Source: Balanoglossus misakiensis
Lineage: Eukaryota > Animalia > Hemichordata
Length of the DNA: 64,000 bases
Reading direction: 5' to 3'
Assembly (NCBI GenBank): GCA_040954595.2
Contig: CM082576.2
Coordinates: forward strand, 7,815,129-7,879,128
Part shown: in pieces, positions 1 through 64,000 of the stretch
Position numbering within the stretch: position 1 is the first letter of the stretch
Layout: every line of letters begins with the position of its first letter
Notes under the pieces: generated by a model
The model's input: the letters and a program-made list of their open reading frames with translations, nothing else
Told to the model about the DNA's origin: nothing
Database searches by the model: none
Position numbers and translations under genes: made by a program

Positions 1-2303
1 CGACATCTTAACTGTTTTGGTTATGAAGGTCAAGCTTAAGAGATAAAATAACTATAATATACTCATCGCCAAATGCCTACCGTCAAAGCCTTACCTGTAC
101 CTTCAAAAGTTTGTCTTCTTGACCGTCACTACTTGTAGACAATGCCAGTTATGGATAAGTTGACCCCATGTGTTCGAAGTCATTTTCAGTCAACCCCCTC
201 CCCCAAACAAAGCGGGAAAACCCGACAGGTCAGGTTCGACTTACCCAATACACAAGGTTTGTCCAATACAGGATAACAAAGAAACCCCGGGGCTCTCTTA
301 TAATAAATAGCACTGTGTCAAAATTTGCGAAAAGACTCGAGCCTATATAGAACAGGAAGAAATTAAACTGTCCAAAAGCTCCCCCTGGCCTCGAAAACAC
401 CCGGATGAACACGTGACATTGACAGCCTGACGGTTGAAACTCATGATGCAGAAGCCTGACCATGGCCTCACAGTCACCTCACGGGGGAAATATTACTTCA
501 ACAGGAAAGTCCGCGGACATAGTCCGAAAGAATGAAAACAATTACCTCCAAAATTTGCGACATTCTTCGTCCAGACATTTTTTGACCACAAAGGCACAGC
601 GAAATGGTTAACTCTTCCCTACTACCACACCTAGAGATATAAATTGTGCATCGTAAGTTATAGGAACGGCTCCGAACCACGTTTTTCTTTCAGGTCACAT
701 GCAACGACCTCCTCAAGGTAACTAATGCATGTATGTACACCAGTTATATTTTCAAATTGTGCCAGTCGAAAAACTAGTTATGTCCAGCTTCAATGTATTA
801 GCCGCTTTTTATTAATAACAACTTCCGATATACTTCCTCGGAGAGAGTCTGGCCTTCCACAGGTGTTACTGTCGAATCGCCTGGTTGGGAGTTATAGATC
901 AGAACGATAGAAACAATGTGGTAAGTGCAGCGTACTTCAAATGCGCATGTCAGACGTCAAATTCGAGCGACGAGTCTTTGACTGAAATCTGGTCGTGAAA
1001 AGCGATTTCATCACCATTTTTGTCGATTACTGGGGCGGTATGAAGAGTTGTGACAAAATAGGTTTTGCACTAAAAAGAAAATTGGCATCGCCGCGACAAA
1101 ATCATATCAGTGTTGGACTTGTTTTAACAGCACATGACTCATGCTGGACACGTAGAATCAGGGGCACGTGTCATTTATTTTTAAAAGGTCGGAGGGTCAC
1201 GGTCGCTGTTCGTTACCGTAAATTCAATAAATTTTTAATATGCTAGGTATGGCATTATGTAGATGATAAGGGTCCCATACGACGGCTGAGTCATATCTCT
1301 CCGAATTTCTGTATTTCTCTGGCGGAGTCTTGCCTGTGTGGGGTCAATTTGTGCAGTACGTGCCATAAGATTGGTATTCGAGCGAAAGGTCGAAGGACGG
1401 TTTAGCTTGTCCGACCTTGTCCCCCGAGCACGAAAGGCACGTGTCCATTGCTGGTGACACAGGCTTGTAATTTCCCCCTGAAAAACCGAGACAAATCAGT
1501 CTACAAACCGACATACAGACAATATAACATGAAAGGGGAGGGAGTGAACACCGATAAAAATGGAGGTCTTACAAAATACAATGGGAACTTTTAAAAAAGG
1601 TCACAAATAGAGTGACGTAGTGGGCGTGCTCACTATCAGCTGTTTCCACGTAACCCATTAGATTAGCCGTTCGTTGATTCTTTCTTTTAGCAGAAAGACA
1701 ATCGAAAATAACAACTGTAAAACGAGGTACGGCCTACAACAGATCAGCTATGTCACAGCATTGTTCGGTCGTTCGTTAATTGTTACTTTGATGTAATGAT
1801 ATAACGTCACATTGTGTTGTGAAGAGCTCACATTATTTTCTATGAATACGCCTGCGTAACATTGACTGGAAATGTAGAAACTTCAATTAACAGTCTCAGG
1901 GGTAAAAACTTGGATTTCGTTCTGTGCTGGGACTGAAATTATTTGAAGCAAGTCTGTCATCTGCCTCATTAGTTTAAAGGGGCAAGCACGGTGCTCAAGA
2001 GTGTCTAAGTGTTTATTATAAACAAAAGATCAGATACACTGAGCACACATCCCCTTTATAGTGAAAATTGTGTTTGTCTGTGTTATGCGAGTAATATTAG
2101 ACACAGGCTGCCCGACTCGTCGTGAAATGGATTGTAAATGGTTTCTCTACGGTAAATTCGATTCTCCGTTGCTGGGACGAAGTCTTGCACGCAATAGAGT
2201 AACGTTTGATTCATTGGCATCTATTGGTAGGCTCATGTATAGATGAGCACATCAGCTTTGGCACTCAATAGAACCAAAACCGAAACCCTTTTACACACAG
2301 CGG

Positions 2304-3009
2304 GGATTATAGCTCATACACGCTCAAAAAATGACAAATTCTTGACTTTGTAAATTTTGATGATTTTGGCATTCTCATGTCATATGCATGGATTATAGCT
2401 CATACACGTTCAAAAAATGACAAATTCTTGACTTTGTAAATTTTGATGATTTTGGCATTCTCACGTCATATGCATGGATTATAGCTCATACACGCTCAAA
2501 AAATGACAAATTCTTGACTTTGTAAATTTTGATGATTTTGGCTTTCTCACGTCATATGCATGGATTATAGCTCATACACGCTCAAAAAATGACAAATTCT
2601 TGACTTTGTAAATTTTGATGATTTTGGCTTTCTCACGTCATATGCATGGATTATAGCTCATACACGCTCAAAAAATGACAAATTCTTGACTTTGTAAATT
2701 TTGATGATTTTGGCATTCTCACGTCATATGCATGGATTATAGCTCATACACGCTCAAAAAATGACAAATTCTTGACTTTGTAAATTTTGATGATTTTGGC
2801 TTTCTCACGTCATATGCATGGATTATAGCTCATACACGCTCAAAAAATGACAAATTCTTGACTTTGTAAATTTTGATGATTTTGGCTTTCTCACGTCATA
2901 TGCATGGATTATAGCTCATACACGCTCAAAAAATGACAAATTCTTGACTTTGTAAATTTTGATGATTTTAGCATTTTAATGTCATATGCATGGATTATAG
3001 CTCATACAC
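2304..3009. repeat. Satellite A, left block: 86-bp tandem repeat, about 8 units
   Basis: The unit GGATTATAGCTCATACACGCTCAAAAAATGACAAATTCTTGACTTTGTAAATTTTGATGATTTTGGCATTCTCA(T/C)GTCATATGCAT starts at 2304, 2390, 2476 ... 2992. Confidence 0.97.
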
Positions 3010-6000
3010 ATGGGTTATAGCTCATGACAATCATCTAAAAATGACAATTTTTCGACTTTCCGAAACATCAAAATTTCTTCATTTTTTCACAAAAATCATG
3101 GGTTATAGCTCATGAAAATCATCCAAAAATGACAATTTTTCGACTTTCCGAAACATCAAAATTTCTTCATTTTTTCACAAAACCATGGGTTATAGCTCAT
3201 GAAAATCATCCAAAAATGACAATTTTTCGACTTTCCGAAACATCAAAATTTCTTCATTTTTTCACAAAATTCATGGGTTATAGCTCATGAAAATCATCCA
3301 AAAATGACAATTTTTCGACTTTCCGAAACATCAAAATTTCTTCATTTTTTCACAAAACCATGGGTTATAGCTCATGAAAATCATCCCAAAATGACAATTT
3401 TTCTACTTTCCGAAACATCAAAATTTCTTCATTTTTTCACAAAACCATGGGTTATAGCTCATGAAAATCATCCAAAAATGACAATTTTTCGACTTTCCGA
3501 AACATCAAAATTTCTTCATTTTTTCACAAAATTCATTGGTTATAGCTCATGAAAATCATCCAAAAATGACAATTTTTCGACTTTCCGAAACATCAAAATT
3601 TCTTCATTTTTTCACAAAATTCATAGGTTATAGCTCATGAAAATCATCCAAAAAGACAAATTTTCGACTTTCCGAAACATCAAAATTTCTTCATTTTTTC
3701 ACAAAACCATGGGTTATAGCTCATGAAAATCATCCAAAAATGACAATTTTTCGACTTTCCGAAACATCAAAATTTCTTCATTTTTTCACAAAAATCATGG
3801 GTTATAGCTCATGAAAATCATCCAAAAATGACAATTTTTCGACTTTCCGAAACATCAAAATTTCTTCATTTTTTCACAAAAACCATGGGTTATAGCTCAT
3901 GAAAATCATCCAAAAATGACAATTTTTCGACTTTCCGAAACATCAAAATTTCTTCATTTTTTCACAAAACCATGGGTTATAGCTCATGAAAATCATCCAA
4001 AAATGACAATTTTTCAACTTTCCGAAACATCAAAATTTCTTCATTTTTTCACAAAAACCATGGGTTATAGCTCATGAAAATCATCCAAAAATGACAATTT
4101 TTCGACTTTCCGAAACATCAAAATTTCTTCATTTTTTCACAAAAATCATGGGTTATAGCTCATGAAATCCAAAAATGACAATTTTTCGACTTTCCGAAAC
4201 ATCAAAATTTCTTCATTTTTTCACAAAACCATGGGTTATAGCTCATGAAAATCATCCAAAAATGACAATTTTTCGACTTTCCGAAACATCAAAATTTCTT
4301 CATTTTTTCACAAAATTCATGGGTTATAGCTCATGAAAATCATCCAAAAATGACAATTTTTCGACTTTCCGAAACATCAAAATTTCTTCATTTTTTCACA
4401 AAATTCATGGGTTATAGCTCATGAAAATCATCCAAAAATGACAATTTTTCGACTTTCCGAAACATCAAAATTTCTTCATTTTTTCACAAAATTCATAGGT
4501 TATAGCTCATGAAAATCATCCAAAAATGACAATTTTTCGACTTTCCGAAACATCAAAATTTCTTCATTTTTTCACAAAACCATGGGTTATAGCTCATGAA
4601 AATCATCCAAAAATGACAATTTTTCGACTTTCCGAAACATCAAAATTTCTTCATTTTTTCACAAAAATCATGGGTTATAGCTCATGAAAATCATCCAAAA
4701 ATGACAATTTTTCGACTTTCCGAAACATCAACATTTCTTCATTTTTTCACAAAACCATGGGTTATAGCTCATGAAAATCATCCCAAAATGACAATTTTTC
4801 TACTTTCCGAAACATCAAAATTTCTTCATTTTTTCACAAAACCATGGGTTATAGCTCATGAAAATCATCCAAAAATGACAATTTTTCGACTTTCCGAAAC
4901 ATCAAAATTTCTTCATTTTTTCACAAAAATCATGGGTTATAGCTCATGAAAATCATCCAAAAATGACAATTTTTCGACTTTCCGAAACATCAAAATATCT
5001 TCATTTTTTCACAAAAATCATGGGTTATAGCTCATGAAAATCATCCAAAAATGACAATTTTTCGACTTTCCGAAACATCAAAATTTCTTCATTTTTTCAC
5101 AAAAACCATGGGTTATAGCTCATGAAAATCATCCAAAAATGACAATTTTTCGACTTTCCGAAACATCAAAATTTCTTCATTTTTTCACAAAAATCATGGG
5201 TTATAGCTCATGAAAATCATCCAAAAATGACAATTTTTCGACTTTCCGAAACATCAAAATTTCTTCATTTTTTCACAAAAACCATGGGTTATAGCTCATG
5301 AAAATCATCCAAAAATGACAATTTTTCGACTTTCCGAAAAATCAAAATTTCTTCATTTTTTCACAAAAATCATGGGTTATAGCTCATGAAAATCATCCAA
5401 AAATGACAATTTTTCGACTTTCCGAAACATCAAAATTTCTTCATTTTTTCACAAAAACCACGGGTTATAGCTCATGAAAATCATCCAAAAATGACAATTT
5501 TTCGACTTTCCGAAAATCAAAATTTCTTCAATTTTTCATAAAAACCATGGGTTATAGCTCATGAAATCATCCAAAAATGACAATTTTTCGACTTTCCGAA
5601 ACATCAAAATTTCTTCATTTTTTCACAAAACCATGGGTTATAGCTCATGAAAATCATCCAAAAATGACAATTTTTCGACTTTCCGAAACATCAAAATTTC
5701 TTCATTTTTTCACAAAAATCATGGGTTATAGCTCATGAAAATCATCCAAAAATGACAATTTTTCGACTTTCCGAAACATCAAAATTTCTTCATTTTTTCA
5801 CAAAACCATGGGTTATAGCTCATGAAAATCATCCAAAAATGACAATATTTCGACTTTCCGAAACATCAAAATTTCTTCATTTTTTCACAAAACCATGGGT
5901 TATAGCTCATGAAAATCATCCAAAAATGACAATTTTTCGACTTTCCGAAACATTAAAATTTCTTCATTTTTTCACAAAAATCATGGGTTATAGCTCATGA

Positions 6001-9000
6001 AAATCATCCAAAAATGACAATTTTTCGACTTTCCGAAACATCAAAATTTCTTCATTTTTTCACAAAACCATGGGTTATAGCTCATGAAAATCATCCAAAA
6101 ATGACAATTTTTCGACTTTCCGAAACATCAAAATTTCTTCATTTTTTCAAAAAACCATGGGTTATAGCTCATGAAAATCATCCAAAAATGACAATTTTTC
6201 GACTTTCCGAAACATCAAAATTTCTTCATTTTTTCACAAAACCATGGGTTATAGCTCATGAAAATCATCCAAAAATGACAATTTTTCGACTTTCCGAAAC
6301 ATCAAAATTTCTTCATTTTTTCACAAAAATCATGGGTTATAGCTCATGAAAATCATCCAAAAATGACAATTTTTCGACTTTCCGAAACATCAAAATTTCT
6401 TCATTTTTTCATAAAAACCATGGGTTATAGCTCATGAAAATCATCCAAAAATGACAATTTTTCGACTTTCCGAAACATCAAAATTTCTTCATTTTTTCAC
6501 AAAACCATGGGTTATAGCTCATGAAAATCATCCAAAAATGACAATTTTTCGACTTTCCGAAACATCAAAATTTCTTCATTTTTTCACAAAAATCATGGGT
6601 TATAGCTCATGAAAATCATCCAAAAATGACAATTTTTCGACTTTCCGAAACATCAAAATTTCTTCATTTTTTCACAAAAACCATGGGTTATAGCTCATGA
6701 AAATCATCCAAAAATGACAATTTTTCGACTTTCCGAAACATCAAAATTTCTTCATTTTTTCACAAAACCATGGGTTATAGCTCATGAAAATCATCCAAAA
6801 ATGACAATTTTTCGACTTTCCGAAACATCAAAATTTCTTCATTTTTTCACAAAAATCATGGGTTATAGCTCATGAAAATCATCCAAAAATGACAATTTTT
6901 CGACTTTCCGAAACATCAAAATTTCTTCATTTTTTCACAAAACCATGAGTTATAGCTCATGAAAATCATCCAAAAATGACAATATTTCGACTTTCCGAAA
7001 CATCAAAATTTCTTCATTTTTTCACAAAAATCATGGGTTATAGCTCATGAAAATCATCCAAAAATGACAATTTTTCGACTTTCCGAAACATCAAAATTTC
7101 TTCATTTTTTCACAAAACCATGGGTTATAGCTCATGAAAATCATCCAAAAATGACAATTTTTCGACTTTCCGAAACATCAAAATTTCTTCATTTTTTCAC
7201 AAAAATCATGGGTTATAGCTCATGAAAATCATCCAAAAATGACAATTTTTCGACTTTCCGAAACATCAAAATTTCTTCATTTTTTCACAAAACCATGGGT
7301 TATAGCTCATGAAAATCATCCAAAAATGACAATTTTTCGACTTTCCGAAACATCAAAATTTCTTCATTTTTTCACAAAAATCATGGGTTATAGCTCATGA
7401 AATCATCCAAAAATGACAATTTTTCGACTTTCCGAAACATCAAAATTTCTTCATTTTTTCACAAAATTCATGGGTTATAGCTCATAAAAATCATCCAAAA
7501 ATGACAATTTTTCGATTTTCCGAAACATCAAAATTTCTTCATTTTTTCACAAAATTCATGGGTTATAGCTCATGAAAATCATCCAAAAATGACAATTTTT
7601 CGACTTTCCGAAACATCAAAATTTCTTCATTTTTTCACAAAACCATGGGTTATAGCTCATGAAAATCATCCAAAAATGACAATTTTTCGACTTTCCGAAA
7701 CATCAAAATTTCTTCATTTTTTCACAAAATTCATGGGTTATAGCTCATGAAAATCATCCAAAAATGACAATTTTTCGACTTTCCGAAACATCAAAATTTC
7801 TTCATTTTTTCACAAAACCATGGGTTATAGCTCATGAAAATCATCCAAAAATGACAATTTTTCGACTTTCCGAAACATCAAAATTTCTTCATTTTTTCAC
7901 AAAAATCATGGGTTATAGCTCATGAAAATCATCCAAAAATGACAATTTTTCGACTTTCCGAAACATCAAAATTTCTTCATTTTTTCACAAAATCATGGGT
8001 TATAGCTCATGAAAATCATCCAAAAATGACAATTTTTCGACTTTCCGAAACATCAAAATTTCTTCATTTTTTCACAAAAATCATGGGTTATAGCTCATGA
8101 AAATCATCCAAAAATGACAATTTTTCGACTTTCCGAAACATCAAAATTTCTTCATTTTTTCACAAAACCATGGGTTATAGCTCATGAAAATCATCCAAAA
8201 ATGACAATTTTTCGACTTTCCGAAACATCAAAATTTCTTCATTTTTTCACAAAAATCATGGGTTATAGCTCATGAAAATCATCCAAAAATGACAATTTTT
8301 CGACTTTCCGAAACATCAAAATTTCTTCATTTTTTCACAAAACCATGGGTTATAGCTCATGAAAATCATCCAAAAATGACAATTTTTCGACTTTCCGAAA
8401 CATCAAAATTTCTTCATTTTTTCACAAAACCATGGGTTATAGCTCATGAAAATCATCCAAAAATGACAATATTTCGACTTTCCGAAACATCAAAATTTCT
8501 TCATTTTTTCACAAAACCATGGGTTATAGCTCATGAAAATCATCCAAAAATGACAATTTTTCGACTTTCCGAAACATCAAAATTTCTTCATTTTTTCACA
8601 AAAATCATGGGTTATAGCTCATGAAATCATCCAAAAATGACAATTTTTCGACTTTCCGAAACATCAAAATTTCTTCATTTTTTCACAAAATTCATGGGTT
8701 ATAGCTCATGAAAATCATCCAAAAATGACAATTTTTCGACTTTCCGAAACATCAAAATTTCTTCATTTTTTCACAAAACCATGGGTTATAGCTCATGAAA
8801 ATCATCCAAAAATGACAATTTTTCGACTTTCCGAAACATCAAAATTTCTTCATTTTTTCACAAAAATCATGGGTTATAGCTCATGAAAATCATCCAAAAA
8901 TGACAATTTTTCGACTTTCCGAAACATCAAAATTTCTTCATTTTTTCACAAAACCATGGGTTATAGCTCATGAAAATCATCCAAAAATGACAATATTTCG

Positions 9001-12000
9001 ACTTTTCGAAACATCAAAATTTCTTCATTTTTTCACAAAAATCATGGGTTATAGCTCATGAAAATCATCCAAAAATGACAATTTTTCGACTTTCCGAAAC
9101 ATCAAAATTTCTTCATTTTTTCACAAAACCATGGGTTATAGCTCATGAAAATCATCCAAAAATGACAATTTTTCGACTTTCCGAAACATCAAAATTTCTT
9201 CATTTTTTCACAAAAATCATGGGTTATAGCTCATGAAAATCATCCAAAAATGACAATTTTTCGACTTTCCGAAACATCAAAATTTCTTCATTTTTTCACA
9301 AAACCATGGGTTATAGCTCATGAAAATCATCCAAAAATGACAATTTTTCGACTTTCCGAAACATCAAAATTTCTTCATTTTTTCACAAAAATCATGGGTT
9401 ATAGCTCATGAAAATCATCCAAAAATGACAATTTTTCGACTTTCCGAAACATCAAAATTTCTTCATTTTTTCACAAAACCATGGGTTATAGCTCATGAAA
9501 ATCATCCAAAAATGACAATTTTTCGACTTTCCGAAACATCAAAATTTCTTCATTTTTTCACAAAAATCATGGGTTATAGCTCATGAAATCATCCAAAAAT
9601 GACAATTTTTCGACTTTCCGAAACATCAAAATTTCTTCATTTTTTCACAAAATTCATGGGTTATAGCTCATGAAAATCATCCAAAAATGACAATTTTTCG
9701 ACTTTCCGAAACATCAAAATTTCTTCATTTTTTCACAAAATTCATGGGTTATAGCTCATGAAAATCATCCAAAAATGACAATTTTTCGACTTTCCGAAAC
9801 ATCAACATTTCTTCATTTTTTCACAAAACCATGGGTTATAGCTCATGAAAATCATCCAAAAATGACAATTTTTCGACTTTCCGAAACATCAAAATTTCTT
9901 CATTTTTTCACAAAACCATGGGTTATAGCTCATGAAAATCATCCAAAAATGACAATTTTTCGACTTTCCGAAACATCAAAATTTCTTCATTTTTTCACAA
10001 AAATCATGGGTTATGGCTCATGAAAATCATCCAAAAATGACAATTTTTCGACTTTCCGAAACATCAAAATTTCTTCATTTTTTCACAAAACCATGGGTTA
10101 TAGCTCATGAAAATCATCCAAAAATGACAATATTTCGACTTTCCGAAACATCAAAATTTCTTCATTTTTTCACAAAAATCATGGGTTATAGCTCATGAAA
10201 ATCATCCAAAAATGACAATTTTTCGACTTTCCGAAACATCAAAATTTCTTCATTTTTTCACAAAACCAAGGGTTATAGCTCATGAAAATCATCCAAAAAT
10301 GACAATTTTTCGACTTTCCGAAACATCAAAATTTCTTCATTTTTTCACAAAACCATGGGTTATAGCTCATGAAAATCATCCAAAAATGACAATTTTTCGA
10401 CTTTCCGAAACATCAAAATTTCTTCATTTTTTCACAAAACCATGGGTTATAGCTCATGAAAATCCTCCAAAAATGACAATTTTTTCGACTTTCCGAAACA
10501 TCAAAATTTCTTCATTTTTTCACAAAACCATGGGTTATAGCTCATGAAAATCATCCAAAAATGACAATTTTTCGACTTTCCGAAACATCAAAATTTCTTC
10601 ATTTTTTCACAAAACCATGGGTTATAGCTCATGAAAATCATCCAAAAATGACAATTTTTCGACTTTCCGAAACATCAAAATTTCTTCATTTTTTCACAAA
10701 ACCATGGGTTATAGCTCATGAAAATCATCCAAAAATGACAATATTTCGACTTTCCGAAACATCAAAATTTCTTCATTTTTTCACAAAAATAATGGGTTAT
10801 AGCTCATGAAAATCATCCAAAAATGACAATTTTTCGAGTTTCCGAAACATCAAAATTTCTTCATTTTTTCACAAAAATCATGGGTTATAGCTCATGAAAA
10901 TCATCCAAAAAGGACAATTTTTCGACTTCCCGAAACATCAAAATTTCTTCATTTTTTCACAAAAATCATGGGTTATAGCTCATGAAAATCATCCAAAAAG
11001 GACAATTTTTCGACTTCCCGAAACATCAACATTTCTTCATTTTTTCACAAAAATCATGGGTTATAGCTCATGAAAATCATCCAAAAATGACAATTTTTCG
11101 ACTACCCGAAACATCAACATTTCTTCATTTTTTTACAAAAATCATGGGTTATAGCTCATGAAAATCATCCAAAAATGACAATTTTTCGACTTTCCGAAAC
11201 ATCAAAATTTCTTCATTTTTTCACAAAAATCATGGGTTATAGCTCATGAAAATCATCCAAAAATGACAATTTTTCGACTTTCCGAAACATCAAAATTTCT
11301 TCATTTTTTCACAAAAATCATGGGTTATAGCTCATGAAAATCATCCAAAAATGACAATTTTTCGACTTTCCGAAACATCAAAATTTCTTCATTTTTTCAT
11401 AAAAATCATGGGTTATAGCTCATGAAAATCATCCAAAAATGACAATTTTTCGACTTTCCGAAACATCAAAATTTCTTCATTTTTTCACAAAAATCATGGG
11501 TTATAGCTCATGAAAATCATCCAAAAATGACAATTTTTCGACTTTCCGAAACATCAAAATTTCTTCATTTTTTCACAAAAATCATGGGTTATAGCTCATG
11601 AAAATCATCCAAAAATGACAATTTTTCGACTTTCCGAAACATCAAAATTTCTTCATTTTTTCACAAAAATCATGGGTTATAGCTCATGAAAATCATCCAA
11701 AAATGACAATTTTTCGACTTCCCGAAACATCAAAATTTCTTCATTTTTTCACAAAAATCATGGGTTATAGCTCATGAAAATCATCCAAAAATGACAATTT
11801 TTCGACTTCCCGAACCATCAACATTTCTTCATTTTTTTACAAAAATCATGGGTTATAGCTCATGAAAATCATCCAAAAATGACAATTTTTCGACTTTCCG
11901 AAACATCAAAATTTCTTCATTTTTTCACAAAAATCATGGGTTATAGCTCATGAAAATCATCCAAAAATGACAATTTTTCGACTTTCCGAAACATCAAAAT

Positions 12001-12654
12001 TTCTTCATTTTTTCACAAAAATCATGGGTTATAGCTCATGAAAATCATCCAAAAATGACAATTTTTCGACTTCCCGAAACATCAAAATTTCTTCATTTTT
12101 TCATAAAAATCATGGGTTATAGCTCATGAAAATCATCCAAAAATGACAATTTTTCGACTTTCCGAAACATCAAAATTTCTTCATTTTTTCACAAAAATCA
12201 TGGGTTATAGCTCATGAAAATCATCCAAAAATGACAATTCTTCAACTTTCCGAAACATCAAAATTTCTTCATTTTTTCACAAAAATCATGGGTTATAGCT
12301 CATGAAAATCATCCAAAAATGACAATTTTTCGACTTCCCGAAACATCAAAATTTCTTCATTTTTTCACAAAATTCATGGGTTATAGCTCATGAAAATCAT
12401 CCAAAAATGACAATTTTTCTACTTTCCGAAACATCAAAATTTCTTCATTTTTTCACAAAACCATGGGTTATAGGTCATGAAAATCATCCAAAAATGACAA
12501 TTTTTCTACTTTCCGAAACATCAAAATTTCTTCATTTTTTCACAAAAATCATGGGTTATAGCTCATGAAAATCATCCAAAAATGACAATTTTTCGACTTT
12601 CCGAAACATCAAAATATCTTCATTTTTTCACAAAAATCATGGGTTATAGCTCAT
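3009..12654. repeat. Satellite B: 87/88-bp tandem array, about 110 units, about 9.6 kb
   Basis: The unit CATGGGTTATAGCTCATGAAAATCATCCAAAAATGACAATTTTTCGACTTTCCGAAACATCAAAATTTCTTCATTTTTTCACAAAA(C/AT/TT/AC) repeats with very few substitutions. The repeated MTIFRLSETSK ORFs are a by-product of the 87-bp units. Confidence 0.98.
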
Positions 12655-13363
12655 TTTAATGTCATATGCATGGATGATAGCTCATACACGCTCAAAAAAT
12701 GACAAATTCTTGACTTTGTAAATTTTGATGATTTTGGCATGCTCACGTCATATGCATGGATTATAGCTCATACTCGCTCAAAATATGACAAATTCTTGAC
12801 TTTGTAAATTTTGCTGATTTTGGAATTTTTATGTCATATGCATGGATTATAGCTCATACACGCTCAAAAAATGACAAATTCTTGACTTTGTAAATTTTGC
12901 TGATTTTGGCATTCTCATGTCATATGCATGGATTATAGCTCATACACGCTCAAAAAATGACAGATTCTTGACTTTGTAAATTTAGCTGATTTTGGCATTT
13001 TAATGTCATATGCATGGATTATAGCTCATTCACGCTTAAAAAATGACAAATTCTTGACTTTGTAAATTTTGATGATTTTGGCATTCTCATGTCATATGCA
13101 TGGATGATAGCTCATACACGCTCAAAAAATGACAAATTCTTGACTTTGTAAATTTTGATGATTTTGGCATTCTCACGTCATATGCATGGATTATAGCTCA
13201 TACACGCTCAAAAAATGACAAATTCGTGACTTTGTAAATTTTGATGATTTTGGCATTCTCACGTCATGTGCATGGATTATAGCTCATACACGCTCAAAAA
13301 ATAACAAATTCTTGATTTTGTAAATTTTGCTGATTTTGGAATTTTTATGTCATATGCATGGAT
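12652..13363. repeat. Satellite A, right block: 86-bp tandem repeat, about 8 units
   Basis: Same 86-bp unit and orientation as 2304-3009, somewhat more diverged. It resumes directly after satellite B. Confidence 0.96.
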
Positions 13364-14659
13364 GTCAAATTGAAAAAAGAACACGCTTAAGCAGTCTCCA
13401 TTTGGACCTCAAAAGTATTGCGCATGTGTACTTTAGCGTGACGTTTCAACCAGCACGTATTAGAAGCACGTGTAAACATGTTCACTGTTATATTGTGTGC
13501 AAGCCAATGAAAGACAACATAATTACACTGTTTGTAAACTATCATTTACGGCCTGAACGGGTATATGTCGACGTTTATCCTCAGCGAAACAGAAAGAGTA
13601 TAAATAACGATGGCTTAGTAATAATTTTCCATGACTCTTCAAGCTTAATTATCGTATACTTGTATAAAATAAGGTAGTTTGTTACCAGTAACATACTACA
13701 TGTCACCAGGCCAAGTAGGCAAGCAGAAGGCTCGAAGGTAGGAGTCCAATGATTAGGAGATTGTCGACAGGTAAGAGTTGTGGGCACATCAAAGGTCTGT
13801 AATATGCTAAATTATAGTTAGTATTTTTCCAAATTAAACTTATCTAAATACTGGGGTTTGACTCAGTGTCTGTTTTGTCGATAAATGATACATGCATATA
13901 TATATATATATTGTATTAATATGTCATGTATACGCATTAAAAAGAAAGTGAAACACGTGCATCGAACGTTAGCAGAAATATCGATGCCGTGTACGTACCA
14001 TCGTGTGCCAGTTGCTATCCTGTGATAAACGTCAACACGCATTCCTATTATTAGGTATATACGATTGTAATTTCGTCTGACCGCGCAATCAATACCCTAT
14101 AGCGCCCCTTTGTGATCAAAAGAAAACCAATCATGACTTGAGCAGCCAGTTATTTCGACATCGATGAGGTATACGACATTCATCGCAGAATTTGTCGGAA
14201 TGACGGACATTTTTTGACGTTTCATGAGATATGTTCAAACAGGCAAGATTTAAAGACCAAAATGATTGAATCATTTTCTGAAAAACTGTTCCCAAGGCGC
14301 GCACTACCGTAACGATTTTCTTGTCAGCTTACATCGTTCGACATTTTGAAAGCAGACTTTTAGTTTTCGAGGAAGAAACAGGCAAACGAACAAAAAAGTA
14401 AATGGCTAACAAAATTGTAACCTCCGGGACCTTTAGTACCATTACTCTTTTAAACGGTCGCAATTATTTGTCATTCATTTACGGCATGTCGTAAGCATCT
14501 TTCGACGAAATCCCTCTGCTTTCGTTTCGGATTTACTTCGTGGAATAAAAAAAATTGTCAGAGTACATTGATACATTTACTTCGTGTCACTGGGGTGTGA
14601 GCACCTTTTTAGTGTGAGCGACCTGGAGATATACTATAATTTGCCGGTCGTACTGATTG

Positions 14660-14805
14660 GAGAAAAGAGGAAAAAACACATCCGCCTTGATATTAATTTC
14701 ACTCAACATTCCACTGCAATTGTGTGAGGAAGCAGCAAAAATATCCACCGATTGAATCCGATGGCGAGATCGGATTGCGTGTTCCCCGTCTACATATAGG
14801 TAAGT
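14660..14805 (+). mobile_element. Possible decayed 3' end of an RTE-clade LINE
   Basis: With one frameshift and one stop it reads IRLDIN/SLNIPLQLCEEAAKISTD*IRWRDRIAC. This resembles the C-terminal 'I..DL..L.I....WEE.A.DR..WR' pattern of RTE-like ORF2. Pattern recognition only. Confidence 0.3.
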
Positions 14806-17800
14806 CGGAGAGAAATGCAAGATTTACTCAACACTATCATGTTGAAATTGACGTTCTTTTTATCCGGACCAGCAAAGTGCATCGTTTCATTATTTCGACG
14901 CATAAATCCATCATTGTGCGGAAAAACATCACAAATTCGGCTAAACATGGCTACATCCAACAGGTCATATCATGATCCGCACAAAAATGATCCGAGGGAG
15001 TCTGTGTCCGGAATGAAGATGTGCATACTTATGAGCAAATAGATTTTATCATTTTGTTCACTGGCAGTGCATGGAAATAAAGTCCATCTTAGTCACGTTT
15101 GTAATTTTTTTGACTGTGATGGCAAAACGTGCCGTCATGAAATGCCAGCATGGCCGAATCATAGAGAGACCGTTATGCAACTTCCATTGATTTCAGATTT
15201 TCAGTGGATGGCACACGCGAAAAAAAGCGCCGCGAGATGATCTTTAGAACATTCAATACGCCATTTTGCCACTTATGGATATGTGTAAATTGGAGGTGAC
15301 CGTGTATCTTTAAAAAGTAGAATTTGTTCTCTGACAGACGGGCAGCCAATAACGGTCGTCAAATGCAACAGAAGGACCATAGCACATTCTCTCCAACATT
15401 GTGTTCACATGTTTCAAATCGCTTTCACTTTTCTTATCGTGGAGGTACTGTATTGGAGAAGCTTTTGTGACATTGACAATGATCGGGCTGTGATTGAATA
15501 ATTCTTAATTAATAAGAACTCGTAATAACTATCTTGGTAATTTTTTCATAATTTAATTTGTGGTGTTAGTTGCCGATGAAAAATCTGCAGATGCAATACT
15601 ACAATTATGTATAGAGTTCGTCGTGACATTATTATGTATGTGACTTTTAATGACTGAACGGAAATTCCGCCATCTATAAATATACTTGACCTTCTGGCGG
15701 TATTATTTGACTTTCACATTAATCGGAGTTTGACGGTTTGTCAAGTGTGTACTATCTGCGACCGTGGCCGCGATTTAAACCTGACCGTGACCTTAACAGA
15801 TTTGGCGCCATAATTGTGTCAAGTGGGGGCGTTCCACGCTCCTCTCCACTATCGACAATTAACAACTCCAGATGCGTTCTTCTTGCGGAAAATTCTGACC
15901 CTCCCCTCTAACAATTTCAGACCACTGCCCTGACGACCGGATGCAACGTTGCGCGTCCTGATTTCGAAGGCAGTGCATGCAGCATAAAAAGCTTAGTGGG
16001 GGCATTGATCAGTTACTCGGAAAAAACATCATTGCTGGAAAATCCAACAATCCCTGCCAAACGGGTCCTGAAACTCTGTACCGGAACCACTGTCCGATTG
16101 GATTCATCTTCACGGTCGCAAACGGAGGAAAACAGGCACTGAACAAAAGAAACTCAAACTTTGCTACTGGCGGCGCATTTTCACAATGGCGCAAGCATGA
16201 CCGAGTACCAGGCATGGAAGATTTCCAGTGGACGAGGTCATTTGAACGAGGGTCACGGGAAATGTACTGGCTTCGTAGAAGTCATTTATAATCGATCGGC
16301 GACAAAGAGTTACCTGGGAATGAAATAATTTAGTTGATGTTTACTGGTAATGCATTTTAAAAGCTGCATGTAGTGGGACATCAGTGGGAAATGTGGAAAC
16401 TCGTGTGGTGGTGTTATGATGGCACTACAGTTATTCGTTACCGCTGAGTGTTGGACAGTCCCAGTAACAGACTTCGGAAACAAAACTGTTTTCTTCCAAT
16501 ATTAGACAGTTGCAAATTTTACGGTTACATTTAAATTTATAACGCGATAAAAGCGCTGGCCCAGGAGAAAACACGATAGATGGCATTAGGTTTTGTTCAA
16601 GTTCGTGGTAGGTTCGACGCAAAGAACCTCCCTTTCACTATTGCATTGACCTTCACATGAAAAACAAGGCGTTGGTTCGTGTCAACAACACCTGGCCAAT
16701 TGTTATCTCGTCATCAGCATTTTGCCACGGTCCCTTCATTAGGACTTGTCAAAAAACATGCACATTGAATACTTGTATCTGGTCTATTACATCCCAGACA
16801 TAAGCAGCAGTAAAGGATAACGTTCCCTGTATGCATATTCTGGGTTTTTCAACTTCAGGCCAATATTCCGAGGTTGGGAAGTTGTCTATTGTATCGGGGA
16901 TAATGAGGTACTTCGAAAACAATGAGATTGGCGAAAGGTTCGAAGCACAGTAGACTATACTAAGAAATATCGCCGCCTAAGACTTCTCCGAATAGGGCGT
17001 ACGATTCCGTGTATTTTGATATCGCTGCACAGTTTAAAGCGTCGACGATTGAATATGTCATTATTTGCGACAAAGTCCGCGGAGCGCACGCACTGTTAGT
17101 TGATTACGCGCAACGTAAGTTAATGTAAAGATTGGTAAGCTTAAAGCTGAATATGTATCGGCGACGATAAAAAGTACATAATTGTACTTTCTGCTATATT
17201 GTAACTAACGTTGACTCAATTTGTGTCCACCTTTATTGCAGTTTTTGTTTTGCGGAATGGGCTAATGCAAGGTGGAGCACAGAAACAAGGCGATTTTGAT
17301 TTTTTGGACCAAGGGCTTCAAGAAATCTCACAATTGCAATAGTTTCTGCATGGAAGTCCGAAATTTGTTCAAAAAGTAAGTTTCAATAATTTTTGTTCTG
17401 TCATGAAAACAGACGTCACTAATAATATATTTCTCATCAGCTTTCGTTTTGGTCTGGTCTGCAAAATCAAGTTGGCAGGCTCGTTAATGCGATGGCTAAC
17501 ATAAACTTCAGTCATGCTTTTCCAACATACAAAGGCGAAAATTCTTCTTTTTGTTTATTTACAGGCTTTTTATTAGTGTTTATTTTTTGCTATTTTTATT
17601 ATAGTCACGAGGAAAACACTCGTATATATTTCTATTTGTCTGTGGTTCAGCGTAGTCGCTGTCAAAATATGTAAGATTTTTTTTAGCTGACTGACATGGA
17701 CAACGTTACACGTGTCTAAAAATGAAGCAACCGCTGGTGACGTCACTCAACAAAAATTCGTTTAAACTTGAGAGTCGTGCTTTCATTATAGCCAGTGTAT

Positions 17801-18277
17801 ACAAAGAAAAGCTTTGATAACACAATTGAAATGCACTACTGGGGCAGTTTCTAAGGTTTTGCTCGCGTGCTGTGTGTAGGTTTAACTAATTTACAATGCC
17901 ACCAAATTACTTTCCCAGGGTAGCCACATCAAGCTTTCACTTCGTGCTTCCTTGTTTGGCGCGATTTGTTGCTATGACGACTGTCTCACTCTGAGTGACG
18001 TGCCGCCATCTTACTTTGTTCCAACTAACAGCAGAACGTCATGTCAGAAATCGATTGGTCTATTTCAGTCAAAGGTCGTCGACCTTCAGAAATATCATCA
18101 ATCATACAAATTCTGATTTCATTACAATTGGAACATACCTGTTTAATGGTATTATTAGCAAGGGCACATATATAATAAATAACAAACTTTGTGTAAACAG
18201 CAGTTTTCAGGAAATAATCTTAAAAACCTGATTTAGGTCACCTAACTCAGAACCTGCATGCTAAAATTAAACCTATC

Positions 18278-18278
18278 T

Positions 18279-18310
<32 letters not shown>
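18278..18310. repeat. (GACA)n microsatellite
   Basis: About 8 GACA units are visible. Confidence 0.9.
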
Positions 18311-19028
18311 GCTGCTACATGTACAGCAAGCCATATAATATATAATATATCATATATGGTTATGAAAACTAAAAATAACCCTTAGTCAGTTTACACCACA
18401 TTGTGTGTACTAGTAAAAATCTTTGAAACCACAACAACATTGTAGAACAAAGCTTGGTGTCATCTGCTGTTTTAAACCTTTCCTATATTATTTCCAGGTA
18501 TTAGTAACCTATTTCATCATCACTGTTGCGCAGTTTTATTGATTTCATAGCAAAAACAAACCGTTAAGGGCCAAAAACGCAATACACATATATACGAAGA
18601 AACGAAACTGCCATGATGGGTACACAGGATGATACTGAATACATAACGCAAACATAAATATTAACGATATGTGTGGATCATTAAACGTGTGCGGCGGGCA
18701 CTGAACGAGCCTCTGTGTTTGTACGGCGCGGCGGATAAAGTGCTCGCCACACGATGATGAAAGACCAACGCATCGCAACATTAAAGTTTAAATAGTCCGA
18801 GCGTTTGCTGGGTATTCAGGGGGATTGCTAAAATGTTTTCTTTACTGGATACTGAATAAAAATGCTCAGTGAGATGTATAACATTGTTTTCGAATAAAAT
18901 GTTGCTGAGACATATATGCGTATTTCTGAAACCAAGTGTTGTTCGTTCTATCTCGTCTGAGCGAACCGGGAACATCTCGGGAGTAGGGAGGTATGCTGGG
19001 ATAGAGGGTCACAGAAAAGCAAGGTTTC

Positions 19029-19360
19029 TGACGTCACTTTGTGGATGGAAAGTATGCAAAATATTTGGGGCCTAAATTACTAGCCCATAGCGCCCCTTCA
19101 GCAAATCCACTCTGATTTCTTTGTCGATGAAACTGTGCAGTTGTAACCGGTCACCTGAGAAACAATAATTTCAGAATCCTATAGATTTTCCCAAATTTAA
19201 ACGGTTCATCCCAAAATAGCCATTTTATCAATGCTCGGCGGTGAAATTTTGGGGGGAAATATCATCCGATGTCATAAAGAAAATTTGCCGACTTGGGATG
19301 TACTTCCGGAGTTTGCCGCCAAAAAACTTCCCGGAACGTCACTGTAAATGATATCAGTAC
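19029..19360 (+). promoter_or_regulatory. Candidate proximal regulatory region of bZIP gene 1
   Basis: Full CRE TGACGTCA at 19029, ETS-like ACTTCCGG near 19302, STAT-like TTCCCGGAA near 19328, half-CRE ACGTCA near 19336 and Inr-like TCAGT near 19354. All lie upstream of the splice acceptor at 19584. Confidence 0.4.
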
Positions 19361-19596
19361 GAGTGAACGTTGCTTGACGTGTTTCATTGTTTTTTTTAGG
19401 TCCGTCGTTTTGAATTTTTCGCTCTTCGAGAAAATAGTATTTGAGCCAGGTTATCCACCAAAATATCCACAAATAAGAAAGAATTTGTTAGTTCTGATTT
19501 CAAAGTTTGGTGTCCAGCGTTGAGTCGACACTTACACGCATCAGACTAATAATTCTTTTGCTAAACACTTCTTTCATTCTTCAGGAGCAAGTTTAA

Positions 19597-19866
19597 ATGG
19601 ATGATAGTATATTTTCACTGTTCGGAGTTTCATTCCAAGAACAAGAAGAAGCGTGTGAACCAACAAACGAACACGATGTACAGCGAGACGCCGTGACGGC
19701 GGCGGCGTCGTCTTCGTCCTGGACGAGCAGCAGTGCACATGCGCTGTCTTTGTCGTCCGTTGCCGTTAGAGAGGTCGGACTCGGCGAGACGATCCGAACC
19801 AAAAGAACAGCTCAGGGATTACCTAAACTCGGAAACGTAGATTTTTTCGAAGCAAAAGAAACACAG
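19597..19866 (+). CDS. bZIP gene 1 (ATF3/BATF-like, about 201 aa), coding exon 1
   Basis: Acceptor TTCTTCAG|GAGC at 19584/5, ATG at 19597 and donor CAG|GTGAGT at 19866/7; 90 codons. It contains VREVGLGETIRTKRTAQGLPKL, a diverged form of the motif in genes 2 and 4. Confidence 0.8.
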
Positions 19867-20925
19867 GTGAGTATATTCAATCGTTTCCCTCACAGCGTCT
19901 ACGCAATGCCATTTCGTGGCTTTATTGGGTCGAACGCCATGCGCTAGACCAGCTGTGTTATGATCCCACAGCTCGGAGGGAGTTCATAATCACCATGTCC
20001 GGCGTTTTTGTGAGCGTTGAATAGAATGATTTGATGTTATCGATGGTTTGGCTAAATCACGTTCAGTGGTCTTGGCACGGTTCAAGAAAAGCTCTTACTA
20101 GTAACACATATCGACTCATTAATTATATACATTTCATCCGTTAGGTCTCATGCTATGGCCAGTCCGGCTTCGCCACCACGAAGCGTGACCGTGACTCGAG
20201 TAGAGAAAACCAACCAAACAACAAACAAACAAACAAAATAATCAACTAAACAATAACCTACATAACTAATAATAACAGTTTAATAACTTTTTGGCAAATC
20301 TGAAACTCTACAGATGGTGCAATATGAGGTTCCTGTTTTCAAAGCACCGAAAGCGAGAATTTAGTTTCCCTAAATTCAACCGACCTCTCGCTTCCCAATA
20401 ACACTACAAAACACTGCACAGCGGTGAGAGTCCAATCGGTCTTTTCAACTTTGTTGCTTTGTATGTTGCTTTTTGCACCTGCGCGTTTGCCGAAGAATTC
20501 TCACACTACAAACTCGGGTTTACTTCTGGTTTTGACAAGTTCCAAAAAATCACATCAAGCAGTGACAATTGTACATGTTCCCCTTTCGTACACACTCTAT
20601 TTTGGCCAAAACTCCAGAGTGGTGACGACTTGAGGGGCCCTTCAAATGATGATTAAAACAGGCGCACGACACAAACAAAATTGAGTGCGTTTGACCTCAA
20701 ACCCATTCCCAATTTAACAGCACTGTGAAAATACAGACTGGTAAGTTTTATGCTTCCAGTACGTATATCTGTGCAACTGTAGAGAGGGAGGGTGTCGGTG
20801 CATCGCCGCTGTATTAATCTGCAGTAACAGCCCAATTTTGACACCACCAAGACAACTTATGTTGCGGCTATTTGTTTGACGTCAGTGAAAATACCTGACG
20901 ACAAACCGATATGATATTTTTGCAG

Positions 20926-21069
20926 TCACCCAGCGACGATGACGACGACGACAACGACGGAGACGATGACGAAACCGAGGAGAAGAAGCGGATACGGAGG
21001 GAACGCAACAGAATGGCGGCGACCAGGAGCAGAGGAAAGAAAAAAGAACGAGTCGATAAACTTGTCAAG
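20926..21069 (+). CDS. bZIP gene 1, exon 2 (acidic tract plus basic region)
   Basis: TTTTTGCAG|TCA ... AAG|GTAACT; 48 codons. Reads SPSDDDDDDNDGDDDETEEKKRIRRERNRMAATRSRGKKKERVDKLVK, with the bZIP N-x7-R signature. Confidence 0.92.
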
Positions 21070-21954
21070 GTAACTGTCGCTTGTCAGCTTTTCAGAGTCA
21101 GAAAATAGATCTCTGAGATAGAAAGTCTTTACATGCAAAATTCTACAAGAGCACAAAAGATTGCATCGGAATTATTTACTGAAGGGTGCAATGCACCCAA
21201 AATTTGAAATGTTCATGTGTGGTTTTTATAATATTAAATTTATACCAAAATCATGCAGTTGTGTAACCAATCGATGGGATACAGTGAAATAAAGGTAACG
21301 GCGCTCTTTCCTAGATATCAAGAAACGTCAAAAATTCGGCGGGCCATTTCGTGCGGGTCTAATACTTTCGGGACAGGTGACGTGTCCTGGGCAGGAAAGT
21401 GCTTCGCTCAAAGACACAGCATCGCACCCACACGTTGTTCCGAACTCCCAACAACTTACCATGAAATGTGCCTTTCCGATGATATTAATATCCAAAAGGT
21501 CGGTTGAATCAGGCGATCACACCTGTCAGTGGGCCACGCATGTTCGCTCAGAAAGTCCCGAGTTCAGTGCACCCTACCAAGATCTGCTGTCCATCGATCT
21601 GATACAATGGAGGAGCATGCTGCCATTACTCAAGAAGCATTTCCTCGGAAAATGCTTTTGGGGAGTTATGTCGGAAAAGAGAACAAAGTTGCCGAAATCG
21701 ACGTGAATAATTATAGATACGAGATCATGTCAAACGACAGCATGTCAATAAAATTCAATTCCGCAATTTGAATACAACCAGCCCCCGCGAGGTTTGGGCC
21801 CCAGGCGGAAGAAAAGTATTTTTTGTAAGCGTGAAAACAACCCTCTCAATTGTCAGATACGATACGCACCAGTCGGACAAATATCATATCGACACACGAA
21901 AAGTGTTCGTTTGTAACATTTGTTAAGTGTATAATTTTATTTTTCTTCTGAAAG

Positions 21955-22146
21955 GAAATCGACAAACTGGAAAGCGACAACTACCAACTCAGGACGGAAC
22001 TCCGGAAACTTGATCAAGAGAAAAAGAGACTGTCCCTGACCCTGCAAATCCACGAGATGAAATGCCCGCGCAGGGTCACCACCGTAGCAGACAGAAAACA
22101 CAGCGACGACCGGGGAAGCTGTGGAGGAACAGTGATTTTGCCCTAG
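21955..22146 (+). CDS. bZIP gene 1, exon 3 (leucine zipper)
   Basis: Polypyrimidine tract then AAG|GAA. Reads EIDKLESDNYQLRTELRKLDQEKKRLSLTLQIHEMKC...LP*, with heptad leucines in register with exon 2 and the Fos/ATF3 HxxxC end motif. AATAAA at 22414. Confidence 0.92.
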   Translation, partial: EIDKLESDNYQLRTELRKLDQEKKRLSLTLQIHEMKCPRRVTTVADRKHSDDRGSCGGTVILP

Positions 22147-25049
22147 ACAACGCGGCGGTGCCATCTCTCATTTACTCATCACTCAACAAGGTTTCAGTGT
22201 CTCGCTGGGATGCTGACCCGCTAACGATGCAATTTGATATTTTCATCCGATATTATTTTTATGTTTTTTTTCTGTCATCCGCAATCTGATGTTCTGCAAT
22301 TTGGATGACAGAAACGACGCTCAAAAACTGCGTGGGTCTTATCACCTATACACAAACATACGATTGGAACTATTCTGTGATTATAAGATATAGGCCAATA
22401 GAAATATCATATAAATAAACTTCTTTCTATATGAAGTTACATTGAAACTTTAAAAAATGTTTGTTTTTCAGTAAAAAATTAGAATTGCAGTTTTATGCAA
22501 AAACAACCAAGAAGTAAAGTGTAACTACTGTAGGCTATTTTCAAACTCTTGTTATCACAAAAGTTCCAAACGTGTTTACTATGTACTCGACAAGGAAGAG
22601 CGTTCGTGTTATTTATATTTAACTTTTTCTGCGTCTAAAAAAGAGGTCAGTTTCGATATTTAGAATAGCTTCATTGTTTATTTTGTTTGCTTTGCTTGTC
22701 GGACTTCAAAGTTGCACAAATGTCGTGGTACAGTTCGTGTTGATACAGTGCTCGCTCTGATTAATTGACCAGTTGTGGCGTGTGGGTGTTTGTGACATCC
22801 TGCAATTACAAATAGCCACGAGTTTAAATTTGAGGAAGGCTAACTTCTCGTTCACGATCGCATAATAAAACACAATACGAATTTTTGGTGGTCACGTGAC
22901 AGCAAAAGCTTCAGTATCTACCCACGGCAGAGCACCCACAAATTCAGCATATACATGTACCATTGTTCCGTCCCACTTCTTTTGAGATGACACGCGCAAT
23001 ACTCTCAGGTACAATTCCAGACTGTTTTTCGAGCATCGATTTACTAGAGTTGCATGCAATTCCATCAGCAGCCGCGCAATGTTAAAATAGAAATTTGTCA
23101 AGTTGTGTACGTCTTATGTCAAACTGAATGTTATTCCAAATAAAATACCATTCCTGACATTCTCAAAGCGAATATGTTAACCGCAATTATAGATAATAAT
23201 GTCCTGTTTTTCTTCTTCTTTTTGCATCATAATGCATCGTGAAATGCACATCGGTCAAATCCTAAAAGTAGTAAATTACCCTTCCGTGTGATCAGACAGG
23301 GAATCTTGATTGACTGTTTGTAATCTAGATTGATATGACTGTTATACCAAATTATGCCGGCTAAATGTTGCCCACACTTCTACCTGTGACATAGATGCGA
23401 ATGCATGTCGATATAAGGTAAGCTGTGCATAACATACGTCCCTTTAATGGGAAGTACAAAATACAGGGCTCACCGTTGTGTGGCGTCAAACAGCACAAAC
23501 ATACTTCATATATTGAAATGATGGTAAACAAACCGAAACCGTATATGGTAATCGGCTTGCAGATACTCGGAAATGCAGGCAATTCTCATTACACCTGTTT
23601 ACTTCACACCTTACGTATCCAAGTTGATGAATGGCCCAGAAGACAAAGGAGTAAAATTAAAGAAGTTGTTCTTAAAATGAAATAAAATTCACTTCTGATA
23701 AAGAGGGATTAAGCGAAAGACCGGCCTGTGCGAATTCTAGGAATGATGACGTCATTGTAACTAAAAGGGCTCTGACCCGAGTCACGCTTCAAAGTCTGTT
23801 GGTAAATTGTGTAGCATACCGCAAAACCGCAAGGTCGCAGGGTGACGCATATAATCGCACTCTGTACGCGGCATAGGCCGAGATCTCTCCAGAATTTGGC
23901 ATCACTTACCTCCGTCTCCTGTCGACCTATAGACACAGTCATAACGTGTTCGGCGTCGGCGTCATTCGTGGGGCGAGGTCACGACTTGCACTCCTAAACG
24001 ACCGGTCTGAATTTGCTAACTGGTCGGTTGTAAGCGCAACCCCCGGCTACCTGCACACCAGATATGCACTTAAGAGGTCAGCATGACCGCAGTCGCTCAA
24101 CAGTGATTGTCCAGTAACGTGACGTCGACCGTGGCAGGGCGTAGGCAAGCCATTTCTCATCATACGACAGTAACGGTGACGTGTCGTCTCAGGCAAAATG
24201 GCGTCCATGTCAGGCTCCTCCGCTCAATAAAAACCTCGGTTACGGTTCTCGGAAGCAAGACGAAACGAAAACATCGGTCCACGCCGTTGCTTTTCTCCGT
24301 ATACGACTGCGATTTGCTTTTGTGTGACAGGTACGGCGAACTCGCGTGAAAACAATGAACGGAAGAATTTGCAGACAGTTCAGACATTGTTGTTGAACAA
24401 TCCCAGGTGCCAGAGGTCTGAACTGGAGATCTCCCCACAGCGGTCCACGTCCCACGCGTTCATGACGCAAGCTTTTGAAAATAAGTAATTTATGAAAGCA
24501 TCACATAAACTCAATCCCAAATCGACTTTATTGCCAATCATTTACATTTACCAGAAAATAACTAAGATATAGTAATAAAACGAGCACCCTTCGTGAAAAC
24601 TAGTGCAGAATAAAATCTTAATTAATACCGGTGCAATAAATGGTTCACACTGTGCGCTTACCAAAGATTTTGAGTGATTTAGACAGTTTCGTGAGAGTAT
24701 GATAAATGAAGCAACACTTTTACGATTAGCCATTTTTCTCAGCAATGAACTCAAATGATTTAACTTCTGACGTCACAGGTTTGTGCGCACCCAGTACTGC
24801 AAGTAACAAAGGTAGCAGTGTCGATGTATATTGTAAACAGCTGATCTAGAGGTGTTAGTCCATGGGCCAGGACCCGATTTTTCATAAATTGGTATCAGAA
24901 AGATGGACAAAGCCTCACATAGATTATTGGAAAGGCCTATATCTCTAGATTATAAATTGGGGTGATAGCCCTGCCTATCGAGTAGCTTTCTGCATTTTTT
25001 CCCTCAAAAACTAATGTAAGAACCTAAAAATTTCCGACCCAAATTTTGG

Positions 25050-26437
25050 GGGTAGGGGAACTTTAAATTGCTGTAACTCCAGCAAAACTAAAGCCAGAAC
25101 AGTCATTTACCACTCAAATTGTGTGTTTTTTAGAACTCTACCAAAATAATATATTTTGGTGGTAATTCGTTTTGAATTGAGGTTAATAGAGGTCAAAAGG
25201 TCATGAAATTCGGGTCATTCTGAACATTTGTACTATGACTATTTCTTGAACGATTTTTTTGAACTTAAGTCTTCAAATGTCATTTACAAGATAAAATACT
25301 CTCCCAGAATCTATTTCAAACCAATAGAAAACCTTATTATTCATTTATGACCAGAAAAACACAAATAAAGAGAAACGACAGAAAGACATCCAATTTTCCA
25401 CTCAGATTTAAGGGTAGGGGAAACTTAAGTACTTGTAACTCCGGCAAAAATAAACCCAGAACAGTCATCTACCACTCAAATTGTGTGTTTTTTAGAACTC
25501 TACCAATATAATATATTTTGGTGGTAATTCGTTTTGAATTAAGGCCAATAGAGGTCAAAAGGTCATGAAATTTGGGTCATTCTGAACATTTGTACTATGA
25601 CTATTTCTTGAACGATTTTTTTGAACTTAAGTCTTTAAATGTCATTTAGAAGATAAAATACTCTCCCAGAATCTATTTCAAACCAATAGAAAACCTTATT
25701 ATTCATTTATGACCAGAAAAACACAAATAAAGAGAAACGACAGAAAGACATCCAATTTTCCACTCAGATTTAAGGGTAGGGGAAACTTAAGTTCTTGTAA
25801 CTCCGGCAAAAATAAACCCAGAACAGTCATCTACCACTCAAATTGTGTGTTTTTTAGAACTCTACCAATATAATATATTTTGGTGGTAATTCGTTTTGAA
25901 TTAAGGCCAATAGAGGTCAAAAGGTCATGAAATTTGGGTCATTCTGAACATTTGTACTATGACTATTTCTTGAACGATTTTTTTTGAACTTAAGTCTTTA
26001 AATGTCATTTAGAAGATAAAATACTCTCCCAGAATCTATTTCAAACCAATAAAAAACCCTATTATTCAATTACGATCAGAAAAACACAAATACAGAGATA
26101 CGGAAGAATGGCACAAGACTTCAGACCCTGTTATTGGGGTAGTAGTTGTAACTCCGGCAAAAATAAAGCCAGAAAAGTCATCTACCTCTCAAATTGTGTG
26201 TTTTTTAGCACTCTAGCGATTGTATATGTATTTGTTGCAATTTTGTTTTGAATTTAGGTCAAAGAGGTCAAAAGATCACAAGATTTGGGTAATTTCGAAA
26301 AATTATGGTACGAACATTTCCCGCATTAATTTTTTAAACCCAAGTCTTCAAATGTCATTTATGAGATAAAATACTCTACACGATTTTTTTTCAGACCAAT
26401 TGAAGACCTTATTATTCAATTACAATCAGAAAAAAAA
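25050..26437 (+). repeat. Subterminal tandem repeats of about 362 bp in the left arm (4 copies)
   Basis: The GTAACTCC(A/G)GCAAAA anchor recurs near 25073, 25435, 25797 and 26148. Confidence 0.9.
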
Positions 26438-26809
26438 TTAGTAGAGAAACGGGATAATAACAAACAATTTCCCACGGATTTGGGGGTAGGTTTGGCCATC
26501 TAACAGGTAAGTATACACCCAATTGATCATGCACATATGGTGTTTAGGAGAACGGATGTGCAAATTTGTGAACCTTTGCATGCTGCTCATGTGCACTGTA
26601 CTTGTATGATGATTCCTAACAATACTACGAGAAGGGGCCATTATAGCATTGTAGCTCTGATTGTGTATTATTGTTGGATACCATCCTACAGTGTACAGGC
26701 ACAGCAGATGACAAGCCAAGCATAGGTTCAAAAATCTGCTTATTTTTTTTCCTCAACACAATATGAGCATGATCTATTTATATTCAGGTCCAGTATAATA
26801 AATAAAAAA

Positions 26810-27318
26810 ATGGCCTCGTCACTCTACAAGATCACGCCTCCTGGATAACTTTGCTGAATACAGCTAACATACAAAAATACAAACCAATTCAGGACCTCGC
26901 CATTGGTTTGGGCGAAGGTGAAATTCCTCAGGTGCAGTACCATCGGAAATTCGGAAATGCCGAAGTCTCTTTACGATGAAAAAGGCTCTTGAATCTATCC
27001 TTTCTAAAGAGCAGTCGTCATCAACTGAGAGAACCAATACACTGGAACGTAAAAAAGAGGTCGAGCATACAAGGGTCTCGGTGTGATCACATTTGCCTAT
27101 TTTGCTCCACCACCAAGTACATGAAGGGAAGTAGGACAAAAGCTCATTTAGTTCGTTGTCAGCAATTGCGTGCGGACAACACATTAAGGGAGGCAGCAAC
27201 AAAAAAAAACGACAGTAAAATTCGTGCACTTCTCAGTCGTGAGTTGGTTGCTGCTGAGGGTCACTATCATAGAAAGTGTTATAGGGACTATACAAGGCCT
27301 GATATTCAAGCAGCGTAA
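26810..27318 (+). pseudogene. Frameshifted N-terminal transposase fragment (left copy)
   Basis: Contains CDHICLFC...LVRCQQLRADNTLREAATKKNDSKIRALLSRELVAAEGHYHRKCYRDYTRPDIQA. It has a deletion of about 79 bp after the ATG relative to the right copy. Confidence 0.75.
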
Positions 27319-28085
27319 GCAGGATTAGAGCAGATGTGGTGATGATACTTTCATGTGATTGTTTTTCTGCTGCAAGAAGTTCTTTTCAGCATTGTACTTC
27401 AGGTCAACAGTACCTATATCTAGTGAGACGGATATACAAGCACCCTACCATTTACATCATTGTCCCTTTGAATTCCGTATTTAGCGTATGCTGCAAGTTT
27501 TGTTGGTGGAATTGTTAACCTGTTTACCACCAAGTTGGAGCATTTTGGTAACTAACTTGTTTGATAGATCAGTCAGGGGAACTACCTCAGGGTTTGTGAA
27601 CAAATCATTTCTGATAAAAGAAAATAACTCTTCTTGAGCAATTTGCAGGACATCCTCATAACTAGTATCTTGATCATGTTGACTTTCATCAACCTCCATA
27701 TGACTTGAACCTGCTTGAGCAAAATAGGCAAATGTGATCACACCGAGACCCTTGTATGCTCGACCTCTTTTTTACGTTCCAGTGTATTGGTTCCCTCAGT
27801 TGATGACGACTGCTCTTTAGAAAGGATAGATTCAAGAGCCTTTTTCATCGTAAAGAGACTTCGGCATTTCCGATGGTACTGCACCTGACGAATTTCACCT
27901 TCGCCCAAACCAATGGCGAGGTCCTGAATTGGTTTGTATTTTTGTATGTTAGCTGTATTCAGCAAAGTTATCCAGGAGGCATGATCTTGTAGAGTGACGA
28001 GGCTTGCTTTATGGTCGGATTCATGACAGTCGAGAAAACAATCCCGTCGAGCCCTCTTGTGTGGAATAGAAGATGGGTTTGCCAT
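27314..28085 (-). pseudogene. Frameshifted N-terminal transposase fragment (right copy)
   Basis: Reads MANPSSIPHK...VQYHRKCRSLFTMKK, then after an internal deletion QAGSSHMEVDE...LFSFIRNDLFTNPEVVPLTDL, and further fragments such as NGRVLVYP. Confidence 0.72.
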
Positions 28086-28456
28086 TTTTTATTTATTATA
28101 CTGGACCTGAATATAAATAGATCATGCTCATATTGTGTCGAGGGGAAAAAATAAGCAGATTTTTGAACCTTTGCTTGGCTTGTCATCTGCTGTGCCTGTA
28201 CACTGTAGGATGGTATCCAACAATAATACACAATCAGAGCTACAATGCCTTAATGGCCCCTTCTCGTAGTATTGTTAGGAATCATCATACAAGTACAGTG
28301 CACATGAGCAGCATGCAAAGGTTCACAAATTTGCACATCCGTTCTCCTAAACACCATATGTGCATGATCAATTGGGTGTATACTTACCTGTTAGATGGCC
28401 AAACCTACCCCCAAATCCGTGGGAAATTGTTTGTTATTATCCCGTTTCTCTACTAA

Positions 28457-29480
28457 TTTTTTTTCTGATTGTAATTGAATAATAAGGTCTTCAATTGGTC
28501 TGAAAAAAAATCGTGTAGAGTATTTTATCTCATAAATGACATTTGAAGACTTGGGTTTAAAAAATTAATGCGGGAAATGTTCGTACCATAATTTTTCGAA
28601 ATTACCCAAATCTTGTGATCTTTTGACCTCTTTGACCTAAATTCAAAACAAAATTGCAACAAATACATATACAATCGCTAGAGTGCTAAAAAACACACAA
28701 TTTGAGAGGTAGATGACTTTTCTGGCTTTATTTTTGCCGGAGTTACAACTACTACCCCAATAACAGGGTCTGAAGTCTTGTGCCATTCTTCCGTATCTCT
28801 GTATTTGTGTTTTTCTGATCGTAATTGAATAATAGGGTTTTTTATTGGTTTGAAATAGATTCTGGGAGAGTATTTTATCTTCTAAATGACATTTAAAGAC
28901 TTAAGTTCAAAAAAAATCGTTCAAGAAATAGTCATAGTACAAATGTTCAGAATGACCCAAATTTCATGACCTTTTGACCTCTATTGACCTCAATTCAAAA
29001 CGAATTACCACCAAAATATATTATATTGGTAGAGTTCTAAAAAACACACAATTTGAGTGGTAGATGACTGTTCTGGGTTTATTTTTGCCGGAGTTACAAG
29101 AACTTAAGTTTCCCTTACCCTTAAATCTGAGTGGAAAATTGGATGTCTTTCTGTCGTTTCTCTTTATTTGTGTTTTTCTGGTCATAAATGAATAATAAGG
29201 TTTTCTATTGATTTGAAATAGATTCTGGGAGAGTATTTTATCTTGTAAATGACATTTGAAGACTTAAGTTCAAAAAAATCGTTCAAGAAATAGTCATACT
29301 ACAAATTTTCAGAATGACCCAAATTTCATGACCTTTTGACCTCTATTGACCTCAATTCAAAACGAATTACCACCAAAATATATTATATTGGTAGAGTTCT
29401 AAAAACACACAATTTGAGTGGTAAATGACTGTTCTGGCTTTAGTTTTGCTGGAGTTACAGCAATTTAAAGTTCCCCTACC
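28457..29480 (-). repeat. Subterminal tandem repeats of about 362 bp in the right arm (3 copies)
   Basis: The reverse-complement anchor GGAGTTAC occurs near 28739, 29090 and 29451. Confidence 0.88.
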
Positions 29481-32400
29481 CCCAAAATTTGGGTCGGAAA
29501 TTTTTAGGTTCTTACATTAGTTTTTGAGGGAAAAAATGCAGAAAGCTACTCGATAGGTAGGGCTATCACCCCAATTTATAATCTAGAGATGTAGGCCTTT
29601 CCAAAAAACCATGTGAGGCTTTGTCCATCTTTCTGATACCAAATTCCTGTCTGGCCCATGGACTATGTCCCAAAAACCACAGTCTCTGTCCATCACGGAG
29701 AGGACACAAACATAAATGTCGAGAATGTATCCATTTAAAAGAACTGAAACCGAGAAATCACGGCATTGACACCCTGGAACGGAATTTTCGTGATGGGGCA
29801 CTTCCTCATTCGTCTCTTTAACGCCAATAGAAATGGCAGATACCGAAACAGTCACGTGTTTTCACAACAGGTGTAACAGAGGAAGCTGTAGGTTATATGC
29901 CGGTGTCGGTGAAAAAATAAATGCGTTCGCAAACGCTTGTTAGCCCTATTTCACTTTATCTAATGTTTTCAACCAGTGTACTACTTGAATTTGTGAATAC
30001 ACACCCACTGCGTGATCTGGGACGGTATTTCGTGGTGAAAGCATCATCATAGTTGAGTCTAAGTTTGCGCACTGGGGCAGCGGAACGTGATCCACCTCAC
30101 TCTCGGAGTTCAAGGACGATTCCCCTGAATCCGATCGCGCACATCCCTAGCTTACAAAGTTTCACACGATCGACTGTCAATATTTTGAACAAAGCGCAGG
30201 AAAGCTGTGACAGATTGTAGTGACATCTTCAATTGGTCTTGTCACTCCGTTTGTTGTTTGTCTGTATGTCTGTTGTAACCCACTTTTCATTTGTGATCTG
30301 CGATATGTTGATTTATTGCAGTGACGAGGAGCAACATGAAAATCCATCGAGTACCGTACTGGGATTAGGCCTACTATAGAGCAATAGATCAATCTTCCTA
30401 ACTTCGTTCTATTCAAACATTGTCTCCCATTCCTTGTTGACTTTATTCGCCGAGTGGCGTGCCACGTGGCATCTGGCGTCATTCTTCACTACTTGAATCA
30501 AAATTAAACATTATTCCTTAAGTTCACGCCCAAAGTTAATCATCATGGCCAGGTTGACAGTCTCTTTATCCTACATCATTATGATTGTGTGAATCTATAC
30601 TAAGCTTGATGTATGAATCGATCGATCGATCGATAAATCAATCAATCAAATGAGGTTAAGAATCATACACGCCAACCTTTTTGTCTAAAGTGGGTCACAT
30701 GCGCGTGATTTTTTGATGATTCACTGTTTGTGGCAAAACTCCTAGATGCGTGGTTGGGGTTCCCCCCGTCAACAACGCAAGGACGGTTCTGGCACGTGTT
30801 CTTTACGTACGCGTCGGGTTCCCCCGGAACCCGATGGATCGCGCAGGATTCCCCCCGGAACCAAGCCTAATTCTCGTTCGCTTTGTTAGCATAATATGAA
30901 GTTCAGTGTCCCGAGAAGGCATCCCAAAAATGGGATATCCATGAACATGGTACATTATTAAAGTAGAGCAAAAATCACAGTTTCCAAACCATCGTAAGCT
31001 TACCGAAACGAAAGCTCGAGTCGAACAGACCTGCTGCGCTCTTTCGCTTTGTTCAGAGCATGCGCGGGATGGGAATGGTGTATATGAACACTTCGGACTC
31101 AGACTATGTTATTAATTGAAAGCGGTGTCAAACCATGCACTGACAAGGGGATGTGAAAGAGTCTAGATTACCCCCGGCACATTGACAGGCCGATAACGGT
31201 TCCTGGTAGCACTCACGAAATCCTTGAGAAATGCTTTCAAATTCCTGACTCTCAGAAAATCACCTGGTTATATCAACCGCAGTAATAGGTTGGTATTGAT
31301 TGTATACATGACGGCTATAGCTGTGAAACACATACGACACTGTACTCACTCATTCAAAGCAAAGTATTAATGAGGAAAAACAAAAACTTTTTATTTAAAA
31401 AAATACAAATATTCTTCAATGAAAGTAACAACATTAAGTACGAGTACAGATATTCAGCGTAAAAACCTACATTATATGCTATCTCAACTTGTTAATAAAC
31501 TAAACATATCACAATTCACTTATCATGCTTATAAAATGGCTGCTATCTTAACGCACGTCGTAGTTAAATCCCCGGATGCAAAGCCTAAACCAATCAGCTT
31601 CTTTGCAGTACTTTGCCTGGCTGCGTGAAAACGAAAGCAGCCGCCACAATGACCTTTTCCCAAGACATTCACTTCAGGGAATGTCCTTGGACGAGGACGG
31701 GAAACCCGAAAGTCTTTTCCCACTTCCACATTTGCTTTGGTGTGAAGTGCGCTCCCCTGTCGTGTGTGACCACTTCTCCAAATGCCAAGAAGGTACATTT
31801 TCTCATGCAAGGTGAAAGCGTCTTACCACGTAGTTCACACCATTTACAACGGGGAATGTCAGTTTTCGGATTGCTTGTAAATTCATGATATCATTCCACT
31901 TCAATGCTGGTAATGCTAACATGCTTGCCTGGAAATTGCTACAGTAGGAATTACTACGAAATCAAACTAAAGGAAGACAGACGACTTGGCAAATTTAACA
32001 CAATTCGACCGTTTTTTTTTCTAACAACGTAAGGCTAATGACCGTCACTTGGAATGTTTATGAGTACGCTAACTATCATGGGAAAGGCTTGTATTAAGTA
32101 ACTTGTTTAATATGGCTTTTAGAAATTCCAATGAAGAGTTTTCCTTCTTTTGACGATGAGGTGTTTTTCCTCGGTTTTGTTTTACTTTTTGTTATGAACG
32201 ATACAAAAGAATACGCATTTAAAAAGTACAAATTTGAAAATCTGCTTTTCCTGAACACGATGTACGTATCACGCATATCATAAAGCCACAAAAGGGCACT
32301 GTGAATGCTCTAAAGACTATGTCAAAACCCTGAAGTTGCCTGAGTAAAAATGCCACACAGAAGAAAATATCCCATGCTTTGTTGTATCATCCTAGACCAT

Positions 32401-32664
32401 GCTGGATGTCGTCGCTATGTAAATGTCATCAAATGTTCGCGTAATGCTCCAGCGCAGTGGCCCTGTGCTGTCATTCGCCAATCGATACCCGGTACACCTG
32501 GCGAGAGTATCAATCAGACGAGAGGAGATGGAGGGTTCAGTGACCCCGGCTGAACTACAACTTCTCCCGGAGTATGCACAGAAATATCATTAAAGCCGAC
32601 GCGAAAGCCGCAGGAAATGTCCGAATATCATGATGCAAAGTCTCGGCGTTAGCAAGCGAGTATT

Positions 32665-32814
32665 TTAAGAGTCTCTGTGGTCCTGGATTGCGTTCCTTCT
32701 TGTACACTGTATGAGATGAGCATTGAGCATAAATGTCAGCTCTTCTTTTTCTCTGTTCAATTGTTCCAGCTGTTCCAAAAGATACTCGTTCTGCGCTTGA
32801 AGTTTATGAGTTTC
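32665..32814 (-). CDS. bZIP gene 2 (ATF3/JDP2-like, about 177 aa), exon 3 (leucine zipper)
   Basis: Branch point GACTAAC near 32845 and acceptor GGCAG|GAA. Reads ETHKLQAQNEYLLEQLEQLNREKEELTFMLNAHLIQCTRRNAIQDHRDS*, with HxxxC. Candidate AATAAA on the minus strand at 31390-31395. Confidence 0.92.
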   Translation of the reverse strand, partial: ETHKLQAQNEYLLEQLEQLNREKEELTFMLNAHLIQCTRRNAIQDHRDS

Positions 32815-32857
32815 CTGCCAAAGAATCCACACAAGCTCATGTTAGTCTATGTTTTGT

Positions 32858-32885
32858 TATGTATGGTATGGTATGGTATGGTATG

Positions 32886-32920
<35 letters not shown>

Positions 32921-33103
32921 ATGTTTGTATGTATGTATGTATGTATGTATGTATGTATGTATGTATGTATGTATGTATGTATGTATGTATGTATGTATGT
33001 ATGTATGTATGTATGTATGTATGTATGTATGTATGTATGTATGTATGTATGTATGTATGTATGTATGTATGTATGTATGTATGTATGTATGTATGTATGT
33101 ATG
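32858..33103. repeat. Compound microsatellite (GTATG)n(TCTG)n(TATG)n in intron 2 of gene 2
   Basis: Directly visible. It generates the spurious CMYV/HTYI ORFs. Confidence 0.97.
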
Positions 33104-34355
33104 AAAACGCCAGTTATCGATAATGTAAACAAATATACCATGCGACATCATTAAATTGTTTTATTACGTTTACAACTTGTGACATTTGTGTATATTATGT
33201 GGGTCATTTTCACTGGTGTGATTCAGCATTGGTCACAAAAATTCCTTTGGGTGACCGGGGCTTGCCCTTCAGCGAGTATACACATCTCTACGCAGGATTC
33301 CCCACGAAGCAAACGGACTTTCCGAGATAAACACGTCGTCCAAGATTGAGGTGAGAACAAATATTGCTACACTCCCTGTTGACGGTCAATACAGGCCAAA
33401 AAATGGGATTGTCTTGCATGTGATGCTAATTATGAACATTGAGAACGTTAACGGGAATCGCACGCCTTGATTTTCTTCGAATCTAAATAGAAAGGTTGTG
33501 TTTTTTTTCTATCTGAATCGAAAGAACTATCTGTAATTTGCGTGTCGTTTGCGCATGCGCCCGCAAGGAATTCCGCTGAACTCATTCTGTTATCTCCCGC
33601 TCACTCATTGTCAAAGTTAGTAGCATGTTGATTGTGATCTGTCGATTGCACAAACAGTGAATATACAAACTTTAAAGCTCAACGGGAATAACACAGTTTA
33701 ATTTAACGTGCGGCCTTGAGAGAGAATTAATATTAATCAGTTTGTTGAAACGCGGCGAAATTCTGCGAAGCTGAATTCCACGAAAGATATTCCGTATTTG
33801 GTAGGCGTGTGCACTGTGCGATTGTTATCGCGCGTTGTATTGTTGTACGTCGATTTATGACAGCCGATAGTTGCCCTTCGAGCTGAAGCCGTCTGCTCTA
33901 CGCTCGGGGCGGACTAGACTCTGATATGCCAAGTGCCCCGATATCCCTGTCCGTCGAGCAACACAGTGAACTTGCCCCCCCCCCTTTCTGTGTAGCCTTG
34001 TGTGTCTGTAGTATCGCGAAAATTCGACATCGAGTGCGGTTGTGGTACGGCTCTGATGTGCCGTGAAAAGTGGGTCACCTCGTTGATCATTTATATTTTC
34101 TATCACAAGCCGCTTAAAAGACAGTGGCAGGCAATTATATCATTGTCGTCTACTTGCAAGCAGACCCGACGCATACCGAACCATGGAACAAATGACGCAG
34201 AAGGTACCCGTCCGTCATTTTCTGAATAATAATAAAAACGACCGACAGACATTTTTGGTTTTCAGTTGACTGACCTCTCCCAGAACAATTTAATTCCGTG
34301 AAGGTCGCACTGCCAATAACATCATTGACCGATACGTTTAAGTTTGGTGCCTTAC

Positions 34356-34463
34356 CTTCTCTAGGGTCAGCATACGGTCTCTTTTTTTATTCCGACATTT
34401 GGTCGCCGCCATCCTGTTTCTGTCGCGCCTCTCTTTCCTCCTCTCTTCTTCCTCCGGCGACAA
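34356..34463 (-). CDS. bZIP gene 2, exon 2 (basic region)
   Basis: ATTTCAG|TTG ... AAG|GTAAG; 108 bp. Reads LSPEEEERRKERRDRNRMAATKCRNKKRDRMLTLEK. Confidence 0.94.
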
Positions 34464-34600
34464 CTGAAATTTGAGCGAAGCGATAAACCGGTTAAATAAC
34501 CTTGGGCTTGCTGCAGAAGCTCATTTCTCGTCATAATAATCTTTTTATAGGATAACCCACCTCGTCGTCTGGCTGCAGTTGATCAAATCTAGGAATTGTC

Positions 34601-34722
34601 GGCACGTGTTCTGAATGATGCCAAAACTCCATTTGATCCGCTGTGCTCTCGGTCTCACTTGCGCTTGGCACGTGTTCCTGACCAAACTCCATGTTTATCT
34701 GGCTGTTCTCTCACTTGCGCTT
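34601..34722. repeat. Imperfect two-copy tandem duplication (about 60 bp), each copy starting with an E-box
   Basis: GGCACGTGTTC...AAACTCCAT...TCTCACTTGCGCTT occurs at 34601 and 34667. Confidence 0.7.
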
Positions 34723-37266
34723 CGAAATGTGAATACCTCTTAGCGCTAATAGTTGTCTTTTATATTATAGCTTTAAACTGAAACTGTCTATGAATATGTG
34801 GGATGATACATATATAGTAATCGCCGACTTATTCAAAAGAGGCATTCCCCCGCGTAGACCAAATATAGAAAACTCGTCTCTAGTACCGCGCAGGCGCAGT
34901 CGACGACCGGAACTTACGTTCGACATTGATTGGGCAGAAGCATTGGCGATTACCTGGAACGCGGGTTATTCCTAAACAATATCGACAGGTTGTTGCCGTT
35001 CCGAGTAAAGTGCACGACGCGAGGTGGGCTTAAGAATTGGCGTGGAATCGTTTTGCTTGTGGGCACTGGAGCATATCACCTGACGAAAGCGTACCCACCC
35101 CACCCACCCGACGATTCTCCTCGCCGGAGGATACCACGCATATCACGCTCCCTGATTTATTTTTAAACTCAAATTGAGCCCCAATATCGACCACTTTGCA
35201 CATGCGCAATTGACTTTACCTAAGTGGTCGCGGACAAGTGTGTCGTCGAATCGCGACGTATCATAGTGCAATATGCCAGCTGAGCGCCTGAATTGGCAGT
35301 CGGGCGAAAACGAAAGAAATTTATAAAAACCTCTTCGATTGCAATCCGGGCCCTTAAAAGTGAATATATTTTAATGCAATAGTTTATCGTTATATCTTGT
35401 GCTTCATATAAGTTTCATTGTGCAAGGATAAACATGTTTTCAAAGCCCGTACCCATTATAACAGTTCACCATATTTCACCAGATATCTATGAATTGACCC
35501 ATGAATTGCACAGACGCCGAATTCATCACGAGTATATTTTAAAGTCACTGTACTGATCAGAAAAGTGGCGTCACTTCTCCGAATACTCTATCGCCGCAAG
35601 ATTAGACTATCAACTGAGATTATCCACTATCTGTGGTCGTTCACGATTGTGACTCCCCCATTCATATCATGCACAGTGCCATGCATTTCATACACTTTAC
35701 ATACTAGTATATTTCATATATTTCAATGACTGATAAGGGGGGAGGCGAGCAATCGGAAGCCTTTTGTTTAATAGAAATACATTAACTCTACAATCATGAC
35801 AATATCACGATGCAACGTGTGCCGAGAGTGAAGTGAAACTAAAGCGATTTTGACACAGCTGGTACTTGTTATTGCTACCTAAGTATTCGCGGTGTTGACA
35901 TTCGATGTCGATAAATAACAGTTGCTCACGAAATCGCCAAGAAATACCACGCTTTTGACAGCGGACGGTTACTGAGCTGACGGGGACACAGAGCACTACA
36001 GATGCAGCTTGGGAAGTATCAAGAAGCCAAAAATAGCCACTTGAAAGAAAATTTCAAGTGACAGAAAGTTTCCACATCAGAGTGGGCGCAATTTTAGAAG
36101 AATTTGAACCGCTGTACCTTAATGTAGTCCTCCCACGCACAGAAAACGGGCTTCCGGGGTGCCCTGGCGCGAAATTCGTTCTTCTTTTTTGCCAAGTGCC
36201 TGTCGTTCGTGCTATTGGTCGCGCAGCGCTCTGTTTTGTGATCCCGACCGCGGAGTGAGTCTAGTTAATATGTTCATGTGTATGACATCATCTGAACCAC
36301 AGTCGACGGCGAAATTCTGCGAAGGTCTTTGAATTCGCAGAACTTGCAAAAAGAACAGCCCTGCATGTAAACATCTCGTTCAAAATGGCGCATTAAAATT
36401 TGTTGAAGTTGCCTAGGTGTCACATATTACTAGATTACAGAGAAACGCTTGGGCCTGCGCATTGGTATTAAAGTGTGTTGTTTGGGAGTGGATGCAAACG
36501 ACACAAAAAAGTTGCCGCTCGTTTGCATTGTCCAATACCTACACAGAGATCACACAGTTTGTGTTTGTTCGCAGCTAGGCCTAGGGTGTGCCTCCATTTT
36601 AAGTGATGACCTGGTTTCTTTTTCGTGTTTTTTTTTAATATTTGCTAAAACTGCTGTCCGTATATACATGTATAGCTAATATTATTAAACCGCAACTTAA
36701 ATAAATAACACATGCTAAACAATTCCGTGTAGTTGAACGTACTTTCACCAATGCAATAATAAGCGGAGACCGCGCCTGGCGGCAAACTGCAAGCCGGTGA
36801 CAACAGACCTAGGATCGAATCGTACAGGGCGCTGACGGCAGCTAGCTTTCCGTAATATGCATATGGGACGGTCGATCTTAACCAAGCATCATGGGCAGCC
36901 ATTTCTTCGCTTCTTCGGTCGTTTTGCAAGTGGCTAAAAGTGTCCGATCGCATGCATGAGATTGATCCGTCGACGGATAGATCATTGATTTAAACTAATC
37001 GCGAGCTGTTTGTGTGTAGGGGTTGTTGAAGTGCGGGCATTTTTACCACCCGTTTGACATTTTTTGCCGGAAACTAGATTCGTGCATTAGTACAACAGCC
37101 ATGCGTCACCAGGGTTGTACTAAGCCCCTCGGAACCTCTGCTAAAAGTGCAGGCGCCCAGTTTACTGACACCAGCTGCAGTCGAGGCGCCGAAGCACTCG
37201 GCGACTCGGAAAATAACGGTCGGAACTACCTCGGAAAGAAAAAAAAGGCGTTACATATCGACTGAC

Positions 37267-37542
37267 CTTCTCCTGTTTCGCCGGCGTATGCTCAACCGTC
37301 AGTTCCGAAAGTCCCCGGGCGAGTCTCTTCGTCTGGATGGTGTACTTGATTTCTTCTTTTAAGACCGCTGTCAGCGAAGTCGAGTCTGCTTTGTCCCCCG
37401 TCTCGTCAAAGACCAACGTGTCACCTTCTTGGTAAATGTGCTCGGTCTGGCCGCTGTCGGCGTCGCACGTTCGAAGCAGAGCCATGGCCGCGCTGGGTTT
37501 CTCTTCTCCGCCGTCCTCGTACTCCGATACTCCCCTCGTCAT
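37267..37542 (-). CDS. bZIP gene 2, coding exon 1
   Basis: Acceptor GTTCAG|GAGC at 37552/1, ATG at 37542 and donor AAG|GTCAGT; 92 codons. LKEEIKYTIQTKR resembles the ATF3 pre-bZIP motif VKEELRFAIQNK. Confidence 0.88.
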
Positions 37543-37839
37543 GAGTGGCTCCTGAACGGGGAAAAAACACGAAAAATCTATGAGCGTACGTCGATTATTT
37601 TAGAATTAATATACACAAAACGCGTTACAAGAAATTCTACAACACTTGACAAATAAAAAACTTATGGTGGCTTGGATTTAGGCAGGGGTATATGTTTTTG
37701 AAAAGGAGTTGTAATTTCTTACGGTCAAAACAACGCTGCCGGTTTCTACAAAACGCACCATTGTGAACGAAATTAGCTATAAAATGTACAATTGAAAACG
37801 AAGTTATGACAGAATACTACGATAACGTTGTATTTTTAC

Positions 37840-38340
37840 CGTCAAACCGCTCTGTATTTCGATCGACCAATTTGAATTCAAAACACAAAAACTCTGTATT
37901 GTCAGAAGCACTGAAAGACATTTTGCCGACGACATGATCTTTTAAACCGTTCGGAGGGTTCCTCCAAAATCAGTTATTTTTGGCTGCTCTGTCGCATGCG
38001 TAAAGAACCTCGTTTGGGCCAGGACCAATAGGAATAAGGTTTTAATGAGACCGTCACGTGGAATTTCCATCATTGAATGGATAAGCGGTGGCTTATTAAA
38101 TCGGGCGACTACCAGTCGTCAGAATACGAAAGAAAAGTCAATAAAAAATACTTTAAAGAAAAAATATCACAATGACAAAATTATCATGGTTAATATACAA
38201 AAGGGAAAAGGAATTAATTTGGGCGATCGCCCCGCCCCTTTATGACGTTTTAGCCAATGAGCACCTCTCGATGCAACCATTCGGCGGTATGATGGGTTAA
38301 CCAATCAGTGACTGCAAATTTAGCAAGAAAAATGACGTCA
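37840..38340 (-). promoter_or_regulatory. Candidate promoter and non-coding first exon of gene 2
   Basis: On the minus strand: CRE at 38333-38340, CCAAT boxes near 38301, 38253 and 38025, CACGTG near 38055, TATA-like TTTAAAAG at 37946-37939, Inr TCAGT at 37914-37910 and donor ACG|GTAAAA at 37840/39. Confidence 0.5.
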
Positions 38341-40106
38341 TGGGCTATTCTTGGTCCGATGCTAAGCAGCTGCCAGGGGAAAATGCGCACATGACAAAAA
38401 ACTGCATAAAAGATACACACTAACATAATAATTCGCGGCGCTGATATTTGTAAACGGGAAAATACAGTAATCTGAGGGTATTCACGACAGTCACGTCAAT
38501 TGATCTTGAATTTTTTTCTGAGCGAAGGATTAAACAGAATAACGTGTCCAACAGAAGTATTTGATGCTTTCATTTTTATTCTTAACGCTGTTCAGGCACC
38601 CCAAGGTCGTTTTGACCTTCATGACAACATAATCTGACATATCTGACAATTTTGTGAACATTTTGTAATTACGAATACACATATCTTGCAATGACCCTAT
38701 TCTATGAGGCAAGTGAAGGAGACGAGTAAGACGTCATTATCATTCCGTTGTTTCAATCAGACGATCAAATTTCCTCGACCTATTTACGCACCAGAACAAT
38801 GCTTGACAGGATTCCAAAAACGAAACAAACACACAAAAGATAAATAACTTGGCTTTGGTTCAATGTACGACGTCATCAGAACATGGGAACAAGTAGTTAG
38901 TGATTACATAAGCGTCATCTTAAAAAATAACTGGATAACCAGCAATGATGTAATTTTTGGAAAACAGGACAAAATAATATAAAAATAGCCAAAATATTAT
39001 AACAATAGTGTCAGAATTTTGAGACTTTGTCCATAGCAACTCAACAAATGTTTGAATATAGTTCAGAGTCGCAGCTCGAGGGCCGACACGTTTTCCCATT
39101 AATGTCGCTGTGCAGCGCTGTTTATAATCAGAAAACTTGCTTGGTCACACTCACAAGATACGTCTTACACACATTCTTAGCTTCAAACTAAGCATCACGT
39201 GAACGCCATTAACAAAAGCTGATTCCTGGAAATAGGTTTAGGTGTCAATCGTCGTACGATGGCGCTCTACTCGGAATCGAAGCTATGTCTGGGTGTATGT
39301 ACAGGCGATGAAGCATGGCCTTTTATATTGCGAAAAAGATATTGTTTCTCCAGCGATTCAGGGGCTTATCTGCTTTTTAATGTATACTTAAATATTAGGC
39401 TAGAATGTTAAGTTTTAAAGAAAGTTACGATGAAAGTGTACTCCTGTTTCCGTAATACGACCAAGTTCCAACAGGAAGGCGCCCCCACACCGTAGATCTC
39501 TCCCACGCAATAATCACAAGACAAACGACATTTCGAAGAAAATTAAGTCGGAAAAAACACGTCGAATATGTGAGTGTCTCTTGCTTTTACTCATTACCTT
39601 TCAAAATGGTTTCGGATACTCAGTGCGGACCTCCGCGATCCCACACAAGTGGAATACTGGGGCTCTGATTGAAACGTTACTCATTTACAGGAGATCCGTG
39701 CTCATTCACACGTGTCGCCAGTGTTCCTGAATTCCGTACGTGGCTTTTTCTCCTGTGACGTTTCAAGAAGGTCCAGTCTTTAGATAAGCAACGACAATCC
39801 TCAGTTTGCACTTTTTTACCGGGTTATCCACGCGGCTAACTTTAATCGCGTGACGAATCGCATATGGTCGCCGCGATAAACTCTTCCTCCGCGCAGAAGG
39901 TTTCCGCGCATTAACTTCTGGAAACATTGAGTGTGAAACAGATGTCGCCCTGTTAATTTTATGGAAGAGTGAAACATATTGAATGTTTCAGAAAACGGCA
40001 CATGTTATAAAATTATGTTTTATTGTTTTGTGTGTACCCATGACACGCCATAGGCCGGAAAGGTGAAGCGGGATTGTTTTGTTATATTATTTGACGGTCA
40101 CATCTA

Positions 40107-40342
40107 AGCTTCGGGTCTTTATTCACCAACAAACATAACTGTCAATTGAGCTTTCCTACTAATGCAAACCTCGGGTCTGTTTTATTCATCAACGCCATGC
40201 ACTAAACTGCTGTCAGTTTAACTTTCCTACTACTACCAGCTTCGGGACTTTTTCATTCGCTAACAAACAGCACTGTAAACCAAACTTTCCTATATTCGAG
40301 TATTTTTACTCTCCAACAATTACTGCTGTAAGTTTAACTTTC
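40107..40342. repeat. Degenerate minisatellite of about 60-70 bp, about 4 copies
   Basis: Recurring TCGGGTCT..TTATTCA.CAAC...CTGT...A(A/G)CTTTCCTA. Confidence 0.6.
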
Positions 40343-43300
40343 AGTCTAAATTACAATGATGTCAGTAAAAAACGCGTTAGCTTTGAAATGCCTTTGGGGG
40401 AAAACGGAGTCAAAATATGAAGCTGTGCGGTTATGTTCCTACCCTTTGTTTTGTAATACGGGTACATCGATCACGAGCATGGTACAGTGTATGTACATTC
40501 TGACACGAGAACAGAATTGGACCACTGTGGATAAATGCGCTGCTTTTACATGTGTATCTAGAAAACGTACAGACGAGCGCCCCTGGTACGACAGGTTATA
40601 CATGTTCCCCAGTGAGATTTTACATACAGTAGCCAAAACTTTCATGGAGATTGCGTGACATAAAATTTGATATTCTTTATGGCTGACAATACATACCAAT
40701 TGTAATTAGGGAGTGTGCTTTTGTTACTCGGTGGCACCGCGGGGTTCGTTGACCGGCAGGTCGCTCAATTGTAAGCCGCAAATTGTTCAGTGTGCGCCCA
40801 ACGTCCGCTAACAGGTGGTACTACAACAATGGCAGAAAGGGAGGGACGAGCAACTACAATGAGAGCAGTCAACACCAATTACGGTTTTCCTTCCCAATCA
40901 TGATTGACACCTTCGTCTCTCACACAATCATCACCTCACTTTGTCACTAGTGTCAACTAACTTGGTTGAAATCGCGCCCTCATCGGCAGCATGCGTGGAC
41001 ACTTTCCTTTTACAGTGTCGCTACGGGTAACTGACAGTGATGAATAACTGGAAAGGCATTCGATCTGTCTGTCTGAGAACAGACGACCAGCTCGATCGCA
41101 AGCGTCAAGGCCAGACTGAACTCGGCGCACTTCTTTATATCGGTGAAAGTTTAGGACTAAATTGATAGGCGACTCCGGCTACAGTCAGCCGTGCACACAA
41201 CAAATCAGCCGGGCTCGCAACTCGTTTTAGCTGGGCCCCTGCCTCTGCGCACAAAATACATTCCTTGCGCGTGATCCAATTAACCCTTGAACGGTTCAGC
41301 GTTGTGTTTGGTCTTCTCTCGACAAACCACGCCCTTGGTGACACATACCGGCGTAATTTATGCAGGGTACGTGCAGGACTAATTGCGAAATTGTAGTGTC
41401 TCTATTCAACGTTCGAAAAATGTCGGCGGTAGCCACGGAAACTGAAGCGCTCTCGCGTTGCTAAGCGTCGCAGAGACCACTGCCGAAAAGTGATTTGGAA
41501 TTGACAAAAAATGCGGGAACGAAACGTAACATTTATTACACTTTTAATATTAATTTCAACATCGAACTTTTTCATCAGATAAAAAACCACCCGAAATTTA
41601 ATCGCATAGAAAACGTCAGCACTTAGCCATCAATCAAACTGCCTTATTGTGCGGTTGTGGCTTTTATGACCATTGCATATGTCGCCCAAATCAAATACGG
41701 AAGAATTTCAATAAAGCGGAGGAAAAGCGCAATGTAAGCGAAAAGTAAAATTATATTAGGGGTCTTTTAAAGAACACATCAAGAGATTTCCGTCTAACAA
41801 TGATTCTACTTTATATCTAATTATTTAAACCGATTTGTTTCCTTGGATTCTATCCGTGACGAAGCACTGCCTTCTTTTTATTTTAATTTTGCGCGCAGTC
41901 GGCAAACTTTCCTCCCGCAAGACACCTTCAAGTGATTCCCGCCAATTTAATGCATATAATACTTTTTATCGACAGGTGTTTTAGCAGCGGTCAGCGTTTC
42001 AACCTTTTGCGGGTCGACCGGTGCTCGACATACGTGAAAGGAAAGCATCGTGGTCTGCAACTATTTATTATTGGATAATTCGGTAGGAGAGATCAATATG
42101 TGAATTTTTAATGTAGTATGATATTTCATCATCACAGACAAAGGAGACTTGTGTTGAGTACTGGAAAAGTCAACTCTCGCGCGCGCACGACACAACCAAA
42201 GAGGAAATTGGCCTTGGGGCGACGGTCCGTCCTTGGATGAACGACGTCAGTCGCGTTTTGGTTATTAAAAGGCGGATTATGACTTGTTTTATTTTCACAA
42301 CGAAGTCATAACCCGGGGCCTTTGTGAGAAAAACGAGAGCCGCACTTCAGTTAAAGTGAACCACTCGGCTTTTGCGATGGCTTCTGCAAAAACGGAATTG
42401 TATTTCTCTAAAGAAGATATAAATCGCTAAATTAATTTTCATTCCCCGTACATGCATAGATAATTGACAAGACTAAGTTCTGGTGGAAGATTTCCAATGG
42501 GGATGGTCTGTCGGGCACGTCACCATGACGTCACGTTTTTTTTAGCCTAATCGGTGGTCGACTTGGAGTATCTTTTCCATTTTTGTGTTTCTTTCAAACA
42601 GTGCTTACTAACGTTTCCATATGGCTATACAGCATTTAGCCGGGCTCGACGGAAACGCGTGCTCTGGTCACGCGCCTCTAGAGCACCACAATAGTTGTAT
42701 GTAATTCCATAATTAATTTCACCCTGAATTGATTTAAACGCATTTGATATCCGCCAAGTACATTTTATATGCAGGCTAATGTTACGCTAATACATTACGG
42801 AACAAGGCAAGCATTTCCCGTCTAACCGCCGACCATTGGGCGTTGGTCTCAAATTTCCCGTCATCGACCGTGCGATAGCAAACCAATTAACCAAACACTG
42901 GTGAAAGTGTTGCCATTTAGCTTAATATCTCGATAACATATGACCGTAATCTCGACATCATAATCATGAGCCGATTGTGGCATGAAAAATATTAAAATGG
43001 AAATCCTAGAGGCTCGCTCGTCCTTGAGATATTCTTTTGTGTCAATATGCTATGATTTCATGCTTTATGAATTTCGTAGACTTTTTTTCTTATCCCTCAC
43101 AGCGGGATGCGCGCGCATGTAAGGCCACGTTGGAAGAAATGACGACGCACATTGATTGGTTGGTTGGTTGCACTTTTTGCAGACCCCGGGAATATTATCA
43201 GACAGACAGTGTGACCCTTTCAAGAATATGTGAAGGTTGATGGAAGAATTCGGTCATACCAATATTGCAAAGACATTTCGTCATCGTTTCTGAGAGAAAT

Positions 43301-46300
43301 GGGGCGTCAAGTTCCGCGCCGAATCCAACTGCCTTGTCTCGACATTGCACAATTGTTTCGATTGTTGCATAATAGGCCTGGTTGCACAATGCATATTGTT
43401 GGGTCAAAACAAAGTGTATTATATCCCCGTCTTTGCCTTCAGTATTTTGTATGTTTTGTACCTTTGATTTGAAACCACAAGATGTCAAGCGCCCCAAAAA
43501 AATCCATGGAAAATTTCTTTGTCGATGACAAGCCAGCCTGAGGAATCGGCCGACGCGACGTTTCTCGAACGTTTGACTAACAAACAAACAAACAAACACA
43601 CACAAAGCTAAGGATGACGTCATTCTGATTGACCTACCTCGTTGCCAGTTTCACTTAGACACCTGTTAAATCTGTTCCTATTGGATGCGTACACTGAGTT
43701 GACCTGTGTGGTGCAGTCTGGTTTCATTTGCATGTAAAGTACGATGCTTGTCTTCTTCAACTCACAAGAAAAAATATCGTATGTAGGCGCAACTGCAACC
43801 AACGCTGAACTTTACAGCGTGTAGTCCATACGTTGTTTGTATACAATAGAAAAGGATGAATCACTTCGACCTACATATGCTGCGCATGCGCTTAGCCCAC
43901 CCTTTCACCACGGTCCTGTGAGGCTCACTTGTCAGAATGCCCTTGTCTCCGGTTTATATAGGGGGGTCCATCTAAATATAGACCATTACGTCACCTTTAA
44001 AATGCTTGCAATTTACATGTCTAATACATTTTAATTTTTTTCATATGTTTGCTCGAGGAGTAAAATATCGTGTTCGGTGGTGTCTACTCTATGTGTTGTC
44101 ATGCCAACCCGCGTAACAAACAACGTCCTTGCTTTGCAATTGTAGAGATGGTGATCGGTTTATCAGCGACATATTTCACACTGGAAGCCTATTAAACGGC
44201 GATGAAGTCGTGTGATTCATGTCCGTTTGAATATAGCTTTACTCAGGTAAACTGAGTGCGTGGACCAAATGAAATAATAACTGGCGTATGCCAAGAATGC
44301 GCATCCTCGCCTATTCTAAACAAATCTTCGTGCAACCGCGCCGGCATGACGCGGCGTCCCTGCGCCCAATGATTCTGTCTATGCTGCACTGTCACCAATC
44401 TTTTTGGGTTAATATACCAAGCGTTCGACCATCGTAGCATACTTCTCAAACAAAATCAAACGCTATCAATCTCTCGTGTCCATCGGGGCACAAAGGGGCT
44501 TGTTATTTTAGTGGGGGAAAAAAACGTCAAGCTGTGAAATCCGAATTGATGCACGCTTCAACCTGTCATTTTGAGAGGACCCCCGGGACGGGACATGTCG
44601 ACGGATGCGACTGTCAACCATGATAATCTGTCTCGCGTGCCTTGTATTTAAAACAGAACCAGTATATGTCACATTGCCCTACAATTGTTACACATATAAA
44701 AAGAGTTACAGACGATGTAGAAAAGTCAATTGTTGTCTGTTGTGCTGTCTAGCTTATCACTGGTCTGATATGAGGTCAAGGATATCGGGAATATTCCCAC
44801 CCCAATCAGTCAGTCTCTTGTTATCCAGGATCCGGTTTACTCAGTATCATGCACTCTGGCCTTTATTCCTGGGGTGGCTAGGAAGAAACATTATTTTTAG
44901 ATTTTGTCTTTAAATGAAATTTTCTTGGCCTGATAAATTACCAGACACGATCACCACAGTCTAGTATACGATCATTAGTACAAGAACGGGAGCACTGAAA
45001 TGTGCTAAAGGTTTGGAGAGAAGGCAAATATTGTTTTACACTGTATCAGTGCATTCATTTATTATTTTTGCAAAATTGCTAGTGTTATTAGATTACACAA
45101 CCCTTGATTTCATGGTGAAACACATTATCGGATCGCTTTTAAAGCTATAGCTCGTTTAGCTGTGCTCACGGTAGCACCCTCGTGCCCGGCGCACCAGTTT
45201 AATTTGCATTTATGCTATGATGCTATGACGCAACCTGGTGCGGTGGTTTCTATAAGAAAAAGTCCGAATGACATATACTGACCGTTTGCATTTAGAAACG
45301 AAAAAAATATTAATGGTGACGAAGCAGATTCGAAATCGAAATGAGTAACGTACTTTGCGCATAGTAGTAAACAGAGGTTCAGACACGCTGTCCGCGCTGA
45401 TTTCATGCGAGTACGCATGTACCCGTTTTGGGAAAATTTTTGGGTTTTTTTCATGAGTCATTGAGTCCCAGCCTACGACGAAATTTTTAGTCAATGATGA
45501 CCCGGCAGAGAAGAACTCAGGAACGGACATGCCCCAAAAAGTTGATTGATTTGCAATACAGCGCCCTCTAACAAGTAAGCGACGTTAAAGTTGCTCTCAC
45601 CTGCGTTGGAGTTACAGCCATGATTCTAATATCCGTCGTGCCTGGGTAGTGGAGATGGTTTTGGTCGAGTCTCTCATGGATGTGCTACGTTTCCAGACAC
45701 TGTCGCCTTGAAGAGCGACGAACTTGCGCCATAATGTTGACATCAGCATTTTTGTTTCAATCGAAAACAATCACAGCCGGATTAGTCAACGGCTTTAAAT
45801 AAACTGCGCATGCGCGCTTGTCTACTGGACCAAGAGTTTACACTATAAAACTGCACTTTTTTTTCAAAATATAAAATCGTCATAATCACCATCTTGCTGC
45901 GCTGTGTAAAATCCCCTTCGATACGATATTATTTTTAGAAATGACGTCATCAATATTTATACACATTATTTGTGACTGTACGAGAAATAGTGGCCGACGT
46001 TTCAACAACGCAAATGCATGAATGTGTGTTTTGTGTCACATCATGTATTCAACATTATTCACAAGTGTAGAACAAGTGGAATGGCAATGCGATAGACAGA
46101 ACGGACAGGGATAACTCGTTTGACCATACATTACAACAATGGGGTCTATAGTAGTAACAAAGCAGTAGCAGACGCATCAGTTCTGTCAGAAGACAATAGT
46201 CGGCTTTCTAACAGACTGAACTAGTATGCAGTCATACACTTGGAAAGCTGCCAGCGCTAGCTGACCATGTGGACCTGCCGTCACCATCACAAGGCGATCG

Positions 46301-46944
46301 CTTAAATGTCACGAGGGACGAGAGTTGAGAGGGTCATTCGGACGATTCTACGTCACGGTCATTTTTTGCGTTTCAGACAAATTGGGGGGAGCACTGTAAT
46401 AAAAGCGAATGTTCAAGTCTTTGTCGAATATGTTGACTTGATTTCTTATATCCAGTCTCGTGTTGTTCGAACAAAGCGCGAACAAGCGTCAGCTTTAGAG
46501 GTGGTAAAGAGTGACTATTGTAATTTGAGGTTGCTTCGGCAAAACGTCACATATATACGTCACATAAATGCGGCGACGTATTATCTCTGATATGTTTACA
46601 TCTGAATGTTGTACCGACGTTTTATTTTTCTCTCGACGGAGCACAGCAGTTCTTCCAATTGGCTCTTGTAAGTTAGGTTGGCGACGTCACACAGGGCCGA
46701 GCACGAGAAACAGGAAACAGTCAGCACTATAAAAAGTTTTAGATAGATTCTAAGACAGTCACCCCCTGGACATTCTCAAACTTACCCTCACCCATCACCT
46801 GACCAATACACTAACAGTTGGATGGGTTATCTCCGGGGGTAACTTTCCTGATACCGACCGTATTATCGTATACTACAATGTTGATATAAAAATGGCAATG
46901 AATTACATATCTCCGACCAAAGAACGCAATTTGCACTTGAACTC

Positions 46945-47028
<84 letters not shown>
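46945..47028. repeat. (ATG)28 microsatellite
   Basis: Perfect trinucleotide run. It generates the spurious poly-I and poly-H ORFs. Confidence 0.97.
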
Positions 47029-50000
47029 TTCGGTATTTCCGGTGGACTGCCGGTGACACAATGCATCCAATCTCCCGCTACTGATTCTTCGTGTTCTTGA
47101 CATCAGTACTATGAACCTTGTATATCCGTAAACTAGGCCTGTCACCACCCGCATATCTTCGAAAGCCCCGTGTCGGCTCTTTCATGCTAAAAATACTGTA
47201 GTTTAGTAGATTAATTGGACACGGCAACTGTAGAGGAAAGGAGGGCGAAAGCCGGGTCGACGCGTTTCTGTTCAAAAAAAACATGACCAGAAGCATCTTC
47301 TTATTCTTTTTACCTGAATTACGCTGCATGGATGCTAATGGGTGACAAGAAAGAGGGGATTCGGGAAACACATTTCATTGAAAGCATAAGCGAGAGAAAC
47401 GTCTATGGCGTTGATACGTTGTTGATACTAACAATAATGTGCTGTCAATTTGGGCGTAAAATACACACTAATACGATAGGTATATACCAAACACTAATAA
47501 ACTACAAACTCATATACAGGATTTGTTGAGAAGGTAAAGATTGAACATTTCACAAGTCTAATATCAAGAGTATAGAACAAGAATCCGGAGTTGACACATG
47601 AAAGTTCAATTTCTCTTTTTGACGACGAGAAATGAAATCTCTCGAACAACCGATTTATTCCTATGCAATAACCACCCGCAATTTGACAAAATGGGCGGGG
47701 AAAGTGATCGCCTGATTTAGACCAGTCATAAAAACAATACACAATAGGTGAGTTCATTACAGCGTGACACAGTTCTGTCGTCTATCGTATAAAAATATAT
47801 CAATGCAGTGGAAGTGCCGTTTTTATTGCTTTATTGATATTCAATAGTTTAAAAAACAATGCCAGCACATCATCCGAAGGATGAATCAATGTCTATATAT
47901 GTATACGCCCATGTAGGAATTCCCCATTTCAAATGTTATTTTAATGAATGAATGAATCATACCATGATCCAATCCGAGGCCGGGTTGCAGGATGGTGCAG
48001 TTACAACAGAACTGCACGTGGGTTTTCGTGATGCGTTACTAGAGGCAAAAAATCACAGACATATACTATATAGAAGACAGATCTTGCTACTCTTGCTGTC
48101 TTCGTTGATACAGTTCTGTGGTGTAACTAGGTCTGCCTGCACTTGTCAGGGTCCCGGTTAGGTCAACGGTTAGGGTTATAGGTACAAGGTTGTGTGTACC
48201 TGCAACTCTGCAGCGACAATATTGCAAAGATTTCAAAAATACATGGTAATAGTTTTCACCACGTGATCAGTTCACAATGATGATTCACTGTTGGGTGGGC
48301 GGATCAAGACAAGAAAGCGGTGATAATAAAAAAAATATGAAACAAAAGTCAGAGGCATACATACGCAACAGGAAGAGGGGCATTTGTGAATTTTGAATGA
48401 CGTCATCAGTCTACCAGTTTGGGTTCGGTCCCGTTAAAGGTACATTGTTACACACACCTGATTTCAGCGAGCCTTCTGTTGCATCATGGAAATTCCACTG
48501 ACTCATGTTCAGTTAAAATCTCGAAGATTCTTTTTAAACAGTTGCAAACAGCGTAAAACTTGAATGATGTAACTGTGAGTAGCAGTTGCACCGCAGTTTT
48601 CGTTTCATTTTGAGTGTGTTTTATTGCATGATTGTTTAGTTTTGATTGACTGATAGATTGATTGGTTTTCTTATATGATTGATGTTGTCTGGGGCAATGC
48701 TGACTGAGATCATTGCGTGCATATATTATAGTAACATTACAAGCCAGATTGATGAACAACGCCGTGTGTCGAGTATTTACCATATAATTACATGTATATT
48801 TAATGCGCCATAAAATCCAATTCACGGACAACGCATGTATCAAAACGGAATTACATCTCTATAAAATATCCAATATCATTATTTACATAAAAACGAACGC
48901 TTAAACATGGCACTAGCACACAACTTGAACGCTCATTATGGTCCCTGAATAACACACTAAAATGAACACGAAAATCCAGCTACGTGTGTGTCTTTGGAAA
49001 AGAAAATAACTTTGGCGTTGCGTACGCTATGACTTCAAATGCCACAGGTTTCCATCACAACCTCTTAAAAGGTCCGATATTTGTCACTGGCACGGGATAT
49101 TTGGAGAAGTACAATGAATGGAACGACACCAAATTCAAACCAGACTTGGTATTCGTATTCATGAACCCCTCAAAGACATTTGGGGAACAAAGAGGGCGGG
49201 AGGGCGGGACTTTCATTTGGCAGTAGGCCTATACGTGCTGAGCATGCATAGAAGAATCTACTATAGTCTATATCGGTAGCTATATATAGCTATATACATA
49301 TTGTCTGCATATTGTTGTATATGGCATTTTGAGTTCGAGAGGGTATGCTATTATTTCAGCCGCCAATATCGCATCATTTTCGCAGCCAATCGTCGTCTGA
49401 CACTCAGGGATGTGCACAAAGCGACTTGCGTTTATCTGACAAAGTATGCCGCGCGCCAGCTGATGTTGTCGCGCAGATGTGGGCTACTCTAGGCTGAACA
49501 AAGTTGAACTTCTTCAGGTGACAGACGTGTCTGTCTTCAGGTCAAGCCAGGCCGTTATTAAAAGGCGTGCTTTGTATGTGTTTAGCGGGCGAATAGACCT
49601 TTGCTCTTATTAATAAGTTTCTGCGCGGTTGCACAAATGCGACCATTTTACTCTTTTCGTCTTGATCTCTCCGGACAATGACAAATATGTGGCCACCTAT
49701 ACCAAGCCCATCACGGGGCAAATGTGTGGGCTGATTATATAGACAGGACCACGTGCGCCGGTGGTTTTACAAGTCAGTCCGCTCAAATCAGAACATGCTA
49801 CGTGTTTAAACAGGAAGTCTGCATGGCTGAAATTGTACTTCCCTTTCTCCTCTCGTCTTTGAGACTTCGCGTCTGAAATATAGCAAACGATTGGCTGCCA
49901 CCGATAATGATCGATAGCCAAGAGCAAATAATTGGACGTCGTCTGCGGTCATTTGCTGGATCGTGGAAAAAATCACCACGTGACCAATTCTCCAGTCGAC

Positions 50001-52353
50001 TTCTGAGCCGTATTGACGTGGATATCGGAGCGTATGAGTAAGATCTGATTCACAAATAATGGCCGTGTCGAGCAGAGGTCGAGAAATGACTATATCATCG
50101 CCCGCAACAAGGTCAGTTATGTTTGAATATTGACGGATTGGGAGCTATTTTGGTTTGGCGCACAATTCTCAAATATACGTGCACGTTCTTTCGTTGTGTT
50201 GTTCAGAAATGGATTTTGACTTCCACTTCGTTGTCCGCGCGAGGACATAAGTGACGGCAATGGTGTTTGAATCTTTAAGAAACGAAACGGTCGAAAATTC
50301 CCGCTCCGGCTATTCTGTTCGAATGCGCATGCGTTATTTTTCGCTTCTTGAACCCCCTTCTCCCCACCCCGGCCAAGCGTCACAGCTGTCGGCGGAAATA
50401 TGCCGTGGCAACGCTCAAATTTTGGACTGAAAGCCCCGTGAACGTCATAACGGTGGTGGTTTGAGTGCTTTTTGAAGCTGACGACAAAATGTGGCCGTTT
50501 AGATTTCGCACATGTAGCTTCCATCCTGCACTCGCACTCATCATGCGCACCGCTGCCGCCACACACAATGCAGTGTCGCCCATTATGAACGATCCAGTTA
50601 CAACCCTAACGACAGCTCCAGAAAACATGAGTTAACCGCTGCACTGCGGGACAAAATACATAACAATGGACAGCACCAATATTGATCACCTTGCACAGGA
50701 AAACAAACTGAAAAGAAACCATTGTGGCGAAGCATGCGTCACCCGCTCTCCCAATCTAAAGCTTAAATCAAGGACACCTCAAACTTCAATTTCCTGCCTA
50801 AAATATTTGCAACCTTCTCAACGTACTTCTTGTACTGGAAAATTCACCAATGTAAATAAAAAAGAAATACAAATCCACACTTTTTTTAAAAAGTACGAAG
50901 GAAGCTTTCCCTTGGATTTCAGTGGAAAATATTACAAATGGGCTAGTCCCAGTAAAATGCATAAAAATCGATTTCACATGTAAAATAAAACTTCAATTGG
51001 CCTACTGACAATAACTTTCTCTATGACAAGTACATGATTGTGGCAATTTCTTGCTTTCATCCGTATGAGTTTAAATTATACGGTCATCTATATAAAATGT
51101 TTGCATAAATACACCAAATAATGCAGATTCAACCAATCACAGATTTCAAAATCAGTGACCACGCCAAAATGTACCCAGCCAAGTACACTTTAAACACAAA
51201 TGGACATACATAAATTAAAGCTTGGTGATTATTAGTCACGGTAAAATGTCACCCTGAACGATTGATATTCTTAGAGACAGGAAACAAAGTCGTCATCCTT
51301 AACATCATTTTTGCATATTTTTGAATTGTCTTGTTTGAAAACAAAGTGATCTCCCTGTGTAGGCAGAAGACTTTAATATTACACGTCACCGAAGGGGAAT
51401 GACCTCGCTGCGATGTTATTTGTCTACATTTCCAAACAGGATGAAAGCAGTGACAGCACATTTTGATGACCTCTGACCTGAAATAACCGTAGTTGTGTTT
51501 AAAGACGACGACTTTGGCCTTGTAAGTGTTGGTAGTTTTGACTTTGGACATTTCCGGTAATTTAATGTACCGTCAGTATTTGAAACAATCTGGGAACAAT
51601 ACTCCACTTTTCGTCACCCCTGAGTGACCTTACATCCTGGTAATTTAGTTGGGATGGCATCATACATCTTTTGTCATGAACAAGCGTCATGTTTTTGGTC
51701 TAGGATTACTCAGGGTACACAAACCCAACGGTATGGATGCCTGTTGCAGCAAACTCATACCGACAGAAATGTCAGGATGCAAAGGTCACAAAGGGGTCAA
51801 GAAAGCGTCGGGCCTATCGCAAATTTAAAGCATTAAAGATACACACACCACGTGGAATTATGGCCAACCCGAAACCTAAAATTCGAAAGTAATCCCACAT
51901 GGTGCCGTATCATCTGCTAGACAACAAATGTCATTAGCTATGATCAAAAAGAATGGCGAAAGTAATCACGCCAACAGGCACAGACCGAGTCGGAAATGGG
52001 CGATTCAGGCACTGTATGTGCTTTGGTGACTCCACCGATTGGTCGTGCTCCGATTTTCACCACACAGTAAGTGGCAAAGTGGTGGTGGTCGTCTGTCGTT
52101 CTTCTTGCCCATCATGCAACTCTCCGGGACGGCGTTGAACTTCTAGTAACGGGCAATCATGAAGCTGGAGCCGATGATTCATTCAGTTGCGGGTTGATAC
52201 CATTTATGGCAATGGGCGAGGGGAGAAGTTCTCTTTTCTGTTTTTGCAAAGTCCGCCCACGGAGCGGAGAACAGATTTTGGGAGATGTGCGCACATGAGA
52301 TTTCAGTAGAAGGTATTCACAAATAATTGCTTAGATTAGATGACATCGCATTT

Positions 52354-52587
52354 TCAATGCACCCGCGGTGTCTTCATAGAAAGACACAGTGCCTCTGTTT
52401 GCTGTGTCCCATCTCCATGACAACAATGGTGCGTGCTCTCGCCAGCTGGTTCTGGGGTGTGCCTCTCATGCACAGAGCGACTCATTTGAAGAGTTTGGAC
52501 AGCGTGAACGAAATATTCTCTCCTGTCCTCCAGGAGGCGGAGTCGTGTCTTCAGCGCCATGTTCTTATCCTGGAGATCTTCCATAAT
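52354..52587 (-). CDS. bZIP gene 3, candidate alternative terminal exon 3b (second leucine zipper)
   Basis: Acceptor TTGCCTCTTGTGCACAG|ATT in phase 0. IMEDLQDKNMALKTRLRLLEDRREYF aligns without gaps to exon 3a ESERLQEANAVLQEKIRALEHHKNFL. Open for 77 codons. Confidence 0.68.
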   Translation of the reverse strand: MMEDLQDKNMALKTRLRLLEDRREYFVHAVQTLQMSRSVHERHTPEPAGESTHHCCHGDGTQQTEALCLSMKTPRVH

Positions 52588-52766
52588 CTGTGCACAAGAG
52601 GCAATATTGAAAGCTAAATCAGTCTCGGAACAAACGGCTGTTGGGTGCATTATGCTCCTGAAAGTGCATAACACTTGTCTTCAATCACAAAGTCGGCAGT
52701 TTGATGAGCAGTTTGATGGGCGCATCTATTTAGCAGAAAGGTGTGTTATGTATTAGTGTCTTTCAC

Positions 52767-52907
52767 TCAGAACATCAGCTTCACCGAGCCAGGAAACGTC
52801 GGCATTTTCACTTGATCCCACAGGCGAGTGAGAAAGTTCTTGTGGTGCTCCAGCGCTCGTATCTTCTCTTGAAGGACGGCGTTGGCTTCTTGTAGGCGCT
52901 CAGATTC
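52767..52907 (-). CDS. bZIP gene 3, exon 3a (leucine zipper)
   Basis: ACTTTCTGCAG|GAA. Reads ESERLQEANAVLQEKIRALEHHKNFLTRLWDQVKMPTFPGSVKLMF*, with heptad leucines in register with exon 2 and no HxxxC. Confidence 0.88.
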   Translation of the reverse strand, partial: ESERLQEANAVLQEKIRALEHHKNFLTRLWDQVKMPTFPGSVKLMF

Positions 52908-53464
52908 CTGCAGAAAGTCAAGGTAAACCCAAAGGGGGACAACACGTGTAAAGATGCTATAGCTAGCAGCTGACTGTTCATTAGCCCAGGAACGTTTCGA
53001 TTTGGGAATACATTATACATTATTTTGTTGATTTTGTAAGTTAAAGTATTTCACTCTTGACAGAACACAGAAAGAACGTCCATGGAGATCTTTACTATAG
53101 TCCACAGAAAAAGACGCTTCAAAACAAGCCATCAAATCCTTCCATTATAACACTTACGCCAGTTTTCCTCCATGAAAGTCACACCAGATTCAAACCAAGA
53201 AACATATTTCAATTCAAGGAGAGAAAAAAACGACGATCAGCTGTGCATAGGGTAGACAAACGGTAAAATTAAACGGAACACTGTCCATCGGACAATTATG
53301 GTCTTTTCGCCTGGACTGAAATTCAAGGTGGCGCGCGCACTATGATGCAACTAAGTGTTGCATCAGTTGTTTCTGCGTACTTTGATACACCTGCACGTAG
53401 TACGCAAGACACCACAGATAAATGTTTTTTTTTCTGTGCAAACTGAATGTGGAACCGATCCTAC

Positions 53465-53566
53465 CTGGTTGAGGGAAGTTGTCGACTCTCGCTTCCTATT
53501 TCTGTATCGCTCGGCGGCCAACTTGTTCTGGTCACGCCGTCTCTGGCGTCTCTCCTCCTCGGCAGT
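53465..53566 (-). CDS. bZIP gene 3, exon 2 (basic region)
   Basis: ATAG|ACT ... CAG|GTAGG; 102 bp. Reads TAEEERRQRRRDQNKLAAERYRNRKRESTTSLNQ. Confidence 0.9.
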
Positions 53567-54079
53567 CTATCGACGGATAAAAAAAACAACGTTTACACCT
53601 CTCGCCACCGACTATGTGGATGGGCAGGCAGGCCGGGATTGCACAGATTTTGGTTTAGTTTACCAGCCTGCACCGATTTGGGGTCAGTAGGTAAGCTATA
53701 TATGGACGATGAATAAGGGGTGTTCCCCGATTGGCATTAGACGGAACGCCCACATAGTTTGGGGTCGCGTGTGTGTGTGTCATGATTTCACTGGCAAATG
53801 CTGTGTTAGTAGGGTCGATGTCGATGTATAGGCTACGTGTCTGTCTAAATCTTTCCCGTCACGTACATGTACTCAGTTACAGTACTTGACCACTATATAC
53901 ACTCACAACAGTTTAATTTGACGCAAAATACACGCAAAATTGTGTATTTCACTCTACAATGGCTTTCGAAGGCGATTAGCCTAGGCTACGTGCGCTCTTC
54001 TGATTTTCCCCGATCGGCTTTTCTCGGCATTCACACCATGACATGTACTCATACAGACGATCGTTATTAGGGATCTTAC

Positions 54080-54271
54080 CTGTGGTCCTGTATTTGTAAA
54101 ATCGATATTCAGTTTAACGCCACTACTTCCGGGTTGCACATCGGCGCCGGCCGCCGGGGCAGCGCTACACGTGAAATTGTGCAGGGCCGCTGCCAATGTC
54201 GTTTCGGCGGTGCGATGAGCACCCGTGGTGTCTCCACTTCCTGTATGTGTGCCGTGATGCGAGTTGCTCAT
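54080..54271 (-). CDS. bZIP gene 3, coding exon 1
   Basis: First in-frame ATG at 54271 (MSNSHHG...KLNIDFTNTGPQ) and strong donor CAG|GTAAG at 54080/79, phase 0. The start at 54298 in the ORF track is a GTG. Confidence 0.7.
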
Positions 54272-57200
54272 TTTTTCTGTGCTGTCTCCCAGTTCCACAA
54301 CGTTTACCCTTCTGTTGGAGGCGCTTCACGAACATAACAAGCGTGCGGCTTTCTTAGTCAACGCGTCTGGGCTAAGTGATTGCCTCAGAATATGTCGCAG
54401 CTTAAAATCGTGTCTCTCGCAATCACGAGCAGGTATTGCGACAGCACATATAGGTCGGGGATGCCGGTCAACAGGCATTGGTCGCGCGTGCGGCTCGTAG
54501 AATCCCACGTCATCAGCCGCCTGACTGTACATGCAAATACACGTAGCTAGAGAAGGTTCCAGAGCGATGATGAAAACCTCAAAAAGTGTTGCATCAGCAT
54601 ATCTTGCTTGGTCGCTACGTATCGGACTCCCTAGCTACGTTCGATTTAACGCTTCGACGACTCTCCATGTTTCGCACAACGGGATTTCTGCACAGCCTCA
54701 TTCATATTCATAAAATGACGTCGACATCACCGGTCGAACGGTCTGACCTTCGTAGCCCTGAAAGTTCAGTCTAGGCGCACCTGAGTATCTGGCGATTTCA
54801 ATTCGCGCAGTCTCTAATTTACAACGACGTCTGCTTTTACGGTTAACATTCCGCCGTACCCAAGCTTGGATTCGCGACCGCGTTAATCGGTTTACCGCCA
54901 CCAAATCACGAAGACGCTGTCGCATAACTGTCTAAATTTAGAGGTATGTTGACATACAAAGTAGAAACCGTCCTATTTCAATGACACCGCCTGTCAAGGT
55001 TGGCGAGAACAATGTTTATTGACACACAGACAGACACAATGGAGAACCGTCCCTGAAATGGCCTCATCGACGTGGGGCCCACAGGCAAACAGTCGCTCAG
55101 AAAATTTAACATACAAAACCGATACATAAAATCGCTGCAAAATCACATGCTGGATAAAAACCTAGGAAACAGTCGCTACAAGTGAAATATAAACAAAGAA
55201 ATAAGTGTGAATTACACAGCACTATATGAAATAAAATACTCATTATCAAACATTTCAATAAAAACAAAATGGAAGTGTTGTTCTTGAATTATTTTTTTCT
55301 GTGTTTACATGTTACTTCAATCGAAAACGTGGCCAAGGTCAGACACATTTCTCTTGACATTTCTGGCAATGTCATGGTTTTTTTAGCTCTTAAATTTCTA
55401 AATTTAAACATTTTGATTTCAATGATAACGTATTCAAATTTCCTATGTACCGGGCGGTATACTGTTTTGAATATCACAGGTATTGCGTAAGTCGTGATCA
55501 TGTTGCAGTGTCCGTCGCAAGTTTTCTTTGTTCGGGTTATTGTTTGTTTATTTTTATTTATTTATTTCGCAAATGAAAGGCAGTTTTAATAAGTCAATAT
55601 TGAATTTCAGTCAGTCTCCGGCCAACACCATGGTCATGCATAAGCTGTATGTTCTATATATATATTACAACTGTCATTATGCGGACACAATCTGTTGACC
55701 TGTTTGGGGTGAATGTCGGTCGCATAAATGACCAGCACCTTGTTAGGACAAAATTACTGCGCAGCTGGTCAAGGACAAGACATACACGCCAATATTAAAT
55801 TCTAGTATGAACCCCAATACATAAATTTACAAATGTACCAGTGTTTTTTTTTTGCCGTTGTTACCGTTGTTGTTTTGATGTAACTATGTTCCTCGTTAAG
55901 ATTTCGCGTTAACGACTTTGTGAATTACGTGGCACCACTATCGGAGTTGCTGATTGTTCTATATTGAAGGGGCGTTATTTAGTTACCTCATTTATGGTCA
56001 TTTAAAAAAAATGCTGGCAAATTGTGAACCACGGGCCGCCACAGTAAACGGCAGATTTCGTTTCAAGATTCTGCTCGATGCATTCCATGATGTGTGTGCT
56101 ACTGAAAAATACGAAAATCAGCATTCCCTTTTTATTTCATTTTTTTAAGATTTTTAAAAATAAGACTTACTCCTTTTTAAATCCCATAATTTTGTTTTTA
56201 TTTCAAAATTTATAAACTTCCTTTTTAGAAAAAGAAGCCCATAATGCAAGCCCCTGCATAAATATAAAAACTCATAATTCAGCCCACAGTTAGTTCTAAC
56301 CTTATTTTTAGCCGAAGAACATTTGTTTAAATATTGTACGGACCTAAAAGAACACGAATGTCTAATTTCTGTTGTTCAAAGAAAAACTAAGGTATTCTAC
56401 GTGTCATGGCATAAGCTTTCCGCTGTGGTATAAAAACAAATCGTTGAAAGAGGAGTGACATTTATTTGATCAAAATTTTCAGCTACGTCGGATGATATTT
56501 TAATGCCGTGTTTTTTTTCCGCATCAAAATATGTTTTTTACAGATTGTCAACGGCCGTGGTTTGGCCGATCATCATCCGTTTATGCGTTTCGAGTTCACG
56601 GTCGGGTGACATGTGTTACGGGAAGAGACGCTGATCGCGGCCTTATTGCATGCGTGGTTCAAGTTGTTGGCGCACATATGAGCTAATAGTACAGTGACAT
56701 GGTAGAGATAAAAGTGACTATTTAACTTAATCCATTTTAATGGTTGTGATTTCACGGCCATATCAAAGGAGGGCCACTATTTCACACAGGACAGCCCAAG
56801 GCAAAACATATCGGCTTTCGTAATTTGTCGCAGTAATTATAGGATTAAGATGCGCTCTGGTGACGCCTGTGAAAAATATGTGTTTGTGTTGGGCGGGGGG
56901 GGGGGGGGGTTCCAGTGTTGAAATCTGCTTGCACAGTTATACAAGATTTTGTTGGAGTATACTTGACACAGAAATGCTGCCCTTGGGTAAGGACGTGACC
57001 GCCGTGGACGTCAAGGTCGTGACGTTGCACCTGGGATAAATGAAACAGCCACCGGGGATTTCCAATTAGTGGACCTGTGCGGGATGTTAATAGTTCTTAG
57101 TTCAAGGTCTGAAATTGTGATTTGTAAAAAAAGCCGATATTTTTCTTAGAAAGAAGAATTGGGCTGATTCCCTCTTTGCTCGTTGACAGAATGTGTGTTG

Positions 57201-60200
57201 CAATTAGAGACTGAATGATCAATATTTCGTCAAATTTATTTTGTAGACACGTTTAGAGCGTTGAACATTAAACTGTCAATATCAAAAATTGTCAAACAGA
57301 GGACCCTGGGTTTTAAAAAAAATACGGCAAAAAGCTTACACAGAGACCTAAGCTGCCATTTTGATTGTGACAAGCATGATTTATTTTCGCGCTACAATAT
57401 GTAGAGTATAAATCAGATCGGTTTGTTTTCGGATGCCAGCACCAAAATTTCACAACGCTGAAGGTGATGGTTTCAATTCATCAACTGTCGTGTTTTTTGT
57501 AAACATTTTGTGTGTGATTACCGTTGAACATATATTTGCCAGTAAAGCGTGGCACGCTTCGCATTGCGCACACTGAATTTTCAATGCGCGAACCTCAGAA
57601 ATGCTCGGTAATAAACACGGTGCTTTGGGTAGTACTCGTCTGAGAAAGAACAAGTGTGATATTTTACGGGGAAGTGACTGTCAAAGTCAGACTTTGCTGT
57701 TTTGGCTGTCTGAAACGTTCGTTGGACAGAGAAAATTAATCAACATCGGTTGTTGGGGGATTTTTAAGGAACGATTTCGACGAGACCGAGGGGGGCGAGC
57801 GGGGGTGTCGGCTGATAAATTTCGTTGCGTGTCGCCGCGACTAGTGTGAATTATCGGCATATTGTAACTCTAACCATAGGTCAGAATCAACAAAACCCAG
57901 GGAACATAAATTAATCTTTCATAAATGTGGATCTCGCTTGATTTCGTTGATAATCGAATCCGCCATGCAGAACCATCGCGCGCGGCCGTGAGTGGATTTT
58001 GTGCCGCGGCGTGTGCGCGACATCGTGTTGGATGCCGACCCGGGAGCCGCCGCCGGTGTGCGCGGCAGCGACGATTCAACGTGTCTCGGACCATTTTCCA
58101 AGTCGGGGTACGATGATATGTCCTGCGGATTGGGTACATGTGCATGGATTTGTCGCTGTTGTTATTGTTGTTTTTCGCGCACATATCGTGAGCTCATTTT
58201 CAAGCATTTCTGCCAATACTATAGCGTTTACTACGTCGACAGAATAGGCATAGAGTAGATGATGTGATGAAATGAGACCGTATTCGTTATTTTTACCCAC
58301 TTCTGGAAAAGATATCGGACGTGGCGTTCATATCTACAATTTCGTCTGCGTGTGAGTACTTATTTTTTGCTGTTTCTATTTGACTTCGTGATTCCAAACA
58401 TGTGTCACTCACCCACGCACCTATGGCCGTAAGCCGCGTCCGCTGCCACTCTTAATATAGGTGTCCGTTATGACTCGGTCCTCTCCGGCACGGTGTCGCG
58501 GCCGGCGGTCGTACCGTCGTGTAGCAACCGGCATCGGCGGTCGGTCGCGGCCGCTGAGGACCCTTCGTATACTTCAGCCATGGCGCGTATGTATTTAACA
58601 GATGGATGCATGAAATCGTAACCGAGAACACTGCATGTATTCCCCGCGACGAACATAATTCGTTCCCAGGGTAGGAAAATCAGACGTGGAATCAGATAGG
58701 GGCCGTTCGGTGGGTGGTTCTTTTTTTGCTTGTGCGCGCGAGCGACATCGTGACTAACGCAGGCAGCTTTTATTTGCAAACACATTTTTTCCCGCAAGTT
58801 CTGAGGTGAAACTAATTTACATCGATACCACGATAGAATATAACCCCGCTGTTGCCTTGAAATATTACAAGCGGATATTGACAGTATCGGCTGGGTCCGT
58901 CTCTTAGTGTCTATACAGCTTGTGTCGTTCTATCGTGAGCGTGGTGTATATGCACTATCCTTGGTCACAGACATCTATATATAGACGCCGTCGCTTGAAG
59001 TATCATAAGTGTGTCTTGCTGTTAATAAATTATCACTTGTCTCGCCTAATACACATCGCGAATTTCTGCTCGAAATAGTTGGTTTGGTGTTTGTTTTTGT
59101 TTTTTTATGTGAGCGTTTTTAACCTGGAAAATGTTGCACCCTGAGTTATTTTCCGACTCGCCTTTCCGTGACTGTGTTGACGGGTGCGTGTGTGTGTGTG
59201 CGTCTGTCGACACGCGGACTGCGGTTAAGTCGCTCGCGCTCGGTCGTGCACGTATTCTTTGTCTATTTATCCAATTTTCTAGCTCACTCTACCTTTAACA
59301 CACCTTCGCCTCTGTTTGCACCATCAGGTGTGTCCGTTCCTTTGTCTTTCGTGTCATCGCTCTATTGTCGATGGATCGGCGCTGGCTAAACTGGGTCATT
59401 ATTATTGTTTTCTTCTAAATCCGGTTGATTATCTCGGCAAGTGATCAGGGTAAGCCGGCGGGAATGAAAGTTGAGCCAATGACACAAGGGATGCCTCGGT
59501 CGCCGCGCTAGACGCACACATAACGGTCCGTCCGGCGCAGACAAGAGGCCGTTAACAGGTGTTTATAATCAAAAGGGCTCAGTGAGAAAAAGAAACGACT
59601 CCTTCATCATGGCGGCCGCCGACAGACTAAAAGAAAACCGGCCGAATTAATCCGGAAGCGGCCGTCTAATACACTTCGGAAACGGCCCCAGAGAAAGAAA
59701 CAGTAACCCGTTGTTTTGCAATCAATACCTCAGGTGCCGGACAACAATGAGTGTCATCTTGATTCGGGTCAGGGGTGGTCGGCGTAATGGCCCCCAATTT
59801 AGACGGTTGATTCGCACGGTTTAGAGCCGTTGTCAGGTAGCCACACTCCGTTACACACACTCGGCGTTACGGTTCGCCCACCGGGAAAACAATAGGGCAC
59901 CCCTGAAGAGTGCGCGCGCTGTTGAGTTTCTGTCCCGCCATTGTCGTCTGATGCTTGATATGTTGGGATAAAACTGGAACCGTGTCAAGTGCTTGCAGAA
60001 ACTGTCAGCCGACCGCTCACCGAGCTTTGTACCTTTTTTGTTTTGCTTGAACTGCGGCCAAACAATCGAAGTCTCAAACCACCGTTCAGCGCGATAAAAT
60101 GTCATGGAAGGACAGTGAAAACAGACAAGGTCACGGGAGGTCTGAATAATTATCAGAAATTGTTTATAACGTGTCATTTTTGCGGGCCTTCTGGCTGGCA

Positions 60201-62411
60201 CGCGACCAGACATTTTTTTATTGACTCCCGGAGCAAGTACTGTTGTCGATAACACGCGTTGTATCCATAACACCAGTCGCCGAAGCGCAGTGCGCGCTTC
60301 CCGGTACAATGAAGTGTGTTCAATTTCTCAATTGCCCGTGTGCGGCCTATGTTTTTCCCTTCGGCAGCGCACAGAAGACGACTGTAACAACGGCCGTAAC
60401 ACTTGATTTATTTATTTGTCACAAGGTAGCATGTGTACTTTAAGTAAGGCCCGACATTCAAAATCTGGCGGCGCAAAAAAAATTACATTTATTGAGTGGC
60501 TGAAGCCGAAAGAGTCGGCAAAGACAAAAGCGGGGAATTGCAAACTTCGGTCTTTGAGTTGCGACTGCCGCCCTGGAAAGCTTTGTTGATGGAAGGCTTT
60601 GGCGACGGGTTTCAAATAAATGACAGTATAAGGGATCAAGTTAATGATACATCGTCGGACCCAGTCATGTGGAGAGGCTTGCGAATTGTTGATTTACACA
60701 GCGAATACTGAGGCTCGAGCTGTAAACGAGGGGTACACAGCAGAAGAAGTGTCGCAGACGCAGATTTCAATAAATACATCATTTGCCACTACTGTAGTGT
60801 TGTCCAACCCGTATATCTTTCTGTATATCTGCCCCCGTGCCTGGCTCTCTGCTTGCCTGCTGCTTAGTGTTCGGGCTAAACTTTCAATCAACCAATTGGG
60901 GAAAAAAGACAACTTCAGTATGACGGAACGTCGAAATTTCGCTTGACAAACAACTTCGGTGCCGGGACAGAGAAATCGCATCGATTTCGCAAAAGCAACA
61001 GTGCAACATCACGAAAACAAACAATCGAATCCAAAACATTGGTCATTCAAATTATTGCTTTATTTTTACAAAAATACGATAACAGTTTGATTTATATCAT
61101 CATAGTCATAATTTCCATAAAGAAAAATAATAAACCCGAGACCATCGAAAATGACAGAGGCATAAAAATCAATTTAAACGATGAAAGTGAAAACATGTAC
61201 TGGCTTTTAAGTACCATGCAGATTTGCCGACGTCCCATGTACATGACAAACACAACCCTTTTTCCACGCATATTGCGTGGAATAATTTTTAAGTACATGA
61301 TTTGATCCGAGTCGACGTCACAGATAAACATAAACTCTTTCTTGAACGTGGCAGTAATAAATCAATAAAAGTTTTAATCATACACATGCTCTGAAAAAAA
61401 TTCAAATCATTTTGAGGCATTAAAAATTTCCAGAAGACGTTAAAAGTATAGAGAAAATATTTTTTTTGTCTTTTTTTGTTTCTGGTGTAGTTGGAAATGT
61501 AAATAGCACACACAAAGTCCAAAAAATGTGTCATTGAAAGGAAAACTACACTAAAGTAAGAACTTTTATAGAAAAATACTGAACAATGATGGAGAAAGAA
61601 ATTAGAACTCGTCTTGGAATACAATAATTGTGCGAAAGAATCAAGAACAACATTGGAGTGAAGGATCTTCAAGTTGTTCTTTTTGTGATGCAGCCATATA
61701 AGACAATGGACAATATATCAAATGTTTTCGAAGCAACAAAAACAGAACACAGAGAATGAAAGGTCGCCGTGTTTGGCAGCAATCTGCTGGCTCGCAAACA
61801 AGAAGTAGGGCTTGTTGATATGTACATCTGTTGGCATGTGTTCCTGTCCCCAAACGTAACATTGTTTCCGGTAGTTTTTTTTAATTTCATATTTTTTTGG
61901 CGTGTCAAGTGTCAAGGTTTCGTTTTCAGTGCTTTTAATGTTGATGGCCACAAACGAAAAATTACAGAATATCACATTTTTAAATAAAAACAATATGACG
62001 AAAACAGTCAAAGAGAACACTGTATACGTAAACTGAGGTAGGCAATGAAACTATCAAAATGAGGATAGGAAACACATGGAATGTTTCATTTTTTGGCTGA
62101 ACGCCAGGATTGCGACACGCAAGTCGCCCGAAAACCTTGAGCTGGTTTTTTTGTCCTCGGCCAGGGATATTTATTGGAAAATGCCGATTTTAAAGAAATT
62201 AAAATCCCATCACGTGTGTTTACAAAGTATATAACCGTCAAGATGAATAGCTTGAGATACTTTCCTTCCCAGGTAAACCCTGTTTTTAAGGGGGAAGCGA
62301 TGGGAATACCACCTTTCCCATCCATCACAGTTTTTATTTTTATTGAGAGTACGACAACTCCCACAGTCTTTGTCTCTCGGTCCTCCGTAGCTGCTGGCAC
62401 GCCGGCTCGCG

Positions 62412-62693
62412 CTATTCGAAGATGGTGAGATCGCCCGAGTAGAAACTTGTGTTCGGAGAGATGGCAGTTGTGACCGTCGTTAACACGTCCGGTGTGATTG
62501 CAGCATTGTCGAAGGTGTTGTCGACGGCAGTGGCTGGAATGAGAGGCACGCCGGCGGCGCAAGAGCTCGGCGGCTCCATCAGGCAGTAGACCAAGTGAGA
62601 TTGCAGCGCCTCGGAGAGTTGCCTCTTCTCGGCTTCGAGCCGAGCGACGTCCGCCTTCAATTTGGTATTCACTTCTTCGAGGAGTTTGGTTTC
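62412..62693 (-). CDS. ATF3: bZIP gene 4 (most canonical ATF3/JDP2/Fos-like copy), exon 3 (leucine zipper and C-tail)
   Basis: CCCTCCAATCAG|GAA. Reads ETKLLEEVNTKLKADVARLEAEKRQLSEALQSHLVYC...TIFE*. The symbol denotes family resemblance, not proven orthology. Confidence 0.9.
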   Translation of the reverse strand, partial: ETKLLEEVNTKLKADVARLEAEKRQLSEALQSHLVYCLMEPPSSCAAGVPLIPATAVDNTFDNAAITPDVLTTVTTAISPNTSFYSGDLTIFE

Positions 62694-63270
62694 CTGATTG
62701 GAGGGTGGGAAGCAGTTATTAAAATATAAGATTATCAGAGTTTGTTTTTTTCGAAATCCCGTTCTACGAAAATCCACAGTCGGTCGTGACTGACGCTTTG
62801 TACATGCGAGGGATTTTCTAATAACCTAACTTCTCTGAGTAATCTAATGTCCTTAGCTTCTTTCTCATTATCTGTGACAATGGGCCAGACATTTTGTTGT
62901 GGCTTTAACTTATTCTGCCCGTTTGCATACAATGGGTGGAAATGTACCCCCTTTGTGTTCCTTGGACAGGCGAACTCATCTAGCCGTGTCGCATGTGTGT
63001 CGCTGGACTCATCAAAATCGGCCGCCGCCTCAAACAGGTGTGAGAATCAAATAAACAACATTGCTTCCGGCGACCGATATTCATCAAAGTGTTTTCGCTG
63101 GGTAAAAAATGAGGAAACCGACCGCGTACGCGAGTTGTCGTTCGCGATCCGAGCTACCTTTAGCCGAAAAGCTGAGTAGTGTTGGATATTTGGGGAGCAA
63201 CCAAAATAATTAAATCATCGTATAAATATTCAATTGTTAAAGAAAAAAGAAAAGAAATATTAAAAATTAC

Positions 63271-63378
63271 CGTTTGCAATGTGCTGGCCTTGTTTCTCTT
63301 TTTGTTTCTGCATTTTGCTGCAGCGACTCTGTTGCGTTCACGTCGACGGGAACGTTTTTCCTCTTCTTCGGGAGTGAG
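63271..63378 (-). CDS. ATF3: bZIP gene 4, exon 2 (basic region)
   Basis: TTTTTGCAG|CTC ... ACG|GTAATT; 108 bp. Reads LTPEEEEKRSRRRERNRVAAAKCRNKKRNKASTLQT (compare ATF3 RRRERNKIAAAKCRNKKK). Confidence 0.95.
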
Positions 63379-63890
63379 CTGCAAAAATTGCAAACGACAA
63401 AAACATTCAACGAGCCGTTTCTCTGAATGATGGTGAATCCGGCGTAATATTATTAAATTAGAAATTTATCACTAAATTTCCAGAAGTCGATAGTGGATAC
63501 GTATTGCTTGTGCATACACAAGCCTTGGTAGACTTTTGAACGCAGGAAAACCCCAGACTTCGGCTTCGTACCAGCGGCGTCATATACACCAAGATGGCGC
63601 CCATTCGGTTCGAGCGCGGCAGTCGCGTTCCTGCCTTTCTACCCGTCGAAACTATCGAATACCCGGCCAATCGGCCCACTCAAATCACCTTGACAGGAGC
63701 ATAAATTTCCAAAATTATAAAAATGTTGAAATAACAGTTGTTAATCCAAAAGTGGGCGGAAAATCCGAAACGACAGGTAGGTGTTATTGCCGTAGACTGG
63801 CCCCCGTTACAGTTACACAACCGCTATTGCAGATATAACTGCACTCAGGTTGAAACGCGACTTCAACGACCGACAAACTTGCCAACTTAC

Positions 63891-64000
63891 CCTGTCTGGG
63901 TTCATTCTCCGCGGTTCCACCTTGAGTTCCCCCAGTCCCTTGGACTTTCGCTTGGCGTTGATAGCGAATTTCAGGCTTTCTTTTATCAGCATTGGCATGA
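63891..64000 (-). CDS. ATF3: bZIP gene 4, coding exon 1 (partial, truncated by the window edge)
   Basis: Reads MPMLIKESLKFAINAKRKSKGLGELKVEPRRMNPDR, then donor AGG|GTAAGT. PMLIKESLKFAI resembles ATF3 PFVKEELRFAI. Confidence 0.88.

Follow-up and report, generated by a model that had tools for sequence, protein, structure and literature searches.

An ancient acorn-worm bZIP gene with two alternative leucine-zipper exons behind a single basic-region exon

The window analysed here, a 64-kb stretch of DNA from the acorn worm Balanoglossus misakiensis, contains four small, clustered bZIP genes of Fos/ATF3-like type whose introns lie at matching positions: gene 3, on which we focus, and its neighbours gene 1 (19597-22146, plus strand), gene 2 (37599-32665, minus strand) and gene 4 (63378-62412, minus strand). 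A six-frame scan of the window recovered four basic-region exons, together with one unrelated pattern match, and five zipper exons; gene 3 was the only one of the four genes with two zipper exons (Table 1). These two exons, 3a and 3b, are each in phase 0 with the single basic-region exon of gene 3. The first-pass annotation of this DNA had placed the basic exon, the two phase-0 CAG acceptors and both zipper frames correctly. It had also described the two zipper peptides as aligning without gaps and as keeping the L-L-L register and the Asn at the second a position (a2), all of which is right for 3a and 3b, and the DNA divergence that it noted amounts to 37 of 99 bases identical. A heptad Leu repeat continues in register from the N-x7-R of the gene 3 basic region, the arrangement that identifies a bZIP protein. 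The basic exon alone matched Pfam bZIP_1 with an E value of 3.2e-5 and 24.4 bits, a fragment score below the 27.6 cut-off, and PF00170 is precomputed on orthologue isoforms of both the a and the b type.

Table 1. Features of gene 3. Positions are those of the 64-kb window.
Feature	Position	Strand	Remarks
First coding exon, 64 aa	54080..54271	-	ATG 54271; donor CAG/GTAAGA; common to both isoforms
Single basic-region exon, 102 nt, 34 aa	53465..53566	-	AG acceptor; donor CAG/GTAGGA; phase 0 at both ends
Zipper exon a (3a), proximal acceptor	52767..52907	-	after TTTCTGCAG; 46 aa + TGA; 144-aa isoform
Zipper exon b (3b), distal acceptor	52354..52587	-	after GTGCACAG; 77 aa + TGA; 175-aa isoform
Core a positions of zipper a			S, N, I, K, W/L
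Hallmarks of zipper b			hydrophobic a1, basic e2, invariant EDRRE, aromatic d4
C-terminal 12 residues of isoform a	52770..52805	-	P, F, G, K, L, F invariant in 4/4 species; conserved to the stop
Short conserved b-tail motif	52372..52395	-	EALCLS here and in Ptychodera; EPLCLA in Glandiceps; LC only in Saccoglossus
Spacer from a stop to b acceptor, 179 nt	52588..52766	-	probable 3' UTR of isoform a and intron of isoform b
Variant poly(A) hexamers in spacer	AATACA 52754, AATAGA 52730	-	only such variants in the spacer
Two ATTAAA hexamers	51566, 51377 (51372..51566)	-	candidate shared poly(A) signals
Branch-point-like CTGAT	52618..52622	-	putative; about 30 nt upstream of the b acceptor

Orthologues with both zippers were present in all three other acorn worms found, and in each of them the a and b forms are annotated as isoforms of one gene (RefSeq XP models). 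A query with the basic exon retrieved the Ptychodera flava pair XP_070578101.1 (X1, zipper b) and XP_070578102.1 (X2, zipper a). A profile search yielded both forms from Saccoglossus kowalevskii LOC100376084 (X1 = b, XP_002741332.1; X2 = a, XP_006824837.1) and the b form from Glandiceps talaboti LOC144449553 (X1, XP_077996232.1), the a form of which (X2, XP_077996240.1) came from a cluster look-up. Glandiceps has in addition a zipper-less form, X3 (XP_077996248.1, row P0009), consisting of the basic region plus 7 residues and using the same donor. The members of each isoform pair have 132 (Ptychodera), 101 (Glandiceps) or 138 (Saccoglossus) N-terminal residues in common and diverge 21 residues past the invariant Asn, which is the exon boundary of gene 3; in Saccoglossus the distance is 22, because zippers a and b both start with Glu. 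The predicted product of the first coding exon of gene 3 aligned with the orthologue N-termini at 33% (Ptychodera) and 44% (Glandiceps) identity. The orthologue isoforms are products of automatic annotation and bear inconsistent names (c-Fos-like, ATF-3-like, fosB-like); alternative RefSeq isoforms are normally based on aligned transcripts. For B. misakiensis itself, splicing is read from these orthologue gene models. The proposal of the first-pass annotation, a constant basic region that can carry either of two zippers, is thus supported by isoform pairs in every other acorn worm found.

Both zippers have been retained over a long period. The Enteropneusta are described as comprising Harrimaniidae, Ptychoderidae and Spengelidae (PMC11175523), and the Saccoglossus and Ptychodera lineages are reported to have split more than 370 My ago (PMC4729200). 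Across the six species pairs, identity per 33 residues was 20-29 for the basic exon, 25-30 for zipper a and 14-26 for zipper b, and 23 of 33 residues were invariant over the four species in zipper a compared to 11 of 33 in zipper b. By this measure, which was taken on the protein sequences of four species, zipper b evolves faster than both zipper a and the basic exon. An exon 3b that was absent, frameshifted or neutral in relatives had been named beforehand as the mark of a dead duplicate; we found it in frame and conserved in all three other acorn worms, and because both forms have been kept across the Saccoglossus-Ptychodera split, 3b is not a dead exon. Outside enteropneusts, no b-type zipper occurred among the 147 of 155 collected proteins that had a usable basic-region anchor, where the best other score was 47 compared to 103-130 for b; the search covered the best 150 of 652 matches and the profile search scored 7,995 candidates, so that b-type zippers may still occur in echinoderms or pterobranchs. 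Exon 3b as sole query gave no match among 17 candidates, the orthologues being retrieved with the basic exon, and a search of the ESM Atlas with the b exon returned generic bZIP and coiled-coil matches only, all below 0.9. As far as seen, the alternative-zipper trait is enteropneust-wide. The P. flava orthologue of gene 4 (XP_070578103/104) has accessions adjoining those of gene 3 and lies on a contig of equal length, which fits a conserved bZIP cluster.

We compared the two zippers residue by residue. In gene 3, a and b are identical at 8 of 33 residues (7-10 of 33 across species), and codon positions 1, 2 and 3 are identical at 13, 16 and 8 of 33 codons respectively, the third being least alike. 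The BLOSUM score of a against b was reached by 1 of 20,000 shuffles, a test that any zipper would pass because shuffling destroys the heptad. Over the four species, the residues of a and b do not overlap at a1 (S in a, M/I in b), e2 (Q/H and K/R), a3 (I and L), g4 (H and R), a4 (K and R), d4 (L and F/W), g5 (L and A), a5 (L/W and I/V) and d5 (Val and L/M/I/N), whereas d1, d2, the a2 Asn and the e3 Glu are common to all eight zippers and a4 is basic in both types. Zipper b stands apart from its wider family at two of these positions: d4 is F/W/W/W in the four species, compared to Leu in 115 of 125 other distinct zippers, and a1 is hydrophobic, compared to Ser in 92 of the 125. The residues at g1-g4 of zipper a are E, A, K and H in all four species, and those of zipper b vary (g1 I/M/I/E, g2 K/T/A/A, g3 R/K/K/K, g4 R/R/R/R). 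The change from E, A, K, H to I, K, R, R that had been read from the B. misakiensis sequence is therefore correct for this species, but only its last member, H to R at g4, is fixed; the other three are not.

Matching of Asn at a positions is described as a strong specificity element of bZIP pairing and g-e' charge as an established determinant, with d usually L, H, V, M or I (PMC4335062). Since the a2 Asn is kept in both a and b, the main partner filter is common to the two. Net charge at e and g was +2 to +3 for zipper b and 0 to +1 for zipper a, and in a simple charge count the attractive and repulsive g-e' pairs numbered 2 and 0 for a with a, 2 and 0 for a with b, and 2 and 2 for b with b. 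Against the acidic neighbour gene 1 the counts were 1 and 2 for a and 2 and 2 for b, against gene 4 they were 1 and 2 for both, and against snake FOSL1 they were 0 and 2 for a and 2 and 2 for b; these three were the partners scored besides a and b themselves. Because the main filter is common and the charge differences are small, we would expect a shift in preference and strength rather than a clean swap of partners.

Each zipper is followed by a tail of its own (Table 1). The LCL motif of the b tail loosely resembles the CtBP-binding motif PXDLS and would be no more than a lead towards CtBP. A CxxC follows zipper b in the three other acorn worms, and in B. misakiensis the corresponding stretch reads SRSVH (52483-52468, minus strand), both Cys being lost. 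A post-zipper Cys is kept by b in three of four species, and it is present in 122 of 141 family matches.

Several features bear on how the two acceptors might be used. The 17 positions before the acceptor contain 13 pyrimidines at a and 11 at b. It had been remarked that no AATAAA lies between the exons; this is true, but it says little, because there is none anywhere on the minus strand from 55020 down to 48625. The two exons may also be separate last exons, with isoform a ending at the AATACA or the AATAGA of the spacer.

Splice forms of ATF3 are known that delete the zipper (ATF3deltaZip), and the first-pass annotation had implied that replacement of a zipper is without precedent. CREM is such a precedent, although some of its basic region is encoded by exon I as well. 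In CREM the basic region and zipper come from exons H and I, and alternative splicing uses either Ia or Ib as exon I (PMC8329441), so that, as in gene 3, a single basic exon is joined to either of two zipper exons. Unlike gene 3, CREM belongs to the CREB family, and its two zippers are strongly homologous, compared to 7-10 of 33 identities in gene 3; the two CREM/ICER domains are called "in principle, functionally equivalent" (PMC3941242). Gene 3 differs further in that the cut falls after the whole basic region and in that isoform-specific interfaces and tails are conserved. Because the bZIP families differ, the two layouts are most likely independent in origin. The accessible text of one review (PMC8957905) makes no mention of zipper-deleting forms of ATF3. 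The literature searched, which lacked most subscription papers, contained no account of gene 3 or of zipper replacement in the Fos/ATF3/ATF4 branch, and the Saccoglossus locus id LOC100376084 appeared in none of its papers. Gene 3 is a real, ancient alternative-zipper gene that is apparently unstudied.

Gene 3 resembles Fos, ATF3, JDP2 and BATF in its structure matches, in its intron positions and in the post-zipper Cys retained by most b forms, and differs from them in having two zippers and, within the basic region, Gln-Asn and Tyr-Arg. The best matches among solved structures were FosB and c-Fos, with E values of 6.5e-8 for FosB and 7.4e-5 for ATF4; with a profile this margin narrowed to 4.6e-9 and 6.1e-8. 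No CREB chain occurred in the 17, 19 and 14 solved-structure matches (E up to 1), which argues against membership of CREB/CREM/ATF1. The phase-0 introns that precede the EEE-basic exon and the zipper lie where they do in the three neighbour genes, and zipper a has a positions S, N, I, K, L, compared to S, N, I, R, L in JDP2. Identity in the basic part was 16-20 of 33 with JDP2/FOSL1 compared to 13-17 of 33 with two ATF4-like rows. Unlike ATF4 and ATF5, gene 3 has a structure and a neighbourhood of the Fos/ATF3 type. On the other side, in all four species the invariant Asn is preceded by Gln and Tyr replaces the usual Cys, as in ATF4, and the Fos/ATF3 markers, the basic-region Cys and the d5 His, are absent from gene 3 and its orthologues. 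The basic signature Q-N-K-x-A-A-x-x-Y-R recurs in human ATF4 (1ci6) and in an ATF4-like match, as does the end of zipper a, [FY]L..LL..VR. In maximum-likelihood trees gene 3 joined four Tyr-bearing rows, with SH-aLRT values of 98 (with a) and 83 (with b), these rows being long-branched and only 4 of 142; each tree held 142 rows and 68 columns, excluded P0009, P0113, P0132 and rows that were too short, and contained no Jun, C/EBP or CREB outgroups. We tentatively read gene 3 as Fos/ATF3-derived with ATF4-like DNA-contact residues. With Tyr for Cys and Gln before Asn, its basic region may read a different half-site.

The simplest origin for the pair of zippers, and a plausible one judging from their residues, would be duplication of the last exon. 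Both zippers lack the Glu/Gln at g4 that is present in 122 of 125 others and the d5 His present in 112 of 125, and in both the residue at c4 is mostly aromatic, where Tyr occurs in 7 of 125 others; these unusual states at g4, c4 and d5, common to a and b, favour exon duplication. However, fourteen of the 125 other zippers scored against b as high as a does, and a and b were joined in 0 of 200 bootstrap trees, although an AU test did not reject their joining (p 0.249; 31 rows from 153, 35 columns). In the trees b was joined by two protostome-type zippers with long branches, rows P0028 and P0029 (the latter from Mytilus), a placement that we read as attraction or convergence at a1.

We hold it to be very probable that both isoforms are in use. 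Our preferred reading, held with moderate confidence, is that a single donor is joined to one of two acceptors, proximal for a and distal for b, a choice which would change dimer strength and partner preference while leaving the DNA-contacting helix constant; that partner preference differs between a and b has, on the residues compared above, a little better than an even chance, and a clean partner swap is less likely. In the simplest model the two acceptors would act as alternative 3' splice sites within one terminal region with a common downstream poly(A) site. Isoform b would be reached by skipping a, and in the a-mRNA zipper b would lie silent within the 3' UTR. Acceptor a would be the default, because it is proximal and has the better pyrimidine tract. 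The partner sets of a and b would overlap with different weights, because the a2 Asn and the basic a4 are common to both. In b, the hydrophobic a1, basic e2 and g4, and Trp/Phe at d4 may favour acidic partners of the Fos/ATF3 type and alter packing in the C-terminal half, and since a separate conserved tail comes with each zipper, the choice may also affect stability or the recruitment of effectors. A stronger form, in which acceptor choice is a true partner switch between a neutral JDP2/ATF3-like zipper and a basic, aromatic-core zipper with its own partners and possibly a corepressor-binding tail, is conceivable but doubtful.

The two isoforms might instead be made while their zippers pair alike, as is said of CREM DBD I/II, the selected difference lying in the tails (a conserved hydrophobic C-terminus in a, CxxC and LCL in b) or in mRNA control. 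The a2 Asn and e3 Glu found in every zipper, the basic a4 of both types, the g-e' counts that differ little between a and b, the functional equivalence reported for CREM/ICER and the invariant residues in both tails all agree with this. However, the fixed differences at the interface (a1, a3, d4, a5, e2 and g4), kept in four of four species, argue against equal pairing, and the b tail is poorly conserved, with the CxxC lost here and the motif cut to LC in Saccoglossus; we regard this account as rather unlikely. Unlikelier still is that zipper b is deliberately weak, an attenuator or dominant-negative that, in the manner of zipper-less variants, mainly lowers the amount of active dimer rather than recruiting new partners. 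The zipper-less X3 annotated in Glandiceps from the same donor is in keeping with such a role, but b has gained a hydrophobic a1 and retains d1-d3, the Asn at a2 and an EDRRE that does not vary, a pattern suggestive of selection on a particular interface.

That only one zipper is used, the other isoform arising from gene prediction or from noisy splicing of a duplicated exon, would agree with splicing evidence that consists of annotation and with b being the faster-evolving exon. Both exons are nevertheless intact and conserved in all four species over more than 370 My, with isoforms annotated in three of three, and because an unused exon would not stay conserved, we consider this account very improbable. 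The poorest prospects are those of two arrangements that the first-pass annotation had put forward as alternatives: a splice from 3a to 3b giving a tandem zipper, or a zipper-only peptide starting within the spacer. The elements invoked, an acceptor at 52657, an ATG at 52650 and a donor CAA/GTGAAA at 52811, exist as described, and the donor is in phase 0 and the ATG in frame with b. The donor is weak, however, matching 6 of 9 consensus positions compared to 7-8 in four real donors, and the a tail past it is conserved to the stop in all four species. Neither product was among the seven orthologue isoforms retrieved, by searches that favoured proteins with a basic region. Use of the 52657 acceptor, a weaker candidate, in the main frame gives a 12-aa tail and a stop, and hence a zipper-less protein. 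This tail is unrelated in sequence to that of Glandiceps X3, a counterpart of which was absent from the three-frame translations of the intron and the spacer.

New dimer specificity in bZIP factors is usually credited to whole-gene duplication, and gene 3 raises the question whether splicing can rewire a bZIP network. Factors of this class read DNA only as dimers, and the partner alters the bound site, as described for ATF3- and ATF4-containing dimers (PMC5349851). Two deeply diverged zippers behind an identical basic region, in the three main acorn-worm families, constitute a natural controlled experiment on what the zipper contributes. If acceptor choice were a true partner switch, one gene would have formed two separate nodes of the bZIP network for more than 370 million years, splicing would rewire partner specificity in a way not reported for the near-equivalent zippers of CREM, and the zipper-less Glandiceps form would be an additional off state. 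One hemichordate study is described as having quantified the longest isoform per gene only, so that a switch between a and b would go unseen there (PMC11618098).

The rest of the window offered further observations. Among the neighbours, genes 1 and 4 encode acidic zippers with net e/g charges of -6 and -4 respectively. Two candidates for the first coding exon of gene 2 are apparent (37162-37599 and 34691-34560, both minus strand); the upstream candidate contains a 'KEE..YTIQ.KR...G..EL.V' stretch, as in invertebrate ATF3-like matches, and the nearer one has an ATG. Three identical TGATGCAAC 9-mers, which we take to resemble a C/EBP-ATF stress element, lie at gene 3, one upstream (54588-54596) and an inverted pair in intron 2 (53357-53365 and 53343-53351). 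Such 9-mers were not enriched in the window (6 found, 4.3 expected; 29 of 100 shuffles reached 6), and because the count is not above chance they were not used as evidence. The CRE core TGACGT occurred 67 times in the window, compared to 32.6 expected, a count reached by 0 of 100 shuffles; about ten of these copies stem from arrays of an 86-bp repeat. At 2304-13363 there is an 88-bp satellite of about 110 copies with 97% matches; on each side of it a related 86-bp unit is repeated about 8 times. Finally, at 25050-29481 two short tandem arrays (362 bp x 3.9 and 351 bp x 2.9) border a region with ORF fragments on both strands (26864-28456), which may be a decayed mobile element.
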